Assembly: GCA_965242925.1 (NCBI GenBank)
Contig: CBDEUM010000014.1
Span: 64,001 to 128,000 of the forward strand
Direction: 5' to 3'
DNA length: 64,000 nt
Source: Roseibacillus sp.
Lineage (GTDB): Bacteria; Verrucomicrobiota; Verrucomicrobiia; Verrucomicrobiales; Akkermansiaceae
A program made the position numbers and the translations under genes. The notes below the pieces were generated by a model. The model made no database searches and was not told the origin of the DNA. It saw only the letters and a list, made by a program, of their open reading frames with translations. This document shows, in pieces, positions 1-64,000 of the stretch; position 1 is the first letter of the stretch; each line of letters starts with the position of its first letter.

Positions 1-490
1 CGATCGAACTGACGAAGGAATCGTGCGGATTGTTCTCGAACCAGGCCCTCGGTCCCATCGGCTCAAACTTTCCTTCCTCTTCAGAGACGTTGAAGCTGAA
101 GTTGAGCTTGTTGTCATCACGCGAATTCCCTTTCTCCCCTCTGGTGAGAAGAAAAGCCGTGACGATGGCAAGCACGGGAATGAGAAGGGAGAAAACCCAT
201 AGCAGGATCCGGGGAAAACCCCGCTGGCCACTTCTGTCATCACCCCAACGCTCCTCTACCGGTTTGCCCTCCTGCTGTGCTTCCTTGGCAGACTTCAGGC
301 GAGCCAGCTGGTCCTTCAGACCGATCGCACCCATCTCCTCGTCAGCATGCATATCCCGCAGAATCTCCCGCTTCTTCAGGAAAAGTGTCTTGCGGGACTC
401 GCTGCGCCGCTTACGGCGTTTCCGGACGACCCTCATGCCTTCCGGCAGCCCCTTGGAGGAGTCATTCGAACTGGATTCGTTATCGGCCAT
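1..490 (-). CDS. Hypothetical single-pass membrane protein, 3' end outside the window; probable distant relative of the three adjacent genes
   Basis: Not in the ORF track. Manual translation from ATG at 490 gives MADNESSSNDSSKGLPEGMRVVRKRRKRRSE..., then a hydrophobic helix ILLWVFSLLIPVLAIVTAFLL, open to the window edge. It shares the VVR+polybasic then TM layout of 542..1912. Confidence 0.75.
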   Translation of the reverse strand, partial: MADNESSSNDSSKGLPEGMRVVRKRRKRRSESRKTLFLKKREILRDMHADEEMGAIGLKDQLARLKSAKEAQQEGKPVEERWGDDRSGQRGFPRILLWVFSLLIPVLAIVTAFLLTRGEKGNSRDDNKLNFSFNVSEEEGKFEPMGPRAWFENNPHDSFVSSI

Positions 491-541
491 GGGGATTGAG
501 GGGGAAGAAAACAGGATAATCTCTTTCAGGGCAAAGGCAAT

Positions 542-1912
542 TCAGCGCCCATCTCCCGTGCCCGCATCCGGTTTCAACAGACTCTCCCCATCGCTCTCGG
601 CAGGCACTACATGGCTAAAATCCTCCTCATAGCCATCCGCCAGCCAGTTCCCGGCCAAAACTTTGCCAACCTTCAAGAGGCGCCGGTTGTCGGCTGTGCT
701 CTCCCAGTAGAGCTTGACCCGGACCCGCCGTAAGCCCTTGGGATCGTCGTGCCAGAGCCCGGGCTGACCCAGTTCCCAACTCTCCGGATCGCGCTCCAGA
801 ATCTCCTGCAGCCGCAGGCCGCTCTCGGAATCCCGTGCTACCACCACGGGTGGAGAATCCTGCCGCCATATTTCACTGCGATCCTCCCGGGGTTCGAAGA
901 ACTTCAGGACCATCACGGCTTGTCCCTCCTGAAACCTCCCCGTCGTGCGCCGCACAAAAAGGCGGAACTCACCGGGAACATTGTTCCCCTCGATGTCGGA
1001 CCGGAAGAGTTGCCAGGAGTTCGCCGAATACCTCACCAGTGCCTCCCAGTCGATCGCCCACCGGCTTCCATCACGCATGAAGGTCACCTCCCGGAAGTAG
1101 GGTTCCGGCTGCTCTGCCGCGGGTTGACCGTCCTCATCCTCCACCGGCGCAAAGTCCACCTGGAAGACCGCCTCGATCACGGGATCATCAGGCGAATGAA
1201 GAATGAGGTTGGCCCTCAATACCGTGACCCTGCTGCCGACAGGCAACTTCCACATCTGGTTCCGTTCGTAGTAGCTCACCATCTTCGGAGCAATCTTCGC
1301 CGAATCCCAGACAAACTGTGCCCGGCCAGTCCAGATTGGCTCCTTGAGAAATCCAAGCAGGATGGCGTGACAAGCGGGCATCTCCTTGCGCAGCAACTCC
1401 TCCATTCCTGCCTGCAAGGAGGCCCGTCGCCCGTCCTCCTCCTTCTCCTCACTGTCACTCTCCGAATCCGCCACACCCTCGCGGTACTTCATGAGAATCA
1501 CCACCAGCATCACCAGGATAGCCCATCCACCGAGGAAGAGCAGGGGGCCAATAACGATCCTCTTGCGCTTCTTGCGACGCCGTACCACCTTCTTGTTCCC
1601 GTCGTCGGAAACAATCTCGTCAGTAGGCCGTAAGGAATCTGCTTTGCTCTCGGCCTTGATCTCGTCAACCGTCATCGCCTCAGAGAGCACTGGCGCAACC
1701 CGGCCTGCGGGACGGCGGCGTGTGCTCACATTCCGCTGAACCATCGCTCCGCTGGCGGTAGCGGTCGGCTGTTCAACCATGCGGGGTGTGATGGATAACG
1801 ACTTACCCAATTCATACCCGCACTCTCCGCAAGTCCGCTCAGCATCAGTCTCCACCGAGACCAGAGCACCACAGGATGGGCAGTGATAAAATTCCTGCGA
1901 GGTTTCAGGCAT
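542..1912 (-). CDS. Hypothetical membrane protein: N-terminal Zn-ribbon, polybasic run, one TM helix, extracytoplasmic domain
   Basis: CPSC...CGEC, RRRKKRKR, TM PLLFLGGWAILVMLVVILM, and motif IDWEALVRYS shared with neighbours (YDWEASEGYS). Confidence 0.8.
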   Translation of the reverse strand: MPETSQEFYHCPSCGALVSVETDAERTCGECGYELGKSLSITPRMVEQPTATASGAMVQRNVSTRRRPAGRVAPVLSEAMTVDEIKAESKADSLRPTDEIVSDDGNKKVVRRRKKRKRIVIGPLLFLGGWAILVMLVVILMKYREGVADSESDSEEKEEDGRRASLQAGMEELLRKEMPACHAILLGFLKEPIWTGRAQFVWDSAKIAPKMVSYYERNQMWKLPVGSRVTVLRANLILHSPDDPVIEAVFQVDFAPVEDEDGQPAAEQPEPYFREVTFMRDGSRWAIDWEALVRYSANSWQLFRSDIEGNNVPGEFRLFVRRTTGRFQEGQAVMVLKFFEPREDRSEIWRQDSPPVVVARDSESGLRLQEILERDPESWELGQPGLWHDDPKGLRRVRVKLYWESTADNRRLLKVGKVLAGNWLADGYEEDFSHVVPAESDGESLLKPDAGTGDGR

Positions 1913-4225
1913 GAATCTTGGGGACGGGCCCTACGGTCAAAGGAGATATTCACAATCACCTATTCCCCCACGACATTCAAGCCTTCAGGCGGCCTAAGGC
2001 TCCGGGGTTACCGTGGGCGTAAACCAGTCAGGGTGAATGAATTCCACAATTTCCACCTGATTTGAACGCGCCCCTTCGGGGCCCTTTCGGACCCGGATCG
2101 TGACCCGGCCCACGGTGGGCATAAATACACGACCGGAAAAGTGACTCATTATTCTCTTGTTGCCCTCGCTGCTGCGCCGGGCAAAAGCCCATACGAATTC
2201 CCCCGGATCACTGTGATGAAGGGTATAACTCTGGAATTCTTCTTCCGGGAAACTGGGAGTGTAGAAATTCGAAGGCTTGACGATGCCGCGCATCAACTTC
2301 GACTCCTCGCCCGTCAGTCGATCTGTTTCGCCGGGGAGGATCTCGCTGTAGCCCTCGCTGGCCTCCCAGTCATACTTGAAGGAGTCGTCCTCCTTGGTGA
2401 AGTAGGCCACCGCCTGGAGGTGATTCGGCCCCAATCCCACCACGATGAGATACGCATACTTCCCGGACGAGGCGGCGCGAAGTTCACGCTTGGTGATCGG
2501 GTAATGGCGAGCGGGAACCGCCTTACGTTCCAACCATGCCAATCGCCGTAGCCGGGACTCTTCGCCCCCACGAATAAACTTGGCCAATTCCGGACCCTCT
2601 GCGGAATTCACCTTCTCCAGCAAATCCGCGATCTTGGGCAGGATCTCATCGCCTCTGGCAACGAATTCCGCGATTGGATCGTCGCTCACATCCTCGTTCA
2701 TCGTCAGCCGATCCGGTTCCTCCAGCGAGGTCGGATTGACTGGAATATCGAAACTACGACTCAGGAACACCCCGAGGACAACAATGCATAACGCTCCGGC
2801 CAGCACCCACCACAAGGACACCACCTGGCGTCCCATCCAGTCAGCCTCCTGTTTCGCCTCTCCTCTGTGGTGCCGTTGTCGACCTGATTTGGAAATGCTC
2901 CGCTTGCGACGCCATGCCAACTTCTTGTACCCGTCGTCGGAAACAATCTTGTCAGGAGGCTGCTGAGAGTCTGTTTTCCCCTCGGTCTTTACCTCGCCAA
3001 CCGTCATCGCCTCAGAGGGCACTGGTTCGAGGATTGCGGGGCGGCGGCGTGTGGTCGCATTCCGCTGAACCACCGCTCCCTTGGCAGTGGCGGTCATCTG
3101 TTCGGCGATGCGGGGTGTGATGGATAACGACTTACCCAATTCATACCCGCACTCTCCGCAAGTCCGCTCAGCATCAAGTTCCGCCGAGACCAGGGCACCA
3201 CAGGATGGGCAGTGATAAACTTCCTGTGAGGGTTCAGGCATGAATCTTGGGGATGGTCCCTACGGAAAAAGGAGATCCTCACAATCACCTATTCCCCCAC
3301 GACATTCAAGCCTTCAGGCGGCCTAGGGCTCTGGGGTTGCCGTGGGCGTAAACCAGTCACCGTGAACGAATTCCACAATTTCCACCTGATTTGAACGCGC
3401 CCCTTCGGGGCCCTTTCTGACCCGGATCGCGACCCGGCCTGCGGTGCCCGGAAATGTGCCGCCGGAAAAGTGACTCACTATTCCCTTGTTGCCCTCGCTG
3501 CTACGCCGGGCAAAAGCCCATATGAATTCCCCCGGATCACTGTGATGAAGGGTAAAACCTTGGAATTCTTCCTCCGGGAAACTGGGAGTGTAGAAATTCG
3601 AGGGCAGGATTATGCAACGCATCAACTTCGACTCCTCGCCCGTAAGTTGATCTGTTTCCCCGGGGAGGATCTCGCTGTAGCCCTCGCTGGCCTCCCAGTC
3701 ATACTTGAAGGAGTCGCCCTCCTTGATGAAGTAGGCCACCGCCTCCAGCCAATCCAGATTCTGTCCCACCATGATGAGATACGCATGCTTCTCGGCCGAG
3801 GCTGCGTGAAGTTGACGCTTGGTGATCGGGAAATGACGAGTGGGGACCGCCTTACGTTCCAACCATGCCAGTCGCCGTAGCCAGGACTCTTCGCCCCCAC
3901 GAATGAACTTGGTCAACTCCGGACCCTCTGCGGAATTCACCTTCTCCAGCAGATCCGCGATCTCGGGCAGGATCTCATCGGCTCTGGCAACGAATTCCGC
4001 AATTGGAACGTCGCTCATATCCTCATTCATCGTCAGCCGATCCGGTTTCTCCAGCGAGGTCGGATTGACTGGAATATCGAAACTACGACTCAGGAACACC
4101 CCGAGGATAACAATGCATAACAGCCCGGCCAGTACCCACCACAGGGACATCACATGACTTCCCATCCAGTCAGCCTCCTGTTTCGCCTCTCCTCTGTAGT
4201 AGCGTTGCCGACCTGAGTCGGGAAT
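1571..4225. repeat. Imperfect tandem duplication with a unit of ~1329-1332 bp
   Basis: Matching sequence at 1801/3130, 1994/3323 and 2832/4161 (offset 1329) and 1571/2903 (offset 1332, one-codon indel). The intergenic spacers 1913-1993 and 3242-3322 are nearly identical. Confidence 0.95.
1994..3241 (-). CDS. Hypothetical Zn-ribbon membrane protein; chimera of the two flanking genes
   Basis: The first ~112 aa match the N-terminus of 542..1912; the rest matches the C-terminal ~300 aa of 3323..4678. Confidence 0.85.
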   Translation of the reverse strand: MPEPSQEVYHCPSCGALVSAELDAERTCGECGYELGKSLSITPRIAEQMTATAKGAVVQRNATTRRRPAILEPVPSEAMTVGEVKTEGKTDSQQPPDKIVSDDGYKKLAWRRKRSISKSGRQRHHRGEAKQEADWMGRQVVSLWWVLAGALCIVVLGVFLSRSFDIPVNPTSLEEPDRLTMNEDVSDDPIAEFVARGDEILPKIADLLEKVNSAEGPELAKFIRGGEESRLRRLAWLERKAVPARHYPITKRELRAASSGKYAYLIVVGLGPNHLQAVAYFTKEDDSFKYDWEASEGYSEILPGETDRLTGEESKLMRGIVKPSNFYTPSFPEEEFQSYTLHHSDPGEFVWAFARRSSEGNKRIMSHFSGRVFMPTVGRVTIRVRKGPEGARSNQVEIVEFIHPDWFTPTVTPEP

Positions 4226-4678
4226 GCGCCTCTGAGCAATCACTGGTCGCGACGAACCCGTCAGATCGTCCGGCGCAGGCCCCCCCGTAGGGGTGCTCCT
4301 CTCCAGATCATCCTGCCCTCCCAGCACACGGGGCTCCGGTTTAAGCTCGGCAGGCACGATCAGGGACGAACTGCTCCCAGCCCGCCCCGAAGCTCCCCGT
4401 TTTGCTCCGGGAAGACCCAGATCCTCAAGCTCTCCGTCAAAAAGCTCCTTCTCACTCAGCGGATCGTCATCGGAAGGAAGATTGCCCTCCCGGGACGATT
4501 TCTTATCCCGGAGACGACGGGCGGCATCCCACAGCGGCACATTGCGCTGCAGCTTGCCCGAAGGCTCATCTGGCTGGAGAGGAATCGACTTGCTAGGCCC
4601 GGAATCTTCCGGTGGGTCAGTTGATGGTGGGAGCCGAGCCACGAGCTCGCAGGCTAACGCCCTCCTTAATATCAGCAA
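3323..4678 (-). CDS. Hypothetical single-pass membrane protein (start uncertain; GTG at 4642 is possible)
   Basis: Low-complexity N-terminus, TM LWWVLAGLLCIVILGVFL, DWEASEGYS motif; paralogue of 1994..3241. Confidence 0.8.
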   Translation of the reverse strand: MLILRRALACELVARLPPSTDPPEDSGPSKSIPLQPDEPSGKLQRNVPLWDAARRLRDKKSSREGNLPSDDDPLSEKELFDGELEDLGLPGAKRGASGRAGSSSSLIVPAELKPEPRVLGGQDDLERSTPTGGPAPDDLTGSSRPVIAQRRIPDSGRQRYYRGEAKQEADWMGSHVMSLWWVLAGLLCIVILGVFLSRSFDIPVNPTSLEKPDRLTMNEDMSDVPIAEFVARADEILPEIADLLEKVNSAEGPELTKFIRGGEESWLRRLAWLERKAVPTRHFPITKRQLHAASAEKHAYLIMVGQNLDWLEAVAYFIKEGDSFKYDWEASEGYSEILPGETDQLTGEESKLMRCIILPSNFYTPSFPEEEFQGFTLHHSDPGEFIWAFARRSSEGNKGIVSHFSGGTFPGTAGRVAIRVRKGPEGARSNQVEIVEFVHGDWFTPTATPEP

Positions 4679-4799
4679 CTTAAATCTGGGCCTCCTCTCC
4701 GCTCAGACTATCCCTCCGGGACCACCTTTCCCATATGGATAGCCAGCCGAACCGTGGCCGCTGGAGCAAGAAACCCTCCCCTTGCAACGGAACCCGGCG

Positions 4800-6779
4800 T
4801 CAGTCCAGGAGTGCCCTCATGTTGCCGAAGAAATCATCCACATCATCATCGTCGGCGAGCGCATTCATCTCTTCCACGTAATCGCGCTCCACGATCCACT
4901 CCTCTCCCAGTTCCTCCAGGAAGGAGCTTGGATCGCATCGCACCAGTTCGCCATACTTCCTGCGCAGAGCACAATAACTCAGGAAGAGCTGCTGCTGCGC
5001 CCTTGTAATCCCCACGTACAACAAGCGACGCTCCTCATCCCTCGTTCCCTCCTCCATACTTCGCCAATGCGGCAGCACCCCCTCCTCCAGTCCCACCAGG
5101 AACACCACCGGAAACTCCAGTCCCTTCGAAGCATGCAGGGTGATCAGGGTAACCCCCGATTTCTGCTCGAGTTCCTCTTCCGGCTCCGCGTCGAGGGCAG
5201 CCTCGTCGAGAAATTCCTGCAGGCTCCTGCCCCTTTTCATGGCGTCCGTCAGGGCCACCCCCACCTCGCCCACCGCCTCCCGACGCTGCTCACGTTCTTC
5301 CTCAGTCCGGCAGGAACGCATGAGCCATGAGAGGTAGTCGACCTCCTGGAGCAGTTCGTGCAGAGCTTCCCCCACCCGATCCCCAGCGCTCCTGAACCGC
5401 GCGGAGAATCCCTCGATCAACTCCACGAAGGACCGTACCGCTCCTGCCCCCCTGGCGGATAGCTGCCCGGTGAAGGACTCGTCCTTCATCGCTGCCCAGC
5501 TCTGCACTCCCTGTTCGCGACAGTGCTCCAGCAGCAGCATCGCGGTGTTGGTTCCGATCCCCCGAGGCGGCGTGTTCAGGATCCGCAGGAGAGCCACATC
5601 CGCCCGCTGATTGGCGAGCACCTGCAGATAGGCAAGCACATCACGCACTTCCCGCCGGTCGAAGAAACTCTGCGCACCAACCAGACGGTAGGGGATCTCT
5701 TCCTGTCGGAAAACCTGCTCCACCTTCCGGATGTGGGTATTGGTACGGAAGAGGACCGCGAAGTCCTCCCAGCGCCCGTTCTTCCCGGCCAGGGCACGCC
5801 GGATCTCCCGGGCCACCCAGAAAGCCTCCTCCTCGTCACCCGGGAGAGTCATGAGCGCCACCTTCTCCCCACCCCTGATGGTGGCCCGCAGGATCTTCTC
5901 GTGCCGGGAGGGACTATTCAGAATCAACTCATTGGCAACGCTCAGGATGGCCTCCGTACTCCGGTAGTTGTTCTCAAGCCGCACAATCTTCGGGTCCGGG
6001 AAAAAGTGTCCGAACTGCAGGATGTTACTCACCTGCGCCCCCCGCCAGCCATAGATACTCTGGTCGTCGTCACCCACCACGCACAAGTTGTGGGGCGGCC
6101 CGACGAGCTGCATGAGAAGGTCCATCTGCAATCCGTTGGTATCCTGAAACTCATCCACAGTCACGTAGCGGTAGCGCTCCCGCCAGTAGTCACGCGCCTC
6201 CTTGAACTCGCGCAACGCCTGCTCCGCCAGGACGAGCAGGTCATCGAAATCGAGCGCATTGCGCGCACGTAACTCGCGCTGGTAACTCATCGCCACCGTG
6301 CGGATGAGGTCGTCGGGAATCTCCCCCACCGACATCCCCGCATTCTTCTGCCGGGACACCGCCGAGGCCACATCCCAGGCCTGGATCTTCTGTTTCGCCC
6401 CTCCGTGCCGGACGATGAGCTGTTTGAGCAGGCCATCCCGGTCACTCCCGGCCGCGATGCTGAAATTGGTATTGTAGCCCAACAATCCGGCATGCACCCG
6501 CAGAATGCGCACGCAGAGGGAATGAAAGGTAGACACCGTCATCTCCTCCGCCGCTTCGCGGCGCACCATTCCACCCACCCGCTCCCGCATCTCGCAGGCC
6601 GCCTTGTTGGTGAAGGTCACCGCCAGGATGTTGCGGGGCTCCACCCCCTTCTCCAGCAGGTTGGCAATCCGGTAGATCACCGTGCGGGTCTTTCCCGTCC
6701 CCGCCCCGGCCAGGATAAGGAGCGGCCCTTCGGTAGTCTGCACCGCCTCGGCCTGAGCCTCGTTCAACCCCGCCATCAT
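4800..6779 (-). CDS. ATP-dependent DNA helicase, UvrD/Rep/PcrA family (SF1A)
   Basis: LNEAQ Q-motif, AGAGTGKT Walker A, VTFTNKAA, VDEFQD, VGDDDQSIYGWRGA, NYRS, TLHASKGLEF, EERRLLYVGITRA. Start moved to ATG 6779, which follows an AAGGGAG RBS. Confidence 0.95.
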   Translation of the reverse strand: MMAGLNEAQAEAVQTTEGPLLILAGAGTGKTRTVIYRIANLLEKGVEPRNILAVTFTNKAACEMRERVGGMVRREAAEEMTVSTFHSLCVRILRVHAGLLGYNTNFSIAAGSDRDGLLKQLIVRHGGAKQKIQAWDVASAVSRQKNAGMSVGEIPDDLIRTVAMSYQRELRARNALDFDDLLVLAEQALREFKEARDYWRERYRYVTVDEFQDTNGLQMDLLMQLVGPPHNLCVVGDDDQSIYGWRGAQVSNILQFGHFFPDPKIVRLENNYRSTEAILSVANELILNSPSRHEKILRATIRGGEKVALMTLPGDEEEAFWVAREIRRALAGKNGRWEDFAVLFRTNTHIRKVEQVFRQEEIPYRLVGAQSFFDRREVRDVLAYLQVLANQRADVALLRILNTPPRGIGTNTAMLLLEHCREQGVQSWAAMKDESFTGQLSARGAGAVRSFVELIEGFSARFRSAGDRVGEALHELLQEVDYLSWLMRSCRTEEEREQRREAVGEVGVALTDAMKRGRSLQEFLDEAALDAEPEEELEQKSGVTLITLHASKGLEFPVVFLVGLEEGVLPHWRSMEEGTRDEERRLLYVGITRAQQQLFLSYCALRRKYGELVRCDPSSFLEELGEEWIVERDYVEEMNALADDDDVDDFFGNMRALLD

Positions 6780-6876
6780 CGCTCCCTTAACCTTAACCGT
6801 TGGCTGCCCATCTTGGTCCTGAAAGGAAGCTAGACCTCCGACACAGCGGGGAAAGTGGAATATGCCGGGAGAGCGA

Positions 6877-6912
6877 GAATTCTCTCCTTCCCGGGAATTC
6901 TCTCCTTCCCGG
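6877..6912. repeat. Two perfect tandem copies of 18 bp (gaattctctccttcccgg) in the divergent intergenic region
   Basis: Read directly from the sequence. Confidence 0.9.
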
Positions 6913-7013
6913 GCCTTCCCGGGGAAGCTCACTCTCCAGCTTCCCTCCCTTGCACTCCCCGGAGAAGGGCCTTAGAATACTCCGCGGATAGATAAACCAC
7001 TATCCAAATCACC

Positions 7014-7736
7014 ATGTTTGAGAGTTATCAGAATCCTTACGTCGTGGCGGCCGCGCCCGAGGACGTCCGTGCCACCTTCATCCGCCGAACCTACGGACAC
7101 CTCGCCGCCGCTATCGGAGCCTTCATCCTGATCGAATTCGCGCTCTTCCAGATCCCGGGGATCGAGAACAAGGTCATGGAAGCGCTGGCCCGCAGCCCAT
7201 ACAGCTGGCTCATCGTCCTCGGCGGCTTCATGGTGGTCTCCTGGTTGGCCAACAAGTGGGCCCTCACCTCGGCCAGCAAGGGAATGCAGTATGCGGGACT
7301 CGGCCTCTACGTGGTCGCCCAAGCCGTGATCTTTCTTCCTCTTCTGCTCATTGCTGCCAGCCCCCGGTTCCTCGGTGCCCCCGAAATCATTGGACAGGCC
7401 GCCATCATCACCGGGACGATGTTTGCCGGACTGACTCTCATCGCCTTCACCACCAAAAAGGACTTCTCCTTCCTCGGAGGCATTCTCAAGGTCGGTTTCC
7501 TGGTGGCCCTCGGCATCATCGTGGCCTCCATTTTCCTGGGCTTCAACCTCGGCCTCCTCTTCTCGGGTGCCATGGTCCTCCTCGCCTCCATCTCAATCCT
7601 CTACAGCACCAGCAATATCATCCACCACTACGGGACGGAGCAATACGTGGCGGCCGCCCTCGGCCTTTTTGCCAGCGTGGCCCTGCTCTTCTGGTATGTC
7701 CTGCGCATCCTCATGATCCTCCGGTCCGGCGACTAG
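7014..7736 (+). CDS. Bax inhibitor-1/YccA family membrane protein
   Basis: RATFIRRTYGHL, TKKDFSFLGGIL, YVAAALGLFASVALLFWYVLRI; about seven hydrophobic helices. Confidence 0.92.
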   Translation: MFESYQNPYVVAAAPEDVRATFIRRTYGHLAAAIGAFILIEFALFQIPGIENKVMEALARSPYSWLIVLGGFMVVSWLANKWALTSASKGMQYAGLGLYVVAQAVIFLPLLLIAASPRFLGAPEIIGQAAIITGTMFAGLTLIAFTTKKDFSFLGGILKVGFLVALGIIVASIFLGFNLGLLFSGAMVLLASISILYSTSNIIHHYGTEQYVAAALGLFASVALLFWYVLRILMILRSGD

Positions 7737-7768
7737 ATCCTTCCCTTCCCGGACAACTCAGCTCCAAG

Positions 7769-7796
7769 CGCCGGCGGGTTCCCCTGCCGGCGTTTT
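7769..7796 (+). terminator. Probable rho-independent terminator
   Basis: Stem cgccggcggg / cctgccggcg with a ttcc loop, followed by tttt, between convergent genes. Confidence 0.65.
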
Positions 7797-7836
7797 ACGT
7801 TGCCCGGCGGCCTCCCCCGCGGGACACCTCCCGGCC

Positions 7837-8211
7837 CTACGAAGACGCTTCCCGCGCCCGGCGTGCGGCCTTGAAGGAGCGAATCGCCATCACGGTGAAG
7901 AAGAGGCAGATCGCGGTCATGAGGGCAATCAGCACTGGCCCCGGGCCACTGAGCTCTCCCTTGATTGCGGTCGGTATCAACCGGCCAAGCCCGGCCAGGG
8001 CCCCCAGGGCGGAGAAGAGCACCGCGATGTGCATCCCAGCCATGTTGTTCTTCAGGGCTACCAGGCCTCCGAGCAGCATGGGAGCGCCTACAAAGGCAGG
8101 AATGAGGGCCGTAATCGACTGTTTGCTGGCCCCGATGGCCTCCCATCCAAAATAGCCCACCGCCCCCACAATGATGAGGGCTGCCGAACACAAGAAGCAG
8201 CGATTTCGCAT
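7837..8211 (-). CDS. Small four-helix membrane protein
   Basis: Four hydrophobic segments, SITALIPAFVG motif, basic C-terminus RSFKAARRAR. Confidence 0.75.
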   Translation of the reverse strand: MRNRCFLCSAALIIVGAVGYFGWEAIGASKQSITALIPAFVGAPMLLGGLVALKNNMAGMHIAVLFSALGALAGLGRLIPTAIKGELSGPGPVLIALMTAICLFFTVMAIRSFKAARRAREASS

Positions 8212-8253
8212 GGAGGCATCCTACCCTGCAAAAGATCAGGGTCAAGCGCGCCC

Positions 8254-8303
8254 TCGCGACCTGGGCCCTTTCGCGACCTGGGCCCTTTCGCGACCTGGGC
8301 CCT
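8254..8303. repeat. 17 bp tandem repeat (tcgcgacctgggccctt), about three copies
   Basis: Read directly; it abuts the apbE stop codon. Confidence 0.92.
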
Positions 8304-9241
8304 CAGGCCGGAGCCCGGTGAATAGCCAATTCCACGTCCTCCCACTTTGCAATGAGCTCCCGGGCATCCTCATCGCTCACTACCGCACAGGCGGTGGAGA
8401 GGGCATCGGCGAGCCAGGCCTCCCCGGCCGTCACCGCCACCACCCGGCGATCCTCCGCGCAGGATCCGCTTCTCGGGTCAATGAGATGGTTCTTCCCGGC
8501 TCCCGTGCCGAAGTACAATCCGGATCCTGAGGACACGGCCAGGGCACGATTCCGCAGCGACACTTCCTCACCCGCCAGTCCACGCAGTCCGACTACCCAG
8601 TCCTTGCCGGAAGGTTGCCCCCCCAGGGCACGAAATTCGCCGAGGTTGACCAGGCAATGCCGGGCCCCCGCCTCGCGCAGGACTTCACAGACCCGGTCCG
8701 TGATCCAGCCCTGGGCGATGCCATTGAAGGTCATCGCCATCCCACTCTGCTCAAATCTCACTTCCTCCTCCGAACAGCGGACCCGCCGGTAATCAACCCG
8801 GACCAACTGGCGGGCCTGCTCGGCGGGGTCGATCCCGCCCGTGCTCTCCACCGCCTCCCGCAACCACTTCCAGTAGGGTTGCACGGTGGGATCAAAGGCG
8901 CCCCCTGAGCGTTCCGCTACCTCCAGCGACTTCCCCACCAGGTCCACCAGCTCGGCGGGCGGATTCGTCAGCCGTCCGTCACGGTTGAGCCGGCACAGGG
9001 ACGAGTCCGGGAGATAGAGTGAAAACAGAGCCTCCAACCGCTGCATCTCCGTCACACAGTCGGCGATCAACTCCTCCGCCTCCTCCACGGGCAGGTCGTG
9101 GACAGCGAGGTCCACATCGGCATTGAAGAGGACTCCCCGCCACCGCGTTTCCTGGAAATTCCGCCGTGCCCGGCAACCATTCCCCATCAGGGAAGCCGCA
9201 GTGGCCCCGGCCAGGATTGAAAGGGAACGACGGCGATTCAT
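8303..9241 (-). CDS. apbE: FAD:protein FMN transferase (flavin transferase)
   Basis: Tat/lipoprotein-like N-terminus MNRRRSL...GNGC, SLCRLN, SGGAFDPTV, NGIAQGWITD, HLIDPRSG, ADALSTA. Confidence 0.93.
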   Translation of the reverse strand: MNRRRSLSILAGATAASLMGNGCRARRNFQETRWRGVLFNADVDLAVHDLPVEEAEELIADCVTEMQRLEALFSLYLPDSSLCRLNRDGRLTNPPAELVDLVGKSLEVAERSGGAFDPTVQPYWKWLREAVESTGGIDPAEQARQLVRVDYRRVRCSEEEVRFEQSGMAMTFNGIAQGWITDRVCEVLREAGARHCLVNLGEFRALGGQPSGKDWVVGLRGLAGEEVSLRNRALAVSSGSGLYFGTGAGKNHLIDPRSGSCAEDRRVVAVTAGEAWLADALSTACAVVSDEDARELIAKWEDVELAIHRAPA

Positions 9242-10002
9242 TTCGTTTTCTGTGAGTTTCGTCTGAAGAGGAGGCGAATGCCCAGCAATGTGAGGACGAT
9301 CACCGCAAACCCGGTCAGATCAACGAGGAAGCGTCCAACCTTTCCCAGGAGGCTTCCACTATGCAGGTCCGTGATCACCCGCGACCAGGTGAAATCGGCA
9401 TTCTCCACGAGAGTCTCCTGCAGGGAGGCCTTCTCCTCCAGCCCGGCCCGCGGCGCATTCCATGCCACCACACTCTCCGCGGGGGCGGTCTCAAAATCGA
9501 GGAACTCCTCGCCCAGGAGGTGGTGGCCGGCAGCGGTCTCCAGGTGCACCCGGTGGGACTCATCAAGACCAATCTTTTCGATAGGGACGGCGGGAAGAGA
9601 CTCCTCGCCCAGCCTGTCCAGATACTCTCCCTGCGCATCGTAGACGAACAGCTCCCCGGTAGTGGCAATCACCAGTTCGCCCGGCCGGGCCACGGCCCCG
9701 ACCAGGGTGCCACTCTCCTCCAGGATCCTGTCGTCCACGAAAAGCATCCCGCCCCAACCGGCTACCATGAAGCGTCCGGCGGAGGTCGTTACCGGATCGA
9801 CATCAGGAATCTGGTCATACAGCCTCAGGAGCGAGGCCGACTTCACCATCTTCTGGTCGAGACCAAGGGTATCCTGGTGCTGCAGGAGCAGGCCGGACAC
9901 CATGAGCCAGAGCAGAGGCAGCGCGAAAACAGCGCCTATCGAGCGATGCCATCGACGTAGTCCCCTCTTCGGACGCTTTTTCCTGGGCCGCTCCTCGCTC
10001 AT
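9238..10002 (-). CDS. PepSY-associated TM helix protein (putative haem b membrane reductase)
   Basis: RRWHRSIG...SGLLLQH and DLHSGSLLG with conserved His; 4 bp overlap with apbE. Confidence 0.85.
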   Translation of the reverse strand: MSEERPRKKRPKRGLRRWHRSIGAVFALPLLWLMVSGLLLQHQDTLGLDQKMVKSASLLRLYDQIPDVDPVTTSAGRFMVAGWGGMLFVDDRILEESGTLVGAVARPGELVIATTGELFVYDAQGEYLDRLGEESLPAVPIEKIGLDESHRVHLETAAGHHLLGEEFLDFETAPAESVVAWNAPRAGLEEKASLQETLVENADFTWSRVITDLHSGSLLGKVGRFLVDLTGFAVIVLTLLGIRLLFRRNSQKTK

Positions 10003-10008
10003 CGCAAA

Positions 10009-10524
10009 TCACCTGGGTCGAACCTGGTCCAAGTAGAGGGCCACCCTCCCCATTTCGGTCAAGGCCCTGGTCGACAACGTCGCTCCTGCAATGTTGTTGA
10101 TACGGCTACTGAGTTTTCCGTTCGAACCAAGGGTTCCTCCCTTGAACTGGTTGGTAAAGGAGGTCCGCCTGACTTCAGCCCCGATCGTCTCCCGGTAGAT
10201 CAATAGCCTCACCTGCTCGATCTTTCCTCCACTCACCACGTATCCCGTGGTGATCGGCTGGGTCTTCCCGACCTTCTCCAGAATGATTACCATGCGCCTG
10301 CCGGACATCCAGTAACGGACCTTGGAGGGCCGGTACTCATGGCCCAGCAGACGCTTGATACGGCTCTGGTCGACCGCCGTGAGGGTGAGCATCCTGGTGG
10401 GCGGAATCTGTCCCCCACAAGCCGACCGGATGAATTCGGAGGGCTTCTGGTACACCGTAGTCGCCGCCATCCCGGAAAGGGAGGCGGCGACCAGGGTTAT
10501 GAGTGTTAAAACGCGTAGCAACAC
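10009..10524 (-). CDS. Exported FMN-binding domain protein (likely ApbE substrate)
   Basis: Signal peptide, GKTQPIT, YRETIGAEV, FTNQFKG, and flavinylation-like motif INNIAGATLS. Confidence 0.88.
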   Translation of the reverse strand: MLLRVLTLITLVAASLSGMAATTVYQKPSEFIRSACGGQIPPTRMLTLTAVDQSRIKRLLGHEYRPSKVRYWMSGRRMVIILEKVGKTQPITTGYVVSGGKIEQVRLLIYRETIGAEVRRTSFTNQFKGGTLGSNGKLSSRINNIAGATLSTRALTEMGRVALYLDQVRPR

Positions 10525-10538
10525 GCTGTGCTCAACAA

Positions 10539-11621
10539 TTAAAAGCTGTAACCCATTCCGAGGTTGAAGGAATCATTTCCGTCCTCGTCAGTGTAGTCGC
10601 CCTTGAAGACGACATGATCGACAGGCCAGTAATTGACCCCCACCGAAACCGAATCGATCTCACCACCACCAGTGTCCCATTCATGATAGCGCGCAAAGAC
10701 CCCCATCTTGCCGTTGCCGATATCGAAGCCGTAGGAAGGCTCGATGTAGTATCCCCATTGCTCATCCTTGCCGGCTGCTGCTGCGGCGGCGCCATCAATA
10801 TCCCAGCTTGCAACCAGCCCGCGCAGGCGGAAAGCGCCCATCTGGACATCAGCCGTCGCACCAAGGAGCAGGGCCGAGGCATCGGCTCCCCCACCCTGCG
10901 AAATATCAGACTGATAGTTGGCGAAGGCGGAGACATTAACCCCGGAGAGGCCACTGTAGGTGACGCGGGCCGTAGCGGCGGCGTCTTCGGCCACTGCCTT
11001 GGCAACCTTCTGACGTCCGCCGCGGATGCTGAAGGCATCCGTCTTCAGTCCGGAGTGCACTGCAAGATCCCACGAGAGACCGCCCTCGGTGCTTTTGGAC
11101 AGGGCCAGACCGGCCTCCCACCAGGTTGACGGAATAATATTCTTCTCAACCGGATTGCGCTCAACCCCGTAGAAGGTATCCGGCTCGTGTCTCTCATTGA
11201 GGGTCCCCACGGGAACCAGGAAGAGACCGGCCTTCAGGTGCATCCCGCCATCGAAGGCCATGTCGATGTAGGCCTGCTCCAGCTCCACCTCCCCGGGCTT
11301 GCCGTCTCCCGAAAGAGAGTGCTCCAGCTCCAATTCCGAGTTGAGGGTGATGCGGTCGTTGAAACGATGGTTGACGAAAAGTACCCAGCGGTGGAAGTCG
11401 ATCGCGTTGTCCTTGTCGCTATTCAGGTTGAGGTGCAACTCGCCGTAGCCCCCCAAAGTGGTACGCTCAAACCAGTTGTTACCACCATAGTTGGTGCTGC
11501 CATTGTTATAGGCTTCGTCAATGGCCTCTTCCCCTTTCGCTGTCACTTGTGCGAAAGCTGCCAGGATTCCAAGGCCAAGGATAAGAGGCCTAGAGGCCCG
11601 CCGGATCTTAGTAGTTCTCAT
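10539..11621 (-). CDS. Outer-membrane porin (OprO/OprP-like beta-barrel)
   Basis: Signal peptide, LGGYGELH, DFHRWVLF, SELELEH, VELEQAYID, HEPDTFYGVERNPVE, C-terminal GYSF. Start moved to ATG 11621. Confidence 0.85.
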   Translation of the reverse strand: MRTTKIRRASRPLILGLGILAAFAQVTAKGEEAIDEAYNNGSTNYGGNNWFERTTLGGYGELHLNLNSDKDNAIDFHRWVLFVNHRFNDRITLNSELELEHSLSGDGKPGEVELEQAYIDMAFDGGMHLKAGLFLVPVGTLNERHEPDTFYGVERNPVEKNIIPSTWWEAGLALSKSTEGGLSWDLAVHSGLKTDAFSIRGGRQKVAKAVAEDAAATARVTYSGLSGVNVSAFANYQSDISQGGGADASALLLGATADVQMGAFRLRGLVASWDIDGAAAAAAGKDEQWGYYIEPSYGFDIGNGKMGVFARYHEWDTGGGEIDSVSVGVNYWPVDHVVFKGDYTDEDGNDSFNLGMGYSF

Positions 11622-11695
11622 TTTCAGTTTGTCGGATTGGTTACCCGCAAAGAGCGGTGCCAGTTGAGGCTCTCTCAAAAGCCTGGAAAGTTATT

Positions 11696-11714
11696 AATGA
11701 GAATGAGTCTCATC
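11696..11714. promoter_or_regulatory. Fur-box-like operator upstream of the porin-ApbE operon
   Basis: aaTGAGAAT-G-AGTCTCAtc is a 7-1-7 inverted repeat one mismatch from TGAGAATnATTCTCA, 75 bp upstream of the porin start. Confidence 0.7.
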
Positions 11715-12057
11715 AGCAAGAGGTTTCTCTGAATCCTCCAATTTAAGTCATAAGTTACTTAATTTAAGTTTTTTATATATCGCGTTAGAGCGGTCGTTCT
11801 CCCGCTTTAATCCTCAATTATCGCGCGATCTCTCGAAAATTCGGTTTCCCAGGCCCGCTTGGGCAGCTCCGCTTCTTTCGTCCCGGATTATTCCATTCCA
11901 CCCGGAGCCCGCCGGAAAGGCGCTAATACATGCAATACCGGGCTCGGTGCGAACCCTTCGAGGATGAACACGGGCATTTTCAGCATCCTGCACTTTAACC
12001 ATCGGTCATCTCTCTGTTTTCCCTTCCGCTTCATTCATCCCCTCCCAGAATGACCGC

Positions 12058-13242
12058 ATGCCTCGCCCGCTCGCCACCTTGCTCGCCGCCTCTGTTCTCT
12101 GCTCCCTCGCTCAGGCGGAAAACAAGCCCTCCCTGCGCCGGGGCGGTTATTTCAAGCCGGAGCAGGGGAAGGCCGAACTGGATCGCATCACCAGGAAGAT
12201 CCCCGACTTGGAGACGTGGAAAAAACGTCGCGCCGCAGTTCGGCAGGGCATCCTGGAAGGGGCCGCCCTGCATCCCCTCCCCCGCCGGACACCCCTCAAC
12301 CCGCTCCGCCACTCCAAGCGCAGCCACCCCGGCTACACGGTCGAAAACGTGGCCCTTGAAACTGCACCCGGCCTCTTCCTCTGCGGAAACCTCTACCTCC
12401 CTTCCAACCCCTCGGAGAACATGGCCGCCATCCTCTGTCCCCACGGCCACGCCCGGGACCCGAACTACACCAAGGAGGGACGCCTCCGACCGGAGATGCA
12501 GTACCGCTGCGCCACCCTTGCCCGCATGGGGGCTGCTGTTTTTTCCTATGACATGGTCGGCTATTCTGATTCCCGCAAGCAGGGATGGAATCACAATCAC
12601 GGGGACCAGGTCCTGCGCCTCCAGTGCTGGAACAGCATCCGGGCCGTCGACTTCATGCTCTCCCTGCCCAGAGTCGACCCCGGGCGGGTGGGCGTAACGG
12701 GGGCCTCCGGCGGCGGCACCCAGACCTTCCTTCTCACCGCCCTCGATGATCGCATCGCGGCGGCTGCTCCATGCGTCATGGTCTCCGCCCACTTCTACGG
12801 CGGCTGCGGTTGCGAGAGTGGCGTGCCCATCCACGTGCGCCCCCATCACATCACCAACAATACCGAGATCGCGGCCCTCTGTGCCCCCCGTCCCATGCTG
12901 CTCATCTCCTGCGGTGGCGACTGGACCGCCCACACCCCCAGGGTCGAATTCCCCTTCGTCCAGCGCATCTACGAATTCTACGGCAGGAGAAACCTGGTGG
13001 AAAATGCCCACCTCTCCAAGGAGAACCACGACTATGGCGAGTCCAAGCGGCAACCCATGTATGACTTCTTCGCCAGACACCTGAAACTCGACCGCAGCAG
13101 GTGGAAAACCGCGGACGGAACAAAAATGGACGAATCGAAAGTCGTTATCGAGTCCCACCAGACCCTGCAGGTGTTCACCGAAAAGCATCCTCTCCCCAGG
13201 CACGCCCTCAAGGCGAACTCCAGAGTGGAACTGCCGCGCTGA
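12058..13242 (+). CDS. Secreted alpha/beta-hydrolase, acetylxylan-esterase-like
   Basis: Signal peptide, GYTVENV, LCPHGH, YDMVGY, nucleophile elbow GVTGASGGG, HDYG. Confidence 0.85.
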   Translation: MPRPLATLLAASVLCSLAQAENKPSLRRGGYFKPEQGKAELDRITRKIPDLETWKKRRAAVRQGILEGAALHPLPRRTPLNPLRHSKRSHPGYTVENVALETAPGLFLCGNLYLPSNPSENMAAILCPHGHARDPNYTKEGRLRPEMQYRCATLARMGAAVFSYDMVGYSDSRKQGWNHNHGDQVLRLQCWNSIRAVDFMLSLPRVDPGRVGVTGASGGGTQTFLLTALDDRIAAAAPCVMVSAHFYGGCGCESGVPIHVRPHHITNNTEIAALCAPRPMLLISCGGDWTAHTPRVEFPFVQRIYEFYGRRNLVENAHLSKENHDYGESKRQPMYDFFARHLKLDRSRWKTADGTKMDESKVVIESHQTLQVFTEKHPLPRHALKANSRVELPR

Positions 13243-13254
13243 CCTGACGGAACC

Positions 13255-14172
13255 CTACTCCGTCCCCTTCCAGTCCCGCCACAGCCACCGCATGGTGTCG
13301 GGGAAGATCGCACCCCCGTGCTTTCCGTTGTGGCTGCCCTCGCCCCAGACCGCCCTGTGGTCATACTTCCTGAACTGGAGAGCCTTCTCCATCTGCAGAT
13401 TGCCCAACCACCAGTTGCCGTGGGCATTGTCCAGGTCGTTGGAACCATCCTGCAGGAAGACACGCAGCGGTTTGTTCTCCGTCTTGCGGATAAGGGCCGG
13501 ATAGACGTGCCCCCCCCGGATGTTGGTAAAACTTCCGATATGGCTGACCACCTTGCGAAAGAGATCGGGACGTTCCCAGGCGGCCGTAAAGGCACAGATT
13601 CCACCCGAACTCATCCCGCAGATCGCCCGCATGGCAGGATCGTTGGTGAGCTTGTGGGATTTCCCCACCTCCGCAAGGATCTCCTTCTCGAGAAAGGTCA
13701 CGTAGTCAGCGCTCAGCGAGTCGTATTCCACGCTGCGGTTTCTTTTCACGCCCGGGGGGGCTTTCCACCCCTGCCGCCCGTCGAGCTTGTCGGTAAAGAG
13801 TCCTGGATTGAGGAAAATCCCGATCGTAACCGGCATCTCGCCCCTGTGGATCAGATTATCAAAGACGATCGGCACGCGAATGTCACCCACCTCATCCACG
13901 TAGGCATGTCCATCCTGGAAGATCATCACCGCCGCCGCCTTGCTCCCGTCGTAGTGGGCGGGCACGTATAAATACCACTGCCGCAGCGTCCCCTGGAGGA
14001 TTCTGCTCTTCCACTCGTGACGAGTGACCTTTCCCCGGGGCACTCCATCCTGGCGCCTTGAGTCGGGACCATGAGCAAAGGTGGAATTTCCGGGGTTGCC
14101 CTCCTGGCCCGAAGCGAGGAGGGGCAGGCTGCAGCACAACGCGAGCAGGAATGGGAAAGAGAGGCGGGTCAT
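13255..14172 (-). CDS. Secreted esterase, Fes/enterochelin-esterase-like alpha/beta-hydrolase
   Basis: GVPRGKV, YVPAHYDG, MIFQDG, NRSVEYD, GMSSGG, SHIGSF. Start moved to ATG 14172, where a signal peptide begins. Confidence 0.87.
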   Translation of the reverse strand: MTRLSFPFLLALCCSLPLLASGQEGNPGNSTFAHGPDSRRQDGVPRGKVTRHEWKSRILQGTLRQWYLYVPAHYDGSKAAAVMIFQDGHAYVDEVGDIRVPIVFDNLIHRGEMPVTIGIFLNPGLFTDKLDGRQGWKAPPGVKRNRSVEYDSLSADYVTFLEKEILAEVGKSHKLTNDPAMRAICGMSSGGICAFTAAWERPDLFRKVVSHIGSFTNIRGGHVYPALIRKTENKPLRVFLQDGSNDLDNAHGNWWLGNLQMEKALQFRKYDHRAVWGEGSHNGKHGGAIFPDTMRWLWRDWKGTE

Positions 14173-14514
14173 CTGGCAAAACGACAGATTCCCCTGTCGC
14201 GCTGCCCTTTTACTGTGATCATGCCCGATCACACTGAAAAAATTCGGAGGCGCTCCGGGGGCAAAACCCCGCAATTTTCGCTCTTCGACAATATCCGCAC
14301 ACGTGGTCCACCCGCCTGCCCGGCGCCGGATTCAGAGACCCTTCCCGCCCCCATGAGGCCTTCGCCAATTTTCTACACAAAAGATCGCAACTGGTCCGCT
14401 AAAAAAGTAGCATTTAGATCGTAACCCTTACCCCGCAGAAAGCGAAAAGCAATCTCCTCTTGGCACCAGCGAGGTGTTATTGCTCGCTCAAATCGAACAA
14501 AACTCAGCAACAAC

Positions 14515-17500
14515 ATGAAGAAGCTGCTCCCTCTCTCCGCCCTGCTGACCCTCACCACCGCTCCACTTCCGGCGGAACCGGCCCTCCACCTCAGCACCTC
14601 CACCCTCACTCCCACCACCACCCTCAAGCTCAGTTTCGAGAAGGCGATGGTGGCTGACGACCAGGTGGGCACCACCGGGCCCAACGAGATACTGAAGATT
14701 GAACCTCCCCTGGCGGGCGACTTGAAATGGATCGAACCCAACGTGGCCCTCTTCGAGCGCAAGGGTATTCCGGCCCTCGCCACCTCCTATCAATTCTCCC
14801 TGCCCTCCGGCTTCAACCACCTTGATGGAACTGTCATTCCGGAAATCAGCCTCCAAACCGTCCGGACCGCCCCCTTCCACTACCAGACCGGCTACTGGCG
14901 CGGCAACACGCGGCAGCCCGATTACTTCCTGCGGTTCAACGACGCCATCGATCCCGCCGCGGTCACCGGCAAACTGCATTTCGTCGACAAGAAGGGCAAC
15001 ACCGTGGCCGCCACAGTCCGCCAGGGCATCTACCGGGACGTCAAGAACAGCCGGGCCCTCGGTCCCACCTGGGAGCAAAGTTTCCAGTCCTGGAAGGCCC
15101 CGGATATCACCAACCTGGACCCGGGAACCGAAATTCCTGTCGCCATCACGGTATCCCCGATCCACCCCCTGCCCGTGGGCGAAAGCTGGAAGCTGGTGCT
15201 TGAACGCGGAATCACGAACAAGTCCACCGGGGCATCCACCGTGAAAGCCATTGAGCGCTGGATCGGCTCGGTGACCAAGTTCGAGGTCGCCTCCATCCAG
15301 GCCGTCACCCGCGTCGATGCCAAACCCTATATCAGCATCGGGCTCTCCAAGAAACTCCCCGAGGACGTCAAGGCCTCTGATCTCGCCCGGTTCATCCAGA
15401 TCGATCCGATTCCCGCCAACATGGAACTGGAGGCCGGCCGCAGCCTGATCTCCATCAAGGGCGACTTTCCCCACCGCTCGAAATGGAAGGTCACCATCAA
15501 ACACGGCATGACCGCCTTTGACGGATTGGCCATGCTCGAGTCCAAGAGTGAAGCGATCCGCTTCCGACATCTCACTCCCGTCCTGGCCGCCCCCAGCTAC
15601 GCCGCCGCCCAGCTGGCCATCGGAAGCCGCACCTACAGGATGGAGACCGTCAACATCGCGCAGGCCCGCATCCGGGCCAAGCGCCTGACTGGCGAGGATG
15701 CGGTGCGGGCGTTCCAGGGCTACCGCCATTACAGCGGAGATGGCCCCGATAAGGAGCGCATCAAGGAACGTCATACCATCCCCTGGTCCCTGGTGGCAGG
15801 CGAAGCGGTCTACGACGAGACCGTCACGCTCACCAACGCTCACGACACCACTGCACCCATCGAGATCAAGTGGGATGAAGTCCTCGGGGCTGGCAAGGCG
15901 AACGGCCTCCTCTTCCTCTCCATCGAAGCAGAACCCAAGGAAGGAATGGAAGATCCGTTCCGGAAGAAGAAGCTCACCCAGGTCTTCATGCAGCTCACCG
16001 ATATCGGCCTGGCCTGGAAGATCAACGGGGACAGCGCCTTCATCTACGCCTACTCCTGCAACACCGGTCAACCCCTCGCCAACGTGACCCTCGACGTCTT
16101 CGGCGAGGACGCCGGGGCCCTGCAATCCGCCCAGACCAACGAGTCCGGAGTGGCACTCCTCCCCCGAACCATGATCCAGCGCCATCTGCGAGCCTCCCTT
16201 GGCCGGGACAGCATGATCATCGACTTCGACCGCAGTCTCCCCACCGTCTCCATGTGGCGCTTCCCCATCAATACCGAGTGGGATCCTCAACTCCCCGACA
16301 AGCGCACGGCCCTCCTCTTCACGGATCGCACCCTCTATCGTCCCGGCGAGCAGGTCCATCTCAAGGGCATCGTGCGCCGCATCAAAGACAACCGCAGTAT
16401 ATTCGATACCGGCAAAGGGGCCCAACTCGTGATCCGGGATTCATCCAGCCGCATCCTCAAGGAACGGGACATCACGCTCTCCGACAGGGGCAGCTTCGAT
16501 CACAGCTTCACCCTGCCGGCCCGGACCGTGGGATATTTCCGTCTGGAACTGCTCTGGCCCGATGAAATCGCGGCCGCCGAGGAGATGGACAACTGGCACA
16601 CCAGGAGAGCCCACCGCAACAGTGCCCGTTTCGTCCACAACATCACGGTGCAGGAGTTCCGCCGCAACGCCTTCGAGACGAAGGCCGGATTCGTGGACTC
16701 CGGGAGCACCGACAAGGTGACCCTTGCACTCAAGGCCAGCTACTTCCAGGGACAACCGGTCGCCGAAGCTGCCGTGGAGTGGTTTTATCGCAGCCGGGAA
16801 GCGGGATTCTACCCCGCCCGGTTCCGCGACTACCTCTTCTGTGACCACCGCTCCTACGACGCCTACTACTGGTCTCACTACTTCGGCTACGGTGAAGGAT
16901 CCTATCGCCGGTCCTTCGGGACCAGGAATGGAACCACCACCCTTGACCAGGATGGTTTCGCGAGCCTCACCTTCGACCTCGCGGAGATCGATTTCCCCTC
17001 CCCCCGCACGGTGAGCGTGACGAGTGAAATACGCGACCAACGCAATCAGACCCTCTCCGACAAAGCCGCCACCACCGTGCACAGCTCGGATTACTACGTG
17101 GGCCTTTCCCGCCTCGACAAGCTTGTGCGGGTGGGCGACGAGATCGGGCTGCATGCCGTGGCGGTGAGCGCCGACGGCAAACCGCTCACCGGTGATCCGG
17201 TTGAATTCACTTTCAGGGTCGAGCGTGAAATCCACGAGCAGATCAAGACCAGGACCGCAAGCGGAACGATCGCGGTGCGCAACGAAAAGAGGATCGAAAC
17301 CGTCATCGGGAACCAGCCCTTCCGGATCAACCCCGGAGAGGCTGCCGGCGGCGGCTCTGCCCTGCCCTTCAAACCCGAGCACGCGGGGAACTATATCCTC
17401 ACCCTGTCCGGAAGCGACCCCAGGGGGCGCCCCATCCGCACCGCCGTCACCCAGCGTGTCTACGGCTCCAAGGAATACCCCTGGGCCTACGAGAACGGAA

Positions 17501-20253
17501 TGCTCATCAAACTGGTGCCCGAGAAGAAGCGCTACCGCCCGGGTGAAACCGCACGCATCCTCGTGCAGTCGCCCATCGAGGGAACCGCCCTGGTGACCCT
17601 TGAACGTGAGGGGGTGCATCGCCATATGCTGAAAAAACTCACTGCTGAAAACCCGGTGGTGGAAATTCCCCTCACTGACGAGGACGCACCCAACACATTT
17701 GTGTCGGTCCTGGTGATCAAGGGATCGCAGGACAACCTGCGCGAACACAAGGAGCCCATCCTGCGCCTCGGCTACTGCGAACTCGCCGTCGAGGTCGTGA
17801 AGGAGCGCCTGCAGGTCGCTCTCAAGATTCCGGGCGACTACCACCGCCCCGGCGAAGAGGTCACCATCGAAGGACTGGTCCGTGACCATGCGGGCAAACC
17901 TGTCAGTGGGGCCGAAATCACGGTTTATGCCGAAGACGAAGGAACTCTCGCGGTGGCCGGTTACACCAATCCCGATCCCGTCGGACACTTCTACGCACCC
18001 CGCAGTCTTCGCACCGAAGCAGGCACCTCCCTCGGAAAGATCCTCTCCGAGGATCCCGGGCAACGCCACACCTTCAACAAGGGCTTCTTCATTGGAGGGG
18101 GTGGAGCAGACGAGTTTGACAGCCTGGAGGGGCCGGCGCTACGCAAGGACTTCAATCCTTGCGCGGTCTGGATGCCCGCCCTCGCAACCACCGAGGATGG
18201 CCGCTTCAAGGTAGAGTTCACGTCCCCGGACACCCTGACTCGCTACCGGGTCATTGCAGTGGCCCACCATGGATCGACTCACTTCGGACGGGAGGTCTCC
18301 GAGTTCACGGTGAAGAAACCCCTCATGCTGGAGCCCTCCACTCCGCGCTTTGCCCACCAGGGCGATCGCCTGCAGCCCAAGGTCCTCGTGCAGAACGCCA
18401 CCTCCTACACAGGCACCTGGGATGTTTCTCTCAAGATCGGAAGTATCACGGCATTCGTCGAGCACAGCGAGAAGACGGAGACCAAGTCCATCACCATCCC
18501 CGCCGACAGCGACGCCACCGTCACCTTTGACCTGTCCTTTGGTGAAACCGGGCAGACGGACTGGCAATGGACCGCCACCCCGCGCTCCCTCGACGGAGCC
18601 GCTCTCGATGAAAAACTGCGCCGGGAACTCTCCGACGCGGTGGCCAGCAACTTTGCGATCGAATATCCCATGCCCCTGCTGAGAGAGAGCCGGTTCATCA
18701 AGTTCGAGGAGCCGAGCGCCGGATACAACATGCTGGATGGCCTCTCCAGGGAACTGCTCGAGGGTCGCGGTGAAATCGAACTGGAGTTCGGACGCTCTGT
18801 CCTCCTCGAGGCCGGCGGGGCGCTCGATTTCCTCCTGCGCTACCCCTATGGCTGCCTGGAGCAAACCACCTCCAGCACCATCCCCTGGATTGCCGCCCTC
18901 AACCTGCGCAATGTCGCCCCCGCCTTCCGGAACAAGACCGAAAAGGAGATCCGCCGCAATATTCAGGCCGGGTCCGACAGGCTCATCTCGATGCAATGCG
19001 ACGATGGCGGCTTTGGCTACTGGGCCAGCAGCGACCACTCCAAACTCTGGGCCTCCGCCTATGGAGGGATGGCCCTCCTCCTCTGCAGGGAGGCCGGCGC
19101 CAATGTCCCGGAAAGCGTCCTGAAAGGACTGCGCCAATACCTCGCCGATGAACTCCGCGGAATCGGCGAGGCGCAACACTGGTGGGAGATCGAGACCGCC
19201 TGCCAGAGCTGCTTCACCCTCGCACTCGCCGGAAAGCCCCAGGTGCCCTACCACAACAAGCTCCTCGAGAACCCGGAACGCCTCACCCCCACTGCCCTCA
19301 ACTTCCTCGCCCTCGCGGTGGCCAGGTCAGGCGCTGACAACGCCGCCGGGCAGGCCCGGGAGATCCTCGCCCTGAAGGGGCAGCCCAGAAATGGCGATCG
19401 CCATTTCATGAGCTCCAAGCCAACCGCAGCCCACCGATTGCTCGCCCTCGTCAACATTGACCCCGAGTCCCCTGATTGTGATGAAGCCATCTCCAGGATC
19501 ATCAAGTCCCGGGGACGGCGTTCGGGCCACTGGGGGAACACCTGGAGCAACGCCTGGACCGTTTTCGCCCTGGGCGAGTATGCCCGCCGGGTGGAAACCC
19601 TGAGTGCTCCCCCGGTCATCACCCTTGAAACCGATGAAGGCCGCCAGCAGTTCACCCTCGATGACAAGTCTCCCTCCAGGGTCCTGCGTGTCCCCCTGCA
19701 TGAAGGCTTCAAGGCCCGGGCAACGACTTCCACAGGCGGTTTCGCACGGGTCACTCTTGCTTCCAAGCCCGCCCTTGCCCCACAGCAGGCCGTCTCCAGC
19801 AACGGCCTGCAGATCCTGCGCCGCTACCACCGCGTGCTCCCCGATGGCAGGGAAGAACGACTTGACCAACCCGCGGTGGGAGACCTTGTGCGCGTGGAAC
19901 TCCAGGTCACCATGCCCCGCGACGAGACCGTCTACCTCGTCATCGATGATCCCCTTCCCTCCATTTTCGAGGCCGTCAACACTACCTTCGCCAGCCAGAC
20001 CGGTCGTCTGAAGAAGAAGAACGACTGGGAGGTTTCGCATGAGGAACTTCGCGACGATCGCGTCCTCTTCTTTATCAACTCCCTCCCGCGCTCCGGAAGC
20101 TACCCCGTCTCCTACCATGCCCGCGTGACCTCCGCGGGCTCCGTGGTCGCTCCGCCCGCCAAGGTGGAGGCCATGTACGAACCGGAATTCTTCGCCCTCT
20201 CGGCAAGTCACAAGTTCACCACCCCCAACCCGCTCCACACCGCCGCCCGTTAA
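14515..20253 (+). CDS. Bacterial alpha-2-macroglobulin (YfhM-like)
   Basis: 1912 aa; LFTDRTLYRPGE, YRPGET, PDTLTRYRVIAVA, thioester YPYGCLEQ, C-terminal PPAKVEAMYEPE; directly upstream of pbpC. Confidence 0.95.
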   Translation: MKKLLPLSALLTLTTAPLPAEPALHLSTSTLTPTTTLKLSFEKAMVADDQVGTTGPNEILKIEPPLAGDLKWIEPNVALFERKGIPALATSYQFSLPSGFNHLDGTVIPEISLQTVRTAPFHYQTGYWRGNTRQPDYFLRFNDAIDPAAVTGKLHFVDKKGNTVAATVRQGIYRDVKNSRALGPTWEQSFQSWKAPDITNLDPGTEIPVAITVSPIHPLPVGESWKLVLERGITNKSTGASTVKAIERWIGSVTKFEVASIQAVTRVDAKPYISIGLSKKLPEDVKASDLARFIQIDPIPANMELEAGRSLISIKGDFPHRSKWKVTIKHGMTAFDGLAMLESKSEAIRFRHLTPVLAAPSYAAAQLAIGSRTYRMETVNIAQARIRAKRLTGEDAVRAFQGYRHYSGDGPDKERIKERHTIPWSLVAGEAVYDETVTLTNAHDTTAPIEIKWDEVLGAGKANGLLFLSIEAEPKEGMEDPFRKKKLTQVFMQLTDIGLAWKINGDSAFIYAYSCNTGQPLANVTLDVFGEDAGALQSAQTNESGVALLPRTMIQRHLRASLGRDSMIIDFDRSLPTVSMWRFPINTEWDPQLPDKRTALLFTDRTLYRPGEQVHLKGIVRRIKDNRSIFDTGKGAQLVIRDSSSRILKERDITLSDRGSFDHSFTLPARTVGYFRLELLWPDEIAAAEEMDNWHTRRAHRNSARFVHNITVQEFRRNAFETKAGFVDSGSTDKVTLALKASYFQGQPVAEAAVEWFYRSREAGFYPARFRDYLFCDHRSYDAYYWSHYFGYGEGSYRRSFGTRNGTTTLDQDGFASLTFDLAEIDFPSPRTVSVTSEIRDQRNQTLSDKAATTVHSSDYYVGLSRLDKLVRVGDEIGLHAVAVSADGKPLTGDPVEFTFRVEREIHEQIKTRTASGTIAVRNEKRIETVIGNQPFRINPGEAAGGGSALPFKPEHAGNYILTLSGSDPRGRPIRTAVTQRVYGSKEYPWAYENGMLIKLVPEKKRYRPGETARILVQSPIEGTALVTLEREGVHRHMLKKLTAENPVVEIPLTDEDAPNTFVSVLVIKGSQDNLREHKEPILRLGYCELAVEVVKERLQVALKIPGDYHRPGEEVTIEGLVRDHAGKPVSGAEITVYAEDEGTLAVAGYTNPDPVGHFYAPRSLRTEAGTSLGKILSEDPGQRHTFNKGFFIGGGGADEFDSLEGPALRKDFNPCAVWMPALATTEDGRFKVEFTSPDTLTRYRVIAVAHHGSTHFGREVSEFTVKKPLMLEPSTPRFAHQGDRLQPKVLVQNATSYTGTWDVSLKIGSITAFVEHSEKTETKSITIPADSDATVTFDLSFGETGQTDWQWTATPRSLDGAALDEKLRRELSDAVASNFAIEYPMPLLRESRFIKFEEPSAGYNMLDGLSRELLEGRGEIELEFGRSVLLEAGGALDFLLRYPYGCLEQTTSSTIPWIAALNLRNVAPAFRNKTEKEIRRNIQAGSDRLISMQCDDGGFGYWASSDHSKLWASAYGGMALLLCREAGANVPESVLKGLRQYLADELRGIGEAQHWWEIETACQSCFTLALAGKPQVPYHNKLLENPERLTPTALNFLALAVARSGADNAAGQAREILALKGQPRNGDRHFMSSKPTAAHRLLALVNIDPESPDCDEAISRIIKSRGRRSGHWGNTWSNAWTVFALGEYARRVETLSAPPVITLETDEGRQQFTLDDKSPSRVLRVPLHEGFKARATTSTGGFARVTLASKPALAPQQAVSSNGLQILRRYHRVLPDGREERLDQPAVGDLVRVELQVTMPRDETVYLVIDDPLPSIFEAVNTTFASQTGRLKKKNDWEVSHEELRDDRVLFFINSLPRSGSYPVSYHARVTSAGSVVAPPAKVEAMYEPEFFALSASHKFTTPNPLHTAAR

Positions 20254-20272
20254 CCTGCGGACGATTGTCGTC

Positions 20273-22591
20273 ATGATGGTTTTTCTTCCATGGTCCCGCC
20301 CCTGCCCACCCTGCGCCACGTCATGGGCAGGGATCCGGCAGACCGGAAGAAAAGGACGCCACGGCTTTCTGGCGGCCTCCCTGGGACTGATTGCCTGGGG
20401 CCTCCTTCCCCTCGGATTCGAACTCCCGACCTCCCTGGAGTCGGATCCGGAACGCTCCCCGCGGATCCTCGACCGCCGCGGGGTGGTGCTCGATGATGCC
20501 CCGCGCGCAGACTTCTTCCGTCATCAACCGGTCTCCCCGGAAGACATCCCGTCCGCCCTTCTCGACGCCACCCTGGTCGCGGAGGACAAGCGTTTCTTCA
20601 CCCACGACGGCATGGACTACCTTGCCACCGCACGGGCCATGCGCGATCTCCTTCACAATCGCCGGATTATTTCGGGAGCCTCCACCATCACCCAGCAGCT
20701 GGTGAAGATCAGTTCCCCCCCAACCGAGCGCAACATTCTCACCAAGATCCGCGAAAGCCTGACCGCCCGCCATCTTGAATACCGCTGGTCCAAGCAGGAA
20801 ATCCTCACCGCCTACTTCAACCGGCTTGATTACGGCAACCACCGACAGGGATGCCGGGAGGCGGCCCGATTCTACTTCGGCAAACCACTCGGCGACCTCT
20901 CCCTTGCCGAGTGCGCCCTCCTCGCCGGTCTTCCCCAGTCTCCCAGCCTGCACAATCCCGTCCAGAATGCGGACTCCGCCCTGCAACGCCGCAACTGGAT
21001 CCTCGACCGCCTTGCGGAGGAACGGGACTACGATCCCCGGCAGATCGAAATCGCCAGGCGGGAACCCCTCACCCTCCGCCGCACACCGCACGAGAAACTG
21101 GCCCCCCACGTGGCCTCTTCCCTGCGCGGCCGACACCAGTCGATCCGCACCACCCTCGATGCCAACCTGCAGGGCAGGATCACCGGAATCGTACGGGAGG
21201 AACTGGCCCGGCTCCGGGAATCCAACGCGCACCACGCTGCCGTGGTCGTGATTGATAATGTCTCCGGCGAGGTTCTCTCCCTGGTCGGTTCGGGAGATTT
21301 CCACAATCCGCGGGGAGGCCAGATCGACGGAACCCGCTCGCCCCGCTCCGCAGGATCCACCCTCAAGCCCTTCACCTACCTCCTCGCCTTCGAGCGGCGC
21401 GGCCTCTCCCCCGGCAGTATCATTGCGGATATTCCCACCCCCTACCGCACCGAGGAGGGCCTCGACCTGCCGGTCAACTACGACCACAAACACTACGGAC
21501 CTGTCACGATCCGTTACGCCCTCGCCAATTCTCTCAACGTCGCCGCCATGCGCACCCTGAACGATATCGGGGGACCGGCCCCCCTGCATGATCTTCTCGT
21601 CCGGGCCGGTATTCGCACCCTCGACAAGCCTGCCGCCGAATATGGCCTCGGCCTCACCATCGGAAATGCCGAAGTCAGGCTCCTCGAACTGACCAACGCC
21701 TACGCCACCCTTGCCCGTCTCGGCACCTTCAAGCCCGCCACCCTGACCTTCGATCCTGATCACTCTCCCGTCCCCGATTCGGGTTCCCGCATCGCTACAC
21801 CCCAGGCCTCCTACCTCATTGCTGACATCCTCAGCGACAATGCCGCGCGCTCCTCTGCCTTCGGCGCCCAGTCCGCCCTCCGCCTTCCCTTCAGGGCCGC
21901 GGTCAAGACCGGCACCTCATCCGATTTCCGCGACAACTGGTGTGTCGGTTTCACCGGGGATATCACCGTCGGGGTGTGGGTGGGAAACTTCGACAACACG
22001 CCCCTGCGCGGCGTCTCGGGAGTGAGCGGGGCCGGGCCCATCTTCAAGCGCACCATGCTCACCCTCCACGAAAAACGCGATCCCCGGTGGCTCCAGCGAC
22101 CAGCCGGCATCACCGGGATCACCATCGACAGTCGTAACGGTCATCGCTACCTCTCCCCCCCCCTGCCCGGGCAACCCTTCGCCTCCCCCGAACTCTCCCT
22201 CACCCGGCGCCTTCCCGATCCCGTGAGCAGGACCGACTATGATCGAGACGGTCGCGCCCTCATCGACCAACGCTACCGTGAGTGGTTTTTCAGTGCCGAC
22301 AACCACCGCCGTGACGACCTCGTGCTGGCCGCGGAGCGACCGCTCGATCTCTCTCCACGCATCATTTCACCCATGGCCACCGCCTCCTACCTCCTCGACC
22401 CGGAACTCCCGAGTGGAGGGCGACGCCTTCAACTCCTCAGCAACCTCCCCCGGGGTGCCCACTGGTCCAGCCCTACCCTCTCCATTGATGGAAACACTGC
22501 CTGCCTCGTTCCCGGTCGACATGAGATCACCCTCACCGACTCCGAAACCGGCCTGACCGTTTCACAGGACATCGTGGTGGAGAGCCTCTAG
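20273..22591 (+). CDS. pbpC: Penicillin-binding protein 1C
   Basis: Transglycosylase motifs EDKRFFTHDG and GASTITQQL; transpeptidase motifs STLK, SLN, KTGT; canonical position after alpha-2-macroglobulin. Confidence 0.93.
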   Translation: MMVFLPWSRPCPPCATSWAGIRQTGRKGRHGFLAASLGLIAWGLLPLGFELPTSLESDPERSPRILDRRGVVLDDAPRADFFRHQPVSPEDIPSALLDATLVAEDKRFFTHDGMDYLATARAMRDLLHNRRIISGASTITQQLVKISSPPTERNILTKIRESLTARHLEYRWSKQEILTAYFNRLDYGNHRQGCREAARFYFGKPLGDLSLAECALLAGLPQSPSLHNPVQNADSALQRRNWILDRLAEERDYDPRQIEIARREPLTLRRTPHEKLAPHVASSLRGRHQSIRTTLDANLQGRITGIVREELARLRESNAHHAAVVVIDNVSGEVLSLVGSGDFHNPRGGQIDGTRSPRSAGSTLKPFTYLLAFERRGLSPGSIIADIPTPYRTEEGLDLPVNYDHKHYGPVTIRYALANSLNVAAMRTLNDIGGPAPLHDLLVRAGIRTLDKPAAEYGLGLTIGNAEVRLLELTNAYATLARLGTFKPATLTFDPDHSPVPDSGSRIATPQASYLIADILSDNAARSSAFGAQSALRLPFRAAVKTGTSSDFRDNWCVGFTGDITVGVWVGNFDNTPLRGVSGVSGAGPIFKRTMLTLHEKRDPRWLQRPAGITGITIDSRNGHRYLSPPLPGQPFASPELSLTRRLPDPVSRTDYDRDGRALIDQRYREWFFSADNHRRDDLVLAAERPLDLSPRIISPMATASYLLDPELPSGGRRLQLLSNLPRGAHWSSPTLSIDGNTACLVPGRHEITLTDSETGLTVSQDIVVESL

Positions 22592-22666
22592 TCCGTGTGG
22601 GGAAACCCTCTCCCCTCGCAAGCGGTTCTCCCTTTCCGAACCACCGGCACCCGATAGGATCGGGAC

Positions 22667-23647
22667 ATGTGCCGGGCACGATTGCACCTCCCTGTCCTTG
22701 TTTCGATTCTCTTCTTGGCAACAGCCCTCCTTCCGATGTTTCGTTCCGGGGCGGTGAATGAAGAAGAAGCCACTCCCGGGGAGGCGCCCTTTCTCGTGGT
22801 CCTGGGAATCGCCCAGGACGCCGGCTATCCGCAGGCCGGATGCCGGAAGGAGTGTTGTGCCGACGCGTGGGCCGACCCCGGGAAACGCCGCCATGCGGTG
22901 ACGATCGCTATTGTCGACCCCCGGACCCGGGAGCGCTGGTTCCTCGATTGCTCTCCGGACTTTCCCGCCCAACTGCGCGAACTCAACCGCCTCGCGCCCC
23001 CGGAAACCTTCCCGGGAATCGATGGCATATTCCCCACCCACGCCCACATCGGACATTACACCGGGTTGCTTTACCTCGGCCGCGAGGTAATGGGCACGCA
23101 GGGCGTTCCCGTCCACACCATGCCCCGCATGAGGAAGTTTCTTGAGACCAACGGACCCTGGGACCAGCTGGTCGAACTCAGGAACATCACCCTGCGGAAT
23201 CTCGCCGCCGGGGAGACCGTCAGGCTCAATGAGCGCCTCAGCCTCACCCCCCTGCTCGTTCCCCACCGCGATGAGTATTCCGAAACGGTGGGCTTTCGCG
23301 TGACCGGACCCTCGCGTTCCATCCTCTACCTCCCGGACATCGACAAGTGGACGCGCTGGGAAACCGACATCGCCGAGGTCCTCCAGACCGTTGATATCGC
23401 CTACCTCGATGGCACCTTCTTCGCGGACGGGGAACTCCCCGGCCGCGACATGTCCAGGATCCCCCACCCTTTCATTGCCGAGAGCATGAAGCGTTTTGCC
23501 AGCCTCGACCCCACCGAACGCAGCAAGGTGCGCTTCCTCCATCTCAACCACACCAACCCCGCCCTCGACCCGGAGAGCGAGGCGACCAAAGCCATCGAAA
23601 AGGCCGGCCACCACGTTGCGGAACAAGGCGAAAGGGTGGAACTCTGA
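22667..23647 (+). CDS. MBL-fold metallo-hydrolase, PqqB-like
   Basis: VLGIAQDAGYPQAGC, THAHIGHYTGL, VPHRDEYSETVG, YLPDIDKW, HLNHTN. No other pqq genes nearby. Confidence 0.85.
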   Translation: MCRARLHLPVLVSILFLATALLPMFRSGAVNEEEATPGEAPFLVVLGIAQDAGYPQAGCRKECCADAWADPGKRRHAVTIAIVDPRTRERWFLDCSPDFPAQLRELNRLAPPETFPGIDGIFPTHAHIGHYTGLLYLGREVMGTQGVPVHTMPRMRKFLETNGPWDQLVELRNITLRNLAAGETVRLNERLSLTPLLVPHRDEYSETVGFRVTGPSRSILYLPDIDKWTRWETDIAEVLQTVDIAYLDGTFFADGELPGRDMSRIPHPFIAESMKRFASLDPTERSKVRFLHLNHTNPALDPESEATKAIEKAGHHVAEQGERVEL

Positions 23648-23677
23648 GCAATCCCCCCCGGGGCAACGCCTCCGCCC

Positions 23678-24469
23678 CTAACCCGCCTTCCAGCGTCCGC
23701 TCACCTCTTCCAACCACTGGCGGGCGATCAACTCGTGTCCCTGGGGCAGGGGATGCACCCCGTCCCAGATCCACTGCCCGGCACTCCCTGCCTTGGCCGC
23801 GGCATCGAAGACGTCCTGCATCCTGACCTGCACCGCCCCGAATTCCTTTGCCAACCGGGTCACGGTGGCACCCATCCGGTCGATCTGGGCCCGGCTGATC
23901 TCCCATTGCCCCCCCTTGGTCATCCACCATCCCGACTGCAGGACGAAGGGGTCAATCAGCACGATCCGCAGGTCCGGATTGGCCTCGCGGCTCCGCTTCA
24001 GCACTTCGCGGTAGTCCGCCTCCCACTGGTCGGCCTCAAATTTTCTCTTCTGGTCCACCACCCGGTCATTGACCCCGACGAGAACACTGAGCAGGTCGGG
24101 CTTCATCTCAATGACGTCCTTCTGCCACCGGGCTTTGAGATCCCGCATCCGATTGCCACTGATCCCGCGGTTGAAGAACTCCAACCCCGCTTTCGACAGG
24201 TCCACCCCGAGCCGGGCGGCGATGAGGTAGACGTAGCTGTGCCCGAGGTAATGGTTGCGATCCTTCTCGTTACGGCCCCACTTCATGTCGGTGATGGAGT
24301 CCCCGATGAAGAGGAGGCGACTTCCCCCGGGGAAGGACGGCCTGCGGTAGTCGTAGCCGCCGGGGGTGGATTGGGCTTCGGCGCCGGGAGAGGCTGCCAC
24401 TCCTGCAGCCATCACCCCCGAACAGGCTGCCCCGGTCTTGAGAAACTGTCGTCGATTCGTTCCCGGCAT
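23678..24469 (-). CDS. Tat-exported SGNH/GDSL hydrolase
   Basis: NRRQFLK, IGDSIT, NRGISG, GVND, DGVHP. Start moved to ATG 24469. Confidence 0.9.
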   Translation of the reverse strand: MPGTNRRQFLKTGAACSGVMAAGVAASPGAEAQSTPGGYDYRRPSFPGGSRLLFIGDSITDMKWGRNEKDRNHYLGHSYVYLIAARLGVDLSKAGLEFFNRGISGNRMRDLKARWQKDVIEMKPDLLSVLVGVNDRVVDQKRKFEADQWEADYREVLKRSREANPDLRIVLIDPFVLQSGWWMTKGGQWEISRAQIDRMGATVTRLAKEFGAVQVRMQDVFDAAAKAGSAGQWIWDGVHPLPQGHELIARQWLEEVSGRWKAG

Positions 24470-24718
24470 CCATGAACCCTGAAGCGGAGAGGGGATGGGG
24501 TCGATTGCGAAAACAGCAGGCAGCACCCGGGAATTGAGAGGCCCATGGATTCCTTCAGAAGGCTAGCTGACCGCAGCCGATTTCCTGGGCCCCACCAACC
24601 CCGCCGCCCGGGCCACCATCCAGCCCGACCCTGAAAAACGATTTCCCGGCAATAACCGGCCGACTGAGTGACCTAACCCGGGCTGGCCAAGGTGGGATCT
24701 GCCTGCTTGTTTCGTCCC

Positions 24719-27700
24719 ATGAGACTCTCTGCTTCTCTCGCTGTTCTCATGGCGCTTCCCGTCATGGGAGCTCCCACCCTCCTCGACGACCAGTTCTCAC
24801 TCTTCAGGGGATGTCACATCTACAAAGTGGCCGAGTCCAACCTCACCGGGGGATCCTACGACCTGGTCTTCGATGGTCAGGGACGGTTGTTGATCGGGGA
24901 TGGGCAGAATCTGCGACGCCTGGCTGACACCGATGGAGACCAGGTTTATGATCAGTCGGAGATCATCGCGGAAGGACTCGGAGGACGCGGCCCCCAGGGG
25001 TTGGTGGTCTATGGCGACAAGGTCTACGCAGTGGGCGGGGACGGGGTTCAACTTTTCAGCGGCTATCTCGCAGGTGGGAAGCTGAAGCACGAGCGGAGGC
25101 TGGGGGAGCCGTTCAATACGGGTGGTGATCACGCCGCCCACACGCTCCTGCGTGGCCTGGATGGCTATATCTATCTCGTGTCCGGCGACGGCGGTGGGAC
25201 CGGGGACCGAAAACACATCACGGCCAGGAGTTCGCCGGTTCTCTTTGAGCGAACCGCTTCGGTGTTCCGCTTTGATCCGGCCGGCGAGAAGTGGGAGTGC
25301 ATTGGTTCCGGAGGAAGGAACCCGCCCAGCCTGGGGATGAACTACCTGGGTGAGTTCTTCAGCTTCGACAGTGACATGGAGTTTCATGTCGATGTTCCGT
25401 TCTACCGTCCGGTCAGACTGCATCACTGGGCGACAGGTGGTGATCAGGGATGGCAGGGAGTGGGAGCTTATCCCAAGTACTATCTCGACAACCTGCCCGG
25501 AGTGCTTGATGTCGGTCGCGGTTCGCCTGACTGGGGGGTCTTCTACGAGCACAATCAGTTTCCAGGGGTGTTCCGCAATTCGTTCCTGGCTTGCGACTAC
25601 CAGTGGAAGTCGGCGACCACGGGCGGCTATGCCAACCCGGGGCGCCTGCTCATGTTTTCCCTGGCACGGGAAAAAGCGACCTGGAAGGCAGAGCTGATCA
25701 CGGTGGCTCAGCCCAAGAAAGGGGCAGTTGATGCGAACGGAAAGAGGATCAACTTTGGAGTGGTTGATGTCGATGTGGCCCCTGATGGCAGCCTGGTCGT
25801 CAGCGATCACAACCAGGGGATCTGGCGCATCTTTCATGACAAGTCGGAGAGGCCGGTGGTGCCCGGAATCGTTCCTGAGGCGAAGCGTTCAAATCGCTCG
25901 CTTCTCGCACAATTGCTTGAGTCGCCACAGCCGATGGCGGAGTGGGGCCGCATGGCGGAGGAGCGCCTGCTCAGTCAGGATGAGGATCTGCCCGGACAGG
26001 TTCGTTCTGCCCTGCTCGATCCGAAGCGGCCCTTGACTCAGCGCCTGCGAGCGGTGCGCCTCCTGGCTCCGGGATTCGAGGAACTGCCCGGCGAGTTCCT
26101 GCAGAGGATGGCCGAGGATCCAGAGCCTGAGATCCGGGGCCAGGCCGCCTGGTTGTTGGGAATTCGGCAAAAGAGGGAGGAGGCAGGGCTGGCCCTGCAG
26201 TTGCTGGAGGACGAGGATCCTTTCGTTCTCCGGCGCGCCCTTGAAGCGCAGATGCGCCTGCAGAATCCCTCGGCCGTGCCACGGCTATCCACCCTTCTCG
26301 GCCATCTTGATCGCTTTGTGGCCTACGCTGCGATGACGGCTCTGGCCCACCACCCCACAAAGGTGATCCAGGAGAACGTGACCGCCCACCCGGGGGGAAT
26401 CATGCGCGCATTAGTGGCCACCAACATTCGGCGGGAACGAGCCGGGCCAGAGGTTGTTCACTCCCTGCTGACGATCCTGCTCGATCGGGTGGAACCGGGC
26501 GATGACGATACCACGCGGGAGCAACACCTTGACCTGCTACGCATCCTTGGTTTGTTCCGCGTTGAGATTCAGCAGAACAAGGAACTGACCGCGAAAGTTC
26601 ACCAATTCCTGCTCAAGCTGGTGAATTCGGAGGATCCCGGGATTCGCTGGGAGCATGTGCGGCTCTGTGGAGATTACGATGTGGCTGCGGGTTTTACGCC
26701 GATCCTGAACATGCTGGAAAAGGAAAAGGATGGCGTCACCCAGTTCCACATGGCCGGTGCGCTGGCCAGGATCTCCACGGGATGGACCGATGCGGAGAGC
26801 CGGCGACTGACTCAGTGGCTGCTTTCAACTCAGGAGGGCTGGTTTGCCGAGCGCGATGGCAAGGGCCTGCAATTCGGCGGTTTCTGGAACACGGTGGTCA
26901 ACCAGTTGGCAGGCCGACACACTGCTGCGCTGATCGTGCTCGCTGATCAGTTAAGGGCTGACAGTGATCTTGCGAAGGTGGCCTACAAGGCGATCCGCGG
27001 AGCACCCGATGCCGACAGGGTTCTGCTCAAGGCGTTTCAGGCTGCCAGGAGTGATGCTGATCGGCAGCGACTGATCGGGTTGTTGCATGAAGTGAGCAGT
27101 CCTTTCGTGGCGGAGCAACTTCTCCGGGATCTTGATGCCACGAAAGAGATCCGACGGCGGGAGGAACTCATCGCCGCCCTGGCGGCCCAACCGCTCCCTC
27201 CCGAGCGCGGGGATCTCTTCGTGAAGGGACTGCTGGAGATCGAATCCGCTGCCGCAGTGGAACGTTGTGCGGCCCGGATTGTGACCGATGGCAAGGCTTT
27301 CGCTGAATACGGCGACGGGGTGAAGGCACTCTCGATTGGCAACTGGAACGGCGATCAGGCGGTGGCCTTCCGCTTGATTGAATTGATGAGCATCTACCCG
27401 CAGATCGGAGCCACCCTGGAGCGCGCCCTTCAGACATTACTCGCGCATCAGCGTCCCAGTTTTCGGACTCCCATGCAGGTGATCTGGTCGTCGGCAGAAC
27501 AGATTGCGGACGATCAGGCCTGGTTTGCGCGCTCCTTCGAGGTGAACGGGAACGCTTCCCGGGGCGTGTTGATGATCACTTGCGACAACGAGTTCGAGGT
27601 GTTTCTCAATGGCAGCAAAGTTGGGGAGGGCCGGGAATGGGGAACTCCGAAGCGGATTGACGTCGGCAACGGGTTGCGGGAGGGCCGTAATCTCATTGCG

Positions 27701-28507
27701 ATCGCAGGCCGCAACGAAAGTGGTCCGGCAGGGCTGGCAGTGATTCTGCAATGGACTACGGCGCATGGGGCGCAGACGCTGGTGACCGACACAACCTGGA
27801 AGCTCAGTCGTTCCCGTCCTCCCGGGGGCTGGGAGAAAAAAGGGGCGGAGCTTGGAAACTGGGGAATTGCCGTCGACGTGAGTGGCCCGACCTCGAACGT
27901 AATGGAGGCGATGTCGTCCTTTATGGAGAAGACGCCCCTTCATCTCCCGGAAGAGGTGCTCGAGTACTGGCAGGTCTGGTACCGCGAGAAGTTCGGGACT
28001 CCCTGGATTGCGCGCAAAGCAATCACGCAGGCCAAGATGTTGGCCGACGCGAACCTGCACGAACTGATTGCGGACATGAGCGAATTCAGGGGCAATGCCG
28101 CCAGGGGACGGAAGATTTACCTGCAAGCCACCTGCTTCGCGTGTCACGGTGGGCTCAAGGGCCAGTCCGGCAGTCTTTTCGGACCACCGTTGGCGGGTGC
28201 CACTCAGCGCCTGAACCGTCAGGAGTTGGCGGACTCGATCGTCTATCCGTCCAAAGTTGTTCAGGATCGTTTCAAGGCGACCGAGGTGATCACCACCAAT
28301 GCCGGAACGCTCAGCGGCTTCGTGACGGAACAGACCAATGAATTTGTCTCCATCACCGATGTGCAGGGTCAGGTCACGCGCCTTCCGCGCGAGCAGGTGA
28401 AGGCGATCAGAACGCAGGAACAATCATTGATGCCGGCCAAGTTGCTCAATGCCCTGAAGAAGGAGGACATCATCGATCTCATGACCTTCATTCACGAGAT
28501 GAAGTAG
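24719..28507 (+). CDS. PVC-type haem-binding protein: beta-propeller dehydrogenase-like domain, HEAT repeats, jelly-roll insert, C-terminal cytochrome c
   Basis: LADTDGD, GGRNP, FDSDME, GRGSP, VAPDGSLVVSD, HEAT-like EDPEPEIRGQAA, GNAARGRKIY...CFACH...GPPL, SLMP. Confidence 0.85.
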   Translation: MRLSASLAVLMALPVMGAPTLLDDQFSLFRGCHIYKVAESNLTGGSYDLVFDGQGRLLIGDGQNLRRLADTDGDQVYDQSEIIAEGLGGRGPQGLVVYGDKVYAVGGDGVQLFSGYLAGGKLKHERRLGEPFNTGGDHAAHTLLRGLDGYIYLVSGDGGGTGDRKHITARSSPVLFERTASVFRFDPAGEKWECIGSGGRNPPSLGMNYLGEFFSFDSDMEFHVDVPFYRPVRLHHWATGGDQGWQGVGAYPKYYLDNLPGVLDVGRGSPDWGVFYEHNQFPGVFRNSFLACDYQWKSATTGGYANPGRLLMFSLAREKATWKAELITVAQPKKGAVDANGKRINFGVVDVDVAPDGSLVVSDHNQGIWRIFHDKSERPVVPGIVPEAKRSNRSLLAQLLESPQPMAEWGRMAEERLLSQDEDLPGQVRSALLDPKRPLTQRLRAVRLLAPGFEELPGEFLQRMAEDPEPEIRGQAAWLLGIRQKREEAGLALQLLEDEDPFVLRRALEAQMRLQNPSAVPRLSTLLGHLDRFVAYAAMTALAHHPTKVIQENVTAHPGGIMRALVATNIRRERAGPEVVHSLLTILLDRVEPGDDDTTREQHLDLLRILGLFRVEIQQNKELTAKVHQFLLKLVNSEDPGIRWEHVRLCGDYDVAAGFTPILNMLEKEKDGVTQFHMAGALARISTGWTDAESRRLTQWLLSTQEGWFAERDGKGLQFGGFWNTVVNQLAGRHTAALIVLADQLRADSDLAKVAYKAIRGAPDADRVLLKAFQAARSDADRQRLIGLLHEVSSPFVAEQLLRDLDATKEIRRREELIAALAAQPLPPERGDLFVKGLLEIESAAAVERCAARIVTDGKAFAEYGDGVKALSIGNWNGDQAVAFRLIELMSIYPQIGATLERALQTLLAHQRPSFRTPMQVIWSSAEQIADDQAWFARSFEVNGNASRGVLMITCDNEFEVFLNGSKVGEGREWGTPKRIDVGNGLREGRNLIAIAGRNESGPAGLAVILQWTTAHGAQTLVTDTTWKLSRSRPPGGWEKKGAELGNWGIAVDVSGPTSNVMEAMSSFMEKTPLHLPEEVLEYWQVWYREKFGTPWIARKAITQAKMLADANLHELIADMSEFRGNAARGRKIYLQATCFACHGGLKGQSGSLFGPPLAGATQRLNRQELADSIVYPSKVVQDRFKATEVITTNAGTLSGFVTEQTNEFVSITDVQGQVTRLPREQVKAIRTQEQSLMPAKLLNALKKEDIIDLMTFIHEMK

Positions 28508-28776
28508 CATCCCGCGATCATTTTTTCCATTCCGCGATCCCGAAGCGAAGGGCTGGGGTCACCCTTGGGGCGGTCGACCTGTGAAGTTGATGAGGGAGAA
28601 ACCATACCCCCATGAAATCCGCACCCCTGTTAGGCGTGTTTCACCTCCAACTTCCTGGAAAAGGGGGAGAGGGGAGGGGAGAATTCCTAAAAATGACTGG
28701 ATTACGGGAAATGTCTTGGCAGGTTTTCCGACCAGGGTCGCGTCTGCCGCAACGCCCCAATCCAATCTGGACCAAA

Positions 28777-30453
28777 ATGATGAAAATCCGATTCTTGTCA
28801 GCGACCATCGCCACCTACTCAATCTGTCTCTGCGATACATCTGCGGGCCTGTTCGACGATGTGCCAGGGCTCTCGGCCTCTGCCCGATCGACGCTGGTCG
28901 CCCACTATGATGGCCGCGCCGGGGTCGCTACGACCGATAGCATCGTCGAATCATGGACCCCGGTGGACGGTGACGGCGTCCTGCTCCCGGGCATGGTCGC
29001 CCCGTCCACGCAGCGCGGCAGCGGTGCTGCGGACCTCATTACCTACGACGGTAGCGACCGCTTGATTTTCGACGATCCCAGTGCGGGTGCCGACGGTCGT
29101 TATCTCTCGGGAACCCTGGCCAATGCCGGCACCAGTGACTTCACCATCTTCTGGCTCGGCCATTATCAGGACGGCGCGCCGTTTGCAGCTTCCGGCACCT
29201 ACGCCTACAACGTCGGGCTTAACGATATATCGCATCAGCGTGACGATGGCGACGGCGGTTTTCGGGTGGAGATGTATAATGGCACGACCTATACGGGCGA
29301 TGACATCACAGCCTATGACGGCATCGACACTGTCTGGAGCACCGTCATCACCGCCACTACACACGACTCCTATGCCAACGGGGTGAATCTCAATGTTAGT
29401 GGGAGCCCGACCAACAGCGTTGTTGCAAACGCGGCCATCGTCATCGGGGCGTGGAGCTCGGGCGGCTATGACCTGGTGGGCGAGATCCGGCAGATCATCA
29501 TCTTCGAATCGGCCCTCGACGACGACGACCGTGGGCTCATCGAAGCCTATCTTGGCAGCCTCGCTGGGGTGCCTCCCCAGCCCGACCCGACTCCCTTGCT
29601 GCCACCCGAGCTCACTATCCATGATGGCATCGCGGAACTGACGTGGAGCGCCGATGCTCTCCTGCTATCCTCGAGCGATCTCAACGAATGGTTCATCGAG
29701 GCGGAGGCAACCTCACCCATGTCGTGGGAGATCGACAAGGAGCGGGAGTTCTTCCGTCTGGCGACCGAGTTTACCGAGATCCCGCGAGGGGTGGTGTTGC
29801 GCACGCGTATTGCATCCGACACTTACCGCGAGATTGAGTATCACGTCGATACCGGTGAGCTGTTTTTCCTCGGTGAGCAGGCCCACGGCCTCGATTTTTA
29901 CGGCGGCTCCAATAATTTATGGTGGTGCGGCCTCAATTCCGCAAACCATGGATCCGGACTCCTCGAGTTTCTGATGGATCGCAACGAAGATGCCGCGGCG
30001 ATGAAAGCGATCGCGGTCGCCAGCGGATGGACGACTTATGCGTCCCCCACCTATAGCTTCCTGACGCTGGAACCACTCTCTTCGCACAAAACTTACATCA
30101 ACCATACGGCGCCTGCATCTCCCGGTCAGACCGATACGACAGAATCCTACACGGGAGATTACGACGAGATCGCCAGCAGCCGGATTTTCTTCGTGCTCTA
30201 CCGCAACACTTCCAGTGGGGCTGCCTACCTCGGCCTTGGCGGCCCCAGCCTCGATGCCATCGCCTCTCCGCAACCACCTGGAGACGGCTCCTCGAATCGT
30301 GATAATGGTGTCCGTGTGGACATCGCCCTCAAAACCGCCATTCCTCTCTCGGAGGTGGACAAACTGGAGCTGATCAACCGGTTTTTGCCCGTCCGCCCGC
30401 TCTACGAGGACGCCTCCAATGCCTACTTCTACGAGCACCCGCCGGGCCTCTAA
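28777..30453 (+). CDS. Secreted protein: LamG/ConA-like domain, Pro linker, SDL..W..FFRL module, unknown C-terminal domain
   Basis: Signal peptide at ATG 28777; LVAHYDG...GEIRQIIIFESAL...IEAYL; paralogous to 30605..31480. Confidence 0.75.
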   Translation: MMKIRFLSATIATYSICLCDTSAGLFDDVPGLSASARSTLVAHYDGRAGVATTDSIVESWTPVDGDGVLLPGMVAPSTQRGSGAADLITYDGSDRLIFDDPSAGADGRYLSGTLANAGTSDFTIFWLGHYQDGAPFAASGTYAYNVGLNDISHQRDDGDGGFRVEMYNGTTYTGDDITAYDGIDTVWSTVITATTHDSYANGVNLNVSGSPTNSVVANAAIVIGAWSSGGYDLVGEIRQIIIFESALDDDDRGLIEAYLGSLAGVPPQPDPTPLLPPELTIHDGIAELTWSADALLLSSSDLNEWFIEAEATSPMSWEIDKEREFFRLATEFTEIPRGVVLRTRIASDTYREIEYHVDTGELFFLGEQAHGLDFYGGSNNLWWCGLNSANHGSGLLEFLMDRNEDAAAMKAIAVASGWTTYASPTYSFLTLEPLSSHKTYINHTAPASPGQTDTTESYTGDYDEIASSRIFFVLYRNTSSGAAYLGLGGPSLDAIASPQPPGDGSSNRDNGVRVDIALKTAIPLSEVDKLELINRFLPVRPLYEDASNAYFYEHPPGL

Positions 30454-30604
30454 GTCCTGATCGTTTCGGGGTCGTTTAAAGTCGTGCTTCCCTGAAAAGA
30501 GCGGGGCTTTGCAGAGATTCGGTGGCATGGGGATGGTTTCCAGCCGGGCATATTCCTCAGTTTTGTGTTGCGTTTTCGGCAAATTTTATCGGTATGGGGG
30601 CTCT

Positions 30605-31480
30605 ATGAGAGCGCATTCACTCAAAGGGGCAATGGCGGCGGTGGGCGCTGGCCTGCTCTTATGTCCTTCGCATTCCTTTTCAGCGGGACTTTTTCTGGAC
30701 GTGCCGGGATTGTCGGCGGAAGCCCAAGCTTCGCTGGTGGCGCACTACGATGGTCGGACCGGCGTTGCGACAAGTGGCAGCGCGGTGGATTCCTGGACCC
30801 CGGTTGATGGTAACGGCGACTCATTACCTGGTATGGTAGTCACCTCCGCAGCGCGAAGTGGAGGAGGTGCTGCTGACCTCATTACCTACGACCCGGTCAG
30901 CGGCAGCCTGTCATTCAGTGACACTGCAGTCGGTGCCGACGGGCGCCGCCTCGCAGGGACGCTCTCCAACGCCCAATCGGCAGATTTTACCGTCATGTGG
31001 CTCGGGCTATATGATGCAGATGCCCCGTTTGCCACCTCCGGCACCTACGCCTACAATATCGGGCCCAGCGATATATCGCATCAGCGCGACGATGGCGGCG
31101 GCGGGTTTCGCGTGGAACTGTATAACGGCACGACCTATGCGGGTGATGATATCACTGCCTACGATGGCATCTCTACCGTCTGGAGCACCGTTCTCACCGC
31201 CAACAGCCACAACGTCTTTGCCAACGGAACGAATCTCAATGTTGGTGGGAGCCCGACCAACAGCGTCGCTGCAAACGCGTCCATCGTCATGGGAGCGTAC
31301 AGCGCCTCCGGCTATGACCTGGTCGGCGACATCAGCCAGATGATCATTTTCGATTCCGCTCTCAGTGACGCCGACCGCGTGCTCGTCGGCGACTTCCTCA
31401 GCACGGTTCCGGAGCCGTCGGTGACGCTGCTTCTGGGGTTGGCGATGCTTCCCCTCCTGAGGATCCGGCGACCTCGTTGA
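30605..31480 (+). CDS. PEP-CTERM sorting-domain protein with a LamG/ConA-like domain
   Basis: Signal peptide and C-terminal VPEPSVTLLLGLAMLPLLRIRRPR. Confidence 0.88.
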   Translation: MRAHSLKGAMAAVGAGLLLCPSHSFSAGLFLDVPGLSAEAQASLVAHYDGRTGVATSGSAVDSWTPVDGNGDSLPGMVVTSAARSGGGAADLITYDPVSGSLSFSDTAVGADGRRLAGTLSNAQSADFTVMWLGLYDADAPFATSGTYAYNIGPSDISHQRDDGGGGFRVELYNGTTYAGDDITAYDGISTVWSTVLTANSHNVFANGTNLNVGGSPTNSVAANASIVMGAYSASGYDLVGDISQMIIFDSALSDADRVLVGDFLSTVPEPSVTLLLGLAMLPLLRIRRPR

Positions 31481-31520
31481 CTCACATCATTGCGGGGATT
31501 GTCCCTTCCCCGACCGGGTT

Positions 31521-31575
31521 TTCTGCACCCCCACCTTCCCGGGCTCCTCATCCTCCAGGAACCCCGGCCTGAGAA
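31521..31575. repeat. 55 bp intergenic repeat, copy A
   Basis: 46/55 ungapped identity to 35734..35788 by manual alignment. Confidence 0.85.
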
Positions 31576-31609
31576 GGCCATCTACTGGCCAATCGAACGA
31601 AAGGAGAGG

Positions 31610-32995
31610 TCACGCTAGGATCTTCTCGCGCACGTGCCCGTGCACATCCGTTAGTCGTCGGTCAATCCCGTTGTGGCGGACCGTTAGTTTTTCGTGGTCG
31701 ATTCCTAACAGGTGCAGGACCGTTGCATGCAGGTCGTAGCACCAGGTTTTCTTGCGGGCTTTCCATCCCCACTCGTCGCTCTCGCCGTAGCTACTGCCGG
31801 GTTTGATGCCCGCGCCGGCTAGCCAGGTAACGAAGGTTCCGCCGTTGTGGTCGCGTCCGGATTGGCCTTGGCTGAATGGCATGCGGCCGAACTCAGTGGT
31901 CCAGATGACTAGCGTGTCCTCCAGCATACCTCGGGATTTCAGGTCTCTGACCAGAGCGGCGATCGGCTGGTCGACCTGTTGCGCCATGTGCGGCAGCTCG
32001 GTGTGGATATTAGCGTGGTTGTCCCAGTTGTTGGTCGGTCCGCCGGCGCCACTCCAGATTTGCACGAAGCGCACGTCGCGTTCGAGCAGACGCCGTCCGA
32101 TCATGCAGCGCCGGGCAAAATCTGAGGTTTTTTTGTTCCCCAAACCGTAGAGATCTTTGGTGGATTGGGATTCCTTGGATAAATCAAACACCTCTGGGGC
32201 ACTGAGTTGCATGCGTGCGGCGAGTTCGTAGGATTCGATGCGCGCCTCGAGCTGGCTGTCGTGCGGGAAGCGTTGCGCGTAGTTTTGGTTGAGCGACTTG
32301 AGAAGTTCCAGCCCGTCGGTTTCGCTCTGCGGGGTGATGTGTTTCGCCTCCTTGGGAGGGAACAGGAAATTGATCGGCGTATCGCCTTTGACCCTGATGA
32401 CGGTGCCCTGGTGTTTCGCCGGCAGGAAGCCGGCGGTGAAATTGCCGAGGTTGTTGTAGGGCAGGCCATTCGGGTCGGGGAGCACGACAAACTCTGGGAG
32501 GTTCTTGTTGATCCGGCCGAGCCCGTAGCTGATCCACGCGCCCATGCACGGGAACCCCGGCAAGGTGAATCCGGTATTCTGCATGTAGCTGCCGAGGCCG
32601 TGCACGTTGGTCGTGGACGTCATCGAGGTGAGGAATGCCAGCTCGTCGGCGATCCCTGCCATGTGCGGGAACACGCTGCTGACCCAGCGGCCGCACTGGC
32701 CGTGTTGGCGGAACTCGAAGGGGCTGGGGAGCACTTTGAAGCCGGGGGAATTGGTGACTGACTCGACCAGCTGGCCGGCGCCGGGATCGAAGGGTTTGCC
32801 GTCGAGTTCTTTCAGCCGGGGCTTGGGATCGAAGGTGTCCATCTGGCTGACGCCGCCGTTCATGAACAGCTGGATCACGCGCTTCGCTCTTGGCGCATGG
32901 TGGCAGGTGGAGCCGAGCACCTGCGAAAGCGCGAGCCCACCAAACCCGCCGCCGGTTCGGAGTAGAAACGCTCGTCTGTTGATCGCCGGGCTCAT
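31610..32995 (-). CDS. DUF1501 domain protein (Tat-exported)
   Basis: NRRAFL, AKRVIQLFMNGGVSQMDTFDPKP, WDNH, EFGRMP, GRDHN, RLTDVHG. Confidence 0.92.
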   Translation of the reverse strand: MSPAINRRAFLLRTGGGFGGLALSQVLGSTCHHAPRAKRVIQLFMNGGVSQMDTFDPKPRLKELDGKPFDPGAGQLVESVTNSPGFKVLPSPFEFRQHGQCGRWVSSVFPHMAGIADELAFLTSMTSTTNVHGLGSYMQNTGFTLPGFPCMGAWISYGLGRINKNLPEFVVLPDPNGLPYNNLGNFTAGFLPAKHQGTVIRVKGDTPINFLFPPKEAKHITPQSETDGLELLKSLNQNYAQRFPHDSQLEARIESYELAARMQLSAPEVFDLSKESQSTKDLYGLGNKKTSDFARRCMIGRRLLERDVRFVQIWSGAGGPTNNWDNHANIHTELPHMAQQVDQPIAALVRDLKSRGMLEDTLVIWTTEFGRMPFSQGQSGRDHNGGTFVTWLAGAGIKPGSSYGESDEWGWKARKKTWCYDLHATVLHLLGIDHEKLTVRHNGIDRRLTDVHGHVREKILA

Positions 32996-33003
32996 CTTGG
33001 TGT

Positions 33004-35628
33004 TTAGTGGACGAAGAGGAATTCGCTGCTGTTGAGGATGATCCGGCAGGCGTTTGCGAGCCCGTGTTCGGTGGTGTAGTTGGCGATCTGTTCGGTTTCT
33101 GCCGGGCTAGCGGGCCGACCGTAGGCGCGCAGGAATAGCTCGTTGATCTGTGCGGACAGATCGGGGTGGCTCGTCTTCAGATTGGTGGCGATGTGCTCAG
33201 ATTGACGCACGAGGAAACGATTGTTCAACATCGCCAGCGCCTGGAGGGCTGTCGCTGAGGTCTCGCGGCGCGGGGCGAGCTGCGAGGCGTCGGGGCAATC
33301 GAGCGCCTGCATCAGCGGATCGGGGACGGTGCGGAATACAAAACGGTAGACGCTGCGGCGCAGGTTGGCTGGGGCGTCGGGATCGAATCCGAGGTAATCC
33401 ACATTTGGCGTGATGTGCACGCCTTTGCTGGAATGGAACTGGCGGGCGGATGGGCCGCCCATCTTGAGATCGAGCCTGCCGGACAGGCTGAGCACGGTGT
33501 CGTGGATCGACTCGGCATCGAGGCGTTGACGGTTCATTCGCCACAGTAGTCGGTTGTCGGCATCTGCAGTAAGGCACTCCTGCCGGTCGGCGGCCGATTG
33601 TCGGTAGGTGTCACTGAGCACGATGGTTTTGTGCAGCCACTTGAGGCTGCCACCGCGTTCGCGGAATTCGAATGCGAGCCAATCCAGCAGTTCCGGGTGT
33701 GTCGGCTGCTCCCCCATCTTGCCGAAGTCGTTCGGTGTCGAGACGATACCGCGACCGAAATGGTAGTGCCACACGCGGTTCACGATCGATCGCCAGGTGA
33801 GGACGTTGTCGCGGTCGACTAGCCAGTCGGCCAGTGCCGCGCGGCGTGCGCCCTCGTCATTTGCATCCCCGAGTTCGAAGCGGTCAGGCAATCCGGGCAG
33901 GCAGGCCAGCGCGCCGGGGCTTGCGACTTCCCTGGGTGAATGGATGTCGCCGCGGTGGAGGACGTGAACTTCGCGTGCCTGGCCAGCGGGCTTGAAATTT
34001 CCGATGGCTTTGAACTGGCTGGCGACGGCAAAAATCTTGCCTGCCTCCGGCAAGGTCGCAAGGTCGCGGGCGTACTTTTCTTTCAGATGGCGACGCGCAA
34101 GACTGCGCCGCTGCTCGGTGGTGCGCTTGGTTTCAGGTGTGGAAAGAATCGCTTCGATCTCGGCAGAGAGAGCAATTCCCAGGGCGGGTTCTTCTTCGCC
34201 AGTGAGCGAAATTCTTGGCCGCCCGATGAGGTGGCTGCCGCCGTGAAGTTGTTCGAGGACGATCTCGATGTTCGTGTCCGGCGTCAGGTGCACCGCCTCC
34301 TTGAAAATGAAAATCGCACGGTGGGGCTTTCCCTCTTGTGGGTGGATTCCCCAAGCACTTGCCTTATTCCCGTCGATCGCCTTGTGCACCTCCCATTCGG
34401 CCTGATCAAAATCGGCCATAGCACGGGCAATTGGGACCGGTTTCCCTCCGATATTCACCCTGATTTCTGAAAGGTGGAGATTCCCGTTGGGGGCGCGGCC
34501 TGGACCTTTCACGGGGAACGAATCGTCTGTGAGCACCTCAACTTGCACGGCGGTGAGGCGTTTGATTTTGGACGTGCCGGTGACCTTGTAGGTGTCTTTT
34601 TCTGGAGCTGTGCCGGCGAACAGGATCGATCCGTCTGACTGGACCCGGTGCGGCGTGCCGCTGGTCGAGATCACATTTCCGGGCACGAGCGTCGTCCACT
34701 TCCCCACGCTTTCCTCGAGGTTTTTCACCCATGTGGAAATCTCTTCCCGCAGCGTCGGGTCATCGATCTGTGATTCGAGATCTCGCTGGCCGGCGAGCAG
34801 CCTGGCGCGCTTGCGCGCGATGACTGGATCGAGATCGAAAGGGCGATCGACCTTGTCGATGCCGGCGAAAACGGCTTGCAGCGCGTAGTAGTCTTCGAGC
34901 GAGACCGGATCGAATTTGTGATCGTGACAGCGCGCGCAATGGACGGTGGTGCTGGTGAATGTCGACATGGTCGCGCTGAGCATGTCATCGCGGTCGAGGT
35001 ATTGGGCGATCTTCTTGTCGATCGTGCCGTCCTGGATCCCCATCTGCGAGCTCGAATCCCACGGGCCACAGGCGAGGAATCCGGTGGCCGCGGTAGCCCA
35101 CGGGTCGTTGGCAGCGATGACATCGCCGGCGATCTGTTCGCGGACGAAATCTGCGTAGGGTTTGTCGTTGTTCAGAGCGTTGATGATCCAGTCGCGATAA
35201 GGCCAGGCGTTGTCGCGGATGGCGTCTTCGTCGTGGCCATGTGTTTCGGCGTAGCGCACGGTATCCATCCAGTGCCGTGCCCAGCGTTCTCCGTGGCGCT
35301 TGCTAGCGAGAAGGCGGTCGACGATGCGCTGTTCTGCATCGGGTTGGGTGTCATTGAGGAAGGCGTTGAGCTCCTGCGGAGAAGGTGGCAACCCGATGAG
35401 GTTGAAGTGGACGCGTCGCAGCCAGGTGCGTTTCTCGGATGGTGGTGACATCGACAGGTCGGCAGTTTCTAAGCGCGCGGCGATGAAGGCGTCGATGGCG
35501 GAGGGGAAGTCGCTGCTGGGAACGGCCGGGCGCTCTAGCGGCGTCAGGCTCCAGTGTCCCTCTTCTTCTGCATGCGCGACGGCGATGCAGATAGAGCAGG
35601 CGAGGAAACTGGTGAGCTTGCACAGCAC
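33004..35628 (-). CDS. PSCyt2 (DUF1549) / PSD1 (DUF1553) protein
   Basis: [59 protein letters not shown]. Confidence 0.92.
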
Positions 35629-35733
35629 AGGGGTATGATACGCGGCTCGGTGGCTGCGCGCCTAGCGGATTTTAGGGTGGATCGGCCCGGTAGCCTGAAG
35701 CTCCAGCTTCGGTTAAATGACTGGAAACCGGCG

Positions 35734-35788
35734 TTCTGCAGCCCCGCCTTCCCCGGTTCCTCAGGCTCCAGGAAGACCGACCTGAGAA
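35734..35788. repeat. 55 bp intergenic repeat, copy B
   Basis: 46/55 identity to 31521..31575. Confidence 0.85.
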
Positions 35789-35814
35789 AGTAATTTACTA
35801 ACAATAATCAAAAT

Positions 35815-36720
35815 CTATTCGTGTTCATTTGCCTTCGGCTTTCTGCGCGGTGCTCCGAATGTGGTTCGCCTTTCACAGAGCGATAGGATGCGCTCGCTTA
35901 GCTCCAGGTAGGCCTTGCTGCTGAGATGGCCGTTGTTATCGGTCCAGGCCCAGGCCTTGAAGTTCTTCTCCTTGGAGCCGAGGTCGAGGTCGAGCAGGTG
36001 GGCGTTGGGATCGTCCTTGCTGACGTCGACCTGCGCCTGGAGGATGGGTTCGAAGCTCGCGTCCCCGTGCTGGAAGAGATGCTTCCTGACGAAGATCGGC
36101 AGATCCGCGATCCCGGTGTCCTCCCGGAACGCGGCGAAGACCGCCCGCAGGTTCTTGCCATACTCCTGCCCCTTTGGCCGATCGGATTCGCCCTGGTCCC
36201 AGTAGAGCCCGATGACGCTGACATTCTTGTAGCGCTTCTTCAGGTCCGCCATGGCACCGTCGAGTTGGCCTTTGAAGTTCTTGTAGTCCGGACCGACACC
36301 CGCCTTCCACTGGGCATACAAGTTGTGGCCGCCGGGCCCGTGCTTGATGAAGAACTTGTCGGCATCCGGATACCTTTTTTCTAACAGCATTGCCATGGGG
36401 AGTTCGATGCCGTGGCGCCACGGGTCGCGGTATCCGCCCTTCAGGTTCTTGCCAGGTGCAAACCGCTCGAACCTGCCCCCCGCCCAGATGTTGCTCCGTG
36501 GATAGGCCTCCATGGTGGTAGGGATCCCCACCTCCTCTGCTGTCGAGCCGGGGATCGTCGGGTGCTTCCTCGCCATGCCCGACTTCTCGTTGCTCTCCGG
36601 CGAGAACGCAGCAACGCCGCCGGCGTTCGACTGGCCGGCGATGAGAAAAACAAGGGCGCTGGTTTCCCCGGCGAGCGACGAAAGGGAAAGAAGGCACAGA
36701 AGGAGGATGACGGTTTTCAT
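35815..36720 (-). CDS. Sialate O-acetylesterase (SASA)/CE6-like SGNH esterase
   Basis: Signal peptide MKTVILLL at 36720, FLIAGQSNA, WDQGESD, DNNGHL. The 690 aa ORF-track version is over-extended. Confidence 0.85.
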   Translation of the reverse strand: MKTVILLLCLLSLSSLAGETSALVFLIAGQSNAGGVAAFSPESNEKSGMARKHPTIPGSTAEEVGIPTTMEAYPRSNIWAGGRFERFAPGKNLKGGYRDPWRHGIELPMAMLLEKRYPDADKFFIKHGPGGHNLYAQWKAGVGPDYKNFKGQLDGAMADLKKRYKNVSVIGLYWDQGESDRPKGQEYGKNLRAVFAAFREDTGIADLPIFVRKHLFQHGDASFEPILQAQVDVSKDDPNAHLLDLDLGSKEKNFKAWAWTDNNGHLSSKAYLELSERILSLCERRTTFGAPRRKPKANEHE

Positions 36721-36941
36721 GGTTTGGGGGGATAATCGTAAAAGAGGAACCCCGGGGTGGTGGAGTTCACCTTGTTGCGTTTGATGCTGCCGTCCCTGCT
36801 GCAGGTGATGACGGGGTTCCGCCACCAGTTGCAGACCGCGCTGCCACGCATGATGAGGAAATCGAGCATCAGGTGGGGGATGAACAGCGGCACGCCATTG
36901 TTGTGTCTGTCCCTCCAGTTCTTGTCGTAGAAATTCTGCGT
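36717..36941 (-). pseudogene. Probable 3' relic of a deleted gene
   Basis: 74 open codons with G/C-rich third positions (TQNFYDKNWRDRHNNGVPLF...FYDYPPKP*), and a TGA overlapping the esterase ATG. Confidence 0.45.
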
Positions 36942-38357
36942 TCATCCCAGGATGGGCTCCACGACGTGACCGGCTACATCGGTGAGGCGAAAATCGCGGC
37001 CCTGGCTTCGGAAGATGAGCTTGCGGTGATCGATCCCGAGGAGATGGAGAATGGTGGCGTGGAGGTCGTTGGGGTGCACGGGATTCTCGATGGCGTGATA
37101 GCCGAATTCGTCGGTGGCTCCGTAGGTGAGACCGGGCTTGGTGCCTCCGCCGGCGAGCCACATGGTGAAGCCGTGGGGATGGTGATCGCGACCCCAGGTC
37201 TTGCCCACGACTTGAGCGACCGGGGTGCGGCCGAATTCGCCGCCCCAGATCACGAGGGTATCGTCGAGGAGACCGCGCTGCGCGAGGTCGGTGAGGAGCG
37301 CGGCCGTGGGTTGGTCCGCGGCACCGCACTGGCGGCGGTGTTCGCGGTCGATGTCGGTGTGGGAGTCCCACCCACGGTCGTAGAGCTGCACAAATCGCAC
37401 CCCACGTTCGACGAGGCGGCGGGCCAGCAGGCAGTTGCGCGCGAAGGACGGCTTGGCGGGATCGACTCCGTAGAGATCCAGCATGTGCTTCGGTTCGTCG
37501 TCGAGATCGGCAAGCTGCGGCACGCTGGTCTGCATGCGGAAGGCCATTTCGTAGGAGGCGATGCGGGAGGCGATCTCGGGGTCTCCTAGCGCATCGAGCT
37601 GGCGGCGGCTCATCCATTGGATGAGATCGAGTTCGCGTCGTCGGTCGGCGGAATCGACGCCGGGTGCATTGGAGAGATGCAGGACGGGTGCCCCGGTGTT
37701 GCGGAACGGCACCCCGGCATGGCGGGAGTCGAGGAACCCGTTGCCCCAGAAGCTCTGCAGGAGCGGCTGGCCGTCGCTCACGCCGGAGGTCAGCACGATG
37801 TAGGAGGGCAGGTCGTCGTTCTCGGAGCTGAGGCCGTAGGAGAGCCAGGCGCCGAGGGTGGGGCGGTCGCCCAGGAGCGTCCCGCAATTCATGAAGTTCA
37901 CCCCGGGATCATGGACATTGGTCTCGGTGTGCATGGAGCGGATCACCGTCAGCTTGTCCGCCACCCTGGCCAGATTCGGGAGCAGTTCGGAGACAACCGT
38001 GCCCGATTGACCGCGCGGCTGAAAATTGTAGGGCGACTTCTTGAAATTGGGCGTCCCGCGAATCAGCGCGAACTGCTGGTGGTTTTTGAGAAGCTCGTTC
38101 GGGATCGGTTTGCCGTCGAGCGCGTTGAGATTTGGTTTCGGATCGAAGAGATCGACGTGCGATGGCCCGCCGGCCATGAAGAGAAAGATGACCCGCTTCG
38201 CCTTCGGGGCTGCGTGCAATCCGGAAAGGTTACCGGTGCCGGCAAAGAGGTCGTTTCTCAGGAGAGAGGCCAGGGCCACCGATCCGATGCCGGCCGCCGA
38301 ACGCCCGAGAAAGGCGCGACGCATCATGGCATTGGGTAGCGAGGGCGTATTCATCAT
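36942..38357 (-). CDS. DUF1501 domain protein (Tat-exported)
   Basis: RRAFLG, AKRVIFLFMAGGPSHVDLFDPKP, WDSH, GEFGRTP, GRDHHP. Start ATG 38357 overlaps the upstream TGA. Confidence 0.92.
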   Translation of the reverse strand: MMNTPSLPNAMMRRAFLGRSAAGIGSVALASLLRNDLFAGTGNLSGLHAAPKAKRVIFLFMAGGPSHVDLFDPKPNLNALDGKPIPNELLKNHQQFALIRGTPNFKKSPYNFQPRGQSGTVVSELLPNLARVADKLTVIRSMHTETNVHDPGVNFMNCGTLLGDRPTLGAWLSYGLSSENDDLPSYIVLTSGVSDGQPLLQSFWGNGFLDSRHAGVPFRNTGAPVLHLSNAPGVDSADRRRELDLIQWMSRRQLDALGDPEIASRIASYEMAFRMQTSVPQLADLDDEPKHMLDLYGVDPAKPSFARNCLLARRLVERGVRFVQLYDRGWDSHTDIDREHRRQCGAADQPTAALLTDLAQRGLLDDTLVIWGGEFGRTPVAQVVGKTWGRDHHPHGFTMWLAGGGTKPGLTYGATDEFGYHAIENPVHPNDLHATILHLLGIDHRKLIFRSQGRDFRLTDVAGHVVEPILG

Positions 38358-41350
38358 GGCCTTGTGATGGTCTCGTCGAGGTTCAGGAGAATCGTGGCGA
38401 CGCTGGTCCACGCCGCCAGGGTGGGATCATCGCTGCCAGTAAGCTTTCGCGTGGCGGATTGGTCGCCGGCATAACGGGTGGTTCGGTCCTTGAGAAAGGC
38501 CAGGAAGCGGGCACGTTCTTCGACGCTGGGCGCACGGCCCAGGCAGAGGCGGAAGGAGAAGTCAACCCGTCCCGACTCATCGGCAGGGATTTCGTTCACG
38601 ACTCGCCTGGCGAGATGGCGGGCGGCCTCCACGAAGATCGGGTCATTGAGGGTGACGAGAGCCTGGGTGGGCAGGTTAGAGGTATTGCGCCGCACCGCAC
38701 ACACGGCCCGGCCGGGCGCGTCGAGCAGTTCCAGGGTGGGGTGCAGGGCCATCCGACGCCAATAGATGTAGAGGCTCTTGCGATGCAGCTCGTCGCCCTT
38801 GCTGGCGGTCCACTTTCCGGGGAGGTCGCGCTCCTCCCAGTAGCCTTGCGGTTGGGGAGGGAAGACACTCGGACCGCCGGCAACGGGCTTCAGAAGTCCG
38901 CTGATTGCGAGGGCCTGGTCGCGAATCTGTTCGGCCGGCAGTCGCACGCGAGGCATACGCGCCAGGAGGAGGTTGTTGGGATCACGCCGTTGGAGTTCCG
39001 GGGAGGTGCGGGCTGACTGCCGGTAGGTGGAGGAGGTGACGATGAGCCGGTTCAGGTGTTTCATGTCCCATCCGCTGGACATGAATTCGCACGCCAGCCA
39101 ATCGAGCAATCCCGGGTGGGTGGGAGCGGCGCCCTGTGCCCCGAAGTCGTCCGGGGTGCGCACCAGGCCGTGTCCGAAGTAGGTCTGCCAAATGCGGTTG
39201 ACCACTACTCGCGCAACGAGCGGATTGTTTCCATTGACCAGCCAGCGGGCAAACTCGAGCCGGTTCTGCGGCTGCAATTCCCCCGGGGAAGCTAGCACGG
39301 CCAACGCTGCGGGGGAAACCTTGTCGCCGCGACTGAGAAAGTTTCCGCGCACGTGAATGAAGGTGTCGCGGGGCTTGGCCCTCTCCTTCATGACGGGCAC
39401 TGCAGAGACCTCGCCCGCCCCGGCACCCTGCTCTTGCTCGAGCTTGTGAAGCGCCGCCTGCAACTGTTGCACCTTCGCGCCACCCCTGCCGCCGCTCAAT
39501 TCCGCACCCAGCGCCCGGCCATAAAGACGCACTCCCGTGAGGGAGCCTTCAAAGCGATAGGCAGTCGCTTCGGGCGTTGCGTTGTAGCCGGCACCGATCG
39601 CGAGGCGGCGGTCAGACACCGCGATCGAGCCCGGCACCTTGCCGATGACCCGCGCCGCATTATCTTCAATCCCATCGACAAACAGCCGGACTGCCTTGTC
39701 GGCTTTGAACACGATCGCGACATCGTGATTGCGACCATCATTGACCGCCCGGCTGCCGTGGATCTCCACACCCTGGTAGGGATCGGTCTGGGACGACACC
39801 CAGAAGAAAAGATGTCCGGGCACGCCGTTCTTGTCTCCCTCCCCACCGATTCCAAAGACGTAGCTCCGTTGCTTGCCACGCCAGTCGTACTTCGAAGCGA
39901 TGTTTGCGACCGGCTGCTTGGTGCGGATCCTGGCGGTGATGGTCAGGTCACCGGTGACGCTGAACTTCCCGGCGTCCGCGGCGACGTGCGGGCCATCCCA
40001 GTTGCCGAGCAGGCCGTCCTCGCCAAGTGGCCTGGGCGGAGACAATCCCTTGCGGGCGCCGGCGAGCTCGGTCTCGAGGCGGGCCCGTTCGGCTTCGAAT
40101 TTGCCTTTCGACCCGGCCGGCCGGTAGCGGTACTTCATGGTCGGTCCGCCCTGGCCGAAACCCTTTCCCTGGTGCTCGGTGTTGTTGAAGATCGCAAAGA
40201 GGGAATAGTAATCGCGCTGGCTGATCGGATCGAACTTGTGGTCGTGGCACTCGGCACAATCCATGGTGAGGCCCAGCCAGACGCGGCCGGTGGTATTGAC
40301 GCGATCGGTCACGCCCTTGAGGCGGTACTCTTCCACCGGATACGTCTGCCCCCGGGCTTGCGGGGCGTTGCGGTGGAAGCCGGTGGCGAGTCGCTGCTCG
40401 TCCGTGGCACCGGGGAGCATGTCGCCGGCCAGTTGCTCAACGGTGAACTGATCAAACGGCATGTTGCGGTGGAGGGCGCGAACGACCCAGTCGCGGTAGG
40501 GCCAGATGTTGCGGGTCTTGTCGTCGGCAAAGCCCCGCGTGTCGGCATAGCGCGCGAGATCGAGCCAGTCCTGCGCCCGGCGTTCGGCGTAGTCGCGGGA
40601 AGCCATGAGTCGATCCACGAGGTGTGCACAGGCATCCGGGGATTGGTCCTTCAGGAACGCTTCGAGTTCGGCCGGGGTTGGTGGCAATCCTGTTAAATCC
40701 AGGGTCGCTCTTCGCATCAGCACGGAACGGGCGGCCTCGGGTGATGGCGCGAGGCTTTCCTGTTCAAGCCCAGCCAGGACGAAGCGATCGATCGGATTGC
40801 GCACCCAGTCCTTCTTCTTCACCTCCGGCAGCTCCGATTTGCGTGGGGGAAGGAACGCCCAATGGGGTTGATACGCGGCGCCCTCCGCGATCCAGCGACG
40901 AAGCAGGTCCTTCTGTGCCGTGCTGAGCTGCTTGTTGCTCTCCGGCGGCGGCATGAGGTCGTCGCGATCGGTCGCGAAGATGCGCCGCACCAGTTCACTG
41001 CGGCCGGGATGGCGTGGCGCCACCGCCACCTTTCCCGACTTCGCGGGCTGCAGGGCCTGTTCGCGCCCATCGAGGCGCAGCTCCGACTTGCGAGCTTCCT
41101 CGTCGGGCCCATGACACTGAAAGCAATTGTCCGAGAGAAGCGGACGGATATCCCGGTTGAACTGCAGGGAGCCAGGCTTTGCCCACGCGCCCGGCACGAG
41201 CAGAAGCACCCCCGCCGCGAGGACAAGTTTGCAGGAGACGAAACGGGAGCTGATTTCTCGGGGCACGTTGACTGGCAGGTATTTGCTCTTTGGGTGCGGT
41301 GCTGCGGGATGCTGTTGAGAGGATCGGAGAAGGTCGTGCAATTTATTCAT
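38354..41350 (-). CDS. PSCyt1/PSCyt2/PSD1 planctomycete cytochrome c protein with an inserted LamG domain (true start probably downstream of 41350)
   Basis: [31 protein letters not shown], LamG-like VRLFVDG...LAIGA...FEGSLTGVRLYGRAL, PTHPGLLDWLA, LLNLDETITR. Confidence 0.92.
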   Translation of the reverse strand: MNKLHDLLRSSQQHPAAPHPKSKYLPVNVPREISSRFVSCKLVLAAGVLLLVPGAWAKPGSLQFNRDIRPLLSDNCFQCHGPDEEARKSELRLDGREQALQPAKSGKVAVAPRHPGRSELVRRIFATDRDDLMPPPESNKQLSTAQKDLLRRWIAEGAAYQPHWAFLPPRKSELPEVKKKDWVRNPIDRFVLAGLEQESLAPSPEAARSVLMRRATLDLTGLPPTPAELEAFLKDQSPDACAHLVDRLMASRDYAERRAQDWLDLARYADTRGFADDKTRNIWPYRDWVVRALHRNMPFDQFTVEQLAGDMLPGATDEQRLATGFHRNAPQARGQTYPVEEYRLKGVTDRVNTTGRVWLGLTMDCAECHDHKFDPISQRDYYSLFAIFNNTEHQGKGFGQGGPTMKYRYRPAGSKGKFEAERARLETELAGARKGLSPPRPLGEDGLLGNWDGPHVAADAGKFSVTGDLTITARIRTKQPVANIASKYDWRGKQRSYVFGIGGEGDKNGVPGHLFFWVSSQTDPYQGVEIHGSRAVNDGRNHDVAIVFKADKAVRLFVDGIEDNAARVIGKVPGSIAVSDRRLAIGAGYNATPEATAYRFEGSLTGVRLYGRALGAELSGGRGGAKVQQLQAALHKLEQEQGAGAGEVSAVPVMKERAKPRDTFIHVRGNFLSRGDKVSPAALAVLASPGELQPQNRLEFARWLVNGNNPLVARVVVNRIWQTYFGHGLVRTPDDFGAQGAAPTHPGLLDWLACEFMSSGWDMKHLNRLIVTSSTYRQSARTSPELQRRDPNNLLLARMPRVRLPAEQIRDQALAISGLLKPVAGGPSVFPPQPQGYWEERDLPGKWTASKGDELHRKSLYIYWRRMALHPTLELLDAPGRAVCAVRRNTSNLPTQALVTLNDPIFVEAARHLARRVVNEIPADESGRVDFSFRLCLGRAPSVEERARFLAFLKDRTTRYAGDQSATRKLTGSDDPTLAAWTSVATILLNLDETITRP

Positions 41351-41359
41351 TTCCCTGAC

Positions 41360-41482
41360 TCACCCGGAATTGGAGTGGATCCCTGGAGGTCGACAGGACG
41401 CCCCTCCGGCAGCCGCCGCTGATATTGCGATCCCGATCATCAGCGTGATCACAAGTGATGCATGTTTGATCGCGGGATTCAT
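41360..41482 (-). pseudogene. 40-codon orphan signal-peptide ORF, probable 5' relic of a secreted-protein gene
   Basis: Manual translation MNPAIKHASLVITLMIGIAISAAAAGGASCRPPGIHSNSG*. Confidence 0.4.
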
Positions 41483-41814
41483 GAGTCAGTCGTTCTTGGA
41501 TCTCGGGATCGTATTATCAGAAAAGGCCTCCGGTCGACAACCTCCCGCCGACCATTGCCAGAACTCACAAAGGATACAGCCACACAGAGGTCGACATGGG
41601 TGACTTTAGTTTTAGCTACAGTCTTATTTCAATCAGAAAACGCCGTAACTCACTGACTGTCAACTGTCGGACAGGATGGAAGTTGAGCCCTCTGTCCGGA
41701 AACACTGGTGCCGTCCGCTTCCGTCGAAAGCGGACGTCGTCTTTCCATCCCAACCAACACCGGGTCCGAAAGGGCTGGGAAAAACGGGGCTGAGGAAGCA
41801 ATATTCTGGCAATA

Positions 41815-42960
41815 GTGAACTTGCTTCGATCCGCGCCTAGTATCTTTCTGTTTCTTGTCGGATCGTCGTCCGCATGCCGTGCCGACGATTTGCTGGCTCC
41901 ATTCTTAGGCACTCCCCTCTTCGACAAACAGCGCCTGTTCGATGATCAGCGCTACCCGAACGTAGTTGTCACAACCAAGGGAACGGTGCTGGCCGTCTGG
42001 GGCAACGACGGTGTGGTCGTGCGCAGAAGCGAAGACGGAGGCAAGTCGTGGGGGAGACGCATCCCGGTGGCGAAAGCCGGATACCATGGGGGAGGCACGA
42101 CCGTGGATGCCAACTCCGGCGACCTTCTGGTCTTTGTCGAAGATCGGCAACCGCCTGCGCCGCTGACGCTCTACCGCAGCCAGGACGACGGCAAGTCGTG
42201 GCAAGCGCAGTCCACGACAATCGAGAAAGACGACAACGGCAATTCTCCCTCCATGCATATGAACGAACACGGCGTCACGCTCCTGCGCGGTCCCCACAAG
42301 GGACGCCTGCTTCGGCCGTCACGATACTACGGGCCGAAAGGCGGCGAAGCGGAGTGGCCTCTGCAATACACCAATGCCATCTACAGTGACGATGGTGGCA
42401 AATCCTGGATGACCAGCAAGCCCTTCCCCGAAAACGGAACGGGCGAAGCCGCTCTGGTCGAGCTTGCCGACGGGCGCATCTATTACAACTCGCGTGTTCA
42501 CTGGTCTAAACGACCGCGCAATCGACGTCGACGAGAAGCCTGGAGCGACGATGGTGGTGCATCGTGGAAGAACTGGCGAATCATTGGCGTGCTGCCGGAC
42601 GGGGACCAAGGTCGAACCTACGGCTGCATGGGGGGACTGACCCGGCTACCCTTGAATGACCGCGACATCTTGATCTTCAGCAACCTCGATACCGACGCCT
42701 CGCACCGCGAATGTGTGACCGTATGGGCGAGTTTTGACGGCGGCAAAACTTGGCCTATCAAGCGACTGGCCGACGCTGGTCGGAGCGGATACTCGTCACT
42801 CGCGGTCGGTCGACAGGATACGCCCAGTGCGGGTTGGATCTACCTGCACTATGAGCACGATCCGATCAAGGGAGCCTACATGGCTCGATTCAACTTGGCT
42901 TGGGTGCTTGGCGGCGAACCCACTGGAGATGGACAAGCGCCAAAGTTGAATCTCAAGTAG
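41815..42960 (+). CDS. Sialidase-family (BNR/Asp-box, GH33-like) protein
   Basis: Signal peptide, RYP motif, five Asp-boxes (SEDGGKSW, SQDDGKSW, SDDGGKSW, SDDGGASW, SFDGGKTW), GEAALVEL, SGYSSL, YE. Confidence 0.9.
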   Translation: MNLLRSAPSIFLFLVGSSSACRADDLLAPFLGTPLFDKQRLFDDQRYPNVVVTTKGTVLAVWGNDGVVVRRSEDGGKSWGRRIPVAKAGYHGGGTTVDANSGDLLVFVEDRQPPAPLTLYRSQDDGKSWQAQSTTIEKDDNGNSPSMHMNEHGVTLLRGPHKGRLLRPSRYYGPKGGEAEWPLQYTNAIYSDDGGKSWMTSKPFPENGTGEAALVELADGRIYYNSRVHWSKRPRNRRRREAWSDDGGASWKNWRIIGVLPDGDQGRTYGCMGGLTRLPLNDRDILIFSNLDTDASHRECVTVWASFDGGKTWPIKRLADAGRSGYSSLAVGRQDTPSAGWIYLHYEHDPIKGAYMARFNLAWVLGGEPTGDGQAPKLNLK

Positions 42961-43157
42961 AGCACGGCAGGACCAACTCGGGTCGAGGCAGACTGACCCT
43001 GCAGAGTGCTTCGCCACATGAAAATCCTCCTTTCTTTCCCTGTCGCCGATCCTGCGGTTAATGAGTTTTGGGGATCTCGCCGATAGGCGGGAATCTCGAT
43101 GCAACCCGAGGCGGCCAGGCGGAGTATTGTAATCGACGGCCTCACCCGGAAGGGGAC

Positions 43158-43259
43158 CTACAGGTGCAAGGCCTCGATCTCGTTTCGCACCACCTTGATG
43201 AAGACGTCGTCGAGGTCCTTGCCTTCGAAGCGTTGCTTGATCTCCTCGGCGGGCCCTGA
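43158..43259 (-). pseudogene. C-terminal fragment resembling an ABC-2-type ATP-binding protein
   Basis: SGPAEEIKQRFEGKDLDDVFIKVVRNE resembles the G.PEE....LEDVF tail of ABC ATPases; no Walker motifs upstream. Confidence 0.45.
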
Positions 43260-43827
43260 GACCAGCTGAGGTTCGTGAGACCCATCGCCCGCATCGCCTT
43301 GGATGCCTTGTCCCAGTCCGCCTGCATTAAGGCGTCGCAGATAAAGCAGAACCCAGAAACCGGACTCTTTAAGTTCATCTCTCAAAGAATGGCGGAGCGA
43401 AAGTCTCGAATCGAACTGTCGTCTCTGTATTCCCTGTTTCCGCCGATTTACAGGGTCTTTGGGCCAAAATTGGCGGATTTCAGGGATCTCGGCGGGTCTT
43501 AATATCTCCGGATTCCCATTTCCCCGGGCTTTTTGGCGTGAATTCCCAAGTTCCCTGTTAGCCAAATTATCAGGGAATTCCATTCGACTTGAGTTGCTAG
43601 AATTGTTCACCGGAGAAGCACGGGGCCCGGTAGCACTAGGCGGTGATCAAGAGGAAGTGAGACCCATATCAGTAGCCGCCAAACCGATGAGTGTGTTTGT
43701 TTTAAAAAGAATCCTATCCACGATCATGGCGCCCAGCTTGGGTCAATTGAGTCGGCTGGAATTGAATGCTCTACTTTTTTTTTGCAGATTGTACGTCCAA
43801 ATTGCCCTACGTTGGGAGTGACAGAAT

Positions 43828-45087
43828 ATGAGATCGATTCAAAAACGGAAGGGTTCTCCAAGGAACCGGCGAGATGTTTTGAAGTCCGCGGGTTGCATAT
43901 TGATGTTGCCTGCTTTGGAAAGCTTCGGTCAAGAGGCCAAGGGCGATGATGCCGTGAAGGCGAATCGCCTGTTTTGTATGAATATCGGCAACGGCATGTG
44001 TTCTGACAACTTCCCGACGTCGACGGGCAACGACTATCAGAGCTCTTCTACTTTCCAGCCGCTGGAAAAATTGAAGGATGATTTCACTCTCTGTACGAAT
44101 TTAAGGAACTACGGGAATCATGAAAGCACGATGTACGCTTTTGCTGAATACTCTGACCACACAAATCCCCAGTTGATTCAAGATTCAGTTGATGAAATTG
44201 CGGCTTCTCACATTGGCAATGACACGCGCATTAGGAATTTGGTCGTCGAACAGAGGCACTCCTATGGCATCTCCTGGAAGGGTGGATTGCCAGTTTCTCC
44301 AATCACGAATGGAGAGATTTTGTTCGAAACCATATTCGGCAAAGTCGACAAGAAAAAGCGTGCCGAGTTGCTGGCGCTCAAGAAATCGATGTTGGATGCG
44401 ACCAGGGAGGAAGCTAAGAGCATGATGCGTAAAGTTTCTGAGACAGACCGGGTCAAATTGGATGAGTACTTTTCCAGTTTGCGTGAATCTGAAAAGTCGA
44501 TCCAGAGATCTGAGCGCTGGTTGAGCGAAAAACACGTAGACGTGCCATTCCCTGAAAACGTAGCGTTCAAAACGGATGGTCTTACCGAGTATCTGCAAAA
44601 GATTCTAAAATGCACCTACTTCAATGAACGTTCCACTTATTTGGATTTACTCTTTCTGGCATTCAAATTCGACATCACTCGAGTGGCCAATGTGTATGGT
44701 GAATGGAATTGGCTTGGTCACCATACAGATTCCCACGCGGTTAAAACCGAAGAAGGATTTATTAAGAACATCGAGGCGGACCAAGCCTACATGATGCAGA
44801 CGGCTCGTTTCTTGGACAAACTCAAATCGACTAAGACAAAAGCGGGTGGAACCTTACTGGATCAAACGGTTTGCTTGATCACCAGTTCCCTGAGTATTAG
44901 CAAAGAAGAGGGCCCTCACGGCATGAAGAATAACCCCGTGATTGTCGCTGGTGGCGGCTTTGAACATGGTAAACATATTAAGTTCAACGGTACGGATAAC
45001 CGTAACGACGTCTACCTCGCAGCCTTGCAGCAGCTGGGTCTCGAAACCGAACGTTTTGGCACCAGTAGTAGGAGTGCCAAGCTCTAA
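43828..45087 (+). CDS. DUF1552 (HXXSHH-type) protein
   Basis: NRRDVLK...LPALES, FQPLE, SVDEIAA, KSMLD, DRVKLDEYFSSLRE, DITRV, GHHTDSH, GTLLDQT, AGGG. Confidence 0.88.
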   Translation: MRSIQKRKGSPRNRRDVLKSAGCILMLPALESFGQEAKGDDAVKANRLFCMNIGNGMCSDNFPTSTGNDYQSSSTFQPLEKLKDDFTLCTNLRNYGNHESTMYAFAEYSDHTNPQLIQDSVDEIAASHIGNDTRIRNLVVEQRHSYGISWKGGLPVSPITNGEILFETIFGKVDKKKRAELLALKKSMLDATREEAKSMMRKVSETDRVKLDEYFSSLRESEKSIQRSERWLSEKHVDVPFPENVAFKTDGLTEYLQKILKCTYFNERSTYLDLLFLAFKFDITRVANVYGEWNWLGHHTDSHAVKTEEGFIKNIEADQAYMMQTARFLDKLKSTKTKAGGTLLDQTVCLITSSLSISKEEGPHGMKNNPVIVAGGGFEHGKHIKFNGTDNRNDVYLAALQQLGLETERFGTSSRSAKL

Positions 45088-45132
45088 ACGACGCGGGGAC
45101 AGTCACTTCGTAATGGAAAAAGGATAGGTGCC

Positions 45133-47682
45133 ATGAGATCCGTTTCCTCCCTTACGTTTTTGATGGTCGTGGCTCTAGGGAGTGCCCCTGCGGTTGGTGC
45201 TGAAAAACACTTTCCTGAGCTCGACCAAAGCAAAGCCTTCTTGAACGCCCATTGCGTGAGCTGTCATGGCAATGAAAAGAGCAAGGGCGATCATAATTTC
45301 GAAAAGTTCGATGGCAAAGATTGGGCCAATCACGAACTGCTGAATGACGTCTTGACGGTTTTAAAAGAAAGGGAAATGCCGCCCAAGAAAGCTAAGAGCA
45401 AACCCTCGGCGAAGGAGCTGGCAGCCTTTGAAAAACTCTTGGGCGAGCAGTATTTCTCGATCAAAGCAAAGTTGCCCGGGGTAATCACGCGTTTGAACCG
45501 CGCGGAATATGAAAACACGATCAACGATTCTTTTTTCTCCAAGTTAGAAGTCAAAAACTACTTGCCGGTAGACAACACCAGAGATGGCTTTGACAACGAA
45601 GGCGATAAACTCGTTATGTCACCCTATGCCATGGATAGCTATTTTCGAGTTGCCTCAGGAATAGCCGAGAAGGTCGTGGGAGGCATGCCCGGTCCTTCTA
45701 CAACCGTTTATACGTACAAGAATTCCAAAGTGCGCAGATTAGGCAGCAAAGGATTTGCGTACTATGAGGATACTAATGACGGTTTGACTACAGAGGGGTT
45801 TTATTACAGAGATTATTCTCGTGGAGTTGGATTCGCGTATGACGTGAGATTGCCAGGCTACTACGATGTGAAGATCAATGGGCATTTCACGTTTTATGAT
45901 CGTTCCATTAAGCACCAGGAACGTGATTTAAATTTCAAGGTCGACCCGGGTAAAAAAAATGAACGGTTGAGAATCACAACCAATGTAGACCCTAAGATCA
46001 GTAGAGAACCACTTAAGACCCATGAGTTTTTATTAAACGATACAGTGCGGGTCTATTTGGAGCCTGGGCAGAATCTTGTTCTTTATAGTCACAACTATGC
46101 TTATCCGTTGCCCAAGGATCTCAGCAAACTCACGCGGATCCCCCCGCTGCCGAAAGATAAGAAGCTAGCCGAACTGCCAAGGACGAGCTTGCACTTCATC
46201 TCGGCTGAAGTTACCGGCCCCTTCTATGATAGCTGGCCTCCCAAAAATGATTTTTACAACACGTACTATGAAGGTCTGAAGGGCAACGATCCACACGAAA
46301 TATACCAGCAATTCATTAGGGAGTTGGCCATTAAACTCTTCCGCCGACCTGTGAGTGACAAGGAATTGAATCGCTATTTCGATGTTGCAAAAAAGAGCTA
46401 TGAAAGGGATGAAAATGTCTTCAATGCCGTGCAAGCGGCCTTGACGATGATGCTCTGCTCACCAAATTTTCTGTATAAGGATGAAGGTGCTTCTCTGGAT
46501 CTCGACGACTATGCGATTGCGTCCAGGTTGTCTTACTTTTTGTGGAATTCACTTCCCGACGACCGTTTGATCAAGCTGGCTTCTGAGGGGAAGTTAATGG
46601 ATTCAAGCGTTCGTTCCGCGGAGGCCTTAAGGATGCTGCAAGACCCTAAAGCTCGGCGTTTTATTAGTAATTTTACAGAGCAGTGGCTTGAGCTTCACAA
46701 AATAGACATCGTGAATGTTCAGGCGGACATCCTCGCGCATACGTTTGGGGATAGGCTTGGTGAAAAAACAGCAAAACTGAAACCCTTCTTGGTGCAGGAA
46801 AGCATTGAGTTCTTCAAGGTGATCTTGAATGAGAACCTGAGTCTCCTGAGTTTTATTGATTCTGATTTCGTGGTGATCAACAGACCGTTGAATGACATTT
46901 ATCAATTAGAACTCCCTGAAGAAGAGGAATTGCCAAACAAAGCCGATCAAAAAGACTCTAAGTTGATAGTGAACGACAAAAAGTTGCGGCGCCAAAGGGC
47001 CTTTCAAAAAGTCATGCTCGATAAAGAGTCGCTGCGTGGTGGCCTACTAACACAGGCTGGTGTCTTGATGATGACCACCAATGGCGAATTCACGAATCCT
47101 TTCTATCGGGGCGCCTGGGTGGCTAAAAATGTCTATGGGCTGGAGTTGAAACTTCCTGCCAATCTTGAAGTAGAAGCCCTGAAAGCGCCCACGGAAACAT
47201 TCACGATTAAAGACAGTATTAATGAGCATCGTAACGACCCTGCCTGTGCCTCTTGCCACAGCAAGATGGATCCCTTTGGTTTGGCCATGGAGAATTTCGA
47301 TGTTTTGGGTCGGTATCGCGAGACTTACCGGAAGTTTGTCGTGACCAAAATACCCGAAGAGAAGAAAGAAGGAAAAGTGGTGAAGAAAGAACGCATCACT
47401 CGCGAGTATGTTGACACGACCAAGGTCGAGTCTGACGCTGTTCATCGTGATGGTCGTACCATCGATGGCATGGAAGGTCTTAAGAGAATCCTCTTAGAAG
47501 ACAAAGATAAGATTGCCAGGAATTTGCTCACCAAGCTTTCTGAATATGCGATGGGAAGAGAAATGAATTATGCCGATTCTGAGATGATTCACCGGCTCTT
47601 AGAAGCATCGAAGAAGAATGATTATAAGTTGCGTGATTTGATGCTTAGCATCATTGCTGACGATTCATTCACAGAACGATAA
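45133..47682 (+). CDS. DUF1592/1588/1587/1595/1585 cytochrome-c-like protein
   Basis: CVSCHG, RLNRAEYENT, GFDN, SPNFLY, ASRLSYFLWNSLPD, RGGLLTQAG, CASCHSKMDPFG. Confidence 0.9.
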   Translation: MRSVSSLTFLMVVALGSAPAVGAEKHFPELDQSKAFLNAHCVSCHGNEKSKGDHNFEKFDGKDWANHELLNDVLTVLKEREMPPKKAKSKPSAKELAAFEKLLGEQYFSIKAKLPGVITRLNRAEYENTINDSFFSKLEVKNYLPVDNTRDGFDNEGDKLVMSPYAMDSYFRVASGIAEKVVGGMPGPSTTVYTYKNSKVRRLGSKGFAYYEDTNDGLTTEGFYYRDYSRGVGFAYDVRLPGYYDVKINGHFTFYDRSIKHQERDLNFKVDPGKKNERLRITTNVDPKISREPLKTHEFLLNDTVRVYLEPGQNLVLYSHNYAYPLPKDLSKLTRIPPLPKDKKLAELPRTSLHFISAEVTGPFYDSWPPKNDFYNTYYEGLKGNDPHEIYQQFIRELAIKLFRRPVSDKELNRYFDVAKKSYERDENVFNAVQAALTMMLCSPNFLYKDEGASLDLDDYAIASRLSYFLWNSLPDDRLIKLASEGKLMDSSVRSAEALRMLQDPKARRFISNFTEQWLELHKIDIVNVQADILAHTFGDRLGEKTAKLKPFLVQESIEFFKVILNENLSLLSFIDSDFVVINRPLNDIYQLELPEEEELPNKADQKDSKLIVNDKKLRRQRAFQKVMLDKESLRGGLLTQAGVLMMTTNGEFTNPFYRGAWVAKNVYGLELKLPANLEVEALKAPTETFTIKDSINEHRNDPACASCHSKMDPFGLAMENFDVLGRYRETYRKFVVTKIPEEKKEGKVVKKERITREYVDTTKVESDAVHRDGRTIDGMEGLKRILLEDKDKIARNLLTKLSEYAMGREMNYADSEMIHRLLEASKKNDYKLRDLMLSIIADDSFTER

Positions 47683-47878
47683 TATAGGTCCGGCATCAAT
47701 ATCTCACGGATCTCAGATTCGGACCTTCGACCTGAATCAGTTTGAGAGAGTGCGGATCAAATCCGACCCACAGGGCCGAAATGCGGGCGAGCGAATGAAA
47801 CAGAGAGACCAGAAATCGCCCTATTCTGTGGGGATCCGGGCCCAGATATCGGACCCTTCAAGTTCGTCTCTCAGATAG

Positions 47879-47968
47879 TGGCGGACAGGGTGGGATTCGA
47901 ACCCACGGTACCCTTTCGAGTACACGCGCTTTCCAGGCGCGCCCATTCGACCACTCTGGCACCTGTCC
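47879..47968 (-). tRNA. tRNA-Ser (GGA)
   Basis: GGACAGG acceptor, anticodon arm CGCGC-CTGGAAA-GCGCG, long variable arm, GTTCGAATC T-loop, GCCA end. Confidence 0.97.
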
Positions 47969-48055
47969 TGATGTGCAATCGCAATTGCGAGCGGGGGGAG
48001 CGGACCCTACTGGGCCCGGGGCCCATTGACAACGGGAATAATCACGGCCGCCACC

Positions 48056-49786
48056 CTAGAAGGAGGCCGTCAGACCCACGTGGCCCCGCGGGCCGTCGTC
48101 CCCTTCCAGCGGCACGCCAACATCGGCGCGCAGGTTGAGGTGGCGGCCTATCTGCGCCCGCAGGCCGGCCCCCACGCTGGTGAGGCTTTCCTGGTCCTCC
48201 CGTCCCGGTGTGATTTCATCCCGCCAGCCCCCGCCGTGATCCAGGAAGCCGAGGAACTGAACCTGGACCGGAAAGTGCTCCCCGGTGGGCAGAGTCACCG
48301 GCGGGGTGCGGACCTCGGCCGAAAGGAGGTAACCGCGGTCGGACAGGAAATCGCGCTCCTCAAACCCGCGTACGGTGGAGTGTCCACCGAGGCTGAGTTG
48401 CTCGGTGGGCAGGAGTGCTCCACTCCCGATCTGGAATTGTCCTCTCGCACGCAACGTCCACGCCCCGGGGAGCCGCTGCGTCCAGACAGCCCGGGCTCGT
48501 CCGTAAAGGTAGTTGGCTTCCGCCCCCGCCCGAAAATTCTGGAAATCACTCGTCGAATTCTTCCCCCCGAGTTCCCCGGGGCTGCCCACCACCGAGGCGT
48601 TCAGCTCGAGACTGCCCCGGTTCGCGAACTGACGGCGGGCCCGGTAGTCGGCGCGGAACTGAACCAGCTCCACTCCCGCGCCGGCACTGCCATCAAACCC
48701 TCCAAAGACGAGGAAATTGTCGGAGGACTTGTACTCCACCCCCACGCTGAGCTCCTGCCGGAAGTCGTTCCAGCGATTCAGCTGCATGCCATAGGACGCC
48801 CCGACCTGCCAGCTTGTCCCGGCCGAGTCGACCAGGACACCCGCCAGATAATCCTGGGTGGAGATTTCCGCCCAGCTGCCCGTCAGGCGCACGAAGTGAT
48901 GCCGGGAGTGGATGGGAATCTCCCAGCTCACGGCATGCGCCAGGAGTTCATCAAGCGAATCACCGGTGGTGAACTGGTAACTGATCGACTGATCGAGGCC
49001 AAAGGCATTCCCCCAGTTGAATCCCGCGAGGAAACGGTTTTCCCCGGACACCTCGGCTCCGCTGTTCTCATAGCCGGCATAACCGCGCCAGGGGCGCCGC
49101 TCGCTGAAGGCAAAGACCAGATCTGCCTCTCCTGCCCCCGCGCCGGGTGCGGCGTAGAGGGAGGCCGGGCGAAACGGGTTGCGATTGAACCAGTCGAGAT
49201 GACGCTGCAGTTCGCTGGTCAGGAGAACCTCTCCATCCTGCAGTCGGACCGCTCCCGCCAGCAGCTCCTCGTTGAAGATTCCACCCACCTGCATCCCCAC
49301 CGTGCCCACCAGCCCGTCGATGACCATGAGTTCGATGCTCCCTTCGCCGAGCTCCTGATCGGGCGCATAAATGTCGGTAACCGGGCGATCGTGCAGTTCG
49401 TAATAGCGCAGGAGGGTTTCGATCAACCGGTCGAGTCCGCTCTCGGTGAGGGGCTCTCCCAGAAAGGGTCGCAGCGTCCCGGCCAGCCCCTCGTGATTGA
49501 TGGTGAGACCCAAGGCCTCCACCCGTCCACCCTGCGGAAAGCCATGGTTGAATTCCGGCCCCTGCCCGGACCCGGTCAGTTTGATCGTCTCCAGGTGGGC
49601 CATCAGAACAGCCGACTCGTCGACCTCCCCGCGCACGACTGGTTCGCGCTTTCCGAAGGGCAGACGCCCCTCCGTTTCACCTTCCACCCCGCGGGGGGCC
49701 AACTCGCTGCCCTCCTGCCCGTGGAGCGGAACCGGCAGGTGCAGCCAGAAAAAAAAAGCGGCGATAATGGTGAAGATTCTGCCCAT
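48056..49786 (-). CDS. ShlB/FhaC/HecB (TpsB) family outer-membrane transporter
   Basis: Signal peptide at ATG 49786, POTRA-like region (YAPDQELGEGSIELMVIDG), NRNPFR, LLPTEQLSLGGHSTVRGF, C-terminal Phe. Confidence 0.9.
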   Translation of the reverse strand: MGRIFTIIAAFFFWLHLPVPLHGQEGSELAPRGVEGETEGRLPFGKREPVVRGEVDESAVLMAHLETIKLTGSGQGPEFNHGFPQGGRVEALGLTINHEGLAGTLRPFLGEPLTESGLDRLIETLLRYYELHDRPVTDIYAPDQELGEGSIELMVIDGLVGTVGMQVGGIFNEELLAGAVRLQDGEVLLTSELQRHLDWFNRNPFRPASLYAAPGAGAGEADLVFAFSERRPWRGYAGYENSGAEVSGENRFLAGFNWGNAFGLDQSISYQFTTGDSLDELLAHAVSWEIPIHSRHHFVRLTGSWAEISTQDYLAGVLVDSAGTSWQVGASYGMQLNRWNDFRQELSVGVEYKSSDNFLVFGGFDGSAGAGVELVQFRADYRARRQFANRGSLELNASVVGSPGELGGKNSTSDFQNFRAGAEANYLYGRARAVWTQRLPGAWTLRARGQFQIGSGALLPTEQLSLGGHSTVRGFEERDFLSDRGYLLSAEVRTPPVTLPTGEHFPVQVQFLGFLDHGGGWRDEITPGREDQESLTSVGAGLRAQIGRHLNLRADVGVPLEGDDGPRGHVGLTASF

Positions 49787-50078
49787 CCGTATTGACCAGA
49801 CCGAGTATCCTGCGATTGACCCTCCGCCTTGGAAAGACCTTTCCCCGACCGTCAGAGGATTCCCGGAGGGAAGGTTTCCTTTTGCTTTTCCTGGAGCAAA
49901 GGCACCCTCGCGATTCACCGACCCGAGAGGCGGCTTGAAAACTCTTCCCATGACGCCCTATCCTTTGCTTTGCTGGGCCGAAACCAAACCCCGCTCCTTC
50001 CCCTGCAGAGAATCTCCAGAAAAATCCACATTCGCTGAAAATGGTCCCGGTCCGCATCCGGTTGGAACCAGACAACAG

Positions 50079-53000
50079 ATGATTGCTGCAACTCGCCGCG
50101 CCCTCCTGTCGCTCACGATTATCGTCGTGGGCCTGACCGCTGCCGTACAGGCCGACCTCCTGCGTTACCGGACTGCGATCAGGAGCTTGGCCGAGGGACA
50201 GGCGAATTTCCGAACGGTCGAGGCCCTCCCCGCCCGGGATGCCACAAACCCCGCCCGTGCATTTGCCGGAGGATCATTCACCGGACGATTCAGAATCGGA
50301 TTCGATCCCACTATCACCGTGTCGAGTCTGAATGAGCAGGACGGCAACCTCGTTGGGTTCACTCGCAGCCTGGACAACAAGGACTGGAACGTCGATTGGG
50401 TCCTCTCTGTCGGATGTGAACCGGGGAACGCCGTCATCAATGACGTCGCCATCCGGCCCGATGGGCTGTTGCTGGCAGGCGGCACCTTTGAGGACAAGGC
50501 CACCTTCGATCGGCGGCAGCAACCCCCCGTGGAACTCACCACGCCAGGCCGAGTGGCAAGTTTCATTGCCCTTGCCGACCCCTCGGGTGCCTGGATCGAC
50601 GCCTGGGTCATTCCCGGGATGGAGTTGCAGAGCATGGCTGTTGATGACGAAGGCGAGGTCTTCGTAACCGGGCCCGGCACCCTGGCTCGCCGCTACACTG
50701 CAAACCTTCAGGAGGTTTGGGATATCCAGCCCCCAGCAGGCATCCTCTCTCTTGATCATATCTCCGTAGGCATCGGCAGGAACCAACCGTTTGTCTATGT
50801 CCAGGGGACCTCGACCCGCCCGGGAGGCAATGATCAGGACGTCTTTGTGGTTCAGTTGGAGAAGCCCGCGGGAGTCAGGCGCTGGAACACCGTAATCAAT
50901 TCCCGGGGCGGCGAGGAACATGCGGGTGGAATCGGAGTCGGCCCCCTGGGCGACCTGCGGGTGGCAGTCTCCTCCGATGGCACTGATCTCTCGGTAGCCA
51001 ACAGCGTGGTCCGTGACAATCCCACCACGCCGGCTCGCCACGGATACCTCCTGTTTCTCGACGCGACCAGTGGCAAGCTCCTCAACGACCGGCTCCTCGG
51101 CAGGGCCACTGAGGCACAGGGCATTCTCGAAACGCACAATCTCGACATTGACTACGCTGGGAACACTTACGTCTCGGCAAGCTTCACGGGCTCCTACCAG
51201 TTCATCGGTCTCGATCAAAAGGGACAGGAAGACGCCGCGGTCGTAGTGGTGGATGCTCTGGGAGTCCCCATGCGATTCATGGATTCCAGCGGCGAGGCAC
51301 GGGCATCCGGTCTCGACGTGGCCGCCGCCGGCCGGGATCTCCAGGTTCTCGTGGGTGCTGTTCAGGGCACCACTGACGAGTTATTCGGGGAGAGTCCGGT
51401 CGCTGCATCACAGGACAACAAAGCCTATATCGCCGTCCTTGATAAACCGGATGACCAGCAGTCCTATCTCATCACTCCGCCTAATCCCGACCAGGGGCTG
51501 GGCCTTCTGGTTCAGGACATCAACCAGCTGGAAGGCGAAATCTATCGCATCATCGACAACCCCCAACTCAACATCCGCCTGGTATCCGCCTATCTCACCC
51601 CGGAACAAGTCAACAACCTCCAACAGCAGGGTGCCAGGGTGGAGCAGGATCGCGAACTGGTCCCTCCTGGCGTGGATGGCCTCCTGTGGGAGGAGCTGCA
51701 GAACGGTGAGCTGATCCTGGGCCTCCCGGACCTCCCGGACCTCCCGGACCTCCCGGACCTCCCGGACCTCCCGGACCTCCCGGACCTCCCGCAGAAAGGC
51801 CTCAACGGCGCGGGCCTCCCCGCTGGTTGGGCCCTCGAGACTCTCAACAAGGCTCCCAGCCCTCAAAACGAGGTCTATTGCTACCCCGAGACTTGCCGGG
51901 AAACATTACTCTACCTCATTGACACCGGAATTGACACCTCCAGCGGTGTTTTCGCCAGCAATCCCAATCTTGAAATCAGTGAGTCCATCGTGATCCGTGC
52001 AACGGGAGATCCCCTCGAGCCTCTCAGCGAGTATGATCCAACAATCTTCGAACACGGGACCGAGATGCTCAGCATGATCGCCGGGACCGGCTATGGGGCA
52101 GCCCAGGGAACACCCATCAAGGTGATTAACTATAACATCTATCCCGATGGCAATACTACCACCATCAGCGCACTCATCGAGGCAATCATCCGGGCCAGCA
52201 CCCACAAGAACCTCCACCACCCCTACGACCCCGCGGCCTTTTGTATCGCGAGTAGCGCGGACACGCCCGGGGCCAGCCCAGCCAGCCTGGAGAGCGCCAT
52301 CGACTCCACTCTCGACAATGTCTATGCCACCGTCCTCGTGTCGGCGGGCAACACCGACGGCCTGGCCTCGAATTACACCCCATCCGATCTCGGTAGTAAA
52401 AAGGGGGTGATTTGCGTGGGAGCCATCGATGCCAGCGCTCTGCCCCAGCAGGTCGAGAATACCCGCGGAGGCAAGGGGGTGGATCTCTGGGCCCCAGGTG
52501 AGATGGTGGCCGCTGCGGACGTAGACGGAAACCCCACCACCATGACCGGGACGAGCGCCTCCACCGCCCTCGCCACCGGGGCAGCCCTGATCTACCTCAG
52601 CGCCAATCCGGTCCTCACTCCCTCCCAGATTGAGTGTGCCATGGTCGACAGCGCACAGGAGGTCGTTCCGAGCCCGAAGAAGATCGTTCACGTCCCCGAT
52701 CCCACAGACGCTTCCGTGGCAAACGACCTCAATCACATGGTCTACGCAGACTGGGCCGCCTGGTATGAACTTGATCCGGAGGCAGGACCGGACGAGGACC
52801 CCGACAACGATGACTGGAGTAACGAGCAGGAGTATGTCTGGGGGTTCGACCCGCGAAGCCACAATTATGAAGCCTCTATCCTGACCATGGACTACGATCC
52901 GGATACCGGGACCGCCACCTTCGAGTTTCCCCTGTCCTGTTTCCTGTACCAGCCGTCAGCCCTCGCCAGTCCCTTCACCTTGCGGGACGGTTCCAGTCTG

Positions 53001-53165
53001 ACCATCGAACGAAGCGACGATCTCACTCCTGGACACTGGATCGACTGCACCAGCGAGGTCCTGAACCTGGATGAGGAGGGCCACGAAAGTAATGTCGTGA
53101 CCATCAGTTTCGACGTCGAGGCAACGAAATCCCGATGTTTCTACCGAATTCGTGTCCACCAGTAG
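50079..53165 (+). CDS. Secreted S8 (subtilisin-like) protease with N-terminal beta-propeller, I9-like propeptide and acidic C-terminal domain
   Basis: Signal peptide ending AVQA; triad LIDTGID / HGT / GTS; SAGN; VDLWAPG; C-terminal DPDNDDWSNEQEYVWGFDP...SDDL...W...FYRIRV. Start moved from 49497. Confidence 0.88.
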   Translation: MIAATRRALLSLTIIVVGLTAAVQADLLRYRTAIRSLAEGQANFRTVEALPARDATNPARAFAGGSFTGRFRIGFDPTITVSSLNEQDGNLVGFTRSLDNKDWNVDWVLSVGCEPGNAVINDVAIRPDGLLLAGGTFEDKATFDRRQQPPVELTTPGRVASFIALADPSGAWIDAWVIPGMELQSMAVDDEGEVFVTGPGTLARRYTANLQEVWDIQPPAGILSLDHISVGIGRNQPFVYVQGTSTRPGGNDQDVFVVQLEKPAGVRRWNTVINSRGGEEHAGGIGVGPLGDLRVAVSSDGTDLSVANSVVRDNPTTPARHGYLLFLDATSGKLLNDRLLGRATEAQGILETHNLDIDYAGNTYVSASFTGSYQFIGLDQKGQEDAAVVVVDALGVPMRFMDSSGEARASGLDVAAAGRDLQVLVGAVQGTTDELFGESPVAASQDNKAYIAVLDKPDDQQSYLITPPNPDQGLGLLVQDINQLEGEIYRIIDNPQLNIRLVSAYLTPEQVNNLQQQGARVEQDRELVPPGVDGLLWEELQNGELILGLPDLPDLPDLPDLPDLPDLPDLPQKGLNGAGLPAGWALETLNKAPSPQNEVYCYPETCRETLLYLIDTGIDTSSGVFASNPNLEISESIVIRATGDPLEPLSEYDPTIFEHGTEMLSMIAGTGYGAAQGTPIKVINYNIYPDGNTTTISALIEAIIRASTHKNLHHPYDPAAFCIASSADTPGASPASLESAIDSTLDNVYATVLVSAGNTDGLASNYTPSDLGSKKGVICVGAIDASALPQQVENTRGGKGVDLWAPGEMVAAADVDGNPTTMTGTSASTALATGAALIYLSANPVLTPSQIECAMVDSAQEVVPSPKKIVHVPDPTDASVANDLNHMVYADWAAWYELDPEAGPDEDPDNDDWSNEQEYVWGFDPRSHNYEASILTMDYDPDTGTATFEFPLSCFLYQPSALASPFTLRDGSSLTIERSDDLTPGHWIDCTSEVLNLDEEGHESNVVTISFDVEATKSRCFYRIRVHQ
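51723..51791 (+). repeat. Perfect 9 bp coding tandem repeat (ctcccggac)x7 plus 6 bp, encoding (LPD)7LP
   Basis: Read directly from the sequence. Confidence 0.97.
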
Positions 53166-56152
53166 GACCCTGCATCCGGGAAATCCTCGCGACGTTACGC
53201 AGGACACTCCCGGTGATGATTGCGGTCCTGGCCACCCCTTACACCCTGGACGCACAGGCAGAGGAACCGCCCGGCGTGGAGGAGCTTCTCGCCCAGGGCC
53301 GGTTCGAGGAAGCCCTGCCCACTCTCGTCCGGTTGGAACAGGAATGGAGTCGGGAAGTCCACGACAACGACACGAAGGAGACTCGCCTGAATTGGGCTCT
53401 TTCTCTACAGGGCCGCGGGAGCGCGGAGGCCCGGCTCCAGCAATTTGACGCGGCTCTCGACCACCTCCGGCATGCACGCGACCTGGCCGTCGAGGGGCAA
53501 TTCGGCCCCGAGTTCCTGGCCGGGATCCTCGATGAACTCGGACGAACCGAGGGCAAGGCCGGCTCCTACGAGGAAGCCGGACAGTCCCTCCTCCAGGCCA
53601 TCGAGCAACACCGGAAACTCGATCCGGTCGACCGGGAACCATGGCTCTCTGCCAGCCAGAACCACCTGGGACTCGTCTACCTCACCACCGGTCGCTACGA
53701 GGAGGCGGGGCGAATTTTCCACGAAACCCTCGGCCAGGCTGGTGAGAACGAGGAAGCCCTTCGTTTCCAACACGAGTGCCTCGGCAGGTACTTTTACGTG
53801 ATGCGGAGCTACGCCAAGGCCGCCGAGCATCTCGAGGAGGCCCGGGAGCATGCCCTCGGCATCGAGGGCAGGAGAAAGGAGCACCCGGAGATCGTCAGTC
53901 TCACTGGTCAGATCGGCCTCGCGCTCCTGCGCCTCGGTCCTGAATCCCGCGATCTGGCCCGCCGCTACCTCCTGGAGGCGGCCAATCTCACCAGGGAACT
54001 GCAGAGCTCGCGGGTGAACCGCCTGGCCCTCGCTTCGCACCTCTCCAATCTCGGCTCCCTTGAACTGGAGGCTGAAGACAATGAGAAAGCCCGCGGACTC
54101 TTCCGGGAGGCACTCGGCATCTCCCGGGAGCTGCTGGGAGCCGACGCGCCCTCGCTGGCCCCCTACTACACCAACCTGGGCTTCGCGAACCAGCAACTGG
54201 GGGACTACCCGGAGGCCCGCAGGTCCTACCGAAGATCCGCGGATCTCTACCGCGCTTCCGTCGGCACCCGGCACCAGGCCTACGTCGAAGCTGAACTCAA
54301 CTATCTCGAGAGCCTCTTCCTCTCGACCTCCTCTACCGAAGAAACTGCGACCGAGACCAGGAAGCTCACCGCCCAGGCCCTCCAACTCTTCGATGACATC
54401 ATCGCCTTCGGCACCGAGCGCCAGCGTCTGAACTGGCTGCGCGAAAACCACCTTCTCACTCTTCCCTGCTCGCTGGGAAATGATCCCGCCTTCATTGCCG
54501 ACACCGTCCTGCGGACCAAGGCCCGCATTATCGACAGCCTCCTCTCCGAACAGCAGGACGCCGCCCGGGATCCCGAACTCAACCGGCTGAGCACCAGATT
54601 CGAGAGGAAACAGCGGGAACTCGACGACCTCCTCTTTCGCAATGAGGACCCGGACAAGATCAGCGCTGTCCACGAAGAGATCACCACCCTCGAAGGCAGG
54701 CTTCGAAGCGCCCGGCGCGGAGCAGCAGGAACCACCGTCAGGACCACCTGGAAAGATGTGCAGGATACCCTGCCGCCCGGAGCCGCCTTTGTCGACTACG
54801 TGCGCTACACCGACCTCACCAAGCCCGGAACAAGCAGCCTCTCCTACGGAGCGATCCTTATCCTGCCGGAAGGCGGGCCCAAGTGGATTCCCCTCGGCAC
54901 CGATAAGGATCTCACCATCTGGCTCGGCGTCCTCAAGGATCGCCTGCAATACCGCAGCTACCTCCTCAGTTCGACCGGTTCCGCCTCTCCTCCGGCCCTG
55001 CGCATGAGCTCTGCTCTCCACCGCCTGCACGACCTTTTCTGGGACCCGGTCGCCGCCCAGTTTCCCGAGGGAACGGACACGGTCGGAATCTCCCCGGATG
55101 CCGGCCTCAACTTCATCTCCTTCGCCGTCCTTCTCGACGACGAGGGACGATTCCTCGCCGAGAAATTCCAGCAGTTGGTTTACTACGCCAGCGCTCGGGA
55201 TCTCCTGCTCCGGAACGAGCGCCCCTCTTTGCAGGACGGTCCCTGGGCTGTCATTGCCGTGCCCGAGTTCGAAGAGCATGAGCAGGCGTCGGAGAGAGAA
55301 CGGGAGACGGCCGATGAGCTCAGCAAGATCGTACTGCAGAGTATCGAGGGCTTTGCCGACATCCCCGGGGTGCGGGAGGAAATGAAACTTCTCCGGAAGA
55401 TCATGCCGGCCCATTCCGGCGAAACCAGAATGATCAACGCCAACGAGGAAGATGTCCGCGGATTATCAGACAGCCCCGTTGTCCTTCACCTCGCCACCCA
55501 CGCTTTTCTCCTGCCTCCGGCGGAGGAAACAGCCTCCAACGAATTGCAGGACTACCACCAGGCACCCGATCACTTCTACCGCAGCGGCTTGGTCCTCACC
55601 GAGGCCAAGCGGGCCCACTCCGCCCGCGCCCGCGGTGTCGAAATCCCCTTCGACCGGGATGGCGTCCTCTTCTCCAATGAAGTAAAGAACCTCCCCCTCC
55701 GCAACACCCGTCTGGTCACCCTCTCCTCCTGCGATTCCGGCCTGGGTGAATCCGTGCGGGGCGATGGAGTGCTGGGACTCCGCCGGGGATTCACCCTCGC
55801 GGGCAGCTCCGCCATCCTCCTCAGCCTCTGGCCCGTTTCGGATGACAGCACTCCCGATTTCATGAAACACATGTACCAACTCTCTCTCGCCACCGACCGC
55901 ATCGGACAATCGCTCTGGGAAACCCAGCGACGCAGCCTGGCCGGGGTCGATCCTACCGACGATGCAGCCATGGAGGAAGCCGTCCTCCGCTATGGCTGCT
56001 TTGTCCTGTGCCAGCGTGGACCCCTGCAGACGGCGATCGAGATGCCGGAGATCAGGGAGCCCTCCAGGATCAGGTGGGCCCTCGCCCTGGCGGTGGCCGG
56101 CCTGCTCATCCTGGTGGCGACCAGAAAATGGAGAAAAAGCCAACCGGCATGA
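53135..56152 (+). CDS. TPR + CHAT domain (caspase/HetF-like) protein with C-terminal membrane anchor; start uncertain (53135, 53213 or 53216)
   Basis: TPR-like repeats (NHLGLVYLTTGRYEEA, SNLGSL, TNLGFA); ISPDAGLNFISFAVL; HLATHA; LVTLSSCDSG; LSLWPVSD; TM WALALAVAGLLILVA followed by RKWRK. Confidence 0.9.
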   Translation: MFLPNSCPPVGPCIREILATLRRTLPVMIAVLATPYTLDAQAEEPPGVEELLAQGRFEEALPTLVRLEQEWSREVHDNDTKETRLNWALSLQGRGSAEARLQQFDAALDHLRHARDLAVEGQFGPEFLAGILDELGRTEGKAGSYEEAGQSLLQAIEQHRKLDPVDREPWLSASQNHLGLVYLTTGRYEEAGRIFHETLGQAGENEEALRFQHECLGRYFYVMRSYAKAAEHLEEAREHALGIEGRRKEHPEIVSLTGQIGLALLRLGPESRDLARRYLLEAANLTRELQSSRVNRLALASHLSNLGSLELEAEDNEKARGLFREALGISRELLGADAPSLAPYYTNLGFANQQLGDYPEARRSYRRSADLYRASVGTRHQAYVEAELNYLESLFLSTSSTEETATETRKLTAQALQLFDDIIAFGTERQRLNWLRENHLLTLPCSLGNDPAFIADTVLRTKARIIDSLLSEQQDAARDPELNRLSTRFERKQRELDDLLFRNEDPDKISAVHEEITTLEGRLRSARRGAAGTTVRTTWKDVQDTLPPGAAFVDYVRYTDLTKPGTSSLSYGAILILPEGGPKWIPLGTDKDLTIWLGVLKDRLQYRSYLLSSTGSASPPALRMSSALHRLHDLFWDPVAAQFPEGTDTVGISPDAGLNFISFAVLLDDEGRFLAEKFQQLVYYASARDLLLRNERPSLQDGPWAVIAVPEFEEHEQASERERETADELSKIVLQSIEGFADIPGVREEMKLLRKIMPAHSGETRMINANEEDVRGLSDSPVVLHLATHAFLLPPAEETASNELQDYHQAPDHFYRSGLVLTEAKRAHSARARGVEIPFDRDGVLFSNEVKNLPLRNTRLVTLSSCDSGLGESVRGDGVLGLRRGFTLAGSSAILLSLWPVSDDSTPDFMKHMYQLSLATDRIGQSLWETQRRSLAGVDPTDDAAMEEAVLRYGCFVLCQRGPLQTAIEMPEIREPSRIRWALALAVAGLLILVATRKWRKSQPA

Positions 56153-56238
56153 GGTGCGGGAAATTCGAATGCGGACCCCCGGTCCACGGCGACCAACCGG
56201 AACTTGAAACCTGAAACCGGAAGCAGGAGACTGCCGCC

Positions 56239-57096
56239 ATGTTCCGTCTCTATCGAACCGCTTCCGGAATCTACCTTGAACACGAAGGTGAGCAGCGTAC
56301 TGCCAGCCTCTCCCTCGACGACGTCTTCCGCGCACCCGAACCCGTCACCCTCCTCCAACAGGCCTGGGACGCCGGCACCGCCTCCACAGTTCACCCGGAA
56401 TCACGGACTGCTGCTCCCGATCCACTGCTTCCCCCTCTCGGTTCCCAGGAAGTCTGGGCCGCGGGAGTGACCTATTACCGCAGCCGCACCGCCCGCATGG
56501 AGGAGAGCGAACAGGCCGGGGGCGACCGGTTCTACGATCTTGTCTACGACGCCGAACGCCCCGAGCTCTTTTTCAAGGCCACCTCCCGCCGTGTTCGGGG
56601 GCCCGGCGAAGCCGTCGGAATCCGCTCCGATTCAAACTGGGATGTCCCGGAACCGGAGCTCACCCTCGCCATTAACCGCGATGGCCAGGTCTTCGGAGCC
56701 ACCGTCGGCAACGACATGAGTTCGCGCTCCATCGAAGGGGAGAACCCCCTCTACCTCCCCCAGGCCAAGGTCTACACCGGCTCGACCGCTCTCGGCCCCT
56801 GCCTCCTCGTCGGCAGCCTTCCCGGACCAGAGGACGAGATCGTGCTCAGCATTTCGAGGGACGGCGACGAGGTCTTCAGGGGATCAACCGCCCTCTCACA
56901 ACTCAAGCGCAGCTATGATGAACTGGCTGACTTCCTCTTCCGTGAGAACGATTTTCCCGACGGAGCCTTCCTCATGACCGGGACCGGCATCGTCCCCGAT
57001 CATCCTTTCACGCTCCGGACGGGCGATGTCGTCCGGATCTCGATCGACGGAATCGGGACCTTGGAGAACCCGGTTGCCCTCGCCAACACCCTTTAA
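56239..57096 (+). CDS. Fumarylacetoacetate-hydrolase family protein, probable 2-keto-3-deoxy-pentonate dehydratase (XylX-like)
   Basis: [60 protein letters not shown]; next to a xylonate dehydratase. Confidence 0.88.
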
Positions 57097-57334
57097 TCAT
57101 GAAGGGTAGAGATGGGTGGCTATTTGTCAGCCATTCGTGCACATTAGGGCCGGAGGCCCCACCACTTGGCTTCGTCACCGTGAAGACCGGGTGGAGGGGC
57201 ACAAATCCTCCCCCCACAGATCCATCACATTCCCCAGGAGGATTCACCACTCCGACCTTGCCGTGACGAGGCGAGGCAGAAACAAGGCCTTCTCGCTTTC
57301 AACTTCCTTACCTTCGACTTGCCGACTCTTTTCC

Positions 57335-59239
57335 ATGCCCCATCCCATCCTTGATTCCTCCTCGGCGGATATTTTCACCATCCGGACCACCGCCTCCGGT
57401 CCCACGGGGGCACTTCCCTTCACCGGATCATTCCTGCAGGACTCTCCAAGCGGGGATGTTTTCGGTTGGACGCAGGACGCCGGAATGGGATGGGACCCCT
57501 CCGAGCTGGGCAGTCCCGAATTCCTCATGCTCTCTACCTCGGGAGGCATCCGCAATCCCGACGGCACCCCCGTCGCACTCGGCCTGCATACCGGGCACTG
57601 GGAAGTGTCCCTGCTCATGGAAGAGGCTGCAGGTGTCTTCAAGGCCAACGGCGCAGTCCCCTTCGCGGTCTTCTGCAGCGATCCCTGCGACGGTCGCTCG
57701 CAGGGCACAACCGGCATGTTCGATTCCCTTGCCTATCGCAATGACGCCGCGACTGTTCTGCGGCGCCTCACCCGCTCGCTGCCCACCGCCAGGGGCATGA
57801 TGGGAGTGGCAACCTGCGACAAGGGCCTGCCCGCCATGATGATGGCCCTGGCTGGAAATGGCCATCTGCCCGGAATCCTCGTCCCCGGTGGGGTGACCCT
57901 GCTCTCCGAGGAGGGAGAAGACCTTGCCAAGGTGCAGTCGGTGGGCGCTCGTTTCGCACACAGCGAAATCGATCTCCAGACGGCCTCCGAGACCGCCTGC
58001 CGGTCGTGCGGGTCACCGGGCGGAGGCTGCCAGTTCCTGGGAACGGCCGCCACCACCCAGGTGGTGGCTGAAGCGCTGGGCATGACCCTCCCCCACGCCG
58101 CTCTCGCACCCAGCGGATCGAACGCCTGGCGCGACATGGCCCGCCGCTCTGCCCTCGCTCTGATGGAGATGACCCGCAACAGGATTCCGCTGTCCTCCAT
58201 CCTGACCGAGGCCTCCCTCCACAACGCCCTCGTCCTGCACGCCGCCTTCGGTGGATCGACCAACCTCATCCTCCACATTCCCGCCATTGCTCATGCCGCA
58301 GGCTTGCCCAGGCCCAACGTGGACGACTGGCAACGCATCAACCGGAAAGTACCGCGCCTTGTGGACGCCCTGCCCAACGGTCCCCACGGCTACGCCACCG
58401 TGCAGGTGTTCCTCGCCGGGGGAGTCCCCGAGGTCATGCTCCACCTCCGCGATCACGGACTGCTCGAACTCGATGCGCCCACCGTGTCGGGGCAGACCAT
58501 CGGAGAGAACCTGGCCTGGTGGGAACAGTCTGAACGCCGCCGCCTCTTCCGGGACAAGCTGACCGCTCTCGACGGAATCGATCCCCACGATGTCATCCGG
58601 CCCCCGGAGGATGCCTTTCCCAGCACGGTCACCTTCATCCAGGGCAACCTCGTTCCCGATGGAGCAGTGGTGAAGAGCACCGCCATCGATCCCGATCTGC
58701 TGGACGACGAGGGGATCTTTCTCCACGAGGGACCGGCCCGCGTCTTCGTCTCCGAGGAAGCCGCCATCGCGGCCTTGAAATCAACGGGTGATGACCGGGT
58801 GCAGGGGGGCGAAGTGCTCGTCCTCGCCGGACTCGGTCCCCTCGGGGCCGGCATGCCGGAGACCTACCAGGTCACCTCCACCCTCCGTTATGCCTCGGTC
58901 GGGAAAAACCTGGCCGTCCTCACCGATGCCCGCTTCTCCGGGGTTTCCACCGGTCCCTGCCTCGGACATGCCTCGCCGGAGGCCCTCGCCGGAGGTCCCT
59001 TGGGCAAGCTCCGCGATGGAGATCCCATCCGGATTCACATCGACACCCGGAAGCTGGTGGGCACCGCTGAATTTGTCGGCGACCTCGAGAAATTCCTCGA
59101 CCGGCCTATTCATCCCGACCTCGCCCCCGATCCCCGTCTTCCCGATGACACGAGACTCTGGGCCGCTCTCCAGAACGCCTCAGGCGGTTCCTGGGGCGGC
59201 TGCGTCTATGACGTGGACGAGATTATCAAGCGCCTCTGA
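57335..59239 (+). CDS. YjhG/YagF family D-xylonate dehydratase (IlvD/Edd superfamily)
   Basis: [68 protein letters not shown]. Start moved to ATG 57335. Confidence 0.92.
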
Positions 59240-59271
59240 GCGACAACCCGGACAGGCGGCAGCCCGGGCAA

Positions 59272-59529
59272 TCATTTGCCATCGGTCCCGGCAGGCCGAT
59301 AGAACCAACTGGGAAAGGGCGCACTCTTCCAACCATCGATCCTGCGGTGATGGAACTGCCGTCCCCGGTCCTCCAGCAGCGGAATGGACATCCCTGCCGT
59401 CGCCGCCAACTGGGCAAAGAGACGCTTGTTCATCTCCTCCACCTCCACGGCCGTCACATCCCCGGGAATGAGCACGAAGCCACCCAGGAGGCCGACAAAA
59501 ACCATGGAAATCCTGTAAGTTGAACGCAT
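59272..59529 (-). CDS. Small hypothetical exported protein, possibly truncated
   Basis: Signal-peptide-like N-terminus; starts 15 bp after the upstream gene on the same strand. Confidence 0.4.
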   Translation of the reverse strand: MRSTYRISMVFVGLLGGFVLIPGDVTAVEVEEMNKRLFAQLAATAGMSIPLLEDRGRQFHHRRIDGWKSAPFPSWFYRPAGTDGK

Positions 59530-59544
59530 ATCCGGACCAAATCC

Positions 59545-60513
59545 TCACTTCTTTGCCCACACCTTCCACCCTTTCTCGATCCTCTCCTTGTCGGGCTTCC
59601 CGTTACTCACCGTCAGCAGGTAGGACTCTACGATTTGCTCTCCCGGCTTGATTTCCCAGGCCTTCTCCTGGGCCGGAACTACATTAAAGAAAATCGCACC
59701 ATTGTGGCTGCTGGGCGGCCAGGTCCGCAGGCGCTGGGGAAAATCACGATTCCCGGGATGCATCATCACGGTCAGGGTGACCGGACCCTTGCTGGTTGCA
59801 CCCCACATCGCCACCCACCTGGCCCGGGTGGCGTGACTGTTGGTGCGATCCAGTCCCTCCGAGGTGAGATAGTCGCTGTTGGTCTTGTCCCAGTGGTGCG
59901 GTGCGCGGTAGGCGAGTCCTCCCCCGTAGCGATAGGCCGGAAGGACCAGGATCTCGCTGCTCACGTTGGTCTGCTTGATACGGTATCCCACCCGGTTCTC
60001 GCCATTCACGAACTCCGCCCTGATCCCAAACTGCTCCTTCAGGACAACTGTCTCCTTCCGGTCCGACCCCTTGTAGGCCACCTGCTCCTGCTCCACGACA
60101 AAACCAACCGACGGGTCCCTCTCCGAGCCCTTGTGCAATTCGATCGTCTTGGCGTAACGCACCCGCCCCGTCCTGCCCCGCAGGTTCCAGAAATCAGGCG
60201 TGTCCTTCCCATGCTTGGTCTTCACCCAGGCATGCCAGAGCCCAAGGTGGTGATAATGATCGGCAGGATGAATCCCGGTCACCGGTTCCCCATTCGGGGC
60301 GCAGAGAGGATGGATGAATCCACTCCGTTTGTAGATGGGATCCGCCTTCTCGGGCGGCGGCACCTCCGCCTTGTGATAGGTCAACACCGGCACCTCCCCC
60401 CGCGTGATCGTGATGGCCTTCTCGGTCTCGGTCACCTGCAACTCCCCCGCTGCGAAGAGCGGGCCGATCAGGAAAAAGACAAGGATGGAGAGCAGGACAT
60501 ACCGGACCTTCAT
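59545..60513 (-). CDS. 'PmoA family'/DUF6807-like secreted protein of unknown function (not a methane monooxygenase subunit)
   Basis: Signal peptide, RSGFIHPL, PADHYHHLGLW, YRYGGG, MHPGN. Confidence 0.78.
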   Translation of the reverse strand: MKVRYVLLSILVFFLIGPLFAAGELQVTETEKAITITRGEVPVLTYHKAEVPPPEKADPIYKRSGFIHPLCAPNGEPVTGIHPADHYHHLGLWHAWVKTKHGKDTPDFWNLRGRTGRVRYAKTIELHKGSERDPSVGFVVEQEQVAYKGSDRKETVVLKEQFGIRAEFVNGENRVGYRIKQTNVSSEILVLPAYRYGGGLAYRAPHHWDKTNSDYLTSEGLDRTNSHATRARWVAMWGATSKGPVTLTVMMHPGNRDFPQRLRTWPPSSHNGAIFFNVVPAQEKAWEIKPGEQIVESYLLTVSNGKPDKERIEKGWKVWAKK

Positions 60514-60735
60514 GATCCCCTACCGAAACCAATTCCTCTCCCTTCGTCAATCATGCTGCATCCCCATGGTCATCTCTCCGGTCCACATCCCTCCCGGACA
60601 ACTCATTTCGCTGAACCGACCTCTGCCTGATCCATGCCTCCAGACCACGGAAATGCGGCTTGATCCTGATCAGGGGCGGACCTAGCGTCGACAAAGCTGC
60701 CCGGAGTTATCCGAAGCAGACTGGATCGAAGACAC

Positions 60736-60808
<73 letters not shown>

Positions 60809-60947
60809 GTCTTCCTCCAGCCCATCAGTGGAAGAGCCCCCTGGACCCGACCAAGTCAGGAACGAGGCGGGAGCGCTCAGCTCCCTCGCCGGGCAACCGG
60901 CCCTCCGCCATTGCCTCCCTCTCCGAAGGCATTACCATCTCCCCCCC

Positions 60948-61916
60948 ATGGAGATCCTGATCGTGTCCCCGGCCGCCTCCGTGCCGAACGGGAACTCGCA
61001 CACCGCCAAGTGGTGGGTCTCCGAGCTCTCGATCCTCGGGCACAAGGTGCGGATTTCTGCGGGTGCGGACGATGGTCCCGCCGATCTCCTCATCGCCCTC
61101 CACGCCGAGAAGAGCCACGAGGCCCTGATCCGCTTTCACACGAACCACGAGGAAGCCAGCACCGTCGTTGCGCTCACTGGAACCGACCTGTATCCGGAGC
61201 TCTCCTCAACCTCGCTCGCCTCCCTGGAGATGGCTGACCGCATCGTGGTCCTGCAGGGCAAGGCTCTGGCACGAATCCCGGACGAGTACCGCTCCAAGGC
61301 CCGGATCATCCACCTCTCCGCTTCTCCCCACCCCTCCCCCGGGGAGAAGGAGGACCCACAGGACGGGTTCACGGTCTGTGTGGTGGGTCATCTCCGGACA
61401 GTGAAGGATCCCATGCGCACCGCCCGGGCCGCGCGGCTTCTTCCGCCCGGATCCAGCCTCCGGGTTCTGCACGCTGGAGCCATCCTGGAAGAAAAGTTCG
61501 AGGAGGAGGTTGAACACGAGGAGAAGGGCAATCCACGCTACCGGTGGCTTGGAAGCCTGGACCAGGACGACGCCGACCGGCTCATTGCCTCCAGCGACCT
61601 CCTCGCCCTCACCTCCTCCCAGGAAGGAGGCGGTTGTGTCCTGAACGAAGCGATCGCAGCCAGGACGCCTATCGTGGCCAGCCGGAATGATGCAACCACC
61701 AGCCTGCTGGGAGACGACTATCCCGGACTCTTCACCTTTGGCGAGACCGGGGAACTCACGACCCTGCTCCATCGCTGCGAATCCGATCCCTCCTTCCGCT
61801 CCCAACTACTGGAAGCCGCGCAATCTCATCTGGATGCGTGCAGTGCAACACGGGAACGGGAGAACTGGAGCGCTCTTCTCCACGAACTGTTCCCAAAGCC
61901 CCCTGCCGGACAATGA
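60948..61916 (+). CDS. senB: Selenosugar synthase SenB-like glycosyltransferase (TIGR04348-like)
   Basis: IVSPA...NGNSHTAKWW, IALHAEKS, LTGTDLY, VVGHLRTVKDP, SSQEGG, LLGDDYPGLF; ATGA overlap with the next gene. Start moved to ATG 60948. Confidence 0.85.
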   Translation: MEILIVSPAASVPNGNSHTAKWWVSELSILGHKVRISAGADDGPADLLIALHAEKSHEALIRFHTNHEEASTVVALTGTDLYPELSSTSLASLEMADRIVVLQGKALARIPDEYRSKARIIHLSASPHPSPGEKEDPQDGFTVCVVGHLRTVKDPMRTARAARLLPPGSSLRVLHAGAILEEKFEEEVEHEEKGNPRYRWLGSLDQDDADRLIASSDLLALTSSQEGGGCVLNEAIAARTPIVASRNDATTSLLGDDYPGLFTFGETGELTTLLHRCESDPSFRSQLLEAAQSHLDACSATRERENWSALLHELFPKPPAGQ

Positions 61917-63202
61917 AGACCAGGAAAGAACTTCGCAGCGAACTGGACAACACCGATCGCCGGACCCGCGCCCTCCTCGACGACCTGAGCGAAGAGCAAC
62001 TGGACGTCCCCTATCACCGCGGAATCAACCCGCCCATCTGGGAACTGGGCCACTCCGCCTTCTTTTACGAGTACTTCCTCCTCAGAGAACTCGACCAGTC
62101 CGCCCCCCGCATGCCGGGCTACGACGAAATCTGGGACTCCTTCGAGATCCAGCACCGCAACCGCTGGCAGAAGAACGTCATCCCCGACCACGGGACCACG
62201 CAGGCCTACTACCAGCGCATCCTCGATGAGGTGCGCCAACGGCTCGAGGCGGAATCCCTCGAACCCCGGGAGCACTACCTGTGCCACTACTGCATCGCGC
62301 ACCAGAACATGCACATCGAATCGCTCCTCTGGGCCCGGCAGACCCTCGGCTACCCCGCTCCCTCCTCCGTTTGCCCCGTCGAACAGGCACCTCCCGCCCC
62401 GGGGAACACCGGAGACGCCGAGCTCGAGGGCGGCATTTACCCGATCGGGAGACCGGCCGGATCTCCCGGGTCCGCAACCAGTGAGTTCAGCTTCGACAAC
62501 GAACGGCCCGGGTTCGAGATCAGGCTGGAACCCTTTGCCATCTCCAGGACCCTGGTCTCCAATCGTGACTTCCTCTCCTTCGTGGCGGACGACGGATACC
62601 AGCGCCCCGAGTTGTGGAGTTACGGAGGAAAGTGGTGGCTCCAGGAAGAAGGCCCCTCCTGCCCCCTCTACTGGCGGGAAGAAAACGGGCAGTGGCAGGC
62701 TCGCCGCTTTGGCCAATGGGTCGAGCTGCCGCTCGAGGCCCCGGCCCTCCATCTGAGCTACTGGGAAGCGGAAGCATGGTGCATCTGGGCAAACCGCCGA
62801 CTGCCCACCGAGTATGAATGGGAAGCGGCCGCCCGGGGAACGAACGGACGGCTTTTCCCGTGGGGTGACTCCATGGAACCAGGAAGAGCCGACCTCGATG
62901 CCGGCCCGATGGCCACCGCCCCGGTGGATGCCCTCCCGGAGGGCGCATCCGAATGCGGCTGCCTGCAGATGGTGGGGACGGCCTGGGAGTGGACCAGCAA
63001 TCAGTACCTGCCCTACGCCGGCTTCGAGGTGGATATGTATCCCTACATGTCCACTCTCCAGTTCGGCGACCACAAGACCACGAGGGGTGGATCCTGTGCC
63101 ACCTCGTCCTGCCTCATCCGCAACACCTACCGTCAGGCCTACCTGCCGGGACGGCGCGACGTTTTCACTGGCTTTCGCACCTGCGCAGGGTCATCCATCT
63201 AA
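61913..63202 (+). CDS. senA: SenA/EgtB-family non-haem iron selenoxide/sulfoxide synthase (DinB + FGE-sulfatase domains)
   Basis: NPPIWELGH, HQNMHIE (three Fe-binding His), FSFDNE, SYWEAEAWC...RLPTEYEWE, WEWT, RGGS, FTGFR; coupled to senB. Confidence 0.75.
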   Translation: MKTRKELRSELDNTDRRTRALLDDLSEEQLDVPYHRGINPPIWELGHSAFFYEYFLLRELDQSAPRMPGYDEIWDSFEIQHRNRWQKNVIPDHGTTQAYYQRILDEVRQRLEAESLEPREHYLCHYCIAHQNMHIESLLWARQTLGYPAPSSVCPVEQAPPAPGNTGDAELEGGIYPIGRPAGSPGSATSEFSFDNERPGFEIRLEPFAISRTLVSNRDFLSFVADDGYQRPELWSYGGKWWLQEEGPSCPLYWREENGQWQARRFGQWVELPLEAPALHLSYWEAEAWCIWANRRLPTEYEWEAAARGTNGRLFPWGDSMEPGRADLDAGPMATAPVDALPEGASECGCLQMVGTAWEWTSNQYLPYAGFEVDMYPYMSTLQFGDHKTTRGGSCATSSCLIRNTYRQAYLPGRRDVFTGFRTCAGSSI

Positions 63203-64000
63203 TTGCCGGAAAACCCCTCCCGCTCCGCCTCCAGCAGACGCTGGTAGGCCTGCACCACATCCTCATCGGCTATCTTCTCAAGGTTGACGGCATAGGCCAC
63301 GTTCTCAAAAATACGCACGAAACGCCGCCAGTTGGCATACTCACGCGAGAGCTCAAGTTCGCGGTCGTTCAGCTTCCCCCGCTCCTGTTTGAGCCGGTTC
63401 CATTCCGAGTACCTGGGATGCTCTTCCACCGCCACCACGAACTCAGCCTGCAGCTTCTCCTCACTGAGCAGGCGCACCGCACCCGAACTATGCCTGTTCT
63501 CGAGATCAGGCCAGCGGTAGAGTATCGTCCGCCCGATGACCGTCCGGACGCCATCCAGCTTCTTCTTCTGCTCCTTCTTCTCCCCCTCCACTTTCTGGAT
63601 TTCCTTGCCGAGCTTGGAAGCCTTTTCATGCGCGAATGTTCCGCGCTTCTTCCCTTCCAGCTCGAGGCGGGCGGAAAGTCCCTCCAGCACCGCCTTGTCC
63701 ACCGGGCCGGCCCGCTCCAGAATCTCGGCATAGGGAGTCTCCCGTCCAAGAAGTTCGCGATCCTCCTTCTTCTCCGAACGCAGGCGGCTGTGAACCCGCA
63801 GGAAAGCACCACTGGTCCTGACCGGGATATCGATGTTGCGCGAGGTCAGAATGGCGTAGGCATGCGCCTCTTCAAAGGACACCCTCCCGTCCCCGTCGTA
63901 ATCGCAATCGGTGATCTCCTTTTCCATGCGCGTCCTGCCACGCAACGCCGCCCAGAAGTGGCTGCTGAACTCATCGTAGTTCTCCTCGTTGACATCCGGA
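63199..64000 (-). CDS. Hypothetical protein, 5' end outside the window, with an EF-hand-like loop and coiled coil
   Basis: Frame open to the window edge (PDVNEENYDEFSSHFWAALRG...); DYDGDGRVSFEE; convergent 4 bp overlap with senA. Confidence 0.7.
   Translation of the reverse strand, partial: PDVNEENYDEFSSHFWAALRGRTRMEKEITDCDYDGDGRVSFEEAHAYAILTSRNIDIPVRTSGAFLRVHSRLRSEKKEDRELLGRETPYAEILERAGPVDKAVLEGLSARLELEGKKRGTFAHEKASKLGKEIQKVEGEKKEQKKKLDGVRTVIGRTILYRWPDLENRHSSGAVRLLSEEKLQAEFVVAVEEHPRYSEWNRLKQERGKLNDRELELSREYANWRRFVRIFENVAYAVNLEKIADEDVVQAYQRLLEAEREGFSGN

Follow-up and report, generated by a model that had tools for sequence, protein, structure and literature searches.

A candidate six-gene envelope module joining a TpsB/mini-TpsA pair, a subtilase and a TPR-CHAT protease to an ECF-type sigma factor in Roseibacillus

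Described systems resembling the locus

The Bordetella FhaB/FhaC system is processed by the subtilisin autotransporter SphB1 together with periplasmic proteases, and it resembles the Roseibacillus genes considered here in combining a TpsB of the Omp85 type, a cargo whose N-terminus bears a TPS domain, and subtilisin-family and periplasmic proteases that are encoded or act together. In the present case, however, the cargo family is tiny: at about 370-420 aa, its members consist of little beyond a TPS domain and a disordered tail, in place of a fibre thousands of residues long. Moreover, the subtilase lacks an autotransporter barrel, the periplasmic protease has the CHAT caspase fold, and the system has a sigma/anti-sigma pair of its own.

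A second parallel is DdvA of Myxococcus xanthus, which the parts of PMC11506125 devoted to it describe as a transmembrane anti-sigma factor with a periplasmic TPR-CHAT, proposed to cleave itself before RseP acts; it is a fused form whose structure has been solved. As portrayed in those parts, DdvS/DdvA and the present system have in common a sigma factor of the ECF type, a single-pass membrane protein as its actual or predicted anti-sigma factor, a periplasmic TPR-CHAT of caspase fold with a His-Cys dyad, and a proposed order of CHAT cleavage followed by RseP. The DdvA arrangement, in which a cytoplasmic zinc anti-sigma domain, a TM helix and a periplasmic TPR-CHAT share one polypeptide, was not found, since CHAT and anti-sigma factor are encoded here by separate genes on separate contigs. 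Unlike the fused DdvA, the CHAT of the present system stands alone, has a signal peptide of its own and, in Roseibacillus, is also anchored in the membrane by its C-terminus. The anti-sigma factor is small (about 200 aa) and has no cysteine, hence no zinc anti-sigma motif, and a subtilase and a TpsB/mini-TpsA pair are added.

The actinobacterial ECF54 context, as given in the passages on this group in Casas-Pastor et al. 2021 (PMC7826278, citing Huang et al. 2015), joins a sigma factor, a CarboxypepD_reg-like protein, a subtilase and a TPR-CHAT; it is catalogued as no more than a gene context. The trio of ECF sigma factor, S8 subtilase and TPR-CHAT is common to ECF54 and the present system, a likeness of gene context. 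According to the same passages, ECF54 is confined to Actinobacteria, has no recognisable anti-sigma factor and carries the CarboxypepD_reg-like gene at +1, whereas the present system occurs in diderm Verrucomicrobiota and includes a membrane anti-sigma factor and a two-partner secretion pair. CarboxypepD_reg gave no match in either locus.

Craspase, the type III-E CRISPR system for which the relevant parts of PMC10028731 list Cas7-11 with the TPR-CHAT Csx29, Csx30, Csx31 and an RpoE-type sigma factor, likewise ties a TPR-CHAT genetically to an ECF-type sigma factor. It is cytoplasmic and RNA-guided, whereas the present CHAT bears export signals. No cas-family match was found among the ORFs annotated in either locus, which sets the system apart from Craspase, and neither CBASS nor CRISPR genes were seen among the annotated neighbours. 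The systems of EACC2-caspase, ECF sigma factor and DUF1822 (Kaur et al. 2021, PMC8195603) have another architecture and, in the sections of that paper on them, no two-partner secretion. A literature search found no paper joining 'CHAT domain' with 'two-partner secretion', and a search of 'CHAT domain' with ShlB, POTRA, TpsB or FhaC returned no 'CHAT domain' text among the matches listed.

The tpsB, subtilase and TPR-CHAT genes

The window, a stretch of 64,000 nucleotides from a Roseibacillus sp. genome bin (89.9% complete, 3.2% contamination), carries tpsB divergent from a two-gene S8-CHAT unit (Table 1). ORFs and Pfam domains revealed that TpsB, the propeller/propeptide/S8 subtilase and the exported TPR-CHAT are all intact, as the first-pass annotation of this DNA had read them, and the divergent region that it put at about 290 bp measures 292 bp. 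The intact D-H-S triad and His/Cys dyad that it described are also conserved: D615, H659 and S826 of the S8 protein, together with the oxyanion residue N758, are invariant in 17 of 17 aligned homologues, as expected of a subtilase, and H789 and C866 are invariant in 6/6 homologues of the TPR-CHAT, as expected of a CHAT (clan CD) protease. Conservation of the neighbourhood, which had been proposed as a check, was examined in a co-occurrence survey of 41 relatives, 19 of them of the same genus. In 12 of these 19 genomes a single contig carries the whole trio with unchanged gene order, and two of its members are adjacent at contig ends in 5 more, a conservation well beyond chance and in agreement with a functional unit.

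Table 1. Features of the two loci (window positions unless prefixed with C29, another contig of the same genome, G000)
Feature	Position	Strand	Remarks
tpsB, ShlB/FhaC-type Omp85 transporter	48056..49786	-	576 aa counted from the signal-peptide Met
Divergent control region, tpsB / S8 gene	49787..50078	.	292 bp; conserved blocks across 9 aligned same-genus loci
Palindrome GGAAAGACCTTTCC	49831-49844	.	Among the conserved blocks of the tpsB/S8 intergenic region, 9-locus alignment
Sigma-70-like promoter candidate TTGAAA-18-TATCCT	49935..49964	+	Consensus match only; in a block conserved in 9 loci
ECF-type promoter motif TGAAAAT-N15-CCGGTTG	50036..50064	+	Ends 15 nt before the S8 start codon
Exported subtilase, 1028 aa	50079..53165	+	Peptidase_S8 3.6e-17 (Pfam)
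Layout of the subtilase			Signal peptide; beta-propeller aa 30-466; I9-like propeptide aa 475-533; linker; catalytic ~600-860; Ca-motif/beta-sandwich C-domain ~870-1028
Perfect tandem repeat, 9 bp x 7.8, encoding (PDL)n	51722..51791	+	Propeptide-catalytic linker; Tandem Repeats Finder, 100% matches
Exported TPR-CHAT caspase-fold protease, 1005 aa	53135..56152	+	Pfam CHAT 9.5e-50, TPR_12 5.5e-24
Layout of the TPR-CHAT	CHAT: 55013-55942		N-terminal signal-like segment; TPR aa ~50-420; CHAT aa 627-936; C-terminal TM anchor ~981-996, then basic cytoplasmic tail
ECF-type sigma factor	C29:154371-155309	-	N-terminal extension of ~115 aa
Single-pass membrane partner, predicted anti-sigma factor	C29:153722-154327	-	About 200 aa; next to the sigma gene
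Mini-TpsA, ~415 aa	C29:155466-156710	+	Divergent from the sigma/anti-sigma genes

Pfam analysis of TpsB identified the ShlB/FhaC-type Omp85 barrel of a type Vb TpsB (ShlB 4e-26, positions 1-310 of 311; Omp85 1.6e-7), with a POTRA_2 match (0.0025) under the curated cut-off that the relatives' POTRA_2 matches exceed. A longer tpsB ORF extends to 49951. Whole-genome searches showed this TpsB to be the sole ShlB match of the genome and the window TPR-CHAT to be its sole CHAT match. In a quick IQ-TREE phylogeny that left the long-branch G037 TpsB unplaced, 13 of the 14 system-linked TpsBs formed one clade (99% SH-aLRT), and the TpsBs encoded beside giant TpsAs fell apart from it.

The AlphaFold2 model of the subtilase (pLDDT 80.3) displays an all-beta N-domain (residues 30-466) and an alpha/beta propeptide-like unit (475-533); a disordered linker then leads to the S8 core, behind which lies a C-terminal beta-sandwich. 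Foldseek matched the model to pro-subtilisins, PCSK9 and proteinase K, and its N-domain to the propeller enzyme CylK. Both the propeller and the propeptide are confined to the Roseibacillus-type genes, the other clusters encoding a short form of 470-600 aa, and the (PDL)n repeat of the linker is absent from the closest S8 homologue and from 16 other aligned ones.

The start of the CHAT gene overlaps the S8 stop by 31 nt. The signal-like segment and the C-terminal TM helix of the TPR-CHAT were read from the sequence letters rather than by a predictor; the helix is found in 4 of the 6 homologues and is missing from those of G010 and G037. Among acidobacterial CHAT relatives, an ECF sigma gene lies just upstream on the same strand in 7 of 8.

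The mini-TpsA and predicted sigma/anti-sigma genes on a second contig

The absence from the window of a TpsA with a TPS domain, also recorded at first sight, was borne out by the Pfam TPS model (PF05860), which had no match there or in the whole genome; the identical search detected TPS domains in 5/5 related genomes. The blank is a matter of sensitivity, not of absence, since a family-specific profile finds a gene. This profile, built from three small TPS proteins encoded beside S8-CHAT in G010, G037 and G017 (Pfam TPS 8e-12 and 2e-5), matched one gene of the genome, that of the mini-TpsA on contig C29 (9.8e-37), a protein for which Pfam returned no match even with E as high as 10. Elsewhere in the order, the profile aligned only to the N-terminal 280 residues of TpsAs of 1400-3900 aa. 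In the mini-TpsA, a signal peptide is followed by a TPS secretion domain that includes a short beta-helix; the tail is basic and disordered, and its SFFGxRGG end is conserved. Its AlphaFold2 model has a pLDDT >85 across residues 30-300, and the top 9 Foldseek matches of the model are TpsA secretion domains (EtpA, HMW1, HxuA and FHA; E 1e-5 to 7e-3). PF05860 matches in family members, the profile alignment and Foldseek agree in assigning it the N-terminal TPS domain of a type Vb cargo.

In this genome the genes of TpsB and mini-TpsA lie on C14 and C29, respectively; in G004 and G011 they share a contig, the two gene groups being ~19 kb apart, and in 7 other loci they belong to the same cluster. 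TpsB, taken for an orphan in the first-pass annotation, thus has a candidate cognate TpsA encoded elsewhere in its genome and within the cluster in seven others, which is the very finding that the annotation itself had named as counting against its model. A canonical cargo candidate for TpsB is strongly supported by these comparisons of sequences and models, and export of the mini-TpsA by TpsB is predicted.

Neither the sigma-like protein nor the membrane protein encoded beside the mini-TpsA gene has a Pfam match, even at E 10. Alignment of the sigma family with the 7 ECF sigma factors of the same genome by hhalign (probability 96.6%, E 5.7e-10, residues 118-317) revealed regions 2 and 4 only, as in ECF sigma factors, with the N-terminal extension as an extra. 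An Atlas feature search led to Sigma70_r2/ECF clusters, and the family profile retrieved only a chance-level ribosomal protein match from the PDB sequences. The gene of the membrane protein is directly 3' of the sigma gene in every locus. Complex prediction of the sigma-like protein with the cytoplasmic N-terminus of its neighbour gave an ipSAE of 0.78, against 0.00 for the best control, and the runs had at least 78% of contacts in common with a partner pLDDT of at least 63. The mark applied is reached by 116 of 157 solved complexes and by 2 of 215 mismatched pairs, counts that hold only roughly because our own alignments were used; because solved structures include many sigma/anti-sigma complexes, resemblance to these may account for part of the result. 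Binding is thus predicted between the sigma-like protein and the cytoplasmic N-terminal part of the membrane protein, whose gene adjoins the sigma gene as that of a cognate anti-sigma factor would. An RseP-type M50 protease is also encoded in the genome.

A rare promoter motif, TGAAAAT-N14/15-[CG]CGGTTGG, stands before S8-CHAT and before the genes of mini-TpsA and anti-sigma factor; the mini-TpsA copy is identical to the S8 copy in motif and spacing, and the anti-sigma copy is a variant. It has 4 strict and 9 relaxed matches genome-wide, compared with means of 0.9 and 1.6 in 20 Markov-simulated genomes. G007 has the motif at the corresponding genes, and G017 has it there in part; no copy was found in the five most distant clusters (L088, L089, L091, L092 and L031), or ahead of tpsB or of the sigma gene. 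The motif marks S8-CHAT and the mini-TpsA gene as outputs of a sigma factor, and its assignment to the system's own sigma factor is by position only. The hairpin RNAs that follow three motif copies have no Rfam match. Other motif-bearing genes encode secreted repeat proteins.

Full-length mini-TpsA and the sigma factor are each present in 17 of the 19 same-genus genomes and in G037, and one genome of the genus, G002, lacks TpsB, S8, CHAT, mini-TpsA and sigma factor, all five of the proteins searched for. None of the other 20 out-of-genus genomes surveyed has the complete set. Complete six-gene clusters of varied gene order were found in seven loci (G007, G017, G037, G365, L088, L089 and Haloferula rosea L091). 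In the last of these, on NZ_JAENII010000002.1, the genes are those of TpsB (5097-6776, -), S8 (7040-8506, +), mini-TpsA (8537-9625, -), CHAT (9881-12550, +), the sigma factor (12659-13582, +) and the anti-sigma factor (13623-14222, +). Synteny and phyletic co-occurrence extend over the genus, another two genera within the family or order, and several Verrucomicrobiota without classification. The sigma profile, searched against 401 genomes of the phylum (185 genera) with five first-look candidates scored per genome, matched in G000 and G365 only, pointing to a rare system.

Readings of the module and their consequences

We consider it rather likely that the window trio and the three genes on contig C29 are the two halves of a single six-gene envelope module, forming a split, two-partner-secretion-coupled sigma/anti-sigma/TPR-CHAT/subtilase switch like DdvA/DdvS and ECF54. 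The module is probably a protease-driven switch of gene expression and not a system for exporting proteases, since the half with the sigma factor and its membrane partner shifts the likely purpose from protease export to transcriptional signalling. Of the envelope protease cascade initially proposed for the trio, the general idea survives, and the protease-export purpose is not supported. In such a switch, the anti-sigma factor would hold the sigma factor at the inner membrane, and the mini-TpsA would be exported via TpsB, placing its beta-helix on the surface. Regulated proteolysis of the periplasmic domain of the anti-sigma factor, the mini-TpsA tail or both by the periplasmic TPR-CHAT and by the subtilase, which may act in the periplasm or outside the cell, would free the sigma factor, with an RseP-type protease finishing the cut, and the freed sigma factor would transcribe S8-CHAT, the genes of mini-TpsA and anti-sigma factor, and a few further targets.

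A more specific form of this switch, which we put forward as a speculative possibility, is a trans-envelope sensor wire, in which the TPS beta-helix would sit on the surface and the conserved basic SFFG tail would remain periplasmic, either running through TpsB or resting against it. If the surface part were lost, pulled or cleaved, or if S8 acted, the tail would become accessible to the TPR of CHAT, which would then cut the anti-sigma factor and free the sigma factor.

Alternatively, the sigma/anti-sigma pair may sense an unrelated envelope cue and switch on a secreted toolkit (a TpsB-exported surface mini-TpsA, the subtilase and CHAT) for surface remodelling, nutrient acquisition or defence, with no feedback of the proteases on the anti-sigma factor, a reading that we find unlikely. 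The rare motif directly upstream of S8-CHAT and the mini-TpsA gene marks these as regulon members, in keeping with such a role, although the motif fits an output-only and a feedback role equally; the secreted repeat proteins of other motif-bearing genes, and the propeller and C-terminal beta-sandwich of S8, which resemble those of substrate-binding exoenzymes, also agree with it. Outputs, however, would be expected to vary, whereas sigma factor, CHAT and subtilase stay together across Verrucomicrobiota, and similar sets occur in Actinobacteria (ECF54) and Acidobacteriota. Furthermore, the CHAT domain is part of the anti-sigma factor itself in DdvA, the motif copy before the anti-sigma gene amounts to a feedback design, and the Roseibacillus CHAT, judging from its sequence, is anchored in the inner membrane and faces the periplasm, the compartment of the anti-sigma factor's outer domain.

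We regard as improbable the original proposal that an orphan TpsB exports the propeller-subtilase as a non-canonical cargo, activated or released by CHAT. The conserved divergent control region between tpsB and the S8 gene, their adjacency in 12/19 same-genus genomes, the lack of a Pfam TPS domain in the genome, and the S8 stop/CHAT start overlap, which suggests coupled synthesis, would all suit it. Nevertheless, a canonical TPS-domain cargo candidate exists, co-occurs with tpsB and adjoins it in other genomes, and the N-terminus of S8 is a propeller instead of a TPS beta-helix, absent moreover from the short S8 forms of 7 clusters that keep TpsB. Gene order in these short-S8 clusters varies, with tpsB often beside the mini-TpsA gene (as in L088). 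That three unrelated genes stand side by side by chance can be dismissed as extremely improbable, being refuted by conservation, namely synteny and phyletic co-occurrence across the genus and beyond and the loss of all parts together in one genome.

Sets of sigma factor, TPR-CHAT and subtilase have already been catalogued as ECF54, and the new parts of the switch favoured here are the addition of mini-TpsA/TpsB and the split over two loci. To our knowledge, nobody has shown which target the caspase-fold protease cuts in such sets or what role the subtilase plays. With TpsB and the mini-TpsA, the present variant gains a dedicated pore in the outer membrane and a minimal cargo, and these supply a defined candidate for the input or the substrate. 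Haloferula rosea KCTC 22201, a cultured and non-pathogenic bacterium in which the system forms one compact cluster of roughly 9-10 kb, lends itself to deletions, catalytic mutants and promoter reporters. The case also teaches that a seemingly orphan TpsB can have a cargo that the Pfam TPS model misses and that is encoded on another contig. Outer-membrane input in cell-surface signalling is provided by TonB-dependent transducers, a part that the TpsB/mini-TpsA pair would play if the sensor wire were true. It would then be the first type Vb secretion system serving as the outer-membrane input of an ECF sigma pathway, and would make it practicable to study how a caspase-fold protease located outside the cytoplasm switches transcription.

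The protease pair and its divergent transporter

The first-pass annotation had described a tpsB divergent from a two-gene protease unit, and Pfam recovered TpsB, S8 and TPR-CHAT domains from the three genes accordingly. The divergent spacer, put at ~290 bp, measures 292 bp, and the S8 stop and CHAT start overlap by 31 nt. The active sites reported as intact are invariant in alignments, the D615, H659 and S826 triad together with N758 in 17 of 17 S8 homologues and the His789/Cys866 dyad of the TPR-CHAT protein in 6 of 6. In the AlphaFold2 model of the S8 protein (mean pLDDT 80.3), an all-beta N-terminal domain (residues 30-466) is followed by a small alpha/beta unit (475-533), from which a disordered linker leads to a subtilisin core and a C-terminal beta-sandwich. 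Foldseek matched this model to pro-subtilisins, PCSK9 and proteinase K, and its N-terminal domain to the propeller enzyme CylK; the earlier label of propeller, propeptide and S8 domain therefore stands. The TPR-CHAT protein carries a signal-like N-terminal segment and a hydrophobic C-terminal helix followed by RKWRKSQPA, from which we read it as a probably periplasmic, inner-membrane-tethered protein.

Two local features were also observed. The (PDL)n repeat in the S8 linker is found in none of 16 aligned S8 homologues, a 79%-identical one included, so it is a recent expansion. The low-G+C gene pair, which borders the tpsB 3' end directly upstream, may have been acquired as an island.

Coordinates of the features discussed (window positions unless a genome and contig are named; G000, the window's own genome, a bin; G017, a same-genus genome; G040, a searched relative)
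Feature	Location	Strand	Remarks
Low-G+C gene pair	43828-47682		G+C 46-47% vs ~61% in surroundings; DUF1552/HXXSHH protein; PSD/PSCyt multi-domain protein with cytochrome c motif
tpsB	48056-49786	-	Counted from signal-peptide Met; longer ORF to 49951; full Pfam ShlB model (4e-26), plus Omp85
Promoter motif, S8 gene	50036-50064		Ends 15 nt before S8 start
S8 protease gene	50079-53165	+	1028 aa, exported, Peptidase_S8 domain
Tandem repeat	51722-51791		Perfect, 9 bp x 7.8; (PDL)n in S8 linker, propeptide/catalytic domain junction
TPR-CHAT gene	53135-56152	+	1005 aa; CHAT 9.5e-50
Putative mini-TpsA gene	G000:C29:155466-156710	+	Outside window; three-protein profile 9.8e-37
Motif sites ahead of hairpin RNAs	G000:C34:249142; G000:C42:47278; G000:C34:139926	+; -; -	Loci L111, L112
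Relaxed-motif genes	G000:C6:6001-7920; G000:C39:6218-8758; G000:C29:121227-122564		
Insertion between tpsB and S8 gene	G017:C67:3447-6260		Locus L044
Classical TpsB locus	G040:C96:4207-15841		Locus L036

The trio was searched in 41 genomes, namely G000 together with 19 same-genus, 5 same-family and 16 same-order relatives. Its neighbourhood proved conserved, with all three genes in the window's order on one contig in 12 of the 19 same-genus genomes (G001, G003, G004, G005, G007, G008, G011, G012, G013, G015, G016 and G017). Five further ones (G006, G009, G010, G014 and G018) have two of the three genes adjoining at contig ends, the tpsB of G019 is partial and sits at a contig end, and a homology search of G002 recovered none of the three. 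In another family, G037 encodes TpsB, a 605-aa S8 and an 873-aa TPR-CHAT protein in one co-directional run. Among the clusters compared, the S8 propeller and propeptide are confined to Roseibacillus-type genes; the S8 proteins of the other clusters are short (about 470-600 aa) and have the catalytic and C-terminal domains in common. The G017 insertion encodes a 633-aa right-handed beta-helix protein (Pfam Beta_helix 3e-11), with two motif-like sites in front of its gene, and a 289-aa ORF.

A small candidate TpsA and the six-gene module

The genome search of G000 gave one ShlB match, one CHAT match and no match to the Pfam TPS domain; the same TPS search was positive in five of five related genomes. 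Three of those matches are small proteins beside the S8-CHAT pair, in G010 (373 aa, PF05860 8e-12), G037 (367 aa, 2e-5) and G017 (E 0.007 in the genome search), each combining a signal peptide and a TPS-like region with a basic C-terminal tail that finishes in (K/R)xSFFG. Their profile matched one G000 gene, on contig C29, whose product has no Pfam match on its own. Its model exceeds pLDDT 85 over residues 30-300, with the tail disordered from ~312, and the best nine Foldseek matches are all TpsA secretion domains (EtpA, HMW1, HxuA and FHA; E 1e-5 to 7e-3, probability 1.00). Elsewhere in the order the profile finds TpsAs of 1400-3900 aa and covers no more of them than their first ~280 residues. 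Because of the model quality, these fold matches and the alignment to giant-TpsA N-termini, we identify the C29 protein as a putative TpsA (mini-TpsA) despite the silence of Pfam. A profile search of a 5.8-billion-protein collection, in which the best 8000 word-sharing candidates were scored, gave at least 49 matches at E <= 1e-5. Of those scored, about 37 are full-length members of the family (320-474 aa); where given, their names are "hypothetical" or "filamentous hemagglutinin family protein".

The first-pass annotation was thus right that the window holds no TPS-domain TpsA, Pfam being silent there and the mini-TpsA lying on C29. Its description of the TpsB as an orphan no longer holds, given this candidate cargo, which is clustered with tpsB at seven loci. 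These seven carry six genes in a single cluster of variable order, namely the trio, the mini-TpsA gene and genes for a sigma-like protein and its membrane partner: G007, G017, G037, G365 (another genus of the family), L088 and L089 (unclassified Verrucomicrobiota) and Haloferula rosea KCTC 22201 (L091). A 7.7-kb contig of G010 carries five of the six. The halves share a contig in G004 and G011, separated by ~19 kb, which argues against the split in G000 being a binning artefact. The sigma gene occurs in 17 of 19 same-genus genomes and in G037, and the mini-TpsA distribution is overall similar. Genome searches of G002 found neither of these genes, nor TpsB, S8 or CHAT; G003 lacks mini-TpsA, its sigma gene being 309 bases from a contig end, and in G018 the sigma gene is absent and mini-TpsA is encoded at a contig end. 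The sigma profile, run on 401 genomes sampled from 185 genera of the phylum with five first-look candidates scored in each, matched only G000 and G365, and the module is therefore rare.

A quick maximum-likelihood tree was built from 14 system-linked TpsBs, two G010 paralogues and eight TpsBs of other contexts. Thirteen of the 14 and both paralogues form one clade (99% SH-aLRT) apart from the eight others, those beside giant TpsAs included; the G037 TpsB is on a long branch and unplaced. One G010 paralogue has an in-frame TAG and faces genes for a TPR-only protein and a HAMP-cyclase, and the other is near tatC and a 1403-aa vWA protein (L041 on G010:C60 and L043 on G010:C29). A different context in the same order is seen at L036, where a classical TpsB has a CHASE2-guanylate cyclase gene on one side and a 2261-aa TpsA (TPS plus DUF5649 repeats) on the other.

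A putative sigma factor, its membrane partner and a shared motif

A gene for a ~315-aa protein adjoins the mini-TpsA gene at 16 of 16 loci examined and is followed in most by one for a ~200-aa single-pass membrane protein; neither product has a Pfam match. Profile-profile comparison aligned the ~315-aa protein with seven G000 ECF sigma factors over regions 2 and 4 (probability 96.6%, E 5.7e-10, residues 118-317), leaving an additional N-terminal extension of ~115 aa, and an Atlas feature search with it returned clusters in which 14-25% of members carry Sigma70_r2 or Sigma70_ECF. By these comparisons it behaves as an ECF-type sigma factor. Co-folding with the cytoplasmic N-terminus of the membrane protein (residues 1-72) gave an ipSAE of 0.78 vs 0.00 for the best of three controls, which, sigma/anti-sigma complexes being common among solved structures, indicates likeness and not proof of binding. 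The runs had at least 78% of contacts in common, with partner pLDDT of at least 63, and the predicted interface involves the N-terminal extension and part of region 4. Of 157 solved complexes 116 attain the benchmark mark, against 2 of 215 mismatched pairs; these counts are only rough here because the alignments were self-supplied. In these models the membrane protein looks like the anti-sigma of the module; its sequence has no cysteine, so it is not of the zinc type.

The upstream regions of the S8 and mini-TpsA genes were aligned separately (nine same-genus loci each), and both alignments revealed TGAAAAT-N15-CCGGTTGG with identical spacing a few bases 5' of the start codon, the mini-TpsA start thus having the same motif ahead of it as the S8 gene. 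The stretch separating the sigma stop from the anti-sigma start carries a variant, TGAAAAT-N14-GCGGTTGG. G007 has the motif at the same three positions and G017 at two of them; a search of the five most distant clusters did not recover it. In the G000 genome the strict pattern occurs 4 times (mean 0.9 in 20 first-order Markov simulations) and the relaxed pattern 9 times (mean 1.6), with 0 of 20 simulations reaching either count, from both of which the two sites that defined the motif should be discounted. By position only, we tentatively attribute the motif to the sigma factor of the module itself.

The remaining sites are followed by hairpin RNAs, three paralogues in all, and by three further genes for exported proteins, which may be regulon members. 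The RNAs are ~95 nt long and have an A-rich loop; the two that were folded gave z-scores of -4.5 and -2.8. They have no Rfam match and no ORF, and are a candidate small-RNA family of the same regulon. The products of two of the three genes are large and carry signal peptides and repeats.

Proposed regulated proteolysis and its alternatives

The window trio is most likely the protease-and-pore half of a sigma switch, a reading based on precedents, on acidobacterial neighbourhoods and on the RseP-type M50 protease present in G000. DdvA of Myxococcus xanthus is described as an anti-sigma that has a TPR-CHAT protease domain as its periplasmic part, whose proposed self-cleavage lets RseP release the sigma factor DdvS (PMC11506125). 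The actinobacterial ECF54 is catalogued beside subtilase and TPR-CHAT genes, its entry giving no known anti-sigma or tested mechanism (PMC7826278 supplement). Eight acidobacterial loci encode distant relatives of the CHAT protein, and in seven of them (L095, L096, L098, L100, L101, L102 and L105) a generic ECF sigma gene lies on the same strand, 1.5-3 kb upstream. An S8 gene also lies downstream at L098 and L105, and in Thiomargarita (L107) a TpsB is <10 kb from the CHAT genes.

From homology, fold, co-occurrence and prediction, we read TpsB as the probable exporter of mini-TpsA and the membrane partner as probably holding the sigma factor. The periplasmic CHAT protease and the subtilase would then perform the regulated proteolysis that frees it, acting on the anti-sigma, the conserved mini-TpsA tail or both. 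The main rival to this switch treats the proteases and mini-TpsA as outputs of the sigma factor and nothing more; the promoter motif fits it equally well. The first-pass proposal that the subtilase is TpsB cargo is now unlikely, because TpsB now has a canonical candidate cargo, the N-terminal domain of S8 is a propeller instead of a TPS helix, and that domain is missing from short S8 forms whose clusters still keep TpsB.

A literature search found no paper linking 'CHAT domain' with two-partner secretion terms. What sets the putative switch apart here is a minimal TpsA missed by Pfam with its dedicated TpsB clade, a module split over two loci in Roseibacillus, a propeller-bearing subtilase, and a cultured host carrying the compact six-gene form.
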